Assembly: GCA_020350445.1 (NCBI GenBank)
Contig: CP070717.1
Span: 3,793,904-3,857,903 of the forward strand
Reading direction: 5' to 3'
From: Acidobacteriota bacterium
GTDB lineage: Bacteria; Acidobacteriota; UBA6911; RPQK01; JAPXNP01
DNA: 64,000 nucleotides
The notes beneath the pieces are model-generated. The model was not told the DNA's origin. It did not search any database and saw only the letters and a program-made list of their open reading frames with translations. Shown one piece after another: positions 1-64,000 of the stretch (position 1 is its first letter; each line of letters starts with the position of its first letter). A program made the translations under genes and the position numbers.

Positions 1-1
1 G

Positions 2-1309
2 GGATACATCATCGGTGTGCGCTACGCAGCGATCATCTGTGCCGGTTCGCTCATGTCCTACTGGGTTCTGGTCCCCCAGGTCGCCCGAATCGGTTCGATT
101 ACGGCGAGTCCAATCTTTCCGGGACTGCCTCCGGTCGCCGGCCTGGGGGCTGAAGACATCTTCTTCGAGTATGTCCGCTTGATCGGCATTGGCGGGATCT
201 TTGCGGCTGGAGTACTCTCGATCCTGAAGATGAGTCCGGTCATGGCCCAGGCGATTGGCCAGGTTCTGAGGGAACTGAGGAAACTGTTCAAGGGAGGGGC
301 CTCGGCTGTGACTGAACGAACGGAATCCGATATTCCGATGCTGCAGGTCGCAGGGCTTTTAACCGTTACAACGATTGCGATTGGCACTTATTTTCGGTTT
401 GTCGTCCTGGCAGGGCAGGAAAATGCATCCGTGAAAGCCCTGGCCGCGCTTTTGATGACCCTGATCGTTTCGGGCCTGTTCGCCGCCGTGTCGGCCTGGG
501 CGATAGCGATGATATCGATCACACCGGTATCTGGAATGACGCTGACCACTCTCATTATTTCGGCTGTCGTCCTGGGGCAGTTTCTTGGACTGTCAGGTCA
601 GGAGGGAATGCTTGCCACTCTCCTCGTGGGAGGGGTGGTTTGTACCGCGCTGTCGATGACAGGTTCGATGGTGACCCTGATGAAGGTGGGTTACTGGGTG
701 GGAGGCACGCCGAAGAAAATCCAGTGGGCCCTGGTCGGTGGCAGTGCTGTGGCCTGTGTGACGGTAACGGCAGTGATCTTCCTTTTTGCGGAAACGCAGG
801 GATATGTCGTCTCAGCGGAACATCCCTCACCGATGCCCGCTCCGCAGGCCAATGCGATGGCAGCGGTGGTTCGCTCGATGATGGGATCGGCGGAAGCCCC
901 CTGGTTCCTTTACGGAGTGGGAGCTGTGATCGCCATCCTGGTTGAGATGACAGGGGTGTCGTCGCTGGCCTTTGCGCTGGGGATGTACCTCCCCCTTGAG
1001 CTGAACACACCCATTCTGGCCGGGGCGCTCGTTGCCGGGGCCGTTCGCCATTCCGCGGGAGGGGAACGCCTGACCGAGAAGCTGAGAAATGACCGAGGAA
1101 CTCTCGTGGCTTCAGGTCTGATCGCCGGAGGGGCTCTGGCCGGAGTCCTGCAAGGTATGACAGACTTGGTCCAGGACTGGACGGGGAGTCAACTCCCCTC
1201 CTTCGGTAATGATTCCTGGGGAGGGAACTGGCTGGGATTGGCTGTCTTTGTCTTGCTGGGAGTGGGTATCTACCTCGATGCAAGGCGTCTGAAGAATGGA
1301 GAGGAATAA
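2..1309 (+). CDS. OPT-family oligopeptide transporter, C-terminal ~430 aa; the 5' end runs off the window (the listed start at 17 is GTG in an open frame)
   Basis: Polytopic membrane protein collinear with and similar to the C-terminal two-thirds of the full OPT paralog at 2640-4610 (e.g. GMYLPLELNTPILAGALVAGAV vs GIYLPLSTMTPVFAGGCLKALV). No stop between position 2 and 17. Confidence 0.7.
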   Translation, partial: GYIIGVRYAAIICAGSLMSYWVLVPQVARIGSITASPIFPGLPPVAGLGAEDIFFEYVRLIGIGGIFAAGVLSILKMSPVMAQAIGQVLRELRKLFKGGASAVTERTESDIPMLQVAGLLTVTTIAIGTYFRFVVLAGQENASVKALAALLMTLIVSGLFAAVSAWAIAMISITPVSGMTLTTLIISAVVLGQFLGLSGQEGMLATLLVGGVVCTALSMTGSMVTLMKVGYWVGGTPKKIQWALVGGSAVACVTVTAVIFLFAETQGYVVSAEHPSPMPAPQANAMAAVVRSMMGSAEAPWFLYGVGAVIAILVEMTGVSSLAFALGMYLPLELNTPILAGALVAGAVRHSAGGERLTEKLRNDRGTLVASGLIAGGALAGVLQGMTDLVQDWTGSQLPSFGNDSWGGNWLGLAVFVLLGVGIYLDARRLKNGEE

Positions 1310-2496
1310 TGAGTGTAGAGATTCGACGAGAAGACTTGGAAACATGGGCGGACTATCTTTTGGACTGGTCGATTGGCGGCGTGGAGCCTGAAGATGTCGT
1401 GATGGTCAAGGGCGAGCGGATCGCCTGGCCGTTGATGTCGGTTTTGCAGGACAAGATCTTCGCCAGGGGAGCCATCGCCGATATCTGCCTGGTGCCACCC
1501 GACAACGATCGGGGGAAGGTCTGGGGCGCCTCGATCGCCCATCACGGAACTGTCGATCAGATCAGCCGGGTACCCGCCTGGCAGCAGCAGCGATACGAAG
1601 CGATGACCAAGTACATCGAAGTGATGGGAGCGGAATCACCTGAGCTCTTCGGTGGTCTCCCCGATGAGACAGCAACGGCAGTCATGCGGGCCGATGAGTT
1701 GTACAAGGGGATTCGACTCCTCAAGCCGTGGGTCATCACACTGTATCCAACCAAGGGCTTTGCCGATCTCGAAGAGATGTCTCTTGAAGAGTACACCGAC
1801 GTGATCGTCTCAGCCTCGACCGTTGACCCCCGGTTGCTCGACGACGTGGAGGAACCGCTGCGCATTGCAATGGAGCGGAGTCAGACGATCCGCATTGTCA
1901 CGGAGCATCCCCGAACCGGGAAGATGCTGGAACTGTCGATGGATATTGGTGGGCAGAACATTATCAAGTGTACGGGCACCCGGAACCTTCCGGACGGGGA
2001 GGTCTATACCAGTCCCGATTCCCGATCGACCGAGGGAGAAATCTTCGTCGATTTGCCGGTGTTTCAGGGGGGCGAGACCATTCAGGGAATCTTTCTCAGA
2101 TTTCAGGGTGGGGTGATCCAGGAGTACTCGGCCGAGGTCGGGCACGAGGCCCTTGCCAAGGTGATCGAAACCGACGCCGGTTCCCGCCGTCTCGGCGAGG
2201 TCGCCCTGGGTGTGAACACTGGGATTGAGAAGGTGTTGCGGCACCCACTCTTCGTTGAAAAGGTCGGGGGCACCCTGCACATTGCCATAGGGGCCAGTTA
2301 TCCGGAAGCCTACATTTCGGATCCGGGTTCGCCGGAGGGCAGGGCCCGGACGGCGGAACTCGCTAAGCTGGGATCGTTGAATCAATCGGCTCAGCACGTC
2401 GATATCGTCACCGATTTTCGTCCCGGTGGGAGCGGACGAGCCGTCTACCTCGATAATGAAAAGCTCGAAGTCGTCGGAAATACCTGGAAGATTTGA
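1309..2496 (+). CDS. M29-family aminopeptidase (aminopeptidase T / AmpS-like)
   Basis: 395 aa soluble protein whose length and N-terminal region resemble thermophilic M29 metallo-aminopeptidases. Its start ATG overlaps the upstream OPT stop (ATGA), which suggests translational coupling. Confidence 0.6.
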   Translation: MSVEIRREDLETWADYLLDWSIGGVEPEDVVMVKGERIAWPLMSVLQDKIFARGAIADICLVPPDNDRGKVWGASIAHHGTVDQISRVPAWQQQRYEAMTKYIEVMGAESPELFGGLPDETATAVMRADELYKGIRLLKPWVITLYPTKGFADLEEMSLEEYTDVIVSASTVDPRLLDDVEEPLRIAMERSQTIRIVTEHPRTGKMLELSMDIGGQNIIKCTGTRNLPDGEVYTSPDSRSTEGEIFVDLPVFQGGETIQGIFLRFQGGVIQEYSAEVGHEALAKVIETDAGSRRLGEVALGVNTGIEKVLRHPLFVEKVGGTLHIAIGASYPEAYISDPGSPEGRARTAELAKLGSLNQSAQHVDIVTDFRPGGSGRAVYLDNEKLEVVGNTWKI

Positions 2497-2556
2497 GCCC
2501 GATCAAAAGTACGACAAGCTTCCAGCTTGTCTCTTTCAGCTATCGAGTACAGCCAA

Positions 2557-2637
2557 CCGGTTAGCCCGTTAGCCGGTTAGCCGGTTAGCCCGTTAGCCGG
2601 TTAGTCGGTTAGCCCGTTAGCCGGTTAGCCCGTTAAC
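2557..2637. repeat. Tandem 8-bp repeat (CCGGTTAG / CCCGTTAG), about 10 copies, intergenic and immediately upstream of the OPT transporter start
   Basis: Read directly: ccggttag cccgttag ccggttag ccggttag cccgttag ccggttag tcggttag cccgttag ccggttag cccgttaa. Confidence 0.9.
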
Positions 2638-2639
2638 CA

Positions 2640-4610
2640 TTGACCACACGAGGACCGATGGAGAAGGAAAGTATGAGTGAGCACAGACCTTACGTTCCGG
2701 AGAATACCACCATGGCGGACTGGTCCTGGCGGGGACTGGTCCTGGGGATTGTTTTCGGAGCGATCCTGGGATCGGCTAATGCCTACCTGGGACTTCGTGT
2801 GGGGCTGACGATCAGTACGTCGATTCCGCTGGCCGTCATAATGGTGGCAGCTTTTGCCGCCTTGCGACCACTGATTGGGCGGGGCACGATTCTCGATGTG
2901 AATATCGGGCAGACCGCGGGCTCGGCCTCTTCGTCTCTGGCCTCGGGGATCATCTTCACGATTCCGGCCTTGTTCATGTGGGGGCTGGCACCGACCCTGG
3001 GAAAGGGATGGCTGGAGGTGGCCTTGCTGGCTCTGTGCGGAGGGGTACTCGGCATCCTCTTCATGATTCCCCTGCGGCCGTTTCTGATCGTCCAGGAACA
3101 CAAGAACCTCCCCTATCCCGAGGGTACGGCTTCGGCCGCTGTGCTCGAAGCTGCAGACGGGGGTGGAGCAAAGGCCCGTCCCGTCTTCACTGGATTGATT
3201 CTGGGGGCCTTCTACAAGGCAATCCTGTCATTGGCTCAGCTCTGGCCCGGGGAGGTCGAACTGCGTCTACCGGTACTCAAGAAGGGGCTGTTGGGAATTG
3301 AGCCGACCCCAGCCCTGCTGGGTGTGGGGTATGTGCTGGGTTATCGGATCTCCGCCATTATGGTTGCCGGGGGATTGCTCTCCTGGCTGGGTCTCATCCC
3401 GCTCATGGCTCTTTTTGGAGAATCACTCCAGAGCCCGCTGTTTCCCGATCTGTTTCCGGATGGAAGTACTCCGAAGTTGATCAGTGAGATGTCGGCCCAT
3501 GAGATTTGGAGTCGGTATGTTCGCTATGTCGGGGCGGGGGCGGTTGCGACTGCCGGAATCATCGCGGTCATCAAGGCGCTGCCGGTGATGGTGGCCTCGG
3601 TTAAGGAGGGGCTGCGAGGTTTGGCGGCTCGGTCGCAGATCGGTGTCTCCGCGAAGCTGAGAACGAGTCGAGACCTTCCAATGAGCTTTGTCCTGGCTGG
3701 TACAGCCGCGGTTGTTCTGATTCTTGCTCTCGTTCCTGGTGTGATGGGCGGAGGGGCCCCGATCCTGTTTCGGATGATTGCGTCCATTTGTGTCGCCGTC
3801 TTCGCCTTCCTGTTCGTGACCGTCTCTTCGCGAATCGTCGGATTGGTGGGGGTGACTTCGAATCCGACCTCGGGGATGGCGATCGTGACACTGATCGGTA
3901 CCAGTGTTCTTTTCTATTCGCTGGGATGGACCGACGCGGTGGGCAAGGTGACAGTCCTGACCATCGGAACCGTTGTCTGCGTTGCGGCCTCGATCGCTGG
4001 GGATATCTCCCAGGATTTGAAGACGGGTTATTTGATCGGGGCGACGCCGGGTCGTCAGCAGACCGCCGAACTGCTGGGGGCGATCGTCAACGCTTCGGTG
4101 ATTGCCGGAGTGGTTTTGCTGCTCGGCAGTCAGTATGGATTCGGAGGCGCCGATTTCCCGGCTCCGCAGGCTACCCTGATGAAGACGGTCATCGATGGGG
4201 TCTTGAATGCCAATCTGCCCTGGGGACTCGTACTGACAGGAGCTGCATTCTCTCTGGTTGCCGAACTTCTTGGGATCCCGTCGCTGGCCTTTGCTGTCGG
4301 GATCTACCTGCCCCTCTCGACGATGACCCCGGTCTTCGCCGGGGGCTGTCTCAAAGCTCTTGTAGAATGGAGCAAGAGCCGTCGTAACCGGGAAGAACGC
4401 ACCGATCGGGGTGTGCTCTTCGCTTCGGGCCTGATCGCCGGGGAAGGTGTTATGGGGATTGGAGTTGCTGTCGCCGCCCTGATCACCGGTCAGCGTCCCG
4501 AAGGAATCGGGATCGCCTTTGAAGGAGTCCTGGGATCGGCTGTCTCGCTCGTGGGATTCGCTCTATTGGGTTGGATTCTATTTCGCACCGCGCGGAAGCA
4601 GGCTGGTTGA
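2640..4610 (+). CDS. OPT-family oligopeptide transporter, full length
   Basis: 656 aa with about 16 predicted TM segments and the characteristic OPT N-terminal region (WRGLVLGIVFGAILGSANAYLGLRVGLT). Paralog of the truncated ORF at the window start. Confidence 0.8.
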   Translation: MTTRGPMEKESMSEHRPYVPENTTMADWSWRGLVLGIVFGAILGSANAYLGLRVGLTISTSIPLAVIMVAAFAALRPLIGRGTILDVNIGQTAGSASSSLASGIIFTIPALFMWGLAPTLGKGWLEVALLALCGGVLGILFMIPLRPFLIVQEHKNLPYPEGTASAAVLEAADGGGAKARPVFTGLILGAFYKAILSLAQLWPGEVELRLPVLKKGLLGIEPTPALLGVGYVLGYRISAIMVAGGLLSWLGLIPLMALFGESLQSPLFPDLFPDGSTPKLISEMSAHEIWSRYVRYVGAGAVATAGIIAVIKALPVMVASVKEGLRGLAARSQIGVSAKLRTSRDLPMSFVLAGTAAVVLILALVPGVMGGGAPILFRMIASICVAVFAFLFVTVSSRIVGLVGVTSNPTSGMAIVTLIGTSVLFYSLGWTDAVGKVTVLTIGTVVCVAASIAGDISQDLKTGYLIGATPGRQQTAELLGAIVNASVIAGVVLLLGSQYGFGGADFPAPQATLMKTVIDGVLNANLPWGLVLTGAAFSLVAELLGIPSLAFAVGIYLPLSTMTPVFAGGCLKALVEWSKSRRNREERTDRGVLFASGLIAGEGVMGIGVAVAALITGQRPEGIGIAFEGVLGSAVSLVGFALLGWILFRTARKQAG

Positions 4611-4653
4611 TCGATCGGGTCAAGCAGCTGGCCGCAATGAGGAGTTCGGTATT

Positions 4654-5727
4654 ATGCAGGTTAAGTTGCGGTCGATTGGTCACAGGTGGATCGCCGTCTG
4701 GTTGATCGTCGGTCTTAGTTGTTTGGCTGTCGTCTCTGCCAGAACGAAGACCGATGTTATCCGTCTAAAAAACGGGGACCGAATTACGGGCGAGATCAAG
4801 AGGCTGGAGAGGGGGAAGCTCTCCCTGAGTACGGACGCGATGGGCACGATTGACATCGAGTGGGACGATATTCAATCGGTTGTCAGCGGCTTTCTTTTCG
4901 AGGTCGAGACGAAAGAGGGCCGAAAGTTCTATGGAACGCTGCAAAGCTTCGATGATCGGCCCAGTGTCGAGGTTCAGACGATGATGGGGGCAGTGGAGCT
5001 GAGACACCCGGATGTTGTTCGTATAGGAGCCCTCGAAGAGCAATTCCTCGGGCGGTTCAACGGCTCCGTTGACGCGGGTTTCAGTTTTACAAAGGCCAAC
5101 CAGGATACCCAGTGGAACGCGTCCAGCAGTGTGAGGTACGAGTGGAGGAAGACCGCCTTCACAGCGACCGCGAGTTCGCTGTTTTCTAGCCAGGAAGGCT
5201 CATCCCAGATCAATCGTCACGACGTCTCGTTCACCTTCCGGCGAAGCTTCGCTCCGCGCTGGTTCGCGTTGGGAATGGCTCAGGTAGGGACGAATGATGA
5301 ACTGCAACTCGATCTCAGAACCACGGGTGGCGGCGGTGTAGGACGTTCTCTGATCCAGTCGAATACGATGCTGATGTCGGTCGGCGGCGGGCTGGCAGTA
5401 ACGAAGGAAAACTACAGCGCAGCAAACGATTCATCGGGAATGGAAGCATTCTTCGCCTGGAACTTTCAGTCTTTCCTCTATGACTCTCCCAAACTCGATC
5501 TGGTTACCCAGGTTCTCACCTTTCCCAGTCTTACCGACGCAGGCCGTGTCCGAATCGATTTCTCAGCCAAAATCCGATATGAGATCTTCAAGGACTTCTA
5601 CTGGAGCGTGAGCTTCTTTGATAACTTCGACAGCCGGCCACCTGAGAGTGAAATCAGCCCTGCTTCCGGGATCGGGTTGGAGAGGAACGACTACTCGTTC
5701 TCGACCGGGCTGGGCTGGAGTTTCTAG
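4654..5727 (+). CDS. DUF481 (YdiY-like) outer-membrane beta-barrel protein
   Basis: Start chosen at MQVKLRSIGHRWIAVWLIVGLSCLAVVSA (signal peptide, GGAG RBS at about 4641). It has alternating amphipathic beta-strand patterns and a C-terminal aromatic residue (…GLGWSF). The upstream part of the listed ORF overlaps the OPT gene and is probably not coding. Confidence 0.55.
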   Translation: MQVKLRSIGHRWIAVWLIVGLSCLAVVSARTKTDVIRLKNGDRITGEIKRLERGKLSLSTDAMGTIDIEWDDIQSVVSGFLFEVETKEGRKFYGTLQSFDDRPSVEVQTMMGAVELRHPDVVRIGALEEQFLGRFNGSVDAGFSFTKANQDTQWNASSSVRYEWRKTAFTATASSLFSSQEGSSQINRHDVSFTFRRSFAPRWFALGMAQVGTNDELQLDLRTTGGGGVGRSLIQSNTMLMSVGGGLAVTKENYSAANDSSGMEAFFAWNFQSFLYDSPKLDLVTQVLTFPSLTDAGRVRIDFSAKIRYEIFKDFYWSVSFFDNFDSRPPESEISPASGIGLERNDYSFSTGLGWSF

Positions 5728-5743
5728 GTCCCGAAGTGTTCGT

Positions 5744-6751
5744 TTACGGGGAGATCGGCCTCCCGGATCTTCGCGATTCTACGGCTGCCAATGCCAGCTG
5801 GAGCGCCTGTGCCGATTCACTTGGCGGGCAGAGAGGGTCAGGGGTATCCCTTTCACAGGCATCGGCAAAGGCTTGGAGTTCCGCTCGGAACCCATCCCCT
5901 TCCGTGAGTTCGAACTCTTCAGCCGGTTTGCCGGGGAGATAACGGGATAACCGTCTTAGGCCGGAGTGATAATCGAGGGTTCCCTCTGAGCCGGTCAACG
6001 TGAATTCCATCGAGAAGGGATAGTCTCCCGGCTGCCAGCCCCCGGAAACCACGACGATGGGGCCGTCAGAGTAGGTCAATTCCGCTTCAAGGATGTCGAT
6101 GCCATGTTCCTTCTGTTCGGAGCCGGTTGCGCGTACCTCGGCCGGCATTCCGAAGAGATGGATGCAGAAGTCGAAATCATGGATGAGCAGATCGAAGGCT
6201 CCGCCCCCACTCTGTTTCGCATCATGAATCCAGGGATTCCAAGTCGGAGCTCCACACTTTCGCCGGAAGACAGCCATCTGAAGGCTCCCGATAGAGCCTT
6301 CCGCAAGCTCGCTGCGCGCCCGGACGTAGTCGGGCCAGAAGCGCAGTACTTGAGCGACCATCAGGATTCGGCCTGCCTTTTCACTCTCACGCAGCATCTG
6401 TTCGGCATGTGCTGGGTTGAGAGCCATCGGTTTCTCGACGAGGACGTGTTTTCCGGCTTGAAGCGCCTGAATCGCAAGAGGTGCATGCAGGTGAGTCGGA
6501 ACACAGAGGTCGACGGCATCCACACTGGGATCGGCGAAGAGCGATTCCGGGTTAGAGTAGCGCGCACAGTTCGTGAAATCGACCTTAGCGGCGCCAGTCC
6601 CCAGGTTTCCTCCGACCTGGCTGAGATCTCCTTCGAGCTTTCGCGGATCCCCACTGGCGACTGCGACCAGCTGGGCATTTGAGACCTGGGACCAAGCCTG
6701 CAGATGGGTGCTTCCCATGAACCCGAGGCCAACGACTCCAATTCTGATCAT
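5744..6751 (-). CDS. Gfo/Idh/MocA-family NAD(P)-dependent oxidoreductase
   Basis: N-terminal Rossmann motif MIRIGVVGLGFMGSTH and an EKP motif (VLVEKPMA) typical of the Gfo/Idh/MocA family. Start placed at the MIRIG Met. Confidence 0.8.
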   Translation of the reverse strand: MIRIGVVGLGFMGSTHLQAWSQVSNAQLVAVASGDPRKLEGDLSQVGGNLGTGAAKVDFTNCARYSNPESLFADPSVDAVDLCVPTHLHAPLAIQALQAGKHVLVEKPMALNPAHAEQMLRESEKAGRILMVAQVLRFWPDYVRARSELAEGSIGSLQMAVFRRKCGAPTWNPWIHDAKQSGGGAFDLLIHDFDFCIHLFGMPAEVRATGSEQKEHGIDILEAELTYSDGPIVVVSGGWQPGDYPFSMEFTLTGSEGTLDYHSGLRRLSRYLPGKPAEEFELTEGDGFRAELQAFADACERDTPDPLCPPSESAQALQLALAAVESRRSGRPISP

Positions 6752-6909
6752 CTCTTCTCTCTCCTTCCGTATTCCCGTGTCCACCTCTAAGGCCACAAGT
6801 CAAGGCTCGCCGAGGGTCTCCGCCAGTGAGATACCCTCGAGGCGGTTCCATCGGAGCGGAGCCGGGAGCCTGAAACTATCAATCTGGCCTCAAATGTCAA
6901 GGCGTCGGG

Positions 6910-7668
6910 TCAAAACTTGAAGAGGAAGCTGGCCACGAAGGCGACGTCATTCTTCTTCGTATCCGCTGAAGGGGGTTTGTTCTTGAAATCGTCGATGAGC
7001 TCGACCTTGAGTTCGGTCTGCTTGGTCACTGAGGCGGCGACTCCAATCGCGAAATGGTAGAGTGCATCCTCGAAATCATCCATCTTCCAGAGCGCCGCGA
7101 AGTTCTGAGTCAAGCGGGCACTGTCTGAAAAAGCAAAATCGAGGTTCTGTCCCAGGTTCAACGAACCGCTTGATCTCGTGTCCTGATCCAGGTTGTTCTC
7201 CCAGACCGCTCCAGCACCCCCATCAACCTGCAGGGACATGCGGTCCGTATCATAAAGGCGGTAACCGATCCCTCCGTTTGGATTCACGAGATAGTTAATT
7301 TCCTTGAATGGGTCGCGCAGGTATCCAAGATCCCCGTAGACGAAGGCCCGGTCAGACAGGGTGTATTCATCACGAAATCCGAGTCGGAGCCGATCCACCG
7401 TCTTCTCATCGCTTTCGGATCCGCGGAGGTACAAGCCCGTGAACTTCATGAGGTTCTTTGTCTTCGGATCCCTCAGCAGATTGAAAGACGCGTTGAAGTT
7501 GGTAGTCTCGGAGTTTCCGCTGGTGAGTGAAAGTCCGGCGCCAAAGTCTCCAGTCCAGATTTTTGGGGGAGCTGCGGCGGGATCAACGGCCGGATCAGCA
7601 TCCTGTCCAACGACTGGAGAAACAAGGGTCACACAAAGCAAAAGTAATAGAGATAGTTTCTTTATCAT
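6910..7668 (-). CDS. DUF481 (YdiY-like) outer-membrane beta-barrel protein, paralog of the one at 4654-5727
   Basis: Signal peptide MIKKLSLLLLLCVTLVSPVVGQ, beta-strand-rich sequence and C-terminal …FLFKF. Similar architecture to the 4654-5727 protein. Confidence 0.5.
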   Translation of the reverse strand: MIKKLSLLLLLCVTLVSPVVGQDADPAVDPAAAPPKIWTGDFGAGLSLTSGNSETTNFNASFNLLRDPKTKNLMKFTGLYLRGSESDEKTVDRLRLGFRDEYTLSDRAFVYGDLGYLRDPFKEINYLVNPNGGIGYRLYDTDRMSLQVDGGAGAVWENNLDQDTRSSGSLNLGQNLDFAFSDSARLTQNFAALWKMDDFEDALYHFAIGVAASVTKQTELKVELIDDFKNKPPSADTKKNDVAFVASFLFKF

Positions 7669-7764
7669 TTTTTGAAATGCCCTCCTCGTCAACTTCACAA
7701 GATGAGACATCTACCGGCGAGGATTCAGCAGAATCGCTGCAACATTCAATGTCGGTTCGAAACC

Positions 7765-9744
7765 TTAGCGCTGCTGGTCAAGCAGGCGGGAGATGATCCT
7801 TTCGACGTCGTAGATCGCCCCTCGCCAGGTTCCTCCACTGACTTCCTGAAGTGCGGCCCAAAGTCGTGTGTCGTCGGGGAGTCCGGCCCGTGGAGCAAGA
7901 TCGGGGTGTGGCGGACGTTCGGCGAGTTCCCTAAAAGCCTCTTCTCCATCGAGCCGACCGCGTGACGTTCCAACCAGATCAACCTTACCCTCCAGCTTCG
8001 ACCGATCGACGACTACCCGAATGCGATCGCCGTCCCGTACCTTTGAGATGGGACCACCGGCCAGTGCCTCGGGCCCGATGTGCCCGATACAAGGACCAGT
8101 CGAAACCCCGGAGAACCTTCCGTCCGTCAGGACGGTGATTTCTTTGCCCCAGGGGATGAACTTCAGGGCCGCGGTGATTTGAAAGATCTCCTCCATGCCG
8201 GTACCTGCCGGCCCGCTTCCGATCAGGACCAGCATATCTCCCGGCTGAAGGGGGTTTGAGGTACGGCCCTTGATGGCGCGAATCGCGGCCTCCTCGGTCG
8301 TGAAGACTCGTGCGGGGCCTTCGCGTTCGAAAACACCTTCCTCGTTGAGCAGGCTGGGATCGATAGCCGTTGCCTTGATGACGGAGCCCTGCGGAGCCAG
8401 GTTACCGGTTGGAAAAACAAGTGTGCTGCCCAGCGAGGTCTTCGAAGACTCTCCGGGAGCGCGAATAACTTCACTGGGATCGATTCCCACAACTTCCCGG
8501 AGACGGTCGCGGGCTACTGAACGGCGCTCGCTTTCTTCCCATTGCGCCAGCACTTCTCCAAGGGTGACGCCGCTGACCGTCAGGACGTCCAGGTGCAGGA
8601 GATTCTGATCCCTGAGATGCAGCATGACCTCGGGGACTCCTCCGGCCATGTAGACAAATGCAGTGGGATGGTTGCGGGGACCATTCGGGAGACAATCGAC
8701 GAGACGGGCTGTGGCCCGGCTTGCGGCCTGCCAGTCAGCGACATCGGGAATCCGTAAACCTGCAGCGTGCGCGATGGCGGGAAGGTGAAGCAGAAGATTG
8801 GTGGAACCTCCAAAGGCCGCATGAACGAGCATAGCGTTTTCAATCGACCGATCGGTGAGGATCTCTTTCAACGGCCGGTTCTGCAGACGGAGGTTTTCGA
8901 GGGCATGGGCTGACCGAACCGCGAGTTCATGCCAGACCGGTTCTCCCGACGGGATGAGGGCGGAATGCGGCAGGGCGATGCCCAGCGCTTCTGCGACGAC
9001 TTGCGAGGTCGCGGCTGTTCCCAAGAACTGACAACCACCTCCAGGTGATCCACAGGCTCGACAGCCCATCGTCGCGGCATGCTCGAGAGAGATAACGCCG
9101 TCGGCGAATCGGGCTCCGAGGCTCTGGACGGTTCCCAGGTCTTCTGCGTCCCGGGTTGGCAGCGTGACGCCGCCGGGAACCAGGATCGAAGGCAGCTGCG
9201 ATGAACCGGCAAGGGCCAGCATCATGGCGGGGAGACCCTTGTCGCAGGTTGCGATCCCCAGCACGGCGTTCCGAGTGGGAAGGGACCGGATCAGCCGCCG
9301 AAAAACGGTGGCTGCGTCGTTGCGATAGGGAAGGCTGTCCATCATTCCCGGCGTGCCCTGGGTGCGTCCGTCGCAGGGATCGGAACAGTAGGCGGCGTAG
9401 GGGATTCCACCCAGCTCTTTGACCGTTTGAGCCGCCCGGGAAACCAGCGCCTGCAGTTCCCAGTGGCCAGTATGGTAGCCCAGTGCAATCGGCGCCCCGT
9501 CGGCGTCCTGGAGTCCGCCATGGGTACTGAGGATAAGGACCTCGCTTCTCTTGAGCTGGCTGGGATCCCATCCCATGCCAGCGTTCTGGGTCATGCCAAA
9601 GACGAATCCGCTCGGTCTTTCGAGAAGGTCCTCTTTGGTGAGAGGAAGCTGTCCGGGCGGTCCCTCACCGATGAGGCGAGTCTTGGTGAGGACCTGGGAC
9701 GAGCCCAGGAAATTCATGTCGGGCTTGCAGGGCTGCTGTTGCAT
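7765..9744 (-). CDS. IlvD/EDD-family dehydratase, long form (YjhG/YagF-like sugar-acid dehydratase, about 655 aa)
   Basis: ILVD_EDD-like sequence (ATCDKGLPAMMLALA, CDGRTQGT, and the Fe-S ligand region GRFSGVSTGPCIGHIGPEA). At 659 aa it matches the long xylonate/arabinonate dehydratase subgroup rather than canonical IlvD. Confidence 0.75.
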   Translation of the reverse strand: MQQQPCKPDMNFLGSSQVLTKTRLIGEGPPGQLPLTKEDLLERPSGFVFGMTQNAGMGWDPSQLKRSEVLILSTHGGLQDADGAPIALGYHTGHWELQALVSRAAQTVKELGGIPYAAYCSDPCDGRTQGTPGMMDSLPYRNDAATVFRRLIRSLPTRNAVLGIATCDKGLPAMMLALAGSSQLPSILVPGGVTLPTRDAEDLGTVQSLGARFADGVISLEHAATMGCRACGSPGGGCQFLGTAATSQVVAEALGIALPHSALIPSGEPVWHELAVRSAHALENLRLQNRPLKEILTDRSIENAMLVHAAFGGSTNLLLHLPAIAHAAGLRIPDVADWQAASRATARLVDCLPNGPRNHPTAFVYMAGGVPEVMLHLRDQNLLHLDVLTVSGVTLGEVLAQWEESERRSVARDRLREVVGIDPSEVIRAPGESSKTSLGSTLVFPTGNLAPQGSVIKATAIDPSLLNEEGVFEREGPARVFTTEEAAIRAIKGRTSNPLQPGDMLVLIGSGPAGTGMEEIFQITAALKFIPWGKEITVLTDGRFSGVSTGPCIGHIGPEALAGGPISKVRDGDRIRVVVDRSKLEGKVDLVGTSRGRLDGEEAFRELAERPPHPDLAPRAGLPDDTRLWAALQEVSGGTWRGAIYDVERIISRLLDQQR

Positions 9745-9855
9745 AATCGGCCATGATAGGAGACAGCTGTCGAGGGGAGCAAGAACTCATTAACAGGAGA
9801 TCGCCCATTGAAGCGGGGCGCATCCCTTCAACGGCGGGCCGTCGAGCCCAGAGAG

Positions 9856-10128
9856 CTATTCTTCCTCGGAACCCTGAGCCAGGGTCACTATTTCCTGCTT
9901 GAGGAACGACTTGAGACGCTGCTGAACCTCGAGGGGAACATCGACCTGCTGTTCGCGAAGGCGATGAGTCAGGTCAGCAGACCGCTCAAATGTATTCACA
10001 AAGTTGATACAGGGAGCACAACCCGCGAGGTGTTCGTCAAGTTTGTCCTTGACCTCCGAATCGAGACTCCCTTCGAGGTAGTCCGTCAGTAAGTCAACGC
10101 ATTCCTCACATCGAAAAAAGTCTTTCAT
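9856..10128 (-). CDS. Anti-sigma factor, zf-HC2 (putative zinc-finger) type
   Basis: 90 aa with CEECVDLLTDYLEG…HLAGCAPC (H/C-x-x-C pattern). It overlaps the upstream ECF sigma gene by 4 bp. Confidence 0.55.
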   Translation of the reverse strand: MKDFFRCEECVDLLTDYLEGSLDSEVKDKLDEHLAGCAPCINFVNTFERSADLTHRLREQQVDVPLEVQQRLKSFLKQEIVTLAQGSEEE

Positions 10129-10727
10129 CTCTTGCCTTCGAAATAATGTGCCAACCGCTCTCTTACAAACAATCGTGCTCTGTGAATTCGCGTCTTCGTC
10201 GTTGGTTCCTTCAGGCCCAGCAGAGATGAAATCTGCTTGATCGAGTAGCCTTCGATATCCTTCAATGCGAGTGGTACGCGATATTCGAATGGGAGCGATT
10301 GAACGGCGTCGTAAAGCTCACCGGCCAGTTCGGAATTCAGGTAGACCTCTTCGGGGTCAACAGACCACCCATAGACGGGGTTGTCAAACTCTCCATCCCT
10401 GGAGAATCGCGGCATCATGTCGTCTAACTGCATGGTCCGCTCCTGCTTTGCCCGGTGCTTTCTAAGCCACATAATGCCGTTGTTGATTGCAATCCTCCTC
10501 ATCCAAGGCCATATGTCACTTTCCTCCCGAAAGGTTTCAATCTTTCTTATGATTTTTAGGAGAGTGTCCTGGAGGATCTCCTCCGCATCGGAAGGATTCT
10601 TGGTGTAGTTGAGGATGACACCAAACAGAGGGCGGGAATAATGATCGACGAAATCGTCGATGACTCCGGCATCCAAAGCTTTCAGCCCTTCGACGATCTT
10701 CTGCTGATCCAGTTCTTTTGTCTTCAT
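10125..10727 (-). CDS. ECF-subfamily RNA polymerase sigma-70 factor
   Basis: 200 aa with sigma-70 region 2 (ILQDTLLKIIRKIETF) and region 4 HTH (YSIKQISSLLGLKEPTTKTRIHRARLFVRERL). Confidence 0.8.
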   Translation of the reverse strand: MKTKELDQQKIVEGLKALDAGVIDDFVDHYSRPLFGVILNYTKNPSDAEEILQDTLLKIIRKIETFREESDIWPWMRRIAINNGIMWLRKHRAKQERTMQLDDMMPRFSRDGEFDNPVYGWSVDPEEVYLNSELAGELYDAVQSLPFEYRVPLALKDIEGYSIKQISSLLGLKEPTTKTRIHRARLFVRERLAHYFEGKR

Positions 10728-10835
10728 GGTAGCGACTTCGTTTTATCACATAACGGAACAGATGTCAGGTTCCAAAGCATCCTTTGAGGTTCCAGGACCG
10801 GGTATCTTCAGAGGTAAATCTGGTAGGATGGCGTC

Positions 10836-13172
10836 ATGAGATTGCGGCTCCGAAAATGGGGGATTCTCGGACTCCTGGTGCTCTTGGCAACCGCATCCTT
10901 TCTGCCCGCTCAGCGGCGGGGGGGGCGGATCGTGTTGCCCGAGTATTATCGGGCGTTTCGCGCTCATGAAATGGACGAGAGATTCAGTCGCGTGGTCTTC
11001 CGCAACGGACTCACCGTCATCGTGGAAGAGCATCCCAGTCTACCCCTGGCCGTGGTCTCTTTGACCGTGAAGGTGGGAAGTCTTGATAGCGACGGCAGAA
11101 CCAAGGCTGCCGTGCTCGCAGAGTTTCTCAGAACTCGTCTGGTGCGGGGCATCGATGAACTGGGTGGTCGCCTGGCGGTTTCGGTTCATGAGTTCTCTAC
11201 CCAATTCACCGTTACGGTACCGGAGGACAACGCTCTCGAGGCGCTCGAGGAACTCGAGAAGGTGTTTTTGAGAAAAGATTGGGATGAGGAACAGCTCGAG
11301 TTCTCGCAACGCTGGATTTCTGAAAAAACGCAGCGCTGGGAGAAGAGCTCCTGGCGGCAGCGAGTGGACCCCCTGATCGACGCTGTCTTCGGCGGATCTG
11401 CTCAGATTCTGGAGAGTGCCCAGGATTCCACCGAGTCATTCCGGGAGTTTCACCGGCTCTACTACCATACGAACAACGCCATTGTGACCGTCACCGGCGC
11501 GGTGCGGCGCGAGCAGGTATTGCGCAAGCTCGTCGACTTGGTGGGGGAGTCAGAACCACCGTTTGATGGCAAGCAGGGCGGGTACTGGGCCGATCGTCAG
11601 GCGAGCGTTGAGGGCTTTCATTATGGTCAGAGGACTTTTCGAGAACCGGTTCCGTTAGTTCTGCTCGGTTTCCCTTATCCCGAAGCCCGTAGCAGCGATT
11701 ATTGGAAGGGAGAAATCGTCTCCTACCTACTCGGCGAAGGACAGGCAGCGTTGCTGCGACTGGAGGCGGGTGAGGAACCTGAGCCGCGGGCGTTTGAAGT
11801 CAAGGTCTGGCAAGAAGTGAGAGAGAGGGGGACCTGTCTGGTCATCGGATTCGCTCCTGAGCCGGGGGCTCTCGACCGGGCCGAAACCCGTGTGCTGGGA
11901 ACCCTGCGGGCGCTGGCGGCATCGCCCTTGCCGGTTTCAGTGCTGAACCGGGCCAAGGCCCTGCGGGTGGCCGATTTCTACCATTCCATGGAAGACCTTG
12001 CGAAACGCGCGGAACAACTGGCCCATTTCGAGGCTCTCGGAGATTTTCGAGCACGGGATCGAGTTCCAGAGTCGATCGCAGAGATCACTCCAGCAGAAGT
12101 CCAGGCGTTTGCCAGAAAGTTTCTGAATCGGGAGAGGCTTTCCGTCATTGAATGGCTGCCGGCTGGTGGCGAAGCCCGGACATTTGACCAGGAGTCCTTT
12201 CGAGAGACGGTTGACATTCTGGCTCCGGAAGGGACTCGGCAGGCTGTCGGCTTGCTCGCCAATCTGGATGAAGAAGGGGTGGGGCGTTTCAAGCCGCAGA
12301 CGATAACGCCACTTTTTTCCCGTTCCGACCTCAAACGCAGTTCGGTGCTTCGCGGACCTGAAATCTATCTCAGGGAACAGCATACCGATCCCCTCGTACA
12401 TCTTGGGTTCTTTTTTCCAGGCGGCCGGGTCTCGGAGACTCCCCAGAATACCGGGATGACGGAACTGGTTTTGCGAGCGGTCCTGGCCGCCCAGGCCCGT
12501 CGTGAAGGTGGTCTTCTCATCAACCGATTCGAGCAGATGGGCAGCCGTGTCGAGATCGTGAACCGACCCGATTTCTTTGGGTATCGGGTGACCATGCTTT
12601 CGCGCGAATTGAACGAAGCTTTCTTGAACATGGTGATGTTTCTCAGAGAGGCCACCTTTGAGGAGGCGGATCTCGAATCAGCCCGAAAGGCCATGCTGAA
12701 GCAGCGTCTTCTGGATGTGGACTGGGATCGGGATCGACCGGTGCGGTGGGTTGCACGGCAGTTGTTTGGCGAGCATCCATACGCTTTCAACTGGAAAGAT
12801 CGGGTGGAACTGGTTTCGCAGATCAAACTGGAAGATGCGAAAAGCTGGCTTGACCAGAACATTCGTGGAGTCCATCCCTACATCGTAGTTTCTGGTGATG
12901 TCGCCGGTACCTCATTCCTGCAGGCCTTCATTTCGCGCCTGAGCGATCCTCGCCTCGAAGTCCGGGAGGCTGTGCGCAACGAGGTCAAATTTGCCGAGAA
13001 TGAGGCAGGGCAGTCGGGCCTGGCCCAGCTGGAGTTGGATGGCGAAGTGGCGATCGCTTTTCCCGGTCCCGAGGAAGGGACCTACCTGTTGGAGATGGTC
13101 GATCTGGCTGAACGCCTCATTGCCGGTGAAGGAGGCATTCTTTATCGGCTGCTGCGGGAGACAGAGAAATGA
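10836..13172 (+). CDS. M16 (pitrilysin/insulinase)-family protein, secreted, apparently non-catalytic; the ORF ends at an in-frame TGA
   Basis: Signal peptide plus two M16-like halves. The position of the HxxEH zinc motif reads AEFLRT (no His or Glu ligands). The same reading frame continues after the TGA at 13170-13172 into ORF 13182-13526. Confidence 0.65.
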   Translation: MRLRLRKWGILGLLVLLATASFLPAQRRGGRIVLPEYYRAFRAHEMDERFSRVVFRNGLTVIVEEHPSLPLAVVSLTVKVGSLDSDGRTKAAVLAEFLRTRLVRGIDELGGRLAVSVHEFSTQFTVTVPEDNALEALEELEKVFLRKDWDEEQLEFSQRWISEKTQRWEKSSWRQRVDPLIDAVFGGSAQILESAQDSTESFREFHRLYYHTNNAIVTVTGAVRREQVLRKLVDLVGESEPPFDGKQGGYWADRQASVEGFHYGQRTFREPVPLVLLGFPYPEARSSDYWKGEIVSYLLGEGQAALLRLEAGEEPEPRAFEVKVWQEVRERGTCLVIGFAPEPGALDRAETRVLGTLRALAASPLPVSVLNRAKALRVADFYHSMEDLAKRAEQLAHFEALGDFRARDRVPESIAEITPAEVQAFARKFLNRERLSVIEWLPAGGEARTFDQESFRETVDILAPEGTRQAVGLLANLDEEGVGRFKPQTITPLFSRSDLKRSSVLRGPEIYLREQHTDPLVHLGFFFPGGRVSETPQNTGMTELVLRAVLAAQARREGGLLINRFEQMGSRVEIVNRPDFFGYRVTMLSRELNEAFLNMVMFLREATFEEADLESARKAMLKQRLLDVDWDRDRPVRWVARQLFGEHPYAFNWKDRVELVSQIKLEDAKSWLDQNIRGVHPYIVVSGDVAGTSFLQAFISRLSDPRLEVREAVRNEVKFAENEAGQSGLAQLELDGEVAIAFPGPEEGTYLLEMVDLAERLIAGEGGILYRLLRETEK

Positions 13173-13181
13173 CTGGGCGAT

Positions 13182-13526
13182 GTGTCGATGCGGACGGAAT
13201 CGCTGGTCGGAGGAGGGGCGATTCTGCTGCGGATATCGGGACCTCAGGCCGATCTCTCAAAGACCGCTGAACGGGTCGTGTCTGAAATCCGCAGTCTGAC
13301 CGAAACCACGGTGACCGAGTCGGTCTTTCTGGATGCCGTGGTCGGCGTGATCACAGACCTTTACATCAACGGGGCCGATCATGATCGGTTTCTGATCGAC
13401 ACGATGGAGGCGATACTTGGCGGCGAGACCGTGGATTACCAGACCAATTACGTCCTGAATCTCAAACAGATGCGAATGGGTGAGGTTGAATCCGCCCTGA
13501 AGCGATTTATCAGGGGGAACAATTGA
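13182..13526 (+). CDS. Probable C-terminal continuation of the M16-like protein (Peptidase_M16_C tail), separated by an in-frame stop
   Basis: Same frame as 10836-13172 (both start positions are multiples of 3) and only 3 codons after the TGA. The sequence resembles the terminal helices of an M16_C domain. Combined length is about 896 aa. Confidence 0.4.
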   Translation: MSMRTESLVGGGAILLRISGPQADLSKTAERVVSEIRSLTETTVTESVFLDAVVGVITDLYINGADHDRFLIDTMEAILGGETVDYQTNYVLNLKQMRMGEVESALKRFIRGNN

Positions 13527-14590
13527 AAGCATTGATCATGGCAGGAGGGCAGGGGACACGGTTCTGGCCGGCGAGCGTGGCCCAGTGTCCGAAGCAGTTT
13601 CTGAAGATCTCGGGTGAGCGAACCTTGTTTCAGGACACGGTCTACCGCCTGCTGCCATTTCTGGATATTTCGGACGTCTTCGTAGTCTGCAGCCAGCGTT
13701 ATGTGGCCCTGGTCCGGGAACAGGTTCCCGAGCTGAGCGATGATCAGATCATCGTCGAACCGGCTCCCAGGAATACCGCGCCCTGTATCGGATTTGCTGC
13801 GACCTATCTCGCAAGCCGTTTTCCCGGTGAGGTCATGGCCGTTCTTCCCGCCGATCATGTGATCCGGGAAGTCGGGGAATTTCACCGCCTGCTGGGCGAC
13901 GCTGAACGTCTGGCTCAGGAGGGCTGGCTGGTGACGTTTGGCATCGAACCGGACCATCCTTCAACAGGCTACGGCTATCTGGAGCGTGGGGAAGAGGTAT
14001 CCTCGCAGTCTGCCTTGGATCGGCCCGCCTTCCGCGTTGTCCGGTTCACCGAGAAACCCGACCTGGAAACCGCTCAGACGTTTCTCCGTTCCGGTGTCTA
14101 TAGCTGGAATAGCGGCATGTTCGTCTGGCAGATCGGCGACATCCTCAATCAACTGAAACAGCACACACCACGGTTGTACAAGACTCTGATCCAGATTGAA
14201 GAAGCCGGTCGTTCGAGCCCCCTCGCTGCCGAGCTTTTCTCCTCCTGTGAAAAGATCTCAATTGACTACGCTGTGATGGAACGAACAGACCGGGCTGCCC
14301 TCTTTCCCTGCCGTCTGGGCTGGGATGATGTCGGCAGCTGGGGAGCGGTGAGGAACGTGAGGCGCAGCCAGGGGCAGGGCATTGTGAGCGATACCCTGAC
14401 GATCCCCATCGATAGCCGGGACTGCGTTGTCTTTTCCCGGAGTGGCAAGTTGGTCGGACTGGTCGGCGTCGACAACCTGGTGGTCGTGGAGACGGCGGAT
14501 TCTCTACTGATCTGTGCCGAGGACAGGGCCCAGGAAGTCAAGGCGCTGGTGGATGAGCTCAAGGCTCGCAAACTCGAGAAGTATCTCTAG
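13523..14590 (+). CDS. manC: Mannose-1-phosphate guanylyltransferase (GDP-mannose pyrophosphorylase)
   Basis: N-terminal nucleotidyltransferase motif MKALIMAGGQGTRFWP, 355 aa. Confidence 0.85.
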   Translation: MKALIMAGGQGTRFWPASVAQCPKQFLKISGERTLFQDTVYRLLPFLDISDVFVVCSQRYVALVREQVPELSDDQIIVEPAPRNTAPCIGFAATYLASRFPGEVMAVLPADHVIREVGEFHRLLGDAERLAQEGWLVTFGIEPDHPSTGYGYLERGEEVSSQSALDRPAFRVVRFTEKPDLETAQTFLRSGVYSWNSGMFVWQIGDILNQLKQHTPRLYKTLIQIEEAGRSSPLAAELFSSCEKISIDYAVMERTDRAALFPCRLGWDDVGSWGAVRNVRRSQGQGIVSDTLTIPIDSRDCVVFSRSGKLVGLVGVDNLVVVETADSLLICAEDRAQEVKALVDELKARKLEKYL

Positions 14591-14617
14591 ACCGAGGGAT
14601 GTGGAGGCCAAGGATTC

Positions 14618-15676
14618 GTGTTGGACAAGAGTGAGACGATTCAGGACCTGGACCGGGGAGGAATCCTCGAGATTATGGGGCAGTTCGATCGGCATCTGGA
14701 GGCAGCCGCCGGGCTGGCCGAAGGACTGTCGCTCGGAGAAGTCCCGGCTGACACTCGCAACGTCGTTCTGCTGGGGATGGGCGGATCGGCAATCGGAGGA
14801 GATCTAGCCAAAGCCTATCTCGGTCCCCGCCTGACGCTTCCTCTCGAGGTCGTGCGCAGCTATTCACTGCCCGGTCATGTCGGGAAGGGAACTCTGGTAA
14901 TTGTCAGCAGTTACTCGGGGAACACCGAGGAAACACTTTCAGCATTTGCAGCCGCCCGCAGGACGAGTGCCTCCGTAGTCGCAATAACCTCGGGCGGTGA
15001 AGTGGAAGAACTGGCCAGGAAGCATCAATTTGCCTGTCTCAAGTTGCCGGGAGGTCAGCCTCCCCGAACAGCGTTGCCATTCTCGTTCGTCGGCATCCTG
15101 GGTGTGTTGGAGAAGTCAGGGCTGGTCAGCGGAGCGATTCGTGAAGTCCGTCAGTCGATTCCCTGGGTGAGTGAGCGCTTGCGGTTGTACGGACCTGAAC
15201 AGATGGAGTCAGAGAATCCAGCGAAGCAGCTGGCCCGGCAGTTGCACGGCCGGATCTCCGTTGTCTACGGCAGTGAGGGTCGCCTCGCTTATGTGGCCCG
15301 TCGCTGGAGTGGGCAGTTCTGTGAGAATGGAAAGGGCCTTTCCTATTTCAGCGCCCTGCCCGAAATGAATCACAACGAGATTGTGGGCTGGAAACATCCT
15401 GAGGAGACCCTGGCAGACATTCTGCCGATTTTTTTGAGCGATCGCGACGATGAAAGACGGGTGGCGATCCGCGCCACCATCACGCGGGAGCTTCTCAAAC
15501 AGTGGACCGATCCGATTCTCGAGTTCAGAGCAGAGGGAAACAGCTGGCTCGAACGGTTGTGGACACTGATCCTGTTGGGAGACTTTGCGAGCGTCTATCT
15601 GGCCCTCCTCAATAGCGAAGATCCAACACCCGTTGAACCGATTGAGCAGCTGAAGAACCGCCTCAAGGACTTTTGA
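14618..15676 (+). CDS. Bifunctional phosphoglucose/phosphomannose isomerase (SIS-domain PGI/PMI family)
   Basis: 352 aa with SIS-type motifs (VVLLGMGGSAIGG, VIVSSYSGNTEET). Sits between manC and the phosphomannomutase. Confidence 0.7.
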   Translation: MLDKSETIQDLDRGGILEIMGQFDRHLEAAAGLAEGLSLGEVPADTRNVVLLGMGGSAIGGDLAKAYLGPRLTLPLEVVRSYSLPGHVGKGTLVIVSSYSGNTEETLSAFAAARRTSASVVAITSGGEVEELARKHQFACLKLPGGQPPRTALPFSFVGILGVLEKSGLVSGAIREVRQSIPWVSERLRLYGPEQMESENPAKQLARQLHGRISVVYGSEGRLAYVARRWSGQFCENGKGLSYFSALPEMNHNEIVGWKHPEETLADILPIFLSDRDDERRVAIRATITRELLKQWTDPILEFRAEGNSWLERLWTLILLGDFASVYLALLNSEDPTPVEPIEQLKNRLKDF

Positions 15677-15752
15677 GCGAATAGGGTTGGGCTTTCCCTT
15701 GGGAAGGTCTAGACTGGTGGGCGCAAGCTAAAACTGCGAAGACAGGAGACAG

Positions 15753-17120
15753 ATGAATAGAGAGATCTTTCGAGAGTACGATATCCGGGGCATCGCTGAC
15801 CGGGATCTGGTTCCCGAGGCCATCGTGAAGCTGGGGAAGTCGATCGCGGTCTATATGCTGCGGGAAGGTCGCAGACGGATTGCTGTGGGACGGGATGTTC
15901 GGCTGAGCTCGAAGCGCCTTCGAGACAACCTGGTCGAAGGTCTGACTTCTTGCGGAATAGATGTGGTCGATATTGGAGAATGCCCGACGCCGTTGCTCTA
16001 CTATGCCCTCTACAAGCTCGATGTAGATGGTGGGGTGATGATTACCGGCAGCCACAATCCTGCTGAGTACAACGGTTTCAAGGTCTCGGCCGGACGGGCG
16101 TCGCTTCATGGGGAACAGATTCAGGACCTGCTGCAGATCGCTGAAGCAGGGGAATTTCCCGCTGGTAGTGGCAGGGTGGAGACGGTTTCAGTTCGCGACC
16201 GGTACATCGAGGAGATTGCGGATACCTTCGGCACTCTGAATCGGCCCGTCAAAGTGGTGGTGGACTGTGGGAACGGCGCCGCATCGATTCTGGCTGTGGA
16301 AGTCTTTGAGCGCCTGGGCTGCGAGGTCGTACCTCTCTTCTGCGAAGTCGACGGTCGTTTTCCCAATCACCATCCGGATCCCACCGTGGAAGAGTTCCTG
16401 CAGGACCTGATTCGGCAGGTAAGGGAATCGGGGGCTGAGTTGGGGATTGCCTTTGACGGCGATGGCGACCGGATCGGGGCTGTCGATCATGAGGGACGCA
16501 TTATCTGGGGAGACGAGCTGATGGTTCTTTTCTCCCGGAGTGTTCTCAAGGATAATCCGGGCGCCACGATCATCGGTGAAGTCAAATGCTCGAAGACCCT
16601 TTACGATGACATAACCCGCCGAGGCGGCAAGGCTGTCATGTGGAAGGCTGGCCATTCCCTGATCAAGGCGAAGATGAGAGAAACGGGGGCCCTTCTCGGT
16701 GGAGAGATGAGCGGGCATATGTTCTTCGCTGATCGTTTCTACGGTTTTGACGACGCCATATATGCTGGAGCCCGGCTGTTGGAGATCTGTGCCGGCGCTC
16801 AAGAGAGTGTGGCGGAGATGCTGTCAGACCTTCCAAAGACATTCCACACGCCCGAGATCCGAATGGATTCTCCGGAGCCGATCAAGTTCGAAGTCGTCAA
16901 GCGAGCCCAGGACTTCTTTTCTGAGCACTATGATGCGGTCACGATCGATGGCGTTCGGGTGTTGTTCGATGACGGATGGGGCCTGGTTCGAGCTTCCAAC
17001 ACACAGCCGGCTCTGGTGTTGAGGTTTGAGGCGGTGACGGAGCAGCGTTTGGGGGAGATCCGAGGTTTACTGGAAGGTAAGCTCGAAGAGATCACTCGAG
17101 AGGTTTCGGCTGGAGCATGA
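15753..17120 (+). CDS. manB: Phosphomannomutase/phosphoglucomutase
   Basis: Active-site serine loop TGSHNPAEYNGFKV and metal-binding FDGDGDR, 455 aa. Confidence 0.85.
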   Translation: MNREIFREYDIRGIADRDLVPEAIVKLGKSIAVYMLREGRRRIAVGRDVRLSSKRLRDNLVEGLTSCGIDVVDIGECPTPLLYYALYKLDVDGGVMITGSHNPAEYNGFKVSAGRASLHGEQIQDLLQIAEAGEFPAGSGRVETVSVRDRYIEEIADTFGTLNRPVKVVVDCGNGAASILAVEVFERLGCEVVPLFCEVDGRFPNHHPDPTVEEFLQDLIRQVRESGAELGIAFDGDGDRIGAVDHEGRIIWGDELMVLFSRSVLKDNPGATIIGEVKCSKTLYDDITRRGGKAVMWKAGHSLIKAKMRETGALLGGEMSGHMFFADRFYGFDDAIYAGARLLEICAGAQESVAEMLSDLPKTFHTPEIRMDSPEPIKFEVVKRAQDFFSEHYDAVTIDGVRVLFDDGWGLVRASNTQPALVLRFEAVTEQRLGEIRGLLEGKLEEITREVSAGA

Positions 17121-17935
17121 TCATGGGTAACTACTACGTTCTGATTGTCAGTGATGGAACCGGAGAAACGGCCTACCGTTTGCTGAAAGCGGCAATGCGT
17201 CAGTTTGACTCTGACATCTTGATCACACGATATGCCAAGGTCCGCGAAACACAGCAGATTGATGAGATCGTCAAAGCTGTCAAGCGCAGCCATACTCTTA
17301 TTGTGCACACCTTTGCGTCCCGAATCCTCAGGGACTACATGACCGATCGGGCAGCGAAAGAAGGTGCCGAGTGCATCGACGTTTTGGGTCCGCTGGTTGA
17401 AGAGCTAGCGGTCTTTTTTCAGAAGAAACCGGTTTCCAAGCCGGGACTCCTTCACCAGGTCGATGAGGAGTATTTTGACCGGGTCGAGGCGATCGAGTTC
17501 GCGATTCGTCACGACGATGGGGAATCGACCGAAGACCTGGACAGCGCGGATATCGTTCTTGTCGGTATCAGCCGGACGTCGAAGACGCCACTGAGTATCT
17601 ACCTGGCAATGGAAGGTTGGCGTGTCGCCAATATCCCGATCGTGGTTGGATCGAAGCTGCCGGCCAAACTGTTCAAACTCGATTCGCACAAGGTTGTCGG
17701 ACTCGTCGTGGATCCGAAGCGGCTGGCTGAAGCCCGGAGCTTTCGCCTGGAACAGCTCGGTGTCGAGGGGAGCAGTTATGCCGATGCGGAGAGGATCCAG
17801 GGGGAACTCGAGTATGTGGAAGCGGTTTTCGAACAGAACCCGGAATGGCCGGTCATCGATGTGACGGGTAAGTCGATCGAGGAGGTCTCGCAGGAGGTCC
17901 TCGATGTGGTCATTGGGCGTGGACGTAGACTGTGA
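17117..17935 (+). CDS. PEP synthase / pyruvate,phosphate dikinase regulatory protein (PSRP, DUF299 kinase/pyrophosphorylase)
   Basis: 272 aa. N-terminal YYVLIVSDGTGETA and P-loop-like GISRTSKTPLS are typical of the YdiA/PSRP family. Confidence 0.8.
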   Translation: MIMGNYYVLIVSDGTGETAYRLLKAAMRQFDSDILITRYAKVRETQQIDEIVKAVKRSHTLIVHTFASRILRDYMTDRAAKEGAECIDVLGPLVEELAVFFQKKPVSKPGLLHQVDEEYFDRVEAIEFAIRHDDGESTEDLDSADIVLVGISRTSKTPLSIYLAMEGWRVANIPIVVGSKLPAKLFKLDSHKVVGLVVDPKRLAEARSFRLEQLGVEGSSYADAERIQGELEYVEAVFEQNPEWPVIDVTGKSIEEVSQEVLDVVIGRGRRL

Positions 17936-17947
17936 GAAGCGATTCGG

Positions 17948-18802
17948 ATGATCTTTGCCGCGAAATATCATGGGTTTGGAAATGACTTCGTGATCGTCTC
18001 GTCCGACCAGGTCCTGGACGATCAGTTGTCAGGGCTGGCACGAGCGATTTGTGACCCCCATTTTGGAATCGGAGCCGACGGTTGTGTCTATGTCGGACGG
18101 GAATCGGAGGAGGGGATCCCGATTCGGATTTTCAATCAGGATGGGAGTGAAGCCGGGATGTCAGGGAATGGCGCCCGCTGTGCGGCCGCCTTTGTTCATC
18201 ACCGGAAACTGGCGCGGTCAGATTCGCTCACCTTCCAGACTTCTTCGGGTCCGAAGGGTTACCACCTCCTGGAAGAGTCTTTCCCGGTTTGGCGGTATCG
18301 TTCCGCGATGGGAGTTGCGGAGTTCCGACCCGGGCGGATTCCCTGTACCCTGGCCCGGGATCTCCCGGCGGTCGAAGGTACCGAACTCGAACTGGGAGAA
18401 CGGGTTGTCCATCTGTGGGCCGTCAACGTCGGGAATCCCCAATGCGGTATTTTCTGCGCTGCACTGCCCGATGATGAAGCGTTCCATGCGATCGGATCGG
18501 CCTTGACATCGCATCCTGTCTTTCCGGAAGGGACGAACATCAGCTTCATCGAGGTTCAGGACCGCAATCGGGTCAGAATCCGGATCTGGGAGCGGGGAGT
18601 CGGACCGACGCACTCTTCCGGAACCGGCTGCTGCGGGGCCGCTCTCCTTTCCATTCGAGCCGGTAAAGTGGAGACCCCGGTTGAAGTCGTGACCGAGACG
18701 GGCAGCCAGGTGGTTGAATGGGACGGGAGCGGTGAGATCGCGCTCACGGGAGATGCCGAATTCATCGGGGACATCCACTTCTACTGGAGAGATGCATCCT
18801 GA
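17948..18802 (+). CDS. dapF: Diaminopimelate epimerase
   Basis: HGFGNDFVIV N-terminus and catalytic Cys motifs (GNGARCAAAF … HSSGTGCCGAA). Confidence 0.85.
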   Translation: MIFAAKYHGFGNDFVIVSSDQVLDDQLSGLARAICDPHFGIGADGCVYVGRESEEGIPIRIFNQDGSEAGMSGNGARCAAAFVHHRKLARSDSLTFQTSSGPKGYHLLEESFPVWRYRSAMGVAEFRPGRIPCTLARDLPAVEGTELELGERVVHLWAVNVGNPQCGIFCAALPDDEAFHAIGSALTSHPVFPEGTNISFIEVQDRNRVRIRIWERGVGPTHSSGTGCCGAALLSIRAGKVETPVEVVTETGSQVVEWDGSGEIALTGDAEFIGDIHFYWRDAS

Positions 18803-19956
18803 GAGACCGGTGGAGCCAGCAGGATCAGGGTCATTAGCGCGGTGCGTTCGACGAGCGAATCGAGGTAGATGAACTCGTGTGGTGCGTGGGCGCCGCCACC
18901 GACTGGTCCGAGGCCGTCCAGGGTTGCGGTCAGGGGACTCGTCAGGTTCCCGTCTGATCCGCCACCGGAGTGGGCCTGCTTTAGATCGAGTCCGAGGAAA
19001 AGACCCATCTCCCGTGCAATCTCCCAAAGTTCCTGATTCCTTCGTGTTGCCTCCATCGGGGGACGGTCCATTCCTCCGTTGACCCGGATCGTCGTTCCCT
19101 CGAGTGTTGATTTCAGGCCGCGGATGGCATCTTCAATTGTCGCTCCCTCCCGGGCGGTCTGCGTGCGTACATCGACCAGCGCCCGGGCGCGAGCGGGGAC
19201 GATATTGGAACGGGTGCCCCCCTCGACAACACCAACTGTGACGGTGTTGCCCCGGGCCGGGTCGTTGAGCTCGTGCAGGCGCTGAATCAAGTAGGCCATT
19301 TCAAGGACCGCACTCACACCGGCTTCGGGTTCGACCCCCGCATGCGCTGATCTTCCTTCGACTTCGATTTCAAAGAGGCCCACTCCCTTCCGGCTGGTCT
19401 TCAGGCGGCCATCCGGTTCCGCCGAGGGTTCCGGAACGAGAACCCGATTGAACCGTCGCGCCATGAGCTGAAGGCGAAAACGGGAGTCCTCGCTGGCGAG
19501 CTCTTCATCTGAAGTCACATAGACACAGGGGGTGACGCCCGGAACCAGGCCCAGCTCATTCAAGCAGAGCAGGGCATAGACAATCTGGGTCAGTCCAGCC
19601 TTCATGTCGTAGACACCAGGTCCCGCCATGCGTCCATCTTTGATCTGTAACGGCATGGTCTTCAGCGTTCCAACGGGCCAGACGGTGTCGCAGTGACCGA
19701 GGAGCAGCTGGGCGGGAATCCCTTTGATGCGTTTTGCCGGGCTAGCGAAGAGCTGTCCGCCGCTGAGGCGTCCGCGCAGCAGACAGACCTTGTAATCGAT
19801 CGCCCTGAGGGGGACGGCCAGGCGTTCGAGCACCGGGGGTTGGGTATGGGGATCCAGTGAAGGTGATTCGATCTCGACCAGTGATTTCAGGTATTCAACC
19901 ATTTCTTCACGGCGGTCGTTGAGGAAACTCAGGACTCTCGAGGCTGTCTTTTCCAT
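18781..19956 (-). CDS. M20-family metallopeptidase (ArgE/DapE-type deacylase)
   Basis: Start placed at MEKTASRVLSFLNDRREEMVEYLKSLVEIESPS, an M20 N-terminus. HCDTV and other M20 metal-ligand regions are present. The longer listed ORF upstream of this Met looks non-coding. The 3' end overlaps dapF convergently. Confidence 0.7.
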   Translation of the reverse strand: MEKTASRVLSFLNDRREEMVEYLKSLVEIESPSLDPHTQPPVLERLAVPLRAIDYKVCLLRGRLSGGQLFASPAKRIKGIPAQLLLGHCDTVWPVGTLKTMPLQIKDGRMAGPGVYDMKAGLTQIVYALLCLNELGLVPGVTPCVYVTSDEELASEDSRFRLQLMARRFNRVLVPEPSAEPDGRLKTSRKGVGLFEIEVEGRSAHAGVEPEAGVSAVLEMAYLIQRLHELNDPARGNTVTVGVVEGGTRSNIVPARARALVDVRTQTAREGATIEDAIRGLKSTLEGTTIRVNGGMDRPPMEATRRNQELWEIAREMGLFLGLDLKQAHSGGGSDGNLTSPLTATLDGLGPVGGGAHAPHEFIYLDSLVERTALMTLILLAPPVSQDASLQ

Positions 19957-20194
19957 AGCTGATTTGTGGGGTCGTGGGACCCAGTTCAGAGGGATTAAAA
20001 CACAGGATTCGTCGCCTTTCCATTCTCGTCTCCACTCTCCACAGACGGGACGGCCCTCTGCGATCCGAACTATTTCCGTTTCCGACCCGTCGAGCTGTTG
20101 AAGCTCACCATCTCGTGGACTAAACTTGGCCTTGCGGCCGAAGGCCGCCCTTTTAGGGAAAATTCTGGGGAAGTGTAGAAGGAGGTTATCAGCC

Positions 20195-21148
20195 ATGTTG
20201 AACAAAATCGGATTGATTGGCGGCGGCAATATTGGCGGCGTGCTGGCACAAGAACTAACCCGGCGGCGTTTGTCGAAATCGGTCGGGTTGATGGATATCA
20301 AGGGACCCGATCTGGCCAAGGGGAAATGTTTGGATATCGCAGAGGGGACCCCGCTGATCGGGAGCGATATCGAGTGTGAAGGCTCCAAGGGCTACGAGGT
20401 CCTCGCCGGTGCCGAGATTGTCATAAATACAGCGGGTGTTCCCCGGACCAAGCGTCCGGACGGATCGATCCCGACGCGTGAGGAACTGCTGGCGACGAAT
20501 CTGAAGATCACCGATCAGGTTGCTGATGGGATCCGTCAGAACTGTCCGGATGCAATCGTCATTTCCGTTGCCAATCCGCTGGATGCGATCGTCTACCGGC
20601 TCTATCAGAATCTGCAGCCTCCGAAGAGCCGGCTGCTGGGAATGGCCGGAGCGCTGGACTCCTCCCGTTACCGCTATTTCGTGGCCAAGGCCGCGGGTGT
20701 TTCCGTGGAGAATGTCGAAGCGATGGTCCTGGGCGGCCATGGCGACACTATGGTCCCAATTCGGAGTTGCTGTCGAATCGCCGGGATGCCGGTTGAGAAG
20801 TTCGTCGGAGCAGAGGAACTGCAGGCTATCGAGTCGCGGACCCGGAAAGCGGGCGGTGAAGTGGTCGGCCTGCTGGGAGTAGGGTCGGCTTTCGTATCGC
20901 CGGCCTTGTCAGCACTCGAGATGGTGGAAGCCATCGTCTTCGACAAGAAGAAGATTATCCCGTGCTGTGTCCTGCTCGAAGGCGAATATGGGGTCGATGG
21001 CCTCTTTGTTGGGGTTCCGGCGCTTCTGGGGAGTGCCGGAGTCGAGAAGATCCTCGAGGTCGAGATGACGGATGTCGAGCAGGAGGGATTCAACCGCTCC
21101 GTAGCCGCGGTTCAATCGACCGTCGATGAGGTCAGCGCGTTGAGCTAG
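20195..21148 (+). CDS. mdh: Malate dehydrogenase (LDH-like, NAD-dependent)
   Basis: MLNKIGLIGGGNIGG Rossmann N-terminus preceded by an AGGAGG RBS, plus ITNPLD-like VANPLD and a catalytic His region. The listed ORF's first 23 codons are probably not translated. Confidence 0.85.
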   Translation: MLNKIGLIGGGNIGGVLAQELTRRRLSKSVGLMDIKGPDLAKGKCLDIAEGTPLIGSDIECEGSKGYEVLAGAEIVINTAGVPRTKRPDGSIPTREELLATNLKITDQVADGIRQNCPDAIVISVANPLDAIVYRLYQNLQPPKSRLLGMAGALDSSRYRYFVAKAAGVSVENVEAMVLGGHGDTMVPIRSCCRIAGMPVEKFVGAEELQAIESRTRKAGGEVVGLLGVGSAFVSPALSALEMVEAIVFDKKKIIPCCVLLEGEYGVDGLFVGVPALLGSAGVEKILEVEMTDVEQEGFNRSVAAVQSTVDEVSALS

Positions 21149-21250
21149 AGAATATCCGCGTTTCGGCTGAGCCGAAGGCGGCAAGATCTGAGCGCTCCGG
21201 ATTTCGATGCAGTCCGGGGCGCTTTTCTTTTTACTGGGAATGGGGGAAGG

Positions 21251-21568
21251 CTACTCTTCGATGATGACTGCGGTGCCGTACACCATCAGTTCTGCCGCAC
21301 CAGACATCACTTCCGACGTGGCAAATCGAGTGCAGACAATAGCGTTGGCGCCGAGTTTCTCTGCCTCATCAACCATGCGGTCAATGGCTTGTTCGCGGGC
21401 TTCGGCCAGAAGCTTGACATACTCGTGAATCTCTCCTCCGACGACATTTCGGAACCCTGCGAGGATATCTTTTCCCAGGTGTCGCGCCCGAATCGTGTTT
21501 CCACGGACCAGACCCAGGGTCTTGACTATCTTTTTTCCAGGGATTTCGTCACTTGTGACAATGATCAT
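21251..21568 (-). CDS. YbjQ/UPF0145-family protein
   Basis: 105 aa with the typical YbjQ pattern (MIIVTS…IPG…VRGNTIRARHLGKDILAG). Confidence 0.7.
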   Translation of the reverse strand: MIIVTSDEIPGKKIVKTLGLVRGNTIRARHLGKDILAGFRNVVGGEIHEYVKLLAEAREQAIDRMVDEAEKLGANAIVCTRFATSEVMSGAAELMVYGTAVIIEE

Positions 21569-21999
21569 CTGATGACTCCTCGGTAGCGGTCATGTTGGCG
21601 TTCGCGGAGGCGTTCGAAAAGCACCGAAAGGAAGATGAGTCCGAAGCCCAGGAAGAGGCCGAACACCAGGATCTTCTCGAACAGGGGTTCTGTGGGTGAG
21701 GTGGCAAACTGAAAGGCACCGTAACCGACTGTAACGACTGCCCAGACAATGAGAACGAGCCAGCCGATGCTGCGAGTCCCTTTCTCCAGAATCGTGGTCT
21801 CCATCGAATTCCACTCCTGTAGCGTTGGTTGCTGCATTTCGAGTTCGCGCGTTGCTTCTTTGGCGAGCTTTAATTCATCAAGTACATCACTGCAGATGGC
21901 ACAGTCCGTTAGGTGTAACTCAACGAACTGGACCTGCTGCTGGGTCAGTTCTCGATCAAGGTAACCGGAAAGGTAGATCTCAATTTCTTCGCATTTCAT
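21565..21999 (-). CDS. Membrane-anchored anti-sigma factor, zf-HC2 type
   Basis: N-terminal CEEIEIYLSGYLD…HLTDCAICSD zinc-finger pattern followed by one TM helix. Overlaps the ECF sigma gene by 4 bp upstream and ybjQ by 4 bp downstream. Confidence 0.55.
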   Translation of the reverse strand: MKCEEIEIYLSGYLDRELTQQQVQFVELHLTDCAICSDVLDELKLAKEATRELEMQQPTLQEWNSMETTILEKGTRSIGWLVLIVWAVVTVGYGAFQFATSPTEPLFEKILVFGLFLGFGLIFLSVLFERLRERQHDRYRGVIR

Positions 22000-22583
22000 G
22001 ACTTCGTAATCCCCAATGCCGCAATCAGGTTCTTCCGAGCATGATGCAGTCGGGACATCACGGTCCCCAGGGGTATATCCAGGATCTCAGCGATTTCCAG
22101 GTAGCTGTGTCCCTGGTAGTCCTTGAGGAAGATAATCTCCCGTTGGTTTTCGTTGAGGCTTTGAAGGGCCGTCCAAATCTCGTTTCGGAGAACCTGCTGG
22201 ACCGCCTTGCCCGATGACTTGGGATCCGCCAGATAGTCCGGCAGCCCATCGGCAGAAACGCGTTTCTGCCTGCGCAGATGATCGATCGACAGATTCCTGA
22301 CAATGGTCAGAAGCCAGGGCCCAAAGCTGCGTTTCAAGTCGAACTTGCCCAGGTTCTGGTAAGCCTTGATGAACGCATCCTGCACGATATCCTTCGCATC
22401 TTCGTAGTTCTGCAGGTATTGATAGGCGAGGGCAAAAGCCCGGCCACGATGCTGCGTAAAGATTTCGGCATAAGCGCTGGTCTGTCCTTCAAGAACTCTT
22501 TCCAGGATCTCAACCTCCATTTCTTCTTTGGTTCTGGTTGGCATATGTCCTACGTTCCATCTGTTGAGATTATTCAGCGCCAC
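21996..22583 (-). CDS. ECF-subfamily RNA polymerase sigma-70 factor
   Basis: Region 2 (IVQDAFIKAYQNLGKF…WLLTIVRNLSIDHLRR) and region 4 HTH (HSYLEIAEILDIPLGTVMSRLHHARKNL). Confidence 0.8.
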   Translation of the reverse strand: MALNNLNRWNVGHMPTRTKEEMEVEILERVLEGQTSAYAEIFTQHRGRAFALAYQYLQNYEDAKDIVQDAFIKAYQNLGKFDLKRSFGPWLLTIVRNLSIDHLRRQKRVSADGLPDYLADPKSSGKAVQQVLRNEIWTALQSLNENQREIIFLKDYQGHSYLEIAEILDIPLGTVMSRLHHARKNLIAALGITKS

Positions 22584-22642
22584 GAAGATGATAATCGAGA
22601 ACGGGACTCAGGGCGAGTTTTAACTGGGTGGCTGGCGTCGGA

Positions 22643-24433
22643 TCAAAGGGGCCAGATGATCGGGATAAAGATGCTGGCCACGATCCAGAGAAGTACATTC
22701 AGAGGGATGCCGACTTTGAGGAAGTCGGCAAACTTGTAGCGCCCCGGGCCATATACCATCAGGTTCGTGTGGTAGCCGAATGGGGTGAACAGAGAAGATG
22801 AAGCGGCAAACGTGATCGCCATCAAGAAGGGCATCGGATCGACGTGGAGTTCATGAGCGGAGGCGACACCGATCGGTACGAGCAGAATCACTGCTGCATT
22901 GTGTGACATGATTCCGGCAAAGAGCGTGGAGAGCAAATAGAAGATCGGTATGATCACGATCACCCCGAGGAGATCGGTCAAACCCAGGAGGCCCTGGGCA
23001 ACGAATTCGGCGGTGCCGGTCTTTTCCATCACCACGCCGAGCGGGATGACTCCGGCCAGAAGGAAGATGACGAACCAGTCAATCGCATCGTAAGCGTCCT
23101 GCAGGCTGATACAACCGGTCAGGACCATGAGGAGACAGCCGACAATTGCCGAGACGAGGATCGGGGAGATCCCGAAGGCAGCCGAAGCCACAACCCCGGC
23201 AACAATCAGGAAGGCGCACATCGCTCGGTCACTCTTGACCCTGGGTAAATCCTTCTCCTGCAGGGTCAGGAAATCATTCGAGGCATTGAGTCGCTCGATT
23301 AGACCCTTGCGGCCCTGTAGAAGCAGCGTGTCTCCCCCTTCCAGGGGAATCTCACCGAGTTTGTCCCGGATAGTCCCTCCCGGCTTTCGAATGGCCAGGA
23401 CGAAGGCCCCGTAGCGATTTCTAAAATCCGCCTTCTTGAGCGTCGAGCCTGCGAGACGTGAGGTCGGTGAGATGATTCCCTCGGCCAGGACCCGCTCATC
23501 GGCCGTGAGATCCTTTTCCCCATACTTTGTCTCAGAGCGGATAGAGAGCCCCTCGAAGGTATTGAAGTCGATGATGCTTTGAATCCCGCCCTGGATAAGT
23601 AGAATGTCGCCTTCCTTCAACCTTGCCTCAGGAATGCCGCATGACAAGCGCAGTTCCCCGCGGACAATGTCGAGGATCGTGACGTCATAACGATCGCGAA
23701 TCTGGGCCTCTTTGGCCGTTCGTCCGATCAAAGGGGATTTCGGCTCAACGGTAACCCGGGTCAGATAGTTGCCAATGCTGTATTTCTGGGTCAGGTCTTT
23801 CGGATCGACGCGCTCAGGAAGCACGTTGCGGGCGTAGAAGTAGAGGTAGAGCATTCCGACCGCAAAAAAGATGATCCCGAGCTTCGATAACTCGAACATT
23901 GCGAATTCGCCCAGCCCATGGTCGGCTGCCATCGAACTGACAAGAATGTTGGTCGAAGTACCGATCAGCGTGCAGGTTCCGCCGACAATCGAGGCGAATG
24001 AGACGGGAATCAGGAGTTTCGATGGGCTGATCTTCTGCTGTTTGGAGATCGTCAGAGTAATCGGAATGAAAACTGCGACCGCCGCAGCATTGTTGATAAA
24101 GGCGGAGATTGTCCCCACGATCAACATCAGCAGTACGAACATCAGGTTTCGACTCGAACTTCCGAATCGCATCAACCGCTGGGTGACCCAATTGATCGCG
24201 CCGGTCTTCAGCAGGCCCGCACTCAAGATGAACATGGCGGCAATGGTGACGGTGGCCTTGTTGGCGAAACCAGATATCGCCTCTCCAGCATCGGGGAAGT
24301 TAGGCCGGATCAACCCGATAACCATGAGCAGGCCCATCACGAGCAGGGCGACGAGGTCTGCCCGAAATTTCTCTGAAGCAAAGGCAACCAGGGCCGCAAC
24401 AACGATAACGATGACCAGGATGATGTCAAGCAT
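22643..24433 (-). CDS. DASS/SLC13-family anion transporter with two internal TrkA-C (RCK_C) domains
   Basis: N- and C-terminal permease halves (about 5-6 TM each) flank two soluble RCK_C-like segments. Start placed at MLDIILVIV. Divergent from dsrA. Confidence 0.75.
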   Translation of the reverse strand: MLDIILVIVIVVAALVAFASEKFRADLVALLVMGLLMVIGLIRPNFPDAGEAISGFANKATVTIAAMFILSAGLLKTGAINWVTQRLMRFGSSSRNLMFVLLMLIVGTISAFINNAAAVAVFIPITLTISKQQKISPSKLLIPVSFASIVGGTCTLIGTSTNILVSSMAADHGLGEFAMFELSKLGIIFFAVGMLYLYFYARNVLPERVDPKDLTQKYSIGNYLTRVTVEPKSPLIGRTAKEAQIRDRYDVTILDIVRGELRLSCGIPEARLKEGDILLIQGGIQSIIDFNTFEGLSIRSETKYGEKDLTADERVLAEGIISPTSRLAGSTLKKADFRNRYGAFVLAIRKPGGTIRDKLGEIPLEGGDTLLLQGRKGLIERLNASNDFLTLQEKDLPRVKSDRAMCAFLIVAGVVASAAFGISPILVSAIVGCLLMVLTGCISLQDAYDAIDWFVIFLLAGVIPLGVVMEKTGTAEFVAQGLLGLTDLLGVIVIIPIFYLLSTLFAGIMSHNAAVILLVPIGVASAHELHVDPMPFLMAITFAASSSLFTPFGYHTNLMVYGPGRYKFADFLKVGIPLNVLLWIVASIFIPIIWPL

Positions 24434-24778
24434 GTGCTTCCTCAATACCGATTAACTCAGGTGTCGAGAACCGCTGCGACTTTCAATCTCCGCTGCCAAC
24501 GGATCAACCATCCAAACAGATCCTTCTCTCCTGCACATTGATGACCGGAATCGAATCTCTCATGAAATTCCGCCAGGTAAAAGCGAAAAGTAGTTAAGAA
24601 CACGTTCGATGGAAAGCCAAAGTACGAGCCAGGAAAGCTATCAAGAGTAAATGCATATTCATGGATAACTTGTTCTTTGTGGTAATTCACCCAGTGATTG
24701 AGTCTATTGCCCCATGGGGGTTCCGGCCCGGTTTTCGGGATTCGGGGCTTTCGAGCGACCTGTCCAAAGGACCTGAAA

Positions 24779-24788
24779 TTGCATGCAA
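24779..24788. promoter_or_regulatory. Perfect 10-bp palindrome TTGCATGCAA about 105 bp upstream of dsrA, a candidate operator
   Basis: Read directly from the dsrA / DASS-transporter divergent intergenic region. Confidence 0.25.
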
Positions 24789-24892
24789 AATGCTTTTGGT
24801 ATGCGCTTTCTCCGTAAACGGAGGGGCAACGGTGTAAGTTTCGAAATATAGGGTTTTTCTAACCGGGCACAGGAAAGGAGCGAGGTGCGTCT

Positions 24893-26074
24893 ATGAGCCA
24901 GAAGGAACGGAAAACACCCTTGGTAGACGAGCTTGAGAAGGGGCCTTGGCCAAGTTTTGTCAAGGAAATCAAGAGCGTCGACAACCCCAAGGCGAAGGAT
25001 CTCCTGGGGGTGCTTGAGCGGTCCTACCAGGACAAGATCGGGCACTGGAAACATGGCGGACTGGTCGGAGTCATGGGATACGGCGGAGGCGTCATTGGTC
25101 GGTACAATGATCTTCCTGACGAGTATCCAAACGTCGCTGAGTTTCATACCCTGCGTGTAAATCAGCCCTCGGGTTGGTTTTACACGTCAGATGTACTTAG
25201 AAAACTTTGCGATATCTGGGAAGAGCATGGCTCCGGAATCACCAATATGCATGGTTCAACCGGTGACATCATCTTCCTGGGTTGTTCAACCGAAGAGCTG
25301 GAACCGACCTTTGCAGCATTGACAGAGCTGGGATTTGACCTCGGGGGCTCGGGGTCATGTATGCGGACTCCGAGTTGTTGCGCCGGGATGGCGCGCTGTG
25401 AGTGGGCCTGTTACGACACCATGGGGCTTACCCATGACCTGACAATGGAGTACCAGGACGAGCTGCACCGGCCGCCGTTTCCCTACAAGTTCAAGTTCAA
25501 GATGGCAGGTTGCCCGAATGACTGCGTCGCATCGGTGGCGCGGGCAGATCTGTCGATCATCGGGACTTGGAGGGATGAGATCCAGATTGATCAGGAGGCT
25601 GTCAGGGAGTACGCCAACTCCTCGGAATTGAACGTACTCGAAGATGTCGTTGAGCGCTGTCCGACCGGGTGCATGAGGTACAACGGACAGCTCGAGATTG
25701 ACGACGAGAACTGTGTGAAGTGCATGCACTGCATCAATGTGATGCCGAAGGCACTGGCTCCGGGCAAGGAGCGCGGAGCAACCATTCTGATCGGATCGAA
25801 GGCGCCGATTATTGGTGGTGCGCTGCTCTCGTCGGTACTGGTTCCTTTCCTGGAGATGGAGCCCCCGTACGAAGACCTCAAGGAGCTGATCGAGGCAATC
25901 TGGGATCTCTGGGCTGAACATGGCAAGAACCGTGAGAGAGTTGGGGAATTCATCCAGAGGGTTGGCCTGGGCAACTTCTGCGATGAAATCGGACTGGACG
26001 TGGCACCAGAGATGGTCATCCAGCCGCGTACCAACCCCTACATCTTTTACGAAATGGACACTGCGGATTATTGA
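24893..26074 (+). CDS. dsrA: Dissimilatory sulfite reductase alpha subunit
   Basis: 393 aa with siroheme/[4Fe-4S] Cys clusters and a ferredoxin-like insert ([12 protein letters not shown]). Directly followed by dsrB and dsrD. Confidence 0.9.
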
Positions 26075-26109
26075 CCGGTAGGTCAGTTGATCTGAAAGGA
26101 GAAGATGCC

Positions 26110-27195
26110 ATGTCGACTAGCGTGAAGAAGAGAGTTACCGATATCGGCCCCCCGCATTACGAACAGTTCCTGCCTCCGGTGATCAAGGAGAATTACGGAA
26201 AGTGGAAGTACCATGAGGTGTTGAAGCCCGGCGTCCTGGTTCACACCGCCGAGTCAGGGGAAAAACTCTATTCGGTTCGGGCGGCGACACCACGCCTGGC
26301 CAGCATCCATTCGATTCGACTGTTCGCCGATCTGGCGGACGAGTTCTCGGACGGCTATCTGCGCTATACGAGCCGGAACAACGTGGAATTCCTGCTGACG
26401 GATCCCGACAAGATTGATCCGCTGATCGCGAAGCTGGGTGCTGAAGGCTATCCGGTCGGCGGAGTCGGTGCGGCGATCAGTAACCCTGTCCACACGCAGG
26501 GATGGATCCACTGCCACTCGGCTGCTTCAGATGCTTCGGGGGTCGTGAAGGCCCTCATGGATGAGCTTTGCGATTACTTCACCGGCCAGAAGTTGCCCGC
26601 CAAACTGCGACTGGCCTTTGCCTGTTGTCTGAACATGTGCGGAGCTGTCCACTGTTCGGATATCGCTGTACTCGGAGTTCACCGACGGGTTCCGAAGATC
26701 AATCATGAAACGATTCGGACCCAGTGTGAGATTCCGACGACGGTATCGGCCTGCCCGACGGGCGCGATCCGGCCCACGAGCGTCAATGGAAAGCAGTCGG
26801 TTGAAGTGGTTGAAGAACAGTGCATGTTCTGTGCGAACTGCTACACCGTTTGCCCTTCGATGACCTTGAACGATCCGGAAATGGACGGGGTATCGATTTG
26901 GGTTGGCGGCAAGGTCAGCAATGCCCGGCACGAGCCGATGTTCTCGAAGTTGGCGATCCCATACCTCCCGAACAATCCGCCTCGGTGGCCCGAGGTAGTC
27001 GATGCGGTCAAGCACCTCGTCGAGATCTATGCCGCTAATGCCCGAAGGTACGAACGCATGGGCGAGTGGATTGAACGGATTGGATGGCCGAAGTTCTTCG
27101 AAATGACAGATCTCGAGTTCACGAAGTACCACATCGATGACTTCAGTCATGCCGGTTTGTCTTTTCGGACGTCACTTCACTTCAGGCATCAATAG
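26110..27195 (+). CDS. dsrB: Dissimilatory sulfite reductase beta subunit
   Basis: Start at MSTSVKKR with a GGAGAAG RBS. Cys clusters ([25 protein letters not shown]) typical of DsrB. Confidence 0.9.
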
Positions 27196-27204
27196 GGAGA
27201 GGAA

Positions 27205-27444
27205 ATGAGCCAAGAGGTAGGTGTCGAAGAAGTCGCTGAGGCGATGTTTGACCTGGTCAAGCAGACCCATGGGAAGAAGAACCTGAAGCCGATGGATCTG
27301 ATTAAGGCGATGATCCAGAAGTTCGGCGATGACCGGTGCTCTAAACCACTCTGTAAAAAGGCCATTCGGGAACTGATCGACGGTGGACGATGTATCTACT
27401 CTTACATTGGGGGAAGTTACGTCACTCTGCCACCAGAGGAGTAG
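27205..27444 (+). CDS. dsrD: DsrD (small winged-helix protein of reductive-type dsr operons)
   Basis: 79 aa, Lys-rich helix-turn-helix plus C-terminal …CIYSYIGGSYVTL resembling the DsrD YWSSGSTTMYGL wing. It sits 9 bp after dsrB. Confidence 0.8.
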   Translation: MSQEVGVEEVAEAMFDLVKQTHGKKNLKPMDLIKAMIQKFGDDRCSKPLCKKAIRELIDGGRCIYSYIGGSYVTLPPEE

Positions 27445-27590
27445 ATCTGTGGCCTGCCTGTGAATTGCAGGGAGGGTGGCGCCGGGGCTCGCGGGGTGTC
27501 TCGAACAGGGGCGCCTGAAGAATCAGCGAAGCCGGGTGCCGCCCGATCTGTGGATTCGGAGCGGGCCGGGACCTACCGTGCGTTCTGTTC

Positions 27591-28976
27591 ATGACCATGC
27601 CAGTAGCACAGTCGCCTAATACACCTCGGATCATCGTGGCCGGACTCGGCGGAGACAGTGGAAAGACCCTGGTCTCAATCGGAATCTGCCGGGCCCTGGT
27701 TGAACGGGGGATGACCGTTTCGGGCTTTAAGAAGGGACCCGATTTCATCGATTCCGGATGGCTCCAGAAAGCCACTCGCCGTCCGGGCCGAAACCTGGAT
27801 ACCTTCCTAATGTCGGCCGAGGCGATCCGGACTTCGCTGGCTCGTGAAGCGGAGCGCTCGGATGTATCCGTCATCGAAGGGAACCGGGGACTCTTCGATG
27901 GCTTCGACTCATCCGGAACGCATTCGACAGCTGAATTGGCGAGAGTGACCCAGACCCCTTGTGTACTGGTCGTTGATGTCACCAAGGTGACCCGGACCGT
28001 GGCCGCCCTGGTGAAGGGTTGTCTGATCCTGGAGCCGGATGTGCCCCTGGCGGCCGTCATTCTCAATCGGGTCGCGACCGCCCGCCAGGAAAGGGTTATT
28101 CGGGAGTCACTTCAGCAGAGCGTCGGAATCCCCGTGGTGGGTGCGCTTCCTCGGCTGGATCGAGAGTATCTGCCGGGCCGGCATCTTGGCCTGCTGACAG
28201 CTGCTGAGCACCCCCAGGTTGAAGAAGTGCTCGACTTCATTGCCGCAACCATCCGGTCTTCGGTGGATCTCGATGCTGTCCTGAAGGTAGGTGCCTCAGC
28301 CAGGTCCTGGCCAGTCGTTGCGAGTCCCGGGTACCAGAAGAAACCCGCAAGTGTCAGGATCGGCGTTCTACAGGACGCGGCGTTTTCCTTCTACTACCCC
28401 GAGAACCTTGAGGCCCTCGAGCGGGAGGGGGCGATACTTCAGCCGGTCTCACCCCTCGGTGAAAGCGAGTTTCCCCAGCTTGACGGACTCTATGCCGGCG
28501 GGGGATTTCCCGAGGTTTATGCCGAGGCGCTGGCGGGGAATACCGGGTTTCGAGAAGGCCTTCGGCGGGCCTTGGCCGACGGGCTGCCGGTGTGGGCGGA
28601 ATGTGGTGGGTTGATTTACCTCTCCGAGGGCCTGCGGCTCGGGTCCCACTCGGTTCCGATGGCTCAGGCCCTGCCGGTCCATGTGGAGCAGTTGCCCAGG
28701 CCTCAGGGCCATGGCTACGTGGAGGGGGTCATCGATCGCGAGGACCGTCTCTTTGAACTGGGAGAGCATTTGCGGGGGCATGAATTTCATTACACCCGGA
28801 TCTGTGAGGGCAGTGCACGGCTGGCAACGGTCATGGATTTGAGTCGGGGTACTGGGATCGGAGCGGGTCGGGATGGCATTCGATGCGGATCTGTCTTTGC
28901 CTCCTATACGCACCTGCATGCTTTGAGTTCCGACAGATGGGCGCAGCGACTGGTGGCTGCGGCCGGAGGAAGATGA
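27591..28976 (+). CDS. dsrN: DsrN (cobyrinic acid a,c-diamide synthase homolog, proposed siroheme amidase)
   Basis: CbiA/CobB architecture: N-terminal ATPase (VAGLGGDSGKTLVS) plus C-terminal glutamine amidotransferase (WAECGGLIYLS). Located in the dsr operon. Confidence 0.8.
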   Translation: MTMPVAQSPNTPRIIVAGLGGDSGKTLVSIGICRALVERGMTVSGFKKGPDFIDSGWLQKATRRPGRNLDTFLMSAEAIRTSLAREAERSDVSVIEGNRGLFDGFDSSGTHSTAELARVTQTPCVLVVDVTKVTRTVAALVKGCLILEPDVPLAAVILNRVATARQERVIRESLQQSVGIPVVGALPRLDREYLPGRHLGLLTAAEHPQVEEVLDFIAATIRSSVDLDAVLKVGASARSWPVVASPGYQKKPASVRIGVLQDAAFSFYYPENLEALEREGAILQPVSPLGESEFPQLDGLYAGGGFPEVYAEALAGNTGFREGLRRALADGLPVWAECGGLIYLSEGLRLGSHSVPMAQALPVHVEQLPRPQGHGYVEGVIDREDRLFELGEHLRGHEFHYTRICEGSARLATVMDLSRGTGIGAGRDGIRCGSVFASYTHLHALSSDRWAQRLVAAAGGR

Positions 28977-29443
28977 TGAGTTTGCGCCAGCGTTTCATCG
29001 ATAGTTTTGATCGAGGCAAGAATGGGGATCTCGGCGATTTCGTCCGGTTGATCTCAAAGGAACCGGCGGTCGTCAGACACCTGTTAGGCATGACCTATCA
29101 CCCCGATCGCTCTAATCGGGAACTGGCGATCCGCGGACTGGGAATCGCGGCGAAACACCATCCCGAACTCGTTCAGGAGGTCATTCGCCGGCTGGTCTGG
29201 GCGATGAATGATGAGTCTGGAACCAATGGTTTGACGGCTCCAGACGTTCTCTGCGCAGTCGCTCGGGAGATGCCCGAGATTCTGCTGCCGTTTATTGCCG
29301 ATTTGAGCCGCCTGGCAGGAGATCCCGGCCTGCACAACGGGTTGAAGGCGCTCCTTCGCCAGATTTCCGAGGCGTTTCCTGGTGAGGTTGGACAGCGAAT
29401 GGGGAAGGAGTTGAGTCGGGGAAGAAGGAGGATCTCTCGATGA
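28972..29443 (+). CDS. Hypothetical HEAT-repeat (PBS-lyase-like) protein, translationally coupled to dsrN
   Basis: Start ATGATG overlaps the dsrN stop. Repeated alpha-helical RxLxxLGI-type HEAT units. The listed ORF's upstream extension lies inside dsrN and is probably not coding. Confidence 0.4.
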
Positions 29444-30009
29444 GCCGGTTGAGGGAACGTGTCAACTTGGAGAAGTGCCGCCAACTGGCTGAGGCCAATC
29501 CCGATTCCGCCGGGGCCCATCTCAGGCTGGGAACCGCACTGATGAAGGTGGGATTTGCCGGCAAGGCCGAGGCTTCGCTGGCTCGTGCTGTGGAGCTGGA
29601 TCCGACCTGCATCCAGGGCTGGGTCAACCTCGGAGGACTGCGGCTGGGCCGTTGGGATTTTCAGGGTTGTATCGAGGCAAATCGACGGGCTTTGGAACAG
29701 CAGCCCGATCTCGTTGAGGCTCTGTTCAATAAGGGCCTGGGGCATCTGTACGCCGGAGATACCGAGGCCATGTTGGATTGTTTTCGTCGGGTTGTGGAGT
29801 TGGATCCGGGCCGCGGCGGCGGCCAGTACTTTCTGGCTGTTGGGTTGCTGGCGACCGGTGACATAGCGGGTGCCGAGGAGCACCTGGGTCGGGCCGTCGG
29901 GCTGGGATATTCGCCCCATCCCGACTTCGTGAAGGCCATGGAGCGTGTTGCGAGGGAAGACTCGGTGACGGTCTTGGAGTTCGGTCCCGAGTCGAAACAT
30001 TCGGCGTGA
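29440..30009 (+). CDS. TPR-repeat protein
   Basis: Four to five TPR-like units (AHLRLGTALMKVGFAGKAEASLARAVELDP …). ATGA overlap with the preceding ORF. Confidence 0.55.
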   Translation: MSRLRERVNLEKCRQLAEANPDSAGAHLRLGTALMKVGFAGKAEASLARAVELDPTCIQGWVNLGGLRLGRWDFQGCIEANRRALEQQPDLVEALFNKGLGHLYAGDTEAMLDCFRRVVELDPGRGGGQYFLAVGLLATGDIAGAEEHLGRAVGLGYSPHPDFVKAMERVAREDSVTVLEFGPESKHSA

Positions 30010-30048
30010 CCAATCCACGCCGGGGTTTAGGAGAAAAGGAGAATAGTT

Positions 30049-30366
30049 ATGGCTGATTTTGTTGTTGGCGACATCACACTCGATATCGATGAAGACGGCT
30101 TCATTCAGCAGCCTGAGGCTTGGAATGAAGCGATTGCGAAAGCTCTCGCTAAGACCGAGGGAGTAGATGAACTGACTGAAGCACATTGGAAAGTAGTCAA
30201 CTATCTGCGCGACTACTACCTCGAGTTCGGTATTGCCCCAATGATCAGAAAGCTCTGCAAGTCGACGGGATTCAAACTGAAGGAAATCTACGAACTCTTT
30301 CCATCGGGACCGGCGAAGGGCGCCTGCAAGGTCGCCGGACTACCGAAACCAACCGGTTGCGTCTAG
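30049..30366 (+). CDS. dsrC: DsrC (TusE/DsrC-family sulfur carrier)
   Basis: 105 aa ending with the invariant DsrC arm …GFKLKEIYELFPSGPAKGACKVAGLPKPTGCV (both conserved Cys). Confidence 0.9.
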   Translation: MADFVVGDITLDIDEDGFIQQPEAWNEAIAKALAKTEGVDELTEAHWKVVNYLRDYYLEFGIAPMIRKLCKSTGFKLKEIYELFPSGPAKGACKVAGLPKPTGCV

Positions 30367-30435
30367 CCGGCTGCCGATGGGGGATGTTCACAGGGATCGG
30401 GTCCGTTCCGGATTTGATGGGAGGATTGGACGGCG

Positions 30436-30978
30436 ATGTTTGAGTTGATCTGTCAGCATCGAGAGAGAATTCTCGAGACCTGGTTGACGAAGATCCTTTC
30501 GTCTTATCCTGAACAGACGGCGAGCTTCTGGAGCCGCAATCCCAATCCGTTCGCCAATCCCGTAGGAACTACCTTCAAGAGCCGGGCGGAGCGAGTGTTC
30601 TCGGCACTGCTGGATGGAGCGGAGCCCGGGGAACTCTGCCTGGCTCTGGAGGACATCCTCAAGATCCGAGCGGTTCAGGAGTTGACGGCTGCTGAATCGG
30701 TCGGCTTTGTGTTTCTGCTCAAGGATGCCGCAGCTGAGGTTCTGGCGGAACACCTCTCAGATCCGGGCTCTCTGAAACAGTTGATCAGGTTCTCGCGGCA
30801 GGTCGATCTGGTGGCGCTCGAAGCATTCGAGATTTTCGCCCGAAGCAGAGAACGTGTATTTGAACTGCGGGTCAAAGAACTGAAGCGCACGGGTTTTCTT
30901 CTTCTGAAGCGTTCGAGTCAGATCGCTGGAAACTCCGATGGTACCCACTCTCCGACTGACCCGGGGGAGGTTCAATGA
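30436..30978 (+). CDS. RsbRD_N-like domain protein, possible DsrT
   Basis: The N-terminus (ICQHRERILETWLTKIL) resembles the RsbRD N-terminal domain found in DsrT, which precedes dsrMKJOP in several sulfate reducers. Its stop overlaps the dsrM start. Confidence 0.4.
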   Translation: MFELICQHRERILETWLTKILSSYPEQTASFWSRNPNPFANPVGTTFKSRAERVFSALLDGAEPGELCLALEDILKIRAVQELTAAESVGFVFLLKDAAAEVLAEHLSDPGSLKQLIRFSRQVDLVALEAFEIFARSRERVFELRVKELKRTGFLLLKRSSQIAGNSDGTHSPTDPGEVQ

Positions 30979-31976
30979 ACGTTTTGGTTGCACTTACTGC
31001 CTTGCTCCTGCTCGGTGGAATCGTCTATCTGGGGGTTGAGATTGCTGGTTTAGAGTTTCTTTTTGGCGTCATCATCCCCTATGCAGCGGTTCTGACCTTC
31101 CTGATCGGCCTGGTGATCCGGGTGATCAGCTGGGCCCGGACTCCGGTCCCGTTCCGGATCACCACAACCTGTGGTCAGCAACGGTCCCTTTCCTGGATTT
31201 CTCCGAACAGGATAGACAATCCTTCGACTACTCTCGGAGTACTGGGCCGGATGGCTCTCGAGATCTTTCTGTTCCGCTCTCTGTTTCGCAATACGCGAAA
31301 CGAATTGAGGGAAGGGGAGAACCGGCTCGTGATCGGTCCGAGCAAATGGCTTTGGCTCATGGGCCTGGCGTTTCACTGGTCGTTCCTGATTATCCTGCTG
31401 CGCCACCTGCGGCTTTTTGTAGAACCGGTGCCACAGATCACCCTTCTGATACAGAGCCTTGACGGGTTCTTTCAGGTGGGTGTCCCGGTGGTCTATTCCA
31501 CCAGCCTCTTGTTCGTGACGGCGGCGACGTTGCTCTTTGTTCGCCGTATCGTCCTGCCCCAGGTTCGCTACCTGTCCCTCCCGACTGACTACTTTCCGCT
31601 CTTCCTGCTGATTTCCATCGCGGGGAGTGGGATCATCCTGCGGCACTTCATCAAAATTGACATTGTCCGGGTCAAGGAAGTCGTACTCGGTTTGATGACG
31701 TTTCGACCGGAAGCTGGTGGCCTGCCCGTCCTGTTCTACTTTCATCTTTTCCTGGTTTCGGTCCTTCTTGCTTACTTCCCCTTCAGCAAGCTGGTCCACA
31801 TGGCGGGAGTCGTACTGAGTCCTACTCGGAATCTCGCCAATAACAACCGTCGAATCCGTCACGTCAATCCCTGGGATTATCCGGTGAAGACCCATACCTA
31901 CCAGGAATACGAAGAGGAATTCAGGGGGAAGATGATCGGTGCCGGAATTCCCGTCGAGGAGGAAGACAATGGCTGA
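30975..31976 (+). CDS. dsrM: DsrM (NarI-like heme-b membrane subunit of the DsrMKJOP complex)
   Basis: 333 aa with 5-6 TM helices and conserved His residues in TM helices. Followed by dsrK. Confidence 0.85.
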   Translation: MNVLVALTALLLLGGIVYLGVEIAGLEFLFGVIIPYAAVLTFLIGLVIRVISWARTPVPFRITTTCGQQRSLSWISPNRIDNPSTTLGVLGRMALEIFLFRSLFRNTRNELREGENRLVIGPSKWLWLMGLAFHWSFLIILLRHLRLFVEPVPQITLLIQSLDGFFQVGVPVVYSTSLLFVTAATLLFVRRIVLPQVRYLSLPTDYFPLFLLISIAGSGIILRHFIKIDIVRVKEVVLGLMTFRPEAGGLPVLFYFHLFLVSVLLAYFPFSKLVHMAGVVLSPTRNLANNNRRIRHVNPWDYPVKTHTYQEYEEEFRGKMIGAGIPVEEEDNG

Positions 31977-33600
31977 GCCCCGTCCGGATGAGATGGAATT
32001 CTACAAGCAGGAGGAGTTGGTACAGATCGACTACACACCTCCTCAAACCAGCTGGATGAGAACACCGGTGGATTTCAGGCCTGGGAGCTGGATTTATCCT
32101 GCCAAGGCTCGCCACCTGGAATACCTCGGACTGGCGAACCCTCGGGAATGGTCGCCTCTGGACGAGGACTGGAAGCTTCCGGAGGATTGGAAGGAGATCA
32201 TCTTTGAAGGAATGCGGGAGCGGCTGAACAAGTACCGCTCTTTCAAACTGTTCATGGATATCTGCGTGCGCTGCGGGGCCTGCGCGGACAAATGTCATTT
32301 CTACATCGGCGGTGGGGATCCGAAGAACATGCCCGTTTTGCGGGCTGAATTGCTCAGGTCGGTGTATCGCAGGGATTTTACCCTGGCCGGAAAGCTGGTG
32401 GGGAAGTGGGTGGGTGCCCGTGAACTGACTCCCGAGGTTCTCAAGGAATGGTTCTACTACTTCTTCCAGTGTACTGAATGCCGGCGCTGCTCGGTCTTCT
32501 GTCCCTATGGGATCGATACCGCCGAGATTACGATCATGGGACGGGAACTGCTCAATCTTCTGGGCCTGAATGTCAACTGGGTGATTGAGCCGGTCTCGAA
32601 CTGTTTCAGAACAGGGAACCACCTCGGCATCCAGCCTCACGGGTTAAAGGACACGCTGGAGTTCTTTGCAGAAGATATCGAAGAGGTTACGGGCATCCAG
32701 GTTGAAATCCCGATCAATCGAAAGGGTGCCGAGATTCTATTCGTCACGCCTTCAGGAGACTTTCTGGCGGACCCGGGGACCTATACCTGCATGGGTTACA
32801 TGATGCTCTTTCACGAGCTGGGGCTGGACTATACCTGGAGTTCCTACGCTTCGGAGGGAGGGAACTTCGGCCTGTTCACCTCCCACGAAATGATCAAGCG
32901 GCTGAATGCCAAGATCTACGCTGAGGCCAGGCGCCTCGGTGTCAAGTGGATCCTGGGCGGAGAATGCGGCCACATGTGGCGGGTCCTGCACCAGTACATG
33001 GACACGATGAATGGTCCGGCGGACTTCCTCGAGGTGCCGAAATCACCGGTGACCGGAACGGTCTTCGAGAACGCAGCATCAACGCGGATGGTTCATATCA
33101 TCGAATTCGTTGCAGATGCGATTCGAAACAACAAACTCCGGCTCGATCCCAGTCGAAACGATGGACTGCGGGTCACCTTCCACGATTCCTGTAATCCCGC
33201 CAGAAGTATGGGTTTTTTCGAGGAGCCGCGTTACGTGATCAAAAGCGTCTGCAACCACTTTTGCGAGATGCCAGAAAACACCATTCGGGAACAGACCTTC
33301 TGCTGTGGCGGTGGGGCAGGGCTGGGAACCGACGAGAATATGGAAATGCGCCTGAGGGGTGGGTTCCCGAGAGGAAACGCAGTCCGCTACGTTCAAGAGA
33401 AACATGGAGTCAATCGGCTCGCCTGCATCTGTGCGATTGATCGGGCAACCCTGTCAACGGTTTGTGACTACTGGGCACCGGGTGTGGAGGTGACGGGAAT
33501 TCATGAGCTTGTCGCCAACGCGATGGTGATGGAAGGCGAGAAGGAACGGACCTTGAATCTTCGACTCGAACCGATCGAACGAGGGGAGGGTGTCTCATGA
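31969..33600 (+). CDS. dsrK: DsrK (HdrD-like Fe-S/CCG-domain catalytic subunit)
   Basis: [4Fe-4S] motifs (CVRCGACADKCH, CTECRRCSVFCP) and CCG-type Cys clusters (FCCGGGAGL). ATG at 31969 has a GAGGAGGAAG RBS; the listed ORF uses an upstream GTG. Confidence 0.85.
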   Translation: MAEPRPDEMEFYKQEELVQIDYTPPQTSWMRTPVDFRPGSWIYPAKARHLEYLGLANPREWSPLDEDWKLPEDWKEIIFEGMRERLNKYRSFKLFMDICVRCGACADKCHFYIGGGDPKNMPVLRAELLRSVYRRDFTLAGKLVGKWVGARELTPEVLKEWFYYFFQCTECRRCSVFCPYGIDTAEITIMGRELLNLLGLNVNWVIEPVSNCFRTGNHLGIQPHGLKDTLEFFAEDIEEVTGIQVEIPINRKGAEILFVTPSGDFLADPGTYTCMGYMMLFHELGLDYTWSSYASEGGNFGLFTSHEMIKRLNAKIYAEARRLGVKWILGGECGHMWRVLHQYMDTMNGPADFLEVPKSPVTGTVFENAASTRMVHIIEFVADAIRNNKLRLDPSRNDGLRVTFHDSCNPARSMGFFEEPRYVIKSVCNHFCEMPENTIREQTFCCGGGAGLGTDENMEMRLRGGFPRGNAVRYVQEKHGVNRLACICAIDRATLSTVCDYWAPGVEVTGIHELVANAMVMEGEKERTLNLRLEPIERGEGVS

Positions 33601-33992
33601 GTGATTACGGAAAGATAATCCTTGGGCTCGTCGGGTTCCTCGTCCTGTGCACTTCTCCGTTTTGGTATCAGGTCCTGAGTTCCGATGGGCTCCCGGCTCC
33701 GGAGCTGAAACTGCCGGTCGGAGAGCAAGGCTGTGTCGAATCCAAGGAGTATATGCGGGCTCTCCACATGGACCTGCTCAATCGCTGGCGAGATGCCGTC
33801 GTACGAGATGGAGAGCGTATCTATGTCTCGACCAGCGGCCGAGAGTATCAGATGAGTCTCACCGGTACCTGCCTGGGTTGCCATACCAGCCGGGCTGACT
33901 TCTGCGATCAGTGCCACACCTATGTCGGGAGCGAGAATTACTGCTGGAGCTGTCATGTTGAGCCGATCAACCTCAGAGTGGAGGCGAGATAG
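33597..33992 (+). CDS. dsrJ: DsrJ (periplasmic triheme cytochrome c)
   Basis: Signal anchor plus three CxxCH motifs (CLGCH, CDQCH, CWSCH) in 131 aa. Confidence 0.85.
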   Translation: MSDYGKIILGLVGFLVLCTSPFWYQVLSSDGLPAPELKLPVGEQGCVESKEYMRALHMDLLNRWRDAVVRDGERIYVSTSGREYQMSLTGTCLGCHTSRADFCDQCHTYVGSENYCWSCHVEPINLRVEAR

Positions 33993-33994
33993 GA

Positions 33995-34783
33995 ATGGAT
34001 AAGCGCAAAAGGAGCTTTCTGAAGGTGGCGGGTTCATCGATCATAGGCGTACTGGGCCTCGGTTGGGTCCGTCCGGTGACAGCTGCGCAGGTGCCGGGAG
34101 CAACCCGCAAACCGGTGGAAGCTCTGACCGGGAAGCGACTTGCTTTGGCCGTGGATGTCAAGAAATGCTCGCTGGAAAAGGGTTGCAGCGCCTGTATTGA
34201 CGCCTGCCATTCGCGGCACAATGTGCCAACGCAGTTGCAGGCTGAGGAAGAAATCAAGTGGATCTGGAAAGAGACCTACGAGCATGCTTTTCCGACCCAG
34301 GCACACCGCTACACCGAATCGACGCTGAAACAGCAGGCGGTGCTGGTGCTTTGCAACCATTGCGAGAATCCACCCTGCGTCCGAGTGTGTCCGACACAGG
34401 CGACCTGGAAGCGTGAAGGCGATGGCCTGATCATGATGGACCAGCACCGCTGCATTGGCTGCCGGTACTGCATGGTTGCCTGTCCCTACGGTTCGCGCAG
34501 TTTCAACTGGCAGGATCCCCGCAGAAGCCTCGGAGATCAACTCAATCGGGAGTATCCGACCCGCATGAAAGGGGTGGTTGAGAAGTGTAACTTCTGTGCG
34601 GAGCGATTGGTCTTCGGAGAAGAACCGCTGTGTGTGGCGGCCTGTCGCAGTAAGTCCCAGGCACTGCTCTTTGGAGACCTCGAAGATCCAGATTCGGAGA
34701 TTTCGAAGACCCTGAAGGAACGACACAGTATTCGGAGAAAGCCGGCCCTGGGGACTGAGCCGCAGGTCTACTACCTGGTGTGA
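33995..34783 (+). CDS. dsrO: DsrO (periplasmic ferredoxin-like Fe-S subunit, Tat-type signal)
   Basis: KRKRSFLKVAGSS Tat-like signal and multiple [4Fe-4S] Cys clusters (CNHCENPPCVRVCP, CIGCRYCMVACP, CNFCAERL). Confidence 0.8.
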   Translation: MDKRKRSFLKVAGSSIIGVLGLGWVRPVTAAQVPGATRKPVEALTGKRLALAVDVKKCSLEKGCSACIDACHSRHNVPTQLQAEEEIKWIWKETYEHAFPTQAHRYTESTLKQQAVLVLCNHCENPPCVRVCPTQATWKREGDGLIMMDQHRCIGCRYCMVACPYGSRSFNWQDPRRSLGDQLNREYPTRMKGVVEKCNFCAERLVFGEEPLCVAACRSKSQALLFGDLEDPDSEISKTLKERHSIRRKPALGTEPQVYYLV

Positions 34784-34790
34784 GGATTTC

Positions 34791-35951
34791 ATGTTAGAAA
34801 AAGCACTCAAAGGCAGTCCAAATTACTGGGGTGGACTCGGCATTCTTGGGGTTGTCATGCTGATCGGCCTGGGCGCCTACTTGAAGCAGTACGACGAAGG
34901 CTTGACGGTGACGGGTCTCAGCCGGGATATCCCCTGGGGCTTCTACATTGCCCAGTTCACCTTCCTTGTCGGAGTTGCCGCCTCTGCTGTCATGGTCGTG
35001 CTCCCCTACTATCTGCACGACTATAAAGCCTTTGGCCGGGTAACAGTCATCGGAGAATTCCTGGCGATCGCCGCTGTCAGCATGTGCATGCTCTTCATCT
35101 TCGTCGATATGGGCCAGCCGCTGAGAGTACTTAACCTGATGCTGTATCCCTCTCCCAACTCATTGATGTTTTGGGACTTCGTTGTCATGACAGGGTACCT
35201 GCTGCTCAATGTTGTTATCACGCAGGTCACCTTTGGCGCAGAAAGGAAGGGTGTGGCCCCTCCGAACTGGATTCGACCGGTAATCATCCTGTCGATTCCC
35301 TGGGCGATCAGTATCCACACGGTGACCGCCTTTCTCTATTCAGGTCTCGAGGCACGGGCGTTCTGGATGACCGCGATCCTGGCGCCGCGGTTTCTCGCTT
35401 CGGCGTTTGCCAGTGGGCCGGCCCTCCTGATCATCCTCTGTACCCTGGTGGGAAGTCAGACGAACTGTCAAATCGGGGGAAAGGCTATCCAGAAGCTTCG
35501 ACAGATCGTCACCTACGCACTGGCCGTCAATATCTTTTTCGTGCTAGTCGAACTGTTCACCGGAATCTACAGCCACATTCCTGAGCACATGGAACATTTT
35601 CAGTATCTTTTCTTCGGCCTCGAAGGAAGGAATGCTCTGGTGCCGTGGATGTGGACGTCTCAAGTGCTGGGAGTGGGGGCACTCGTTCTTCTACTGCTTC
35701 CGGTCTCGGGGAGGAATCAGCGGGTGTTGCTGGGAGTCTGTGTAGCGGTCATTACCTCGATTTGGATCGAAAAAGGGTTGGGTATGGTCGTTACCGGCTT
35801 TATTCCCTCTCCACTTGGTGGTTTGATGGAATACTTTCCGACCGTCCCGGAAATCTTGATTTCCCTGGGGATCTACGCCACTGGACTGGCGATCCTGACG
35901 GTCCTGCTGAAGATCGCGACGACGATTCGAGAGGAACTCGAAACCGCCTGA
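34791..35951 (+). CDS. dsrP: DsrP (NrfD/PsrC-like integral membrane quinone-interacting subunit)
   Basis: 386 aa with about 10 TM helices. Terminal gene of the dsrMKJOP set. Confidence 0.8.
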   Translation: MLEKALKGSPNYWGGLGILGVVMLIGLGAYLKQYDEGLTVTGLSRDIPWGFYIAQFTFLVGVAASAVMVVLPYYLHDYKAFGRVTVIGEFLAIAAVSMCMLFIFVDMGQPLRVLNLMLYPSPNSLMFWDFVVMTGYLLLNVVITQVTFGAERKGVAPPNWIRPVIILSIPWAISIHTVTAFLYSGLEARAFWMTAILAPRFLASAFASGPALLIILCTLVGSQTNCQIGGKAIQKLRQIVTYALAVNIFFVLVELFTGIYSHIPEHMEHFQYLFFGLEGRNALVPWMWTSQVLGVGALVLLLLPVSGRNQRVLLGVCVAVITSIWIEKGLGMVVTGFIPSPLGGLMEYFPTVPEILISLGIYATGLAILTVLLKIATTIREELETA

Positions 35952-35970
35952 CATCATTCAAGGGGGGTGT

Positions 35971-37788
35971 ATGTATCCCGTCATGCTGAATCTGGAGAAC
36001 CGTTCCTGCCTGGTTGTTGGAGGAGGTGGGGTAGCTTTGCGGAAGGTTGAAGGTCTTCTCACCGAAGGCGCGCGGATCACCGTGATCGCACCCGAGCCGG
36101 TCGCAAGACTCGAAGAACTGGAGCAGGAAGGCGCGATCCGACTGGAGCGCCGGGCCTATCGGGAAGGCGAGTTGAGGGGTTATGCCCTGGGGTTTGCCGC
36201 CACCAATGACCGTCGAGTGAACCGGCAGGTATTCTGGGAAGGCGAAAACCTGGGGATCTGGGTGAATGTTGCCGATGACCCGGATATCTGTTCTTTTCAC
36301 CTTCCGGCCCGATTGAAGCGTGGAGCATTGCAGATAGCGATCGCCTCAGCCGGCGAAGCGCCGTTCGTCGTGCGTCGAATTCGGAGGATGCTCGAGAAGG
36401 CCCTGGGGCCGGAGTGGTCAGAATGGATCCAGGCGGCAGCCGGCTTTCGACAGAAGATCAAGAAGAGCAATCTCTCGCCGGCCGAGCAGCAGCGATGTTT
36501 CGACCGGTTTTTCGATTCGACGGTTGATGAGCAGCGGCTCGCAGTTCGGGTCCCGAACCCAACGGAAGAGGCCACCTGGCTCGATCCCCTGAGAGCCTGC
36601 AATTGCTGTGATACGCCTTCGGGGGAACCTGTTTTGCGGGAGCGAAATGGAAAGGGTTGGGTGGCCCTCGTCGGAGCGGGTCCCGGCGACGCGGGCCTAC
36701 TCACTTTGAAGGGTTATCGCAGGCTCCTGGCAGCCGATGCCATCGTCTACGATCACCTGGCTGAAACCGTGCTGCCTCTCGAACTCAGACCCGAGGTTGA
36801 GTTGCACCCCGTTGGAAAGAAGGCCGGCTACCACCCGGTACCGCAGAGTGAGATCAATGCCCTGTTGATTCGCCTCGCAAGCGGGGGGAAACGGGTGGTT
36901 CGCCTCAAAGGTGGAGATCCGTACGTCTTTGGCCGGGGCGGGGAAGAAGCGGAAGCGCTTGTCAACGCGGGAATCGATTTCGAAGTTGTCCCCTGTGTCA
37001 CGGCGGCGACGGCCGTGTCTGCTTATGCCGGGATCCCCGTGACCTACCGCGAAGAGTCGGTTCGTCTCACCCTGGTTACCGCACACGAATGCAGGAAGCT
37101 GGGTGGAAAACAGTCGCGATGGGATCTGATCGCCCGGGATGAGCATGCCACGCTGGTTGGCTACATGGGGGTAACGAGCCTGCCCTCGGTCGTGAAGCGG
37201 CTGATCGAAGAAGGCATGGATGCGCAGACACCGGCTGCGGTCATCGAACGGGGAACGACCTCGCGTCAGCGTTCTGTCCGAAGCCCACTTTGCGAACTGC
37301 CGCAGCGAGCCGCAGAAGCTGGTATTTGTCCACCGGCGATCTTCGCAATTGGACCATCGGTGGCCCGCGCAGAACACCTCGACTGGTTTACGCGCAAGCC
37401 CCTCTTCGGGACGCGGATTGTCCTGGGGTCCTCGGCAAAAAATTTCGCCCGCGAACTGGAAGAGTCGGGAGCGGAAGTCCTGGCGCTGGGGCAGAGGTTG
37501 ACACCCGCTTCTGAGGTTGTTCTGCGTGCCTTGCCGGTCAGTGATCTCCTCTTCGGGTCGCCCGACGAGGTCGATACGCTCGAGGAACTGCGGGGAAGCC
37601 CGGCCGCCGAGGGAATTGAGGCGGCCTGGTGCATTGGGGTTCAGACGGCTGAACGGGCCAGGGAACTCGGCTGGTCTGGAGTCATTGAACTGGCAGGGGA
37701 TATCGACAGCGCAACTCTGGTCAACAGCTTGATTCGACATAAGACTGCCGTCGTCATGCCTCAGGAACTCAAGATTCAGGGGAGGTGA
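35971..37788 (+). CDS. Siroheme synthase-like fusion: precorrin-2 dehydrogenase/ferrochelatase (SirC/CysG-N) + uroporphyrinogen-III C-methyltransferase (CobA/SUMT) + a ~140-aa C-terminal extension (possibly a HemD-like half domain)
   Basis: N-terminal Rossmann LVVGGGGVALRKVEGLL (SirC-like). Central SUMT motifs VGAGPGDAGLLTLKG and GGDPYVFGRGGEE. Total 605 aa versus about 457 aa for E. coli CysG. Begins 20 bp after dsrP. Confidence 0.75.
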   Translation: MYPVMLNLENRSCLVVGGGGVALRKVEGLLTEGARITVIAPEPVARLEELEQEGAIRLERRAYREGELRGYALGFAATNDRRVNRQVFWEGENLGIWVNVADDPDICSFHLPARLKRGALQIAIASAGEAPFVVRRIRRMLEKALGPEWSEWIQAAAGFRQKIKKSNLSPAEQQRCFDRFFDSTVDEQRLAVRVPNPTEEATWLDPLRACNCCDTPSGEPVLRERNGKGWVALVGAGPGDAGLLTLKGYRRLLAADAIVYDHLAETVLPLELRPEVELHPVGKKAGYHPVPQSEINALLIRLASGGKRVVRLKGGDPYVFGRGGEEAEALVNAGIDFEVVPCVTAATAVSAYAGIPVTYREESVRLTLVTAHECRKLGGKQSRWDLIARDEHATLVGYMGVTSLPSVVKRLIEEGMDAQTPAAVIERGTTSRQRSVRSPLCELPQRAAEAGICPPAIFAIGPSVARAEHLDWFTRKPLFGTRIVLGSSAKNFARELEESGAEVLALGQRLTPASEVVLRALPVSDLLFGSPDEVDTLEELRGSPAAEGIEAAWCIGVQTAERARELGWSGVIELAGDIDSATLVNSLIRHKTAVVMPQELKIQGR

Positions 37789-37794
37789 CGGGCG

Positions 37795-38736
37795 ATGGAA
37801 ACGGTTCCTTTCTGGTTCGCCTGTGCAGGGCTGCTCGCGTTTCTGGTCTCCGTGACCCTTCGAACGATGATGTGGTTAAGGATGCCGATCCACGTTCGGT
37901 GGGAACTCTACCCTGTGGCTCATGAGGGAAAAAGGGCCTCCTACGGTGGATCCTATCTCGAAGAGAGTGAATGGTGGAAGAAACCGAGGGAATTCTCGAT
38001 CTGGGGCGAAATCAGGGTAATGGTTCCCGAGATTCTGTTCCTGGTTGCCTTGCGCGAGCACAACCGAAAGCTCTGGTACCGATCCTTCCCGTTTCATTTT
38101 GGCCTCTACCTGATCACCGCCGGAACGGTTCTCATGGGAGGCTTTGCCCTGATGGGATCCCAATGGGAGAGTGCAGAAGGTTTTGCGGGAGTCCTTCGAA
38201 TGGGGATCATTGTATTCGGACTCGCCGGTCTTGTGCTGGGGTTGCTGGGAGCCGCAGGACTGCTGCACCGCAGAATGACAGCCCCTGAGTTGAAGGATTT
38301 CAGCGCTCCTGCCGACCTCTTCAACCTGGCGGTTTTTGTCGCGGTTTTTTCGGTTGCTCTAAGCGGGATTGTCCTGCTCGGAGTCGTGGAGTTTTTCGCT
38401 TCGTTGACCGGCCTGATCGGACAGATTGTGAAGTTGCCGTTTGGCCACGCGGAGGCCCAGGTCCCGGGTATCGTGGGTCTGTCTGTCGTCTTGATGAGTC
38501 TGCTGCTCGCCTACATCCCGTTGACCCACATGTCTCACTTTATCGGGAAGTACTTTGCCTACCATTCGGTTCGCTGGAATGATGCTCCCAATCTGAAGGG
38601 GAGCAAGCAGGAGAAGGTGATTCAGGAGGCCCTGGGCCAGCCTGTCAGCTGGTCTGCCTCCCACATCGCTGGAGATGGAAAGAAAAACTGGGTCGATGTG
38701 GCTACGACGATGCCCGGGGAGATCAAGGACAGATGA
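37795..38736 (+). CDS. NarI/HdrE/DsrM-like membrane b-type cytochrome subunit
   Basis: 313 aa, 5-6 TM helices, with FHFGLYL and a C-terminal HMSHF His pair positioned like the heme-b ligands of the NarI family. Translationally coupled to the following HdrD-like gene. Confidence 0.5.
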   Translation: METVPFWFACAGLLAFLVSVTLRTMMWLRMPIHVRWELYPVAHEGKRASYGGSYLEESEWWKKPREFSIWGEIRVMVPEILFLVALREHNRKLWYRSFPFHFGLYLITAGTVLMGGFALMGSQWESAEGFAGVLRMGIIVFGLAGLVLGLLGAAGLLHRRMTAPELKDFSAPADLFNLAVFVAVFSVALSGIVLLGVVEFFASLTGLIGQIVKLPFGHAEAQVPGIVGLSVVLMSLLLAYIPLTHMSHFIGKYFAYHSVRWNDAPNLKGSKQEKVIQEALGQPVSWSASHIAGDGKKNWVDVATTMPGEIKDR

Positions 38737-40334
38737 GGTCGAGTTGCATGTTTGCTGACTTCTCTCGCGGTGACGACTGCCTTTTCGAGATCAACCAAAA
38801 GGATCAGCAGCCGTTGCCTCCTCCATTTGATGACATCGATGAAGAACCTCTGTTCCGCAGGCTGACCGAGGAAGCGAAGAAGAAGTATGTCTTGCTGGAT
38901 GACACGATTGCAGTCAACATCCCAAAGCCTGAGACGCAGGAGGAGGAAGCGCAGCTGGTTAACAGCTTTCTTTCGGGGCTGCGACGCCTGGTCAGCCGGG
39001 AGGACAACTGGACGTTTCTCGAGCCGCTGATGATCTCACTCGAACACTGTGCCAAATGCCAGACCTGTTCGGAGGGCTGCCATATCTATGAGGAGAGTGG
39101 GCGGCATCCCTACTACCGTCCGTCCTATCGTTCGGAGATCCTGCGCAGGATATACTTCAAGTATCTGAAGAACAGTTCCACCTGGGTTCACGGTGATATC
39201 GAACTGAACTGGAAGACGGTCGCCCGTTTGATCGAACTCTCCTATCGCTGCAACCTCTGCCGTCGCTGTGCTCAGAGCTGCCCAATCGGAGTCGATAACG
39301 CCTTGCTAGCGCGGGAGATTCGAAAGGTGGCGAGCCAGGAAATGGGAATCGTACCGAAGGAACTGCATGATTCAGGCTCCATGCTGCAGCTCAAGGTCGG
39401 ATCCTCGACGGGGATGAATGCCATCGTGGCCAGGGATAACGTGGAGTTCATCGATGAAGACACGACCGACCGAACGGGAATTGCCGTCGAGACTCCCTGG
39501 GATAAGGAAGGTGCAGATATCCTGCTGATCCATAATGCCGGGGAGATCATGGCCTGGCCCGAAAACCCAGGGGGCTTCGCACTGTTGTTCAGCGCCGCAG
39601 GCCTCAGCTGGACGATGTCGAGTGACCTGGCGGCCTATGATGGGATCAACTACGGGGTCTGGTACGACGATTTCCAGTTCGCCCGCACTGCACTCCTGCA
39701 TTTGGAAGCGGCCCGGAAGCTGAAGGTCAAGAAGATCGTCATCGGAGAATGCGGACACGCTCATAAGGCTCTGTCAGTGATTGCCGACAAGGTGGTAACC
39801 GGAGACCTCAACATCCCGCGAGAAAGTGGGATCAACGTGTTGCGTGATATCGTTCGGGAGGGTCGCGTCAAGTTCGACAAGAGTCGCAACGATTTTCCGG
39901 TGACCCTGCATGATCCGTGCAACCTGGTGAGATTGATGGGAATTGTTTCGCCCCAGCGGGAGATCATCGAGGCGATCGTTCCCAAAGAGCGGTTCCGAGA
40001 AATGGAACCGCACGGGGTCGAGAATTACTGCTGTGGTGGAGGCTCCGGATTTGCCATCATGTCAGGACACAATTTCGCGCACTGGAGGCATCATGTCTCG
40101 GGCCGAAGAAAGCTCCGACAGGTCCTCGAAGCCTTTCAAGGAGAGGTGATGGATATGGAGCATCCCAAGTATGTCTGTGCACCCTGCAGCAACTGTAAAG
40201 GTCAGCTCAGAGACATCATTGCCTATTACGACGCCTGGGAAAGGGCCGGGATCTATTACGGGGGCCTGGTGGAATTGATGGTCAACGCCATGGTCGACGC
40301 CCAGCCCGGCTACATCGATTGGGAATGGCATTGA
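38733..40334 (+). CDS. HdrD/DsrK-like Fe-S protein with CCG domains (second DsrK-like paralog)
   Basis: Two [4Fe-4S] ferredoxin motifs (CAKCQTCSEGCH, CNLCRRCAQSCP) and CCG clusters (ENYCCGGGSGF, CAPCSNCKG). About 90-aa N-terminal extension. Confidence 0.7.
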   Translation: MRSSCMFADFSRGDDCLFEINQKDQQPLPPPFDDIDEEPLFRRLTEEAKKKYVLLDDTIAVNIPKPETQEEEAQLVNSFLSGLRRLVSREDNWTFLEPLMISLEHCAKCQTCSEGCHIYEESGRHPYYRPSYRSEILRRIYFKYLKNSSTWVHGDIELNWKTVARLIELSYRCNLCRRCAQSCPIGVDNALLAREIRKVASQEMGIVPKELHDSGSMLQLKVGSSTGMNAIVARDNVEFIDEDTTDRTGIAVETPWDKEGADILLIHNAGEIMAWPENPGGFALLFSAAGLSWTMSSDLAAYDGINYGVWYDDFQFARTALLHLEAARKLKVKKIVIGECGHAHKALSVIADKVVTGDLNIPRESGINVLRDIVREGRVKFDKSRNDFPVTLHDPCNLVRLMGIVSPQREIIEAIVPKERFREMEPHGVENYCCGGGSGFAIMSGHNFAHWRHHVSGRRKLRQVLEAFQGEVMDMEHPKYVCAPCSNCKGQLRDIIAYYDAWERAGIYYGGLVELMVNAMVDAQPGYIDWEWH

Positions 40335-40350
40335 GTTAGAAGGGGGAATC

Positions 40351-41670
40351 TTGATGGTTGAGAACAGTGACAGCAAGGATGATGTGAGTCGTTCGAACCT
40401 CTTGAAGCTGGAAGACTGGTGGGCCGTCTGGATTGGTGGGGGGCTTCTTCTGATCTGTGTCCTGGTGCCCGGGCTTACGATTCCCAAGGTCGGGAAGTGG
40501 TTGACGTCTCCATTCGAAGTGGTCAGCCCCGAGCTCGTGGTTGGCATTCTGATCCTGGGTCTGTTCCTGGCCCTTTTCCTTTCGGTCGGGACCTGGATTA
40601 TGGACTCCGTTGTCTGGACATTCCTGAGAGGCTTCTGGCTGGTCTTCCTGATCGCCGTGGTGTCCTACATTGTGGCTGAACAGCGGGCGATTGCCGCCAA
40701 GGGATTGGGGTACGCCCTCTGGGCCCTCCTGATCGGCCTGCTGGTCTCGAACACGGTCGGTGTCCCGGAATGGCTCCGGGGAGGTCTGAGGAGTGAGTTG
40801 TTCATCAAGATCGGCCTGGTTCTTCTGGGTGCCGAAATCCTGTTTGGGAATATCCTGGTATTGGGCCTTCCTGGTCTCTTCGTTGCCTGGCTGGTGACTC
40901 CGGTTGTCATCATCACCATGTTCTGGTTTGGCACACGGGTTCTCCGGATGTCGAGCAAGGCCCTGGTCATCGTCGTGGCTGCGGCCACTTCCGTCTGTGG
41001 GGTGTCGGCCGCGATTGCCGCGGCCGCTGCTTCGAGGGCGAAGAAGGAAGAACTGACCCTGGCGGTGGGCATGACGCTGATCTTTACCGTCCTGATGATG
41101 GTGGGAATGCCGCTCCTGGTGAAGACTTCGGGAATGGATGCCGTGGTGGGGGCCGCCTGGATTGGAGGGACGGTCGATGCCACGGGTGCCGTGGTTGCCG
41201 CCGGTTCCATGCTCGGTGAACGGGCCGAACAGGTCGCTGCCGTAGTGAAGATGATCCAGAACATCCTGATTGGAGTGGTGGCCTTCTTCATCGCGCTGTT
41301 CTGGGTGGCGCGGGTCGAACGGGAGCCATCCGGGCGGAGACCCGATGCCATGGAGGTCTGGCGGCGGTTTCCGAAATTCATCGTCGGATTCCTGGCCGCT
41401 TCGTTGATCTTCTCGTTCCTTTTGGAGCCCACGATGGGCTCAGATGCAGTCAGGGGAATCCTCGCCCAGTCAAAGGCCTTGAGGGGATGGTTCTTCTGCC
41501 TGGCATTCGTCAGTATCGGCCTGGAATCGAACTTCGTCGAACTCAAAAAGCAGATGGCGGGGGGCAAGCCGATCCAGCTCTATATCGTCGGCCAGAGCTT
41601 CAACCTGGTTTTGACTCTCCTGGCGGCTTATCTCGCTTTCGGGGGGATTCTTTTCGCCCTTGATTTCTGA
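40351..41670 (+). CDS. Integral membrane protein, YeiH/UPF0324-like (putative sulfate-exporter family)
   Basis: 439 aa with about 10-11 TM helices and Gly/Ala-rich helices (AAATSVCGVSAAIAAAAAS) reminiscent of the YeiH family. Assignment is tentative. Confidence 0.4.
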   Translation: MMVENSDSKDDVSRSNLLKLEDWWAVWIGGGLLLICVLVPGLTIPKVGKWLTSPFEVVSPELVVGILILGLFLALFLSVGTWIMDSVVWTFLRGFWLVFLIAVVSYIVAEQRAIAAKGLGYALWALLIGLLVSNTVGVPEWLRGGLRSELFIKIGLVLLGAEILFGNILVLGLPGLFVAWLVTPVVIITMFWFGTRVLRMSSKALVIVVAAATSVCGVSAAIAAAAASRAKKEELTLAVGMTLIFTVLMMVGMPLLVKTSGMDAVVGAAWIGGTVDATGAVVAAGSMLGERAEQVAAVVKMIQNILIGVVAFFIALFWVARVEREPSGRRPDAMEVWRRFPKFIVGFLAASLIFSFLLEPTMGSDAVRGILAQSKALRGWFFCLAFVSIGLESNFVELKKQMAGGKPIQLYIVGQSFNLVLTLLAAYLAFGGILFALDF

Positions 41671-41715
41671 GTCGGGAAGGATGCAAAGTCGAACGTCCCA
41701 GGGAAGAGGGAGTGA

Positions 41716-41988
41716 ATGACTGAGATTGTGGCGGGGACAGGGCAATTGAACGACAGGACACTGTTGTCGAGGGTGGGCTACCTCCTGTTTGGATTCCTCC
41801 TGCTCGGTGGATTCATCCTCCTGCTCGCGATCCCGGTATCGTGGCCGGGAGCCTGGGGAGAGACGTTTGACCACAATTTCGAGACGGGTCGGACAGCATC
41901 CAGCCTCTTCTACACGGAAGTCGAGGGTTACTGGGAGCTCGAAGCGGCTCTGAAGAAAGACGTGGTGGACGGCTCGATTAACCGGTAG
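41716..41988 (+). CDS. Small hypothetical membrane protein (one TM helix)
   Basis: 90-aa ORF with a hydrophobic segment LLFGFLLLGGFILLLAIPV. No recognisable family. Confidence 0.3.
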   Translation: MTEIVAGTGQLNDRTLLSRVGYLLFGFLLLGGFILLLAIPVSWPGAWGETFDHNFETGRTASSLFYTEVEGYWELEAALKKDVVDGSINR

Positions 41989-42379
41989 AGAACTCAATAT
42001 CGATCTGAGGGGGACTGGTCAGCGTGTTGTGGATGGGGCAGTCCCGCACGACCCGGGCCAGCGCTGAGACACGGTTCGGTGGAAATCCTTCCGGCAGGTC
42101 AACATCAACTATGATGGTTTTGATCCGCCTGGCACCGGTGTCGGGCAGTTCGAAGGTCAGACAGATTTCCAGCCCTTCAGTGCTGCAGCCGACAGTCTGA
42201 CAGTAGCGGGCAACTGTCATTCCGATGCAGGTCCCGAGTGAGCCGACGAGCATCTCGGTGGGACTCGGACCTCGATCCTTCCCTCCATCGGAATGGGAAT
42301 AGTCAACAGATAGCTGATGCTGGCGAACCCGAATCGTGAAATGTGGGGCCTCGACGGGCTCCACGCAGATCAAATCCAT
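41978..42379 (-). CDS. OsmC/Ohr-family protein
   Basis: 133 aa with the OsmC-like pattern including the paired Cys region (GSLGTCIGMTV … DCPIHNTL). Confidence 0.7.
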   Translation of the reverse strand: MDLICVEPVEAPHFTIRVRQHQLSVDYSHSDGGKDRGPSPTEMLVGSLGTCIGMTVARYCQTVGCSTEGLEICLTFELPDTGARRIKTIIVDVDLPEGFPPNRVSALARVVRDCPIHNTLTSPPQIDIEFSTG

Positions 42380-42418
42380 TACAGGCCTCCCGGACGCTGT
42401 ATCCGTTAAGTCAGTCTT

Positions 42419-43582
42419 CTACCGCCTTCTACCCATTTGCTCCGCATAGGTCATCGCCAGGGTTCTGTAGATCGCATGGGAGAACTTGGAGAAAGGCAGG
42501 TAGATCAAAAGCATGAAGGCCAGGATCAGGTGTATGAAGTAGACGGTGTATCCGGCGGTCACGGATTCGGCGAAACGCAGACCCTCGGTCACCAACCCGG
42601 TGACACCGACGAGAAAGAGGATTCCAAGAAACAGCCAGTCAAACTCGGTACTTCGCCCCATCGTCTTGGTATTGGCAATCCGCTCAACCATCGCGATCAG
42701 GCATCCCGCTACCAGGGCCAGGGCTCCAAGGTTCGCAATGATCTTCGCCGGGTCCCAGAAGGAGAAGGGGTAGGGAAGTGGAGTCTCCATGAAGGGATTG
42801 AGAACGTAGAGCAGGACAACGGCCCAGGTCGAGACCAGGAAAAGAGCCAGAAAACCGTAGAAGATCCCGAGGTGGGCCCGTTTCCGAGTGGCGGTGACCG
42901 TGCAGCCGCCAAACCGCTTGTGGGTGAGGAAATCCATAACCACGGTCAGGAAACTGGACAGGAGCGACTTGCTGGGGGCCTGTTCCGTTTGGAGGAGGTC
43001 CGACCGTTTGACTGCCCGCCAGAAACGGAGCCCTCCCAGGGCGACACTGACCAGCGAGAGTATCAGGAATGATGTGAAGAATCCGATCAGCAGCCAGTGG
43101 GGGAATAGGTTGGCATACTGCATTCCTGGGCCGTGATCCGAGGAGATTCCCAGCAGGGCGGCGAGCGGATCTCTGACCAGCAGTGCCAGCAGGAGGAGGA
43201 CGGCGGGGATCAGTATGAGTACTGGTAAGAAACCGGCCCGGTTCATCCAGGCACCCAGAAACTGCGGAGTAGCGTAGTGCCAGACCGCCTGCCGGCGGAT
43301 GGCGGAAAGAATCGTGCCCGGACTTGCCCCACGGGGGCATCTAGCGGAGCAATCTCCACAGTTGTGACAGAGCCAGATATCGGGATCGCCCAAGAGCCGG
43401 TTCTTGAGTCCCCACTGACTCCAAATGACTTCCTTTCTCGGGAACGGATTCTCCGCAGGGGACAGTTCGCAAACCGCCGAGCAGGTCGCGCACTGCATAC
43501 ACTTGAAGACATCCTCGCCACCCAGTTCAATAATCTGGTTCGTGAAGGCGATGTCAGGCTGAATCAGTACAGCATTACTCAT
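42419..43582 (-). CDS. qmoC: QmoC (ferredoxin domain fused to an HdrE/NarI-like membrane heme-b domain)
   Basis: N-terminal 2x[4Fe-4S] motifs (CMQCATCSAVCE, CHNCGDCSARCP) followed by 5-6 TM helices with conserved His. 387 aa. Lies downstream of qmoAB. Confidence 0.85.
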   Translation of the reverse strand: MSNAVLIQPDIAFTNQIIELGGEDVFKCMQCATCSAVCELSPAENPFPRKEVIWSQWGLKNRLLGDPDIWLCHNCGDCSARCPRGASPGTILSAIRRQAVWHYATPQFLGAWMNRAGFLPVLILIPAVLLLLALLVRDPLAALLGISSDHGPGMQYANLFPHWLLIGFFTSFLILSLVSVALGGLRFWRAVKRSDLLQTEQAPSKSLLSSFLTVVMDFLTHKRFGGCTVTATRKRAHLGIFYGFLALFLVSTWAVVLLYVLNPFMETPLPYPFSFWDPAKIIANLGALALVAGCLIAMVERIANTKTMGRSTEFDWLFLGILFLVGVTGLVTEGLRFAESVTAGYTVYFIHLILAFMLLIYLPFSKFSHAIYRTLAMTYAEQMGRRR

Positions 43583-43609
43583 GGTCTGTTACTCCCTCTG
43601 AGCTGGTCG

Positions 43610-45850
43610 TCAGAAGCCTTTGAACGGGTTCAAGCCGATCTCCTCGATTTCGTCGGCAAAGGCATTGATGATTTCGGGGAGTCGGTTGTAGTCAGCAATC
43701 GTGAGCTCTTCGAGCCGGACCCGTTCTTCTTCGAGTGCCAACTGGGTGAGCTTTTCGCGGACATTCTTGCCCCGGATGCCCATGATTTCGCTTCCCTTGA
43801 TGAAATGGCACTGGTAATGGTCTCCCGACTGACACCCAACGAGCAGTACGCCGTCGAATCCGCGGGAAAGGGCGTCTGCAATCCAGATCGTGTTGACCGA
43901 TCCGAGACAGCGGACCGGGATGAACCGGATAAAGGTGCTGAACCGCCTGCGCAGGATGCCGGCAGTGTCGAGGGCCGGATAGGCGTCGTTCTCGCAGATG
44001 AGACCGAGAATCCGTGGTTTTTCATCAAATTCATCGGGGATCTCGACCGCCTTGATCATCGACGAGACGATATCGATCGAGTAGTTCTTGAAAGAAATCA
44101 CCCGCTCGGGACAGGCTCCCAGGCAGATTCCACAGCGACGGCAGCGGGCAGGATTGGGCTTTGGGGTACCCTTTTCGTCTTCGTTGAGGACCCCGAATGG
44201 GCACTCCTCCGTGCACCGTTTGCACTGAGTACATCGCTGGAATGAGAATTCGGGAAAGGACATATCGTCCCAGCGTGGATGGACGGCCTTTCCCTGCGAG
44301 CCGAGCTCTACCGACTGAATCGCCTTGAGGGCGGCGGCGGTTCCATCACTGATTGCACCCTCGAAGTCTGTCGGAGCCTTAGCGCATCCGGCCAGGTAGA
44401 TCCCGGTTCTCCTCGATTCGTAGGGGAAACAGATGAAGTGGGAATCGGGAAAGCCATGCTGTAGTGTCGGGGTGTCCGGACCCTGGCGGTAGTTGAGATT
44501 CAAAACGCTCTCCAGGTCCAGTTGTTTGAGTTCTTCGAGTGTCGCCTTTGCTGTTTCGAGCTTGACGCCCTTCTCACCGCGGTCGATGACCGCCTGAGCA
44601 TCCCTCTGGCGTCGAATCACCTCGCCGTCGCTCACCCGTGGAACCATCCCGGTGGCCAGGACAACCAGATCGACATCGACGAGGATCTTCTCGCCCAACA
44701 TCGACTGGTCGACTTCGATCCTCAGGCGGCCGTCTTCTCGAGGCGTCACTCCGGCAACCTCGCCCTTTGCAAAGAGGATCCCTTTTAGTTCCTGCGCCCT
44801 TCGATAGAGGTCTTCGTACTGCGCCGGCGTGCGAATATCCTTGTAGAAGATCATCGTTTGAGTGTCGGGCAGCTTCTCGCGCAGCTGGATGGCCTGTTTG
44901 ATGGAGACTCTGCAGCAGACAGCCGAACAATAGGGAAGATGATTCGGATCCCGTGATCCGGCACACTGGATAAAGGCGATTTGGCGAATCGGTTTTCCAT
45001 CCGAGGGTCGAACCAGTTGGGGTTTGTTGAGCAGATCCTCCATTTCGATGTTGGTAACAATGTCGGGCGACTTCCCGTAAGAGAGGTGCTCGATTCGCGA
45101 AGCATCGTACGGCTTCCAGCCGGTCGCTTGAACAACTGCGCCGACTCGACTCACCCGGGTGGTACCGTTGGTACGCAGGCTGATATCGAACTGGCCGGGT
45201 TGTCCTTCGATGGAGGCGACGGTCGTCGAGGTCAAGACTTCGATGTTGGGATGGTCCAGCACACTCTTCAGGTCGCCGTTGAGGTTGGTTGCAGCGAGAC
45301 CACCATAGGGCGGTGAGTGTCTGAACTGGACCGGGAACCTCCGTTTCCAGCCACCAAGCTCAGCTTCCTTTTCCACGAGAATCGCCTTGAAGCCGGCTCG
45401 GGCCGATTCGAGAGCGGCCTTCATTCCACTGGTTCCTCCTCCGATGATCAGGATCGTCTTTTCGACATCCAGTGTGAAAGGATCAGGCAGGGCCGTCCTT
45501 TCCGCCCGGGCGATTCCCATTCTCAGGTAATCTTCCGCCATCATCTGGGTGTCTTCATCATTGGCTTCATGCGTCCAGACCACTTGCTCACGGAGGTTGA
45601 CCCGTTCCACGAGGCAGCCGGGGAGGTTGAACTGTTCGCTCTTGAATCGTGGGGAACAGGCGCCCAGAACGAGGGTATTGACACCGTCTCGGATGTGATC
45701 CTCGAGGGTCCGGACCCCGTCTGAGCGGCAGAGGCAGGGGTGGGTTTTACAGGCATAGGTTCCGCAGACGCCCGCCAGAGCGTCAAGATCCAGCGAGGTT
45801 CCAATCTCACAGCCTTCGCACAAATAGACAGCGATCTTCTTCTGATCCAT
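43610..45850 (-). CDS. qmoB: QmoB (HdrA-like flavoprotein with MvhD-like domain)
   Basis: 746 aa with FAD motif IIGGGTSGMKAALESA, ferredoxin-like Cys clusters (CTQCKRCTEECP, CRRCGICLGACP) and a C-terminal MvhD-like segment (VRCLGSV…LLVGCQSGDHYQCHF). Confidence 0.85.
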   Translation of the reverse strand: MDQKKIAVYLCEGCEIGTSLDLDALAGVCGTYACKTHPCLCRSDGVRTLEDHIRDGVNTLVLGACSPRFKSEQFNLPGCLVERVNLREQVVWTHEANDEDTQMMAEDYLRMGIARAERTALPDPFTLDVEKTILIIGGGTSGMKAALESARAGFKAILVEKEAELGGWKRRFPVQFRHSPPYGGLAATNLNGDLKSVLDHPNIEVLTSTTVASIEGQPGQFDISLRTNGTTRVSRVGAVVQATGWKPYDASRIEHLSYGKSPDIVTNIEMEDLLNKPQLVRPSDGKPIRQIAFIQCAGSRDPNHLPYCSAVCCRVSIKQAIQLREKLPDTQTMIFYKDIRTPAQYEDLYRRAQELKGILFAKGEVAGVTPREDGRLRIEVDQSMLGEKILVDVDLVVLATGMVPRVSDGEVIRRQRDAQAVIDRGEKGVKLETAKATLEELKQLDLESVLNLNYRQGPDTPTLQHGFPDSHFICFPYESRRTGIYLAGCAKAPTDFEGAISDGTAAALKAIQSVELGSQGKAVHPRWDDMSFPEFSFQRCTQCKRCTEECPFGVLNEDEKGTPKPNPARCRRCGICLGACPERVISFKNYSIDIVSSMIKAVEIPDEFDEKPRILGLICENDAYPALDTAGILRRRFSTFIRFIPVRCLGSVNTIWIADALSRGFDGVLLVGCQSGDHYQCHFIKGSEIMGIRGKNVREKLTQLALEEERVRLEELTIADYNRLPEIINAFADEIEEIGLNPFKGF

Positions 45851-45853
45851 GAT

Positions 45854-47104
45854 TTAACCTCGAACGACTTGGACGGCTTTCATGGCTGCTGCCGTCGCGT
45901 CACGGACAGCTTCAGCGACACCCACAGGCCGGCGGACACACCCGGCCGGAAAGATGGCAGATTCCTCTGCGTTCTCGACGACTAGGAAACCATGCTCATC
46001 GGCAGCGAGATTTCCGCTCAGCCGGGGAACCTGCGGAACCATCCCCGTTGCCAGGATCACCAGGTCGACAGGCTGCTGGATGCGCCGGCCGGTCAGCACG
46101 TTCTCGGCTTCGACGACAATCCGGGATTCTCCATTCCGGGGATAAACCTTTCCAACCTTACCTTTGACAAGGTGCAGCAGGGGATCCTGCTGGGCTTCAA
46201 GGTAGAAGTCCTCCATTCGACCTGGTGCCCTGAGATCGATGTAGAAGAGATAGATCTCCGCTTTGGGATACTGTTGCCGGATATAGCGGACCTGTTTGAG
46301 CGAGGCCAGGCAGCAGACAGAGGAGCAGTGTCGAAGGTAGTTCTCGTCGCGGGATCCGGCACACTGGATGAAGGCAGCTGACTCGATTGGCTCTTGATCG
46401 GAAGGGCGGAGAATCTGTCCCCCAGTCGGGCCATCGGGTGCAGCCAGACGCTCAAGTTCGACGTTGGTGATGACGTTGGGGTTCGACGCGTAGCCAAGGT
46501 TGTCAATCTTTTCGGGAGGGTAGGGCCTCCAACCCGTCGCCAGGACCACGGAATCGATCTCGATTTCAAATGTCTCAGGCTGCATCTTCAGATCGACCGC
46601 ATCATTGGGACATTCGGCGATGCACTGGCTGCACTCCTCTCCCAGGCAGTCAATCGGATCAATAGTGAAGATCGGCGGATACGCTGCGGGAGAAGGGAAG
46701 TAGATGGCCCTCGTCTGGCTCAGGCCATAGTTGAAAGGGTCGGGCCGTCGGACCGGGCAGAACGGGATACAGGCCCCGCAGGCGGTGCACTGGTCAGTGA
46801 CAAAGCGGGGCGACCGGGTGATCGAGACGGTGTAGTTCCCCGGTTCTCCTGAAATGCTGTGGACCTCGGATTGTGTGTAACAGGTGATCTTCGAGTTGTT
46901 CCTGAGCTGTCGAAAGTTAATCTCGAGGCCACAGGATGGAGGACAGAGTTTCGGAAAATAGAGGTTCATCTGAGAGACACGACCGCCCAGGTAGGGCTGC
47001 TTCTCGATCAGGACCACCTCCGCTCCCGCTTGAGAAGCTTCCACGGCGGCGGAAATCCCGGCGATCCCGCCCCCTACGACGAGCACGCGTTTACTACTAC
47101 CCAT
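45854..47104 (-). CDS. qmoA: QmoA (HdrA-like FAD flavoprotein)
   Basis: 416 aa with N-terminal VLVVGGGIAGISAAVEASQAG and HdrA-type Cys motifs (CTACGACIPFCP). Immediately upstream of qmoB. Confidence 0.85.
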   Translation of the reverse strand: MGSSKRVLVVGGGIAGISAAVEASQAGAEVVLIEKQPYLGGRVSQMNLYFPKLCPPSCGLEINFRQLRNNSKITCYTQSEVHSISGEPGNYTVSITRSPRFVTDQCTACGACIPFCPVRRPDPFNYGLSQTRAIYFPSPAAYPPIFTIDPIDCLGEECSQCIAECPNDAVDLKMQPETFEIEIDSVVLATGWRPYPPEKIDNLGYASNPNVITNVELERLAAPDGPTGGQILRPSDQEPIESAAFIQCAGSRDENYLRHCSSVCCLASLKQVRYIRQQYPKAEIYLFYIDLRAPGRMEDFYLEAQQDPLLHLVKGKVGKVYPRNGESRIVVEAENVLTGRRIQQPVDLVILATGMVPQVPRLSGNLAADEHGFLVVENAEESAIFPAGCVRRPVGVAEAVRDATAAAMKAVQVVRG

Positions 47105-47150
47105 AGCGTCTTACACCCCAAATAGCCAGTTGGCAGCGGTTCCGGCCGCT

Positions 47151-47999
47151 TCAACGTGAATAGGATTTACTGGTCACTTCGGTTTTCTGTCGGACACTCT
47201 TGCGCACCTCGCGCCGGATCTCGACGGTGTCTTCGCCGAAAAGGCAGAAGCGAAGCCATCGGTAACCCAGGCGCAGGAGGGCTCGATCCTCCCTGCGGGC
47301 CTCTTCTACCGTCACCTCATCGATGGAGAATTTCTGCAGGAAGGTGCTTTCAAAGACGAAACGACGGAACTTGTCCAGGTCGTAGAGCACCATCACCAGC
47401 ATGTTCATCTTCGACGGCTCGAGTTGCCCCCCGTCGAGGAAAAAAGGATGCAAACTGATCTGCTTGAAGTCCTCTCCGTGGAACTCATACTTCTCCGCCC
47501 CCTGGTTTCTGATCCATTCCCGAATGGTCTGCCGGGTGTTGGACGAATGCCCTTCGCAGGGATCCTCTTCGATAAGGAAGAAGAAGGGTTCATCCGTCTC
47601 CTCTCCCGGAGAGGCCAGTCCAACGGGATACATCCGGCAAGCCCAGGGGCGGTCGCTGTAGACCAAACATCCTTCCGGGCGCACGAATGGACAGCTTCTT
47701 CGCTCATCATTCTGCATCCGGAGTAGAACCACGGGGAACTTCTGCTGAGCGGAGAAGGGAAGGATCGTGTACCGGTCGAGGAACTCGGTCGATGAGATCT
47801 TCAAGCCGGTCCGGAGGCGGAGGACATCGTAAGGAGTCAGCGCGATGTTGACATCGGCGCAGCACTGATTGAAACAGCCGAGACCAGGCTTGCATTGAAA
47901 GTCAAAAGCATCAGATTCCTTGAATCTGGGTGCGTCTTCGAGAATTGAGAGTGGAAACTGAGTCGTTGAATCATTCATCGGGCTGTTCATCTTCCTCAA
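47151..47999 (-). CDS. YkgJ/UPF0153-like Cys-cluster protein (CxxCxxCC putative Fe-S or zinc chelating domain)
   Basis: Motif CKPGLGCFNQCCADV near the N-terminus plus a second Cys group (CPFVRPEGCLVY…CRMYP). 282 aa. Lies between aprA and qmoA. Confidence 0.45.
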   Translation of the reverse strand: MRKMNSPMNDSTTQFPLSILEDAPRFKESDAFDFQCKPGLGCFNQCCADVNIALTPYDVLRLRTGLKISSTEFLDRYTILPFSAQQKFPVVLLRMQNDERRSCPFVRPEGCLVYSDRPWACRMYPVGLASPGEETDEPFFFLIEEDPCEGHSSNTRQTIREWIRNQGAEKYEFHGEDFKQISLHPFFLDGGQLEPSKMNMLVMVLYDLDKFRRFVFESTFLQKFSIDEVTVEEARREDRALLRLGYRWLRFCLFGEDTVEIRREVRKSVRQKTEVTSKSYSR

Positions 48000-48312
48000 G
48001 AATGAATTCTCGGAGCGCCGTTGCCGACCAGACCGGTAAGGGGCCGGACGTCCCGGTGCGCGGATTGAACCTCAGCCGGTAGGATGCAGAGACATCGAAC
48101 TTCTCGCGCATCCTCTGCCAACCCCGAACGAAATAGGGACACTCGTCATTGAAACAGACGTAGAACCTCTCGGGTTTCCAGGCTGAATCGGGAGGAGGTA
48201 TCCAGGCGGTTAGTTTTTCAGAGCAGTGTGGACAAGTCGGAACTTCCCCTTCCATTTCCTCTCCCTCGGGACGCATTTCCCAGGACTCAACGGCGTGGGA
48301 TGTTGAGACCAT
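47971..48312 (-). CDS. Small hypothetical protein with a four-Cys zinc-ribbon-like motif
   Basis: CPHC … CFNDECP arrangement and an acidic C-terminus. Overlaps the start of the downstream ykgJ-like ORF. Coding status uncertain. Confidence 0.3.
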   Translation of the reverse strand: MVSTSHAVESWEMRPEGEEMEGEVPTCPHCSEKLTAWIPPPDSAWKPERFYVCFNDECPYFVRGWQRMREKFDVSASYRLRFNPRTGTSGPLPVWSATALREFILEEDEQPDE

Positions 48313-48371
48313 CCCCGGATGAGAAGCCGCCCCGTCCTGGAAGACGGGGCGGTAGACGATGAACGCGGTGC

Positions 48372-50248
48372 TTATGGAACCAGTTCGATGATCGGACGCT
48401 TGATCATCTCCCAGGTGCCCTTGCCCGGATCATACTTGCAGTTGACGAAGACCTTCCAGTCGTCCTGCATCTTTGGCTGGTCGGTCCTGAAGTAGTAACC
48501 GGGCCACCGGGTTTCCTGCCGGAAGAGAATACTCCGGACATGGGCTTCGGCCTGCCACATCCGGTGGATGTTCTCCCAACAGCGCATCAACTCATGCAGA
48601 TCCTCGGCCGCGAGCTTCTTCGAGTCCTCGCGGAGGAAGTCGAGCAGGCTCAAACCCTTTTCCAGCAACGTGGCACTCGTCTTGAAGGCGCTCGAGACAC
48701 CACCGGCATACTCATCCATGATCTTCTGCAACCGGAACATGAACTGCTTCGGTCGAATGTACTCAGGGTTGATATCCGGGTCGGTACTCTTGCCGCTGAA
48801 TTCATCGAACAGTGCCACCGGGGCCAGAACCTGGGCCTTGAGTTGTTCGACATCGGGCGATGCCTCAGTTAGAGCGGCACCCTGCTCGACAATGTAGCGG
48901 ACTGCTGACTTCGCGGCAATCCGCCCCTCGGCGTGGGAGCCCGAAGAGAACTTGTGACTCGAAGCACCCGAGGCGTCACCGGCGCAAAAGACTCCGGCTG
49001 TCGTCGCCATGTTGCAGTAGCCCCACTTGTACTCCTCAGGAGCCATGTCTTCGGGACCGCTGACCCAGGCGCCCGAGGCACCGGAATGGGAGCCGATGAA
49101 GTACGGTTCCGCTGCAGCGATTTCAGAAGGCTTCTCATCGGGTGCGACATTCGTCGCCGCCCAGAGAATGGCTTGTGAAATGGTCATATCGAGGAAGTCT
49201 TCCCAGGCTTCCGACTCCAACTCCTTGAGCTTTCTCTTCCGCTTCTTCTCATCCGGCTCGGCGGTCGACAGATTCTCGATCGCTTCGGCCGTCTGCATGA
49301 AGATCGGGCCCTTGCCTTCGTCCACATCGAGCATCATCAGGTAATTGCGGAGGTTGGCCGGAACCGGTTTGACCTTTCCATAAGGGACCCAGTTCTCCAA
49401 CTCAGGCCGGCGGGTCTCCATGTAGTTCTCACCGAGTGCGTTCGTCGCCGAGACTTGAAGAGAAGGAACCAGGCTCCAACGGGACCGTAGGCATCCTTGA
49501 AACGGACCGGGATGAACCGGACTTCCTGGCAGGTCATCTCGGCACCTGCCTGGATCGTGAAGTAGGCACTGGATCCAGAATTCCAGGGTGGGTACCAGGC
49601 TCGGCCCAGTCCTTCACCCGAGGACCTGGGCTTGAAGACGTGAACGGCACCGCCCATGGCGACCAGCGTCGCCTTCGCCTTGAATACGTAGAACTTGTTC
49701 TCCCGGACGCTGAAACCGATCGCGCCGGCACAGCGGTTTCCTTCCATCAAGGGGCCGACAATAAAGATGCGCTCGTAAATGTTGTCCAGGCCGATCGCGT
49801 TCTTTGCCGCTTCGGCGACAACGACCTTATAGGATTCGCCGTTGATCATGAGCTGCCAACGGCCTTCGTGGACGTACTTGCCCTCCTCGTCGGTCCAGAT
49901 CGGCAGTCCCCACTTTTCGAAGAGATGGACCGACGAATCGACGTGGCGCGCAATATTGGCAACCAGGTCTTCGCGGGTGATGCCCATCAGGTCATTCTTG
50001 ACGTAACGGACATAGTCTTCGAGCGTGTTTTCTCCGTCTTTGAGCCCGACATACTGGTTAATGGCTGAAAGTCCCATGGCCACGGCGCCGCTTCGATCCA
50101 CGGCGGCCTTGTCGACCAGGGTTACGGTGAGATTGTGCTTCTTGGCCCAGTAGGCAGCCTCCACAGCTGCGCCGCAAGCGGCCATTCCTCCGCCGACGAT
50201 TAGCAGGTCGGTACGGACTTCTACAGTTTCAAAATCGGCAACTTTCAT
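48372..50248 (-). pseudogene. aprA: Adenylylsulfate (APS) reductase alpha subunit aprA, interrupted by an apparent 1-bp frameshift near 49450
   Basis: ORF 49337-50248 encodes the AprA N-terminus (FAD motif DLLIVGGGMAACGAA … GPVGAWFLLFK). ORF 48372-49421 in another frame encodes the rest (…VSATNALGENYMETRRPELENW… to the C-terminus). The two frames join between the FK and VSATN codons, around plus-strand gagacttgaag. Confidence 0.75.
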
Positions 50249-50325
50249 GTGAAACTCTCCTCATCAAAGACAACCCTGCAGTCCTGCAGGACAGTCAGAT
50301 TCCCTCTCGAGATAGGCCATTGGAC

Positions 50326-50763
50326 CTAGAGCTTGGCAACTTCCGACAGACCGAGAGAGGCCGGTTCGGTGAAGAGTGCAGGTCCATTCAGGTCATCGTT
50401 CGAGACCTCCCAGCCGCCGTTGGGAACAGCAGTGCCTTCGGGGGTCGTCCGAATGGGGAATTTGAATCGTTTGAGGGTTCCGTTGCGAAACTTGAGTGTC
50501 CACATGATCGCGTCAGTGCTGCGCATGCAGGTCACACTCGCTCCGAGAGGCACAAAGTCAGCATAACCGCGGACTTCAACTGCCTGAGTGGGGCAAATCT
50601 TGACGCAGTTGTAACACTCCCAGCACATCGCAGGATCCCGTTTGTAGGCCTTCATGATGTCTGCATTGAGCACCATCAGGTCATTCGGGCAGATGTGCTG
50701 GCAAGCCGTTTTGTCGAGCGCCTTGCAGCCGTCGCACTTTTCAGGATTCACGTAGCTTGGCAT
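50326..50763 (-). CDS. aprB: Adenylylsulfate reductase beta subunit
   Basis: Start at MPSYVNPEKCDGCKALDKTACQHICPNDLM (GGAGGG RBS upstream), with a second cluster CWECYNCVKICP and a C-terminal tail. 146 aa. Confidence 0.85.
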   Translation of the reverse strand: MPSYVNPEKCDGCKALDKTACQHICPNDLMVLNADIMKAYKRDPAMCWECYNCVKICPTQAVEVRGYADFVPLGASVTCMRSTDAIMWTLKFRNGTLKRFKFPIRTTPEGTAVPNGGWEVSNDDLNGPALFTEPASLGLSEVAKL

Positions 50764-50989
50764 GTTCCCCTTCCCTCCTTGGTCTTGTTCTAATGTCTTC
50801 AGACACCAGTTGCGAAACCGTTGCGCAGAGACCCTTGCGAGTCGCCGCGGATACACCGTTACCGTTCTAATTTCAAAGCAATTTACATACCTATCAGAGG
50901 CAATGTAGAAAACCCGGGAATATTAAAGAGGGAGTTAAATTAAAACCGAATGCTGGGGCAATAGGCTCAGGATGGTGGGTTAAGTTCCA

Positions 50990-51090
50990 CATCGAAAGGG
51001 TTCAACCCGCTTGAGCCTCCGGGTCCCAGTTGTTGGAGGGGAGGTGAGACTGGCGTCCTGGGTGGAGAACTCAAGCGGGTATCGGCTGAA
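50990..51090 (-). promoter_or_regulatory. Structured segment in the long aprB upstream/leader region (nested inverted repeats)
   Basis: 10-bp inverted repeat cccgcttgag / ctcaagcggg separated by about 60 nt, with an inner cctcc/ggagg pair. It lies within the 440-bp intergenic region between arsR and aprB, which also holds an AT-rich stretch next to aprB. Confidence 0.25.
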
Positions 51091-51295
51091 GGAAGGGGAG
51101 CCTCGGCGCATTTCTGGTGGTGGCAACCAGAGGGGGGCGCAACTATCCGGCCGGCTTGGAGGAGATTGGCCGGCATAGCGGCTCGCAGGCGACCTTCCAG
51201 GGGGAGGAGAGTGATCTGCCTATTCCTTCCTTCAGACGAGTTGGGAAAGTCCACTGAATATCGATCGATCCCGGCTTGAAGAGCGGTCCAAAGCA

Positions 51296-51676
51296 TCATT
51301 CTGGACCTCCCTCAGCCTGGGAAGCGGTTCGAGAATTGAAGCGCTGACGCTGGCCAGGTTCAAAATGGAGCTGGCAGCAGCCCAGATTGATGGCGTTCAA
51401 TTTCCCGGGAACAAGGGTGCTCTCGGTGGCCCGGTAGATCACCGATTTTCCCTGGCGATCACCTTTGACCAGGCCTGCCTCGCGCAGGACCCTGAGATGG
51501 TGGGACAAAAGACTTTGTTCGACAAACAGCCTTTCGCTCAACTGGCCGACCGAGCAGGGTTCAAGCAAAAGCACCTCCATCACCGCCAGTCGTGTTCGGT
51601 CAGAAAGAACCTTTAGCTTGCCCGCACAATCGAGTTTCTTACTCAAATTGTCCACCTGTCGAGCGGTCCACCGCAC
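51296..51676 (-). CDS. ArsR/SmtB-family transcriptional regulator
   Basis: 126 aa with an ArsR-type wHTH (LSDRTRLAVMEVLLLEPCSVGQLSERLFVEQSLLSHHLRVLREAGLV). Located between sat and aprBA. Confidence 0.75.
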   Translation of the reverse strand: MRWTARQVDNLSKKLDCAGKLKVLSDRTRLAVMEVLLLEPCSVGQLSERLFVEQSLLSHHLRVLREAGLVKGDRQGKSVIYRATESTLVPGKLNAINLGCCQLHFEPGQRQRFNSRTASQAEGGPE

Positions 51677-51802
51677 CCCTCACATGAATACTAGTTCATG
51701 TGATATACAGAAATCAATGTCCTTTCGATCCCTTTCATTTACAAGTACGTTACTAGTCTGAATTGTGTCGTAACTTTTCCAAAAAAACTGAGTGAAAAAC
51801 AC

Positions 51803-53062
51803 TTATGTCAAAACCGCCTGAGACTGATAGTAGTGCATCAGGATTTCAGCGACTTCCGGTCTGGAAAACTCGACGGGCAATGGCTGCCCCTGCGACAACA
51901 TTTCGCGTACCTTGGTACCCGAAAGGAACACGTAATCTTCTTTCTTGTGATCGGGATGGTCACGCATCATGACCACCTTGTTGAGTCGCTTGGACCAGGC
52001 GGTGTGATCAGCTTCGAAGATCTCGATCTCAAGGGCCTCCTTTGGAACTTCATCATGGAAGATGGCCTGAGCATCGAACGGGCCGTAGTAGGAACCGACT
52101 CCGGCATGATCACGCCCAACGATCAGGTGGGTGCAGCCACTGTTCTGCCTGAAGACCGCATGAAGGACTGCCTCCCGGGGGCCGGCATAGAGCATGTCGA
52201 ATCCATAGCCCGTAATCAGCACTGTCTTCGGCGGGAAATACAGTTCCACCATCTTGCGGATACAGGCATCCCGAACGTCGGCAGGGATATCTCCCGCTTT
52301 GAGCTTTCCGAGAAGCATGTGAATGAGGATTCCGTCGGCCTTGACTGCTTCGTAAGCCATGCGGCAGAGCTCTTCATGGGCGCGGTGCATCGGGTTGCGG
52401 GTCTGAAACGCGACAACCTTCTCCCAGCCCAGAGCCGACATTTCAGCGCGAATCTGGTAGGCCGTGCGGAAGGTTTCCGGAAAATCGCTTTCGAAATAGG
52501 AGAAGTTCAAGACTTCGATCGGTCCCGAAATACAGGTCTTGCCGCTGCTGTTAAAGGCTGCGACACCGGGATGGTTCGGATCCTGGGTCCGGAAGATCTT
52601 TCCGGTCATCCGTTCCATCTCGTCCGAACTGAACTCTTCGACATCCATCACGGTCTGGATCGCGAGGATGGGGTTGCCGGGTACATTCGGATCCCGCAGC
52701 GCAATCCGTTTCGCTTTTCCAATCACCGAACCATCGGGAACGACATTGAGAATTGGGATAGGGAAAAAGAGGCCCGCTTTCGTGTGCATCGAGTCAGCGG
52801 TTGCCAGGGCGTCCGACCTGTCCATGAATCCGGTCAGGGGATTGAAGTATCCGCTCCCGAGCATTACGGCATTGGCTGCCGCTGCCGAAGAAACAGTCAG
52901 TGAAGGCAGTCCCGCCGCTTCCTCGAGCAGAGCTTTCCGGCGATTACTGTCCTGGATGTAAAGTGGGTTTAGTTCATCTGATCCATGCGGTCTGATCATG
53001 AGTTTGCGCTCCAATTCAGCTTCAGTTCTGGGTTCAGGAATCCGCTGCCGAGGGTCCTCCAT
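51803..53062 (-). CDS. sat: Sulfate adenylyltransferase (ATP sulfurylase)
   Basis: QTRNPMHRAHEEL and GRDHAGVGSYYGPFDAQ motifs. 419 aa if the first Met is used; the alternative start MIRPHGS is 21 codons downstream. Confidence 0.9.
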   Translation of the reverse strand: MEDPRQRIPEPRTEAELERKLMIRPHGSDELNPLYIQDSNRRKALLEEAAGLPSLTVSSAAAANAVMLGSGYFNPLTGFMDRSDALATADSMHTKAGLFFPIPILNVVPDGSVIGKAKRIALRDPNVPGNPILAIQTVMDVEEFSSDEMERMTGKIFRTQDPNHPGVAAFNSSGKTCISGPIEVLNFSYFESDFPETFRTAYQIRAEMSALGWEKVVAFQTRNPMHRAHEELCRMAYEAVKADGILIHMLLGKLKAGDIPADVRDACIRKMVELYFPPKTVLITGYGFDMLYAGPREAVLHAVFRQNSGCTHLIVGRDHAGVGSYYGPFDAQAIFHDEVPKEALEIEIFEADHTAWSKRLNKVVMMRDHPDHKKEDYVFLSGTKVREMLSQGQPLPVEFSRPEVAEILMHYYQSQAVLT

Positions 53063-53670
53063 TACCTGTCATGAGCATTATACGAGAAGACCCGCCGCGA
53101 ATTCCTGCTCTTGATTCTGGCGACGAACTTCAGCCGTCTGCGGTTGCCCGTCGTCTGATGGAGCCGAAGAGTTCAACATTCGGACCTACACCCCCCTCGG
53201 CCTTGCTCATTAAGCACCTCCTCCAAAGTGGGAGGGGATCTTCCGGTCCCCTCGGATCTACACCGTTGCGGTTTACAAAGGAAGCAAGATAGGGGCCACA
53301 GTAGAGTGCTCATCAGGAAATTGCAATCTGGCAGTAGCTCGGGCGGCTGAGGTCCCTCGGGCCGCCTCGCGTTGAAACGGTGTCGTGGGGCAATTAACCA
53401 AGCTGACTGGGTTAAACGACCCTTGAACGATCGGTCTGCAGGTGGCTGGGATCGTGATCGAAGGGGTGGCCTTCAGACGTCCTGTTTGGGAGCCAGAATC
53501 ACCTGTAGACGGCACCTCGACTGATCCTTATCATAAAGAAAACGGCCGAGGACTCTGTTGGTAACTGTCTTGCTTGATAGCAGAATAAAGTGGTGTTGTT
53601 CCCGAGCTTGCTGTTTCAGGCAACCGGGTTGGGTGTGGCATTCGACTCTGAATCGAAGGAAGGGTAGAAG

Positions 53671-55407
53671 ATGGGGCTCCTGAAGAAGAAAGACAAGAGC
53701 AAGTCGAAGGGTGCGATGTCGAGACTCTCCTCACGCAGGGGCGGAGGGGACATTTCGGGCCAGCGTCCGCAGATGGTTGAGAAGGTACCGCCATGTACAT
53801 TTAAGTGTCCAAGCGGAAACGACATTCGGGGTTGGCTGTCGGTTGTCGCGCACCGAAACAAGTTCGGGCTGTCACTGGATGAAGCGATGGATCGCGCCTG
53901 GAGAATCGAGGTGGAAACTAACCCGTTTCCTTCGATCATGGGGCGAATCTGTCCCCACCCGTGCGAATCCGCCTGTAACCGCAACGCAAAAGACGGTGCT
54001 GTCGAGATCAATTCAGTCGAACGGTCATTGGGCGACTGGGGTCTGGAGCGAGGACTACAGCTGTCCAGACTTGAGAACGGGGGGCCGCATACCCAAAAGG
54101 TGGCCGTGGTCGGTTCAGGGCCATCCGGGCTCTCCTGTGCCTATCAGCTCGCCCGTAGAGGCTATTCCGTTACGGTCTTCGAAGCTCTGGAGAAGCCGGG
54201 AGGAATGCTGCGTTACGGCATACCGGAATACCGGCTTCCCCGCGATGTCATCGATCGGGAAATCGAACGGATCGTAGCGCTGGGTGTCGAACTGAAGTGC
54301 AATACTTCCATCGGGGAAGAGATCAGCCTCGAGGACCTGCGTCGCGACTTTGACGCTGTCTTTGTGGGGATTGGGGCGCACAAGGGACGCACGATGGGCA
54401 TTCCCGGTGAGGAAGGGGTCGGGGTCTACAGCGGTACGGGATTCCTGAACCGTATCAACTCGGGGGAGAGGATCGACATCGGGCAGAAGGTGATCGTGGT
54501 CGGTGGCGGCGATACGGCGATCGACGCAGCTCGGGTCTCCCTGCGTCTGAGTTCGGACGTGGCCGGTGCTTCCCGTCGTCTTGGAGCCGAGGTCACCATA
54601 CTCTACCGGCGAACACGAGCGGAGATGCCGGCGATCGAGCGGGAGATCGAAGAGGCGCTTGAAGAGGGGATCCGGATTGAGTTTCTTGCCGCCCCGATCA
54701 AGGTCGTTCGAGACTCCTCTGGAGAGATTGAAAAGCTGGTCGTACAGCGGATGGAACTGGGGGAACCGGATGATTCCGGCCGCAGGCGTCCGGTGCCGAT
54801 CGAAGGCGATGTCTATGACCTGGAAGCCGATTCCTTGATCACGGCTGTCAGCCAGGAGCCCGACTGGTCAGCGCTCGGCGGTGTTCCCGGAGCGGGCTCG
54901 TGGCTCGAGATCGACAGCCAGGGCCGAACACCGGTGGAAAGTGTCTGGTCCGGCGGGGATGCTCTCCGGCTGGGGCTGGCTACGATCTCAATCGGGCAGG
55001 GTCGTCGAGCAGCGGAGAGTATTGATTCGACGCTGCAGGGCAGGACATGGGAAGAGGCATCGAAGCAGTCTCCGATCGGAACTGATCGAATCATGTTGGA
55101 CTGGTACGCCGCGATGCAGCCTGTCGAGCGAAAGGTCCTTTCTCCTGAAGAGCGACTGGCCCACCCGCTCGGCGAGGTGGACTTGGGGGTAACACGCGAA
55201 CAGGCACTCCAGGAGGTCCAGCGCTGTTTCAGCTGTGGCAAGTGCTTTGGCTGTGAGAACTGTTGGATGTACTGCCAGAACAACGGATTCATCCGTCTGG
55301 ACGATCCCCTGGCGAAAGGGCGTTTCTTCGATGTGAACATCGGGGTCTGCGACGGCTGTAAGAAGTGCTCCGAACAGTGTCCCTGTGGCTACATCGATAT
55401 GATCTAG
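53671..55407 (+). CDS. GltD-family NAD(P)H:acceptor oxidoreductase (glutamate synthase small-subunit / SudA/NfnB-like) with a C-terminal 2x[4Fe-4S] ferredoxin domain
   Basis: N-terminal Fe-S Cys (CTFKCPSGNDI, CPHPCESAC), FAD motif VAVVGSGPSGLSCAYQLA, NAD(P) motif VIVVGGGDTAIDAA, and C-terminal CFSCGKCFGCENC…CDGCKKCSEQCP. Confidence 0.7.
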   Translation: MGLLKKKDKSKSKGAMSRLSSRRGGGDISGQRPQMVEKVPPCTFKCPSGNDIRGWLSVVAHRNKFGLSLDEAMDRAWRIEVETNPFPSIMGRICPHPCESACNRNAKDGAVEINSVERSLGDWGLERGLQLSRLENGGPHTQKVAVVGSGPSGLSCAYQLARRGYSVTVFEALEKPGGMLRYGIPEYRLPRDVIDREIERIVALGVELKCNTSIGEEISLEDLRRDFDAVFVGIGAHKGRTMGIPGEEGVGVYSGTGFLNRINSGERIDIGQKVIVVGGGDTAIDAARVSLRLSSDVAGASRRLGAEVTILYRRTRAEMPAIEREIEEALEEGIRIEFLAAPIKVVRDSSGEIEKLVVQRMELGEPDDSGRRRPVPIEGDVYDLEADSLITAVSQEPDWSALGGVPGAGSWLEIDSQGRTPVESVWSGGDALRLGLATISIGQGRRAAESIDSTLQGRTWEEASKQSPIGTDRIMLDWYAAMQPVERKVLSPEERLAHPLGEVDLGVTREQALQEVQRCFSCGKCFGCENCWMYCQNNGFIRLDDPLAKGRFFDVNIGVCDGCKKCSEQCPCGYIDMI

Positions 55408-55599
55408 AACCGGTCCGGCAACGTATTGGAGTACTGCGGTGGGGTCCCAGGCCGCGCCGTGGTACTCCGGGTCTACCGCCTTCAAAGTATCCTTCCTACT
55501 CTTCACCGGATCTCTCCACCGGTTTCGAAAAAGTGACCGCTCATCTTCGCGACGGGCCGTTCGTGAGGAAATGGGCTCGCATCTGAGCCTCCGGGCTTT

Positions 55600-57603
55600 A
55601 TGATTGAGGTACGGAGCGAGAGTGAAACGATGAATCTGACCACAGCTGCAAGAACGACGACTAACTGGCCGTTCGTCCGTATCTGGGCGACATTCCTGGT
55701 GGCAATGGCTCTGCTGATCGGACCCTTGTCGATGTTCATCTTTGGCATGGTGTCCTTCAGTGGGCTCTTTGTCCTCTGGGTGAAATCGTCGAAAGGGGGG
55801 CTGCGTGAAGGGCTCTTTGTCGTCAATGGCGTCATGCTGCTGCTCTGCGTGATCTGGTTCGCTCTGAACGTGGTGCTCGAAGTCACTGGGTCGGGGGCCG
55901 GCCAGGCGTGGCTCTTCTCAGTCGCGTTTCTCTTTCCGCCCTTGATCTCGCACATGTTTTATCTCGAGAGCACCAAGACTTCAGGGCCCCGTTTGGGGGC
56001 GAAAATCCTGATCAGCCTCCTCTATGCCTTTGGTGCTTCAGCTTCGTTGGCGGTGGTGGCTCTACTACTGTTTCGTGGCCTCGAGGATGAGTCTGTCCTG
56101 TGGGTGCTCGGCTGGCTAATGGGGTCGATGTTCGTCTTGTTCGTCTTTTCGGGCCTGTTGAGCAGCTACTTCCTCAGCCGGTACGCTCCGGCCGGGGTCA
56201 AGAAGGCCGGCCTCTCCCAGCAGCGCCGGACCAACATCGTGCTGCTGTTGAGTATGGTCTTGGTGTTCGTCATTGTCATTGTCGCTGGAACGGGACGAAT
56301 GATCGGAGTGACCAACCTGCTGACGATTGTCTCGAGATCGCTGCCGCTCTTCTTTCTGTTTTTCAATACCTATTACGAGTCCCGCTTTGAGTTCTATGAT
56401 GTCTTCGTCAAAAGGGCGACCTTCTTCTTTCTGGTTCTGGCCGTGCTCTATGGTTACTTTTCATTGATTCATGTGCCGTTGTCCGGTCTTGAAGTCGAAT
56501 CCTCGCTCGCTCCCTGGATCTTTGCGATTGCGATCCTCCCGATCGCCATGGCGTTACCCTGGGGATACCGGCGGCTGGAAGAACTGTTTGATCGTGTCTG
56601 GCTGGGTAGAACCTATTCGCCGACTGAGGCGGTCACCTTCTTCCTCGAGGGTGTGCAGCATTGCACCACTCTGAGTGAGCTCCTGGCTGAGGCGGAGCGG
56701 CGCCTGGGGAGGATCTTTCAGGCGAAGACTCGAGTTCTAATCGATGATGAGCGAGATTGGGAACTCGACTTTCCTGCGGCACAGACGGTTGAACTCCGCC
56801 TGCGGGACGGCGTCACGGGCCAGGTGATCCTCGGATCCCGGCCGAGTGAGATGCCCTATTTTGCCGGGGACATGGCCCTCTTGGGCGCCCTGGTCGAAGT
56901 CCTCTCTTACTTACTCCAGAATGTCACTTTGCAGCAGCGGAAACAGGAGCAGGAGAAACGGGAACAGGAACTGGTACTGGATGCGAGTCGCTCGGAACTC
57001 AAAGCCCTGAGGGCTCAGATCAATCCCCATTTTCTATTCAATGCCCTCAACGCGATTGCGACTTTGACCCATCGGGATCCGGATCGCGCCGAGGAAACTG
57101 TAGAACAACTGGCCGAGGTTTTCCGTTATACATTGAGGCGGTCTGAAGAAGAGTGGGTGAGAGTGGAGGATGAGGTGGAGTTCATCCGCTCGTACCTGCA
57201 GGTCGAGAAGGCGCGGTTTGGGGACCGGTTGACGGTCCAGATTGAGGTAGATCCCGAGGTCGAAGGGTATCTCGTCCCAACGATGATGGTTCAGACGCTC
57301 GTGGAGAACGCGGTTAAGCACGGCGTCTCGGTAGTCAAGGAAGGGGCTGTGATCAGGATTTCGGCCCGTGCAACGGGGGACAGTCTGCTAATCGACGTCA
57401 TGGACAACGGACCGGGTGTGTCACCTCGTTCATCTACTTCTCGTGAGAGCGGATCCGCACGGTACGGTCTCGTGAACATCCAGACACGGCTCGAGGGTTA
57501 CTACGGAGAACGTGGTTCGTTCGAGCTTCTGCGGGATGAGAATCGGTTTACCATCGCTCGGATCCGGATCCCGATGTCCGCGCGGGATTGGGTGGCTTCA
57601 TGA
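55600..57603 (+). CDS. Membrane sensor histidine kinase, LytS/YehU type (5TMR-LYT-like N-terminus + His_kinase + HATPase_c)
   Basis: About 330-aa polytopic N-terminus, then LRAQINPHFLFNALNAIATL (His_kinase PF06580-type H-box) and an ATPase domain (VENAVKHG … DNGPGV). Confidence 0.75.
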   Translation: MIEVRSESETMNLTTAARTTTNWPFVRIWATFLVAMALLIGPLSMFIFGMVSFSGLFVLWVKSSKGGLREGLFVVNGVMLLLCVIWFALNVVLEVTGSGAGQAWLFSVAFLFPPLISHMFYLESTKTSGPRLGAKILISLLYAFGASASLAVVALLLFRGLEDESVLWVLGWLMGSMFVLFVFSGLLSSYFLSRYAPAGVKKAGLSQQRRTNIVLLLSMVLVFVIVIVAGTGRMIGVTNLLTIVSRSLPLFFLFFNTYYESRFEFYDVFVKRATFFFLVLAVLYGYFSLIHVPLSGLEVESSLAPWIFAIAILPIAMALPWGYRRLEELFDRVWLGRTYSPTEAVTFFLEGVQHCTTLSELLAEAERRLGRIFQAKTRVLIDDERDWELDFPAAQTVELRLRDGVTGQVILGSRPSEMPYFAGDMALLGALVEVLSYLLQNVTLQQRKQEQEKREQELVLDASRSELKALRAQINPHFLFNALNAIATLTHRDPDRAEETVEQLAEVFRYTLRRSEEEWVRVEDEVEFIRSYLQVEKARFGDRLTVQIEVDPEVEGYLVPTMMVQTLVENAVKHGVSVVKEGAVIRISARATGDSLLIDVMDNGPGVSPRSSTSRESGSARYGLVNIQTRLEGYYGERGSFELLRDENRFTIARIRIPMSARDWVAS

Positions 57604-58727
57604 GTAGCTTGAATCGAACCGGACGCATCCGGACGCTGCTGGTTGATGACGAGGTCCTGGCCCGTCAGAGGCTCAGGGATCTGCTCGATCATTTCGCCGT
57701 AATCGAGATTGTGGGGGAAGCGGAGAATGGCGACCAGGCGATCGAGCGGATTGCTTCGCTGCAACCCGATCTGGTGTTTCTCGACATTCAGATGCCCGGT
57801 CGGAATGGCCTGCAGGTCGCGACAGGCCTGATGCCTCCTCGACCGGCGGTCGTTTTCTGTACTGCCTTTGATCAGTATGCGGTCGACGCCTTCGAGCAGA
57901 ATGCCGTCGACTATCTGCTCAAGCCGGTTTCGCGAACCCGTCTGGCGCGCTGTCTCGAGCGAATCGCTGAGAGGCTCGGACGCACGACGGAAGCCGATCC
58001 CGATTTGCAGAGGGCTGAGGAGACTCAGGCCCGTCTGTTTCCTCAGACCCTGCCGGTCCTCGAGAGTCTTGAAGATGCTGGGGCGTGTGTCCCCGCCCGG
58101 CGCGTTGGAGGCGATTACTATGATTTCCTTTCCCTTGGAGGAGACCGGTTAGGCCTGGCCCTGGCCGACGTCTCGGGGAAGGGGCTTTCGGCAGCTCTCC
58201 TGATGGCGAGTTTACAGGGTAGACTGCAGAGTTCCGCTGTCACGGCACCGTCGGTCGGGAACCTCGTTCGGGGTTTGAATCGGGCGATGTGCGCTTCGAC
58301 CGACAGTGGGAGGTTCGTCACCCTTTTTTACGGTGTTTACAGTGACCAGAGTCGGATTCTGACCTATACGAATGCCGGTCACAATCCGGCAGTGCTGGTG
58401 CGGCCCGACGGAAGCTGGCAGCCGGAAGTCAAGGAGTTGACCTCAAACAGTATCGTCATTGGAGTTTTTCCCGATGCAGGCTATGCGGAGGAGTCGATCG
58501 TGATCGAGCCGGGAGACTACCTGGTCCTGTACACCGATGGGGTCACCGAAGCGATGGATGGGGCGGGTAGTGAGTTCGGCCTCGATCGGTTGAAGGAGAG
58601 TATCGTTGAGAATCTCGGTGATACCCCGGCAGAACTCTGTCATAAACTGAAGTGTGAGGTCATGGACTATTCGGGAGGGGAGGGCCTCCACGACGATCTG
58701 ACCCTGGTGGTAGCGAGAGGAGTGTAA
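57600..58727 (+). CDS. Response regulator with receiver domain fused to a PP2C/SpoIIE-type phosphatase domain
   Basis: REC (LLVDDEVLARQRL…DLVFLDIQMPGRNG…DYLLKP) followed by GGDYYDF…ADVSGKG…YTNAGHNP…LYTDGVTEA, typical of SpoIIE/RsbU phosphatases. Start placed at MSSLN. Confidence 0.7.
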   Translation: MSSLNRTGRIRTLLVDDEVLARQRLRDLLDHFAVIEIVGEAENGDQAIERIASLQPDLVFLDIQMPGRNGLQVATGLMPPRPAVVFCTAFDQYAVDAFEQNAVDYLLKPVSRTRLARCLERIAERLGRTTEADPDLQRAEETQARLFPQTLPVLESLEDAGACVPARRVGGDYYDFLSLGGDRLGLALADVSGKGLSAALLMASLQGRLQSSAVTAPSVGNLVRGLNRAMCASTDSGRFVTLFYGVYSDQSRILTYTNAGHNPAVLVRPDGSWQPEVKELTSNSIVIGVFPDAGYAEESIVIEPGDYLVLYTDGVTEAMDGAGSEFGLDRLKESIVENLGDTPAELCHKLKCEVMDYSGGEGLHDDLTLVVARGV

Positions 58728-58732
58728 AACCG

Positions 58733-59461
58733 GTGAAGTTGCACACGATCGTTGTCGACGATGAGGAGCTTGCTCGAGAGCGATTGAAGACACTGCTGCG
58801 GCCTTTTGAAGCGATTGAAGTTGTCGGCGAAGCGGGCAATGGGGAGGATGCCATCGAACTGATCACCAAACTCGATCCCGACCTCGTCTTTCTCGATATC
58901 CAGATGCCCGGCTGCAGTGGAATCGAAGTCGCGGCATCGCTGCCGGAAGCTGGACCGCGAGTCATCTTCTGTACGGCCTACGATCAGTATGCGATCGATG
59001 CATTCGAAGTCGAGGCGGTCGATTACCTGCTGAAGCCCGTGAGCCGGGCTCGGTTGGCCGCTGCAGTCGAGAAGGTCGAGCGTGAACCGGCCGCCGGAAG
59101 GGGAATTGAGCGGGTGTTCGAAGGGGCCTCACCGAACCGGTTCCTGGGGAAGAGAGGCAACCGTTTCTTCGTTGTAGCTCGTGAGGATGTGCACTATTTC
59201 TTCTCGGAAGGTGGGCTGACCCAGCTTTGGACGAAGGATGTGTCCTACTGGATGGAGCCGAGTTTGAACCAATTAGAGAACCGGCTGGCCGGGACTCTTT
59301 TCTTCCGCGTATCCCGCCAGGCGCTGGTCAACCTCGACGCGATCGATGAGGTCATCCCCTTGGTCGGGGGGCATGGGCAGGTCAAGCTGCGTTCAGGGAA
59401 GATTCTGGACGTCAGCCGGAGGCGGTTGAAGGAACTGCTTGTCCGGCTGGAAGGAGAGTGA
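58733..59461 (+). CDS. LytTR-family two-component response regulator (REC + LytTR DNA-binding domain)
   Basis: REC domain (IVVDDEELARERL…DLVFLDIQMPGCSG…DYLLKP) and LytTR C-terminus (…FFVVAREDVHYFFSEGGLTQL…). GTG start. Confidence 0.8.
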   Translation: MKLHTIVVDDEELARERLKTLLRPFEAIEVVGEAGNGEDAIELITKLDPDLVFLDIQMPGCSGIEVAASLPEAGPRVIFCTAYDQYAIDAFEVEAVDYLLKPVSRARLAAAVEKVEREPAAGRGIERVFEGASPNRFLGKRGNRFFVVAREDVHYFFSEGGLTQLWTKDVSYWMEPSLNQLENRLAGTLFFRVSRQALVNLDAIDEVIPLVGGHGQVKLRSGKILDVSRRRLKELLVRLEGE

Positions 59462-59464
59462 GGG

Positions 59465-60625
59465 ATGAAGTTTGTTCGTCTTCTGCTGAAGAATCTCTTG
59501 AGAAATAAGCGGCGGACGATCCTGACGGTATCGAGCATCGCCGTTTCACTGTTTCTCGTGGCCACTCTGCAGACCATTCTGTCGGAACTGCAGAATCCGC
59601 CCGAAACACCCGATTCAGCGCTGCGGATGATCGTGCGCCACAAGGTCTCTTTGTTTAACGCTCTTCCGCAGGCTCATCTGGACAGGATGGCCCAGATCGA
59701 GGGTGTTGAGGCAGTGGTCGGTTCGATGTGGTTTGGGGGCGTCTACAAGGATCCAGCGAACTTCTTTGCGAGCTTCTCGACCGATACCGACGGTTTCTTC
59801 ACGATCTACTCTGACCTCGAACTGCCCGACGAACAGAAGGAGGCGTTCAAGGCGAATCGGACCGGGTGTATCGTCGGAGGCACACTGGCTGACCGCTTCG
59901 ACTGGAAGCTGGGGGACCGGATCTTCCTCGAGAGCAACGCCTGGCCGGTCGAAGTGGAACTTACGATCGAAGGGATCTACCAGGGCGGATCTGATGACGG
60001 AACCACTCTTTACCTCCAGCGGGAATACTGGAATGAGCTGATGAAGGAGCAGATGGGGGGTGAGTGGGATATGGTTGGAACCTTCAACCTCCGGGTCCGA
60101 TCCCCCGAAGACCTTGCCCGGGTAGCCTCCGAAATCGATGAAATGTTTCGCAACAGCAGCTTTCCGACCAAAACAGAAACCGAGAAGTCCTTTCTGCTCA
60201 ACATGGTTTCGATGTTAGGCGATGTTCAACTCTTCATTACGAGCATCGTCTCGGTGGTGATATTCACGATTCTCCTGGTCGCCGCCAACACGATGGCGAT
60301 GTCGATTCGGGAACGGACGCGGGAAATCGGGATCTTGAAGGCTCTCGGTTTCACCCGGCGCCTGGTCCTGATGCTACTGGTCGGGGAAGCTCTCTTTCTT
60401 TCCCTGGGTGGAGCCCTTCTCGGCTCCTGGACCGCCCGGCTGATCTATTCATCGATCAACATGACCCAGATCACGGGTGGCTTTATCCAGAGGTTCTATG
60501 TGACGCCTGAGACCCTGTTGCTCTGTGCGGCAATCGGCCTCTTCGTTGGCCTCTTCTCTGCCGGGTTCCCCGCCTGGCAGGCTTCTCGAAAATCGGTTGT
60601 AGATGCTCTGAGGAGGGTCGTATGA
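59465..60625 (+). CDS. ABC transporter permease, FtsX/MacB-like (DUF214)
   Basis: N-terminal TM helix, large periplasmic domain, then three C-terminal TM helices with the FtsX-like core (IGILKALGFTRR). Confidence 0.8.
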   Translation: MKFVRLLLKNLLRNKRRTILTVSSIAVSLFLVATLQTILSELQNPPETPDSALRMIVRHKVSLFNALPQAHLDRMAQIEGVEAVVGSMWFGGVYKDPANFFASFSTDTDGFFTIYSDLELPDEQKEAFKANRTGCIVGGTLADRFDWKLGDRIFLESNAWPVEVELTIEGIYQGGSDDGTTLYLQREYWNELMKEQMGGEWDMVGTFNLRVRSPEDLARVASEIDEMFRNSSFPTKTETEKSFLLNMVSMLGDVQLFITSIVSVVIFTILLVAANTMAMSIRERTREIGILKALGFTRRLVLMLLVGEALFLSLGGALLGSWTARLIYSSINMTQITGGFIQRFYVTPETLLLCAAIGLFVGLFSAGFPAWQASRKSVVDALRRVV

Positions 60626-61779
60626 AGATTCCGGTGAAATACAGTATCCGAAGCCTGCTCGTTAGGAGGGTTGGCACATCCATGACCGCGATGGGAATCG
60701 GCCTGACTGTAGCGGTTGTCGTCGTGATGCTCGCCATGGTCCACGGTCTGGATATGACCTTCATCGAATCGGGTGACCCCTTGAACCTGGTTGTAGTCCG
60801 CAAGGGGGCACAAAACGAGGTCAATAGTTATTTCGACCTGACGATGTTCGATACGATCCGCTTTCTGGAAGGCGTTCAGAGAGACGCGGACAATGTTCCG
60901 ATCGCGACAGGCGAGATCCTTGTCGTGGTCAATCTCAACCGCAAGGACGGCAGCGAGTCAAACGTCTCGATTCGAGGTATTGGTGACAAAAGTGTGGAAC
61001 TGCGTCCAGCACTGAAGGTGATTGAAGGCCGACTTCCGCAGGACGGCCTGCGTGAGTTGATGGTCAGCGATGCGCTCAGAGACCGTTTTTCCGGGTTGGA
61101 ACTGGACACCGAACTGGACTTGAATCAGTCTCCCTGGAAGATCGTGGGCATATTTGACTCGGGAGACGGGGCCAACGAATCGGAGATCTGGGGCGGATAC
61201 CAGGATATCGCGCAGGTTTGGCAACGTCCGGTCTATTCTTCCATTCTGCTGCGGACGGAGTCGGCGACAGCTTCTGAGACGCTGCAAAAGCGGATCGCCG
61301 ATGATCGGCGGATTCAGCTCGACGCGATCAATCAGAAGGAGTACTTCGAGAACCAGACGGTGTCCTCCATTGCACTGAAGGCGCTTTCGGTGTTCATTGC
61401 CATCATCATGGGAATTGGCTCCTGCTTCGCGATCATGAACATGATGTACGGGGCTGTGATGTCTCGCCAGCAGGAGGTTGCAACCCTCCGCGCCCTGGGT
61501 TTCCGGCGTCGCAGTATCCTGGCCTCCTTCCTGTTGGAATCAGCCTTCCTCGGAATCCTCGGAGGTATCGTCGGCTGCTTGCTCGGCTCTCTGTTCAACG
61601 GTTATTCCGCCGGAACATCCAACTTCGCCTCCTTCAGTGAGGTCGTGTTCAATTTCCGGGTGACTCCCACCATCCTGCTTCAGGGAATGCTCTTCGCGAC
61701 GTTCATGGGTGTCCTCGGAGGGTTCCTTCCGGCGCGGCGGGCCGCATCCGTGCGTTTGATCGACGTTTTGAGAGGGTAA
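60622..61779 (+). CDS. ABC transporter permease, FtsX/MacB-like (second copy)
   Basis: Same architecture as the preceding permease (VATLRALGFRRR). 4-bp overlap with it. Confidence 0.8.
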   Translation: MKIPVKYSIRSLLVRRVGTSMTAMGIGLTVAVVVVMLAMVHGLDMTFIESGDPLNLVVVRKGAQNEVNSYFDLTMFDTIRFLEGVQRDADNVPIATGEILVVVNLNRKDGSESNVSIRGIGDKSVELRPALKVIEGRLPQDGLRELMVSDALRDRFSGLELDTELDLNQSPWKIVGIFDSGDGANESEIWGGYQDIAQVWQRPVYSSILLRTESATASETLQKRIADDRRIQLDAINQKEYFENQTVSSIALKALSVFIAIIMGIGSCFAIMNMMYGAVMSRQQEVATLRALGFRRRSILASFLLESAFLGILGGIVGCLLGSLFNGYSAGTSNFASFSEVVFNFRVTPTILLQGMLFATFMGVLGGFLPARRAASVRLIDVLRG

Positions 61780-62916
61780 ATGAAAGAAGATCTGAGTGCC
61801 TTGAAGATTGAAAAGCACAGGAAAGGAAACGGTGGTGGAGGTAAGGGTTTCTGGGTCGGACTGTGCGCGGTTCTCTTCCTGGTTGTGATTGCGCTGGTGT
61901 TCTACATCGTCCAGTCCAGTCACGGGCTGCTCGGAGAGCCGGTGTCGGTTGAACAAACCGCCTCGGCGGACCCCTTGCCGGTGAAACCCGAACCGATCCG
62001 GTTGAGCCGGGAAGTGTTGATCGCCTCCGGTTACATCATTGCCCACCACAGTCATGAGCTCGGTTCAAAGGTGACTGGAAGGGTTGAATGGATCGGGGTC
62101 GAAAAAGGGGACAAGGTGACAAAGGGGCAGCTGCTGGTCAAGCTCGAAGACCGTGAATTCCGGGCCCAGTTGGCTCAGTCAGAGGCCACACTGGCCTTGA
62201 CGAAGTCCCGGTTAGAGGAACTCGAAGCGGGTACCCGTCCCCAGGAAGTCGATCGGGCGGAGGCGGAGCTGAAGCGGGCAGAGGCTGACCTTTCCAATGC
62301 GCGGCTCGAGCATGAGCGTCTCGAAGGATTGCTTCGCCAGGGAGTCGTACCTGAACAGCAGGTCGATGATGCCCGTTCCCGGGTCAAGATGACCGAGGCC
62401 TCGGTCCGCTCCGCTCGACGCAGCTTTGAACTGCTCGACCTGGGACCTCGACAGGAACAGATCGAACAGGCCAGGGCTGAGGTGTCGAGAGCGGAAGGAG
62501 CCGTCGAATACTCACAGGTAATGCTCGATGCAACCGAGATCAGAGCACCGATCAGTGGGACCGTTCTGCGTCGAATTGCGGAGATTGGAGAGATGATCAC
62601 GACCAGCTTTGCCGGTACCAGTGGTGCGAAGTCCGCGGTCGTGGCCCTGGCTGATCTGAAAGACCTTCAGGTGGAACTCGATATCAGTCAGAGTGATTTC
62701 AATCGAATCTCGAGCGAGCAGGAGTGCCAGATGACGCCTGAGGCCTATCCCGATCGGATCTACCCCTGTGAAATCGATGAGATCTCACCCGAGGCGAACC
62801 GACAGAAGGCGTCCATCCAGGTCAAGGTCAAGGTGCTGGAACCTGATGATTACCTGCGCCCGGAGATGAGTGCCCGGGTCACATTTCTGAGGAAGGAAGA
62901 GCAAAGCGATGAGTGA
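61780..62916 (+). CDS. HlyD/MFP-family periplasmic adaptor subunit
   Basis: N-terminal membrane anchor, coiled-coil region ([23 protein letters not shown]…) and beta-barrel C-terminus typical of membrane fusion proteins. Confidence 0.8.
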
Positions 62917-63613
62917 AGTTCTGGTAGAGATCAGGCAACTTGGGAAGGTTTTCAAGCGAGATTCCGTTGAAATCCGAGCGCTCGATGGCATCGATCTGGA
63001 TCTGCATTCCGGTGAATTTGTCAGTCTGATGGGACCCTCCGGGTCGGGCAAGAGCACGCTGCTGAACATCATTGCCGGGATTGACCGGCAGACGGAAGGT
63101 ACGGCTCGTGTACTCGGTACCGATCTCTCCCAGCTGAACGAAGATCAGCTGGCAGGTTGGCGGAATGATCATGTTGGATTTGTTTTCCAGCACTTCAATC
63201 TCATCCCCGTCCTGACGGCGTTTGAGAATGTGGAGCTGCCGCTCCTGCTGACTTCGCTCAGCCGACAGGAACGGCGCGAGCATGTCATGACGGCGCTAAA
63301 AGTCGTGGGGCTCTCGGACCGTGTGAAACATTACCCGCGACAGCTGTCAGGCGGGCAGGAACAGCGGGTCTCGATTGCCCGTGCTATCGTGACCGACCCG
63401 ACATTCATCCTTGCCGATGAGCCGACCGGTGACTTGGACGCAGTTTCGGCCGAAGAAGTACTCGAAGTTCTCAAGAGCCTGAACCGGGATTTTGGCAAGA
63501 CAATCGTGATGGTAACGCATGACCCCAGGGCTGCCCGGTATGCCGCAACCAACTACTATCTGGACAAGGGGCTGCTGGTGGAGCATCCCGACCCGAATCC
63601 TGCACTGCACTGA
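62909..63613 (+). CDS. ABC transporter ATP-binding protein (MacB/LolD-type)
   Basis: Walker [11 protein letters not shown]-loop, signature LSGGQEQR and Walker [12 protein letters not shown]. 234 aa. Confidence 0.85.
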
Positions 63614-63717
63614 CCTCCAGATTGTCCCTTGAATCTGCGGATGGGCCGCTCTAAACTTCAGGTATAAGTGAAGTCCTACACCTAAGTTTCTCAGACAAGT
63701 CGGCTAAGGGGGCAAGC

Positions 63718-64000
63718 ATGATCACAAGGCAAGACTTGCAGTTTCTCCTGTCATACGATTCTTCAGGTCAGGCCCGCGTCTTGACGATTTACCTGAATGT
63801 AGACCAGAGCCGTGCGGTTAACCTGAACCGTGGGTTCGAGGCCGCTCTGAAGAGTAGACTGCAAGGGATTGAGCGCTCGTTGGAATCAGGAGCGGAACGT
63901 CGGAGCTTTTCCGAGAATGCGCGCGTGGCGACCCAGTTGATTTCGGAATACCAGCCCGACGGTAAGAGTGTCGTGTTGTTTCTGGACACTGAAAAGGATC
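63718..64000 (+). CDS. Hypothetical protein, N-terminal fragment (runs off the 3' end of the window)
   Basis: Open frame from ATG 63718 (AAGGGGG RBS upstream) to the window end with no stop. No recognisable family from 94 residues. Confidence 0.3.
   Translation, partial: MITRQDLQFLLSYDSSGQARVLTIYLNVDQSRAVNLNRGFEAALKSRLQGIERSLESGAERRSFSENARVATQLISEYQPDGKSVVLFLDTEKD

Follow-up and report, generated by a model that had tools for sequence, protein, structure and literature searches.

Does the bacterium behind this sequence have a working aprA, the gene for the alpha subunit of adenylylsulfate reductase, or has it lost one? We analysed a stretch of 64,000 nucleotides (the window) from an Acidobacteriota metagenome-assembled genome (MAG) deposited in GenBank as one contig of 5,129,482 bp (5.13 Mb). 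Between positions 24893 and 55407 the window carries a dsr-qmo-apr-sat locus, comprising dsrA, dsrB, dsrN, dsrMKJOP, cysG, a second DsrMK-like pair, a YeiH-type transporter gene, osmC, qmoCBA, ykgJ, an ogr-like zinc-finger gene, aprA, aprB, arsR and sat. The protein accessions of the locus are consecutive from UCF36264 (DsrA) to UCF36290, with ArsR out of series (UCF39434), and aprA is the sole gene in this run that has no protein accession. Such a gap is what one would expect to see if the gene had been flagged as a pseudogene in the deposited record.

The original prediction held that aprA is split by a 1-bp frameshift, its N-terminal frame turning to nonsense and the conserved continuation lying in another frame. 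The translations, the alignment of homologs and a one-base repair all bear this out. The gene lies on the minus strand and is read in frame from 50248 to the codon CGG at 49450-49448. Beyond this codon one base is absent, and the remainder follows in the −1 frame down to the native stop at 48372. The 5′ part (49448-50248; codons 1-267, MKVADFET...GPVGAWFLLFKSR) matches positions 1-259 of the aprA model TIGR02061 and Pfam FAD_binding_2. It belongs to an upstream ORF of 303 aa (49337-50248) with a typical AprA N-terminus, which is genuine until ...GPVGAWFLLFKSR. This ORF reads ...RFKDAYGPVGAWFLLFKSR and then runs into an out-of-frame tail (49337-49447) of 36 nonsense codons (RRTHSVRTTWRPAGLSWRTGSLMERSNRFRPTSAIT) and a TGA; the tail has no counterpart in any of the 19 aligned homologs. 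The −1 frame, reading ...VSATNALGENYMETRRPELENW..., is open through to the AprA C-terminus at 48372. This 3′ part (48372-49447; ATNALGENYMETRRP...IIELVP, stop) matches TIGR02061 positions 269-616 and aligns with the AprA of Archaeoglobus fulgidus (PDB 1JNR); called mechanically from its first ATG, it is an ORF of 349 aa (48372-49421). The third (+1) frame across the junction is interrupted by stops.

Where exactly is the base missing? 1JNR aligned with residues 5-624 of the joined sequence (E = 5e-238) without a gap at the junction, and therefore exactly one base is missing. The window DNA at the junction is TTCAAGTCTCGG-CGACG, and the site (49447-49450) reads TCT CGG^CGA where homologs have TCN CGN GCN. 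Frame 0 still encodes the Ser-Arg of the family, so the absent base is a G from a GGG run (CGG|GCG), which is cut to GG at 49449-49448 of the minus strand to give CGG|CG. On the plus strand this appears as gtcgCCgagac, with CC at 49448-49449, instead of the expected gtcgCCCgagac. When every possible single-base insertion was tried, only a G at 49447-49449 yielded FLLFKSRATNALGEN. The original prediction had put the lesion at the border of the FK and VS codons, but its true place, after CGG, is two codons downstream of that. We rejected the FK|VS junction (FKVSATN) because no homolog has V-S there and frame 0 keeps S-R; the repair gives FKSRATN. The repaired ORF measures 1878 nt and encodes 625 aa, not the ~660 aa once expected of the restored protein.

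We scored the repaired protein with the NCBIfam equivalog model for aprA, TIGR02061, which has a curated cut-off of 641.75 bits. The 625-aa protein reached 924.8 bits over model positions 1-616 of 616, and the deposited N- and C-terminal fragments, with 421 bits (1-259) and 467 bits (269-616), both stayed below the cut-off. The deposited sequence holds two ORFs in place of a single uninterrupted reading frame. The genomic context is that of an aprA, with aprB directly upstream and sat and qmoABC at the same locus. Judged from sequence, the two deposited ORFs are complementary halves of one ordinary aprA. Compared with the AprA of A. fulgidus (PDB 1JNR/2FJA) and those of MAGs, the window copy is one G short and is read as two ORFs. 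Its repaired product is 85-86% identical over the full length to its closest homologs among the intact AprA proteins of uncultured Acidobacteriota MAGs (P0001-P0013).

Distant Acidobacteriota MAGs (loci L001, L002, L014, L050 and L076) share the gene order aprB-aprA-ogr-ykgJ-qmoABC, and their YkgJ-type and ogr-like proteins are 42-53% identical to those of the window. Two of these loci, L001 and L002, are in Microflora Danica-type 'MFD' bins and have the same neighbourhood as the window, but the Qmo proteins of the window are only 55-64% identical to theirs, so the window represents a different lineage.

The original prediction described the other pathway genes as intact, and this was confirmed by full-length Pfam or NCBIfam matches for sat, aprB, qmoA/B/C, dsrA/B, dsrN and dsrMKJOP; apart from aprA, the genes listed for the locus are intact by Pfam. 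All of the following lie on the minus strand and were recovered by exact look-up. aprB (50326-50763; 145 aa, UCF36288.1) scored 194.7 bits on TIGR02060 (cut-off 135.65), and sat, encoding ATP sulfurylase (51803-52999; 398 aa as annotated, UCF36289.1), matches Pfam PUA_2 and ATP-sulfurylase over the full length. qmoC, qmoB and qmoA (42419-47104; UCF36283-36285, QmoA being UCF36285) are intact by Pfam. Between aprA and qmoA sit the genes for a YkgJ-type CxxCxxCC protein (UCF36286) and an ogr/Delta-like zinc-finger protein (UCF36287), which together span 47151-48255 and were also assigned by Pfam.

Several other features of the region were recorded. Downstream of the canonical dsrMKJOP and after cysG, the plus strand carries a second NarI-like/DsrK-like pair (37795-40334; 313 aa and 533 aa) with Nitrate_red_gam, Fer4_8 and CCG domains, followed by the YeiH-type (Cons_hypoth698) membrane protein. 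A 79-aa ORF between dsrB and dsrN (27205-27444, plus strand) occupies the place that DsrD has in many dsr operons and has no Pfam or NCBIfam match. Neither a 186-aa ORF (28883-29443, plus strand) nor a 337-aa antisense ORF (29173-30186, minus strand) belongs to a Pfam family; the first shares 94 nt with the end of dsrN and has a TPR protein after it. Start calls for the ArsR-type regulator between aprB and sat (51296-51676, minus strand) are inconsistent, giving 94 aa in GenBank (UCF39434.1), 116 aa in a Logan contig and 126 aa for the longest ORF, and the ~440 bp between its gene and aprB (50857-51295) hold no credible gene. Just upstream of dsrAB, on the minus strand (22643-24445), a 600-aa transporter of the CitMHS/Na-sulfate-symporter type with two TrkA_C domains could serve as the sulfate importer of the pathway.

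The comparison with close relatives that had been proposed as a check was run at the junction. The motif FLLFK-(S/A)-x-A-(T/V)-(N/S), mostly with S-R-A-T-N, is present without a gap in all 96 intact homologs examined, namely 19 aligned full-length proteins and the 77 related loci at which the motif could be located. Those 19, the closest full-length homologs, are 79-86% identical and 623-634 aa long; each has FLLFK-S/A-x-ATN and none is interrupted. The DNA is likewise uninterrupted at the junction in 77 of 77 loci. One of these, locus L065, has exactly TCTCGGGCGACC at the position of the lesion and reads TTCAAGTCTCGGGCGACC. The block just before the lesion (RFIPVRFKDAYGPVGAWFLLFK) is invariant in all 20 aligned AprA sequences and is the most conserved block of the protein.

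We also looked for the gene in the same species. Homology searches with the repaired protein, the C-terminal fragment and a 98-aa junction peptide found no same-species AprA, whole or split, the best match being 86% identical, and a scan of genome contigs gave intact relatives only, at ≤86% identity; the source contig itself was not among the best 80 matches, probably because a split match ranks low. An exact 33-nt pattern across the site, with either G count, had no match among JGI metagenome contigs. By exact look-up, both AprA fragments were absent from 153 billion gene positions and from a collection of 15 billion proteins, so these collections hold no independent copy of the frameshifted allele.

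Could the cell decode the gene as it stands? Full-length AprA would be restored by programmed ribosomal frameshifting (−1 or +2) or by transcriptional slippage. Physically, such a shift could happen, since the two frames share 277 nt in which the −1 frame has no stop; the downstream part, too, is perfectly conserved. In its direction (−1), the change required matches programmed frameshifting of the dnaX type. The window differs from that system in lacking a slippery heptamer, a stimulatory structure and conservation of the frameshift in orthologs. The 277-nt overlap contains no X XXY YYZ heptamer, strict or relaxed, and no A/T run of ≥5 or G/C run of ≥4 on which slippage could occur. The RNA around and after the site (136 nt) folds no better than shuffled sequences, its minimum free energy being −35.8 kcal/mol where the shuffles average −39.1 (z=+0.93). 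A +1 shift would meet stops, and none of the 19 aligned homologs or 77 related loci has a frameshift at this position. We regard recoding as very improbable.

A second way to keep the enzyme would be to translate AprA as two separate polypeptides, the 349-aa C-terminal fragment starting from the in-frame ATG at 49421. This ATG lies 27 nt past the lesion and has a Shine-Dalgarno-like GGTGAG six bases upstream. Both elements are, however, merely the conserved coding sequence for L-G-E-N-Y-M-E, which is also found in intact homologs. The split enzyme would lose ATNALGENY and gain the 36-residue nonsense tail, and neither fragment attains the cut-off of the aprA model. No homolog is naturally split, and the short AprA proteins in databases have nonsense ends typical of errors. 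We give a two-piece enzyme hardly any chance. Programmed frameshifting and a two-piece enzyme are thus both essentially excluded.

Does the gene show decay? We compared the two halves of aprA with their homologs and saw neither a second lesion nor relaxed constraint. The window AprA retains 364 of 367 columns that are invariant in 19 homologs, and the three exceptions are conservative (H/N, E/D and V/I). The ratio of divergence in the C-terminal part to that in the N-terminal part was 1.95, compared with 1.86-2.16 in seven intact homologs. Because one base repairs the whole ORF, the invariant columns are kept and the ratio is normal, the gene is not an old, decaying pseudogene. On the sequence evidence, if the lesion is biological at all, it must be extremely young.

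An extremely young lesion would be a real deletion, caused by a replication slip in the GGG run and fixed or at high frequency in the population. That a very recent loss of function of this kind took place is possible, but we hold it to be rather unlikely. It would mean that a natural population has just knocked out APS reductase and kept sat, aprB, qmoABC and the whole dsr system, a scenario to which we give a minor share of the probability. Such a lineage would be left with no functional APS reductase and unable to respire sulfate, with the reduction of sulfite via DsrAB/DsrMKJOP still open to it. Sulfate-reducing Acidobacteriota can be facultative and able to respire oxygen (PMC10564751), so that the sulfate pathway may be dispensable at times and its loss perhaps tolerated. 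Speaking against the deletion being real are the intact halves of the gene, the intact partner genes and the 96 of 96 homologs that have no interruption. Moreover, real pseudogenes are depleted among core, highly expressed genes of energy metabolism.

Strain variation in the neighbourhood bears on the same question. Same-species Logan contigs (L081-L084; SRR31444229, SRR15144438 and SRR31444209) span positions 39322-47162 of the window, which include qmoCBA, and end before aprA. They were 99.3-99.4% identical to the window, and the differences between strains comprised 57 synonymous, 5 nonsynonymous and 15 intergenic substitutions. This predominance of synonymous changes indicates that the compared coding sequence, including qmoCBA, is under purifying selection in the species. 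The known job of QmoCBA is to feed electrons to AprAB. Selection on the region, and the intact state of partner genes that are known mainly for serving AprA, count against a real loss of aprA and in favour of a base missing from the assembly.

The same contigs also provide evidence in the other direction. We found no indels over ~12 kb of pairwise alignment to them (~7.8 kb of unique window sequence), so the assembly is not riddled with indels. aprA is also the only split gene in the 64-kb window among ~56 ORFs scanned against Pfam. A clean assembly and a run of only three bases, a weak context for a sequencing error, both speak for a real deletion and weigh against an assembly error. Replication slippage in vivo leaves the same kind of lesion. 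The public record has no AprA protein, so any polishing by the depositors left the lesion in place, which again fits a real deletion.

Nevertheless, we take the most likely origin of the missing G to be a consensus or polishing indel that was left uncorrected when a metagenome was assembled from long reads. A single metagenome contig of 5.13 Mb suggests long-read sequencing, in practice probably the only route to a contig of chromosome scale. Deletions in homopolymers are the typical residual error of long-read consensus sequences, and 'frameshifted' pseudogene calls that arise from such residual indels are a known class of artefact. The window resembles this class in its one-base homopolymer deletion (GGG to GG), its chromosome-scale metagenome contig, an otherwise perfect gene, which a single G restores to a full equivalog-scoring AprA with no trace of decay, and the lack of a public protein. 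It differs in that the run is only 3 bases long and in that the rest of the 64-kb window has no further frameshift.

The position of the lesion, directly after the most conserved AprA block, is also consistent with an error. Reads from co-occurring sulfate reducers that were used for polishing could cross-map at the invariant block and thereby mis-polish the consensus. The search with the junction peptide retrieved from other public assemblies many short AprA pieces with nonsense ends, and several of these (among P0241, P0246, P0266, P0267, P0271 and P0272) are on long contigs and broken near the same conserved block. In one case, locus L085 (P0271; ENA ERZ25039509 contig_161062, 2990-3200), the indel is in the homologous TCTCGGG run, and a second G-run indel lies 170 nt upstream of the first. 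These pieces suggest that frameshifted aprA sequences in G-runs by this block recur in error-prone assemblies. The assembly of the window is, however, much cleaner than error-rich examples such as L085.

In our explanation, then, the deposited aprA would be an ordinary full-length gene for the alpha subunit of adenylylsulfate reductase from which one G of a GGG run was lost in the deposit. The part that we infer is that the base is missing from the assembly and not from the DNA. The two possibilities would differ in their peptides: an intact (or somehow decoded) aprA would give the junction peptides FKSRATNALGENYMETR / DAYGPVGAWFLLFKSRATNALGENYMETR, and a real frameshift would give SRRRTHSV.... 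The original prediction had ranked a sequencing or assembly indel first, recent inactivation second and programmed frameshifting last, and every test that was run (repair, decay, recoding, homologs and MAG origin) agrees with this order.

At the molecular level we are dealing with an ordinary one-base frameshift, such as standard annotation already handles. Its consequence lies in how the genome is read. Automated pathway calls would score this closed MAG as aprA-negative and file it as a sulfite reducer, not a sulfate reducer, although a single base separates the gene from a perfect AprA. The case is a practical warning against metabolic conclusions drawn from a missing aprA. Should the deletion be real, it would provide a neat, if modest, case in which a facultative acidobacterial sulfate reducer has lost sulfate activation very recently and may have been caught at the first step toward a specialist for sulfite, thiosulfate or organosulfonates. 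Alternatively, a real deletion could be a loss-of-function polymorphism that is maintained in a facultative sulfate reducer. With an assembly indel, the explanation that we favour, the organism itself would have an intact AprA of 625 aa and a complete sat-aprBA-qmoABC-dsr pathway for sulfate reduction.
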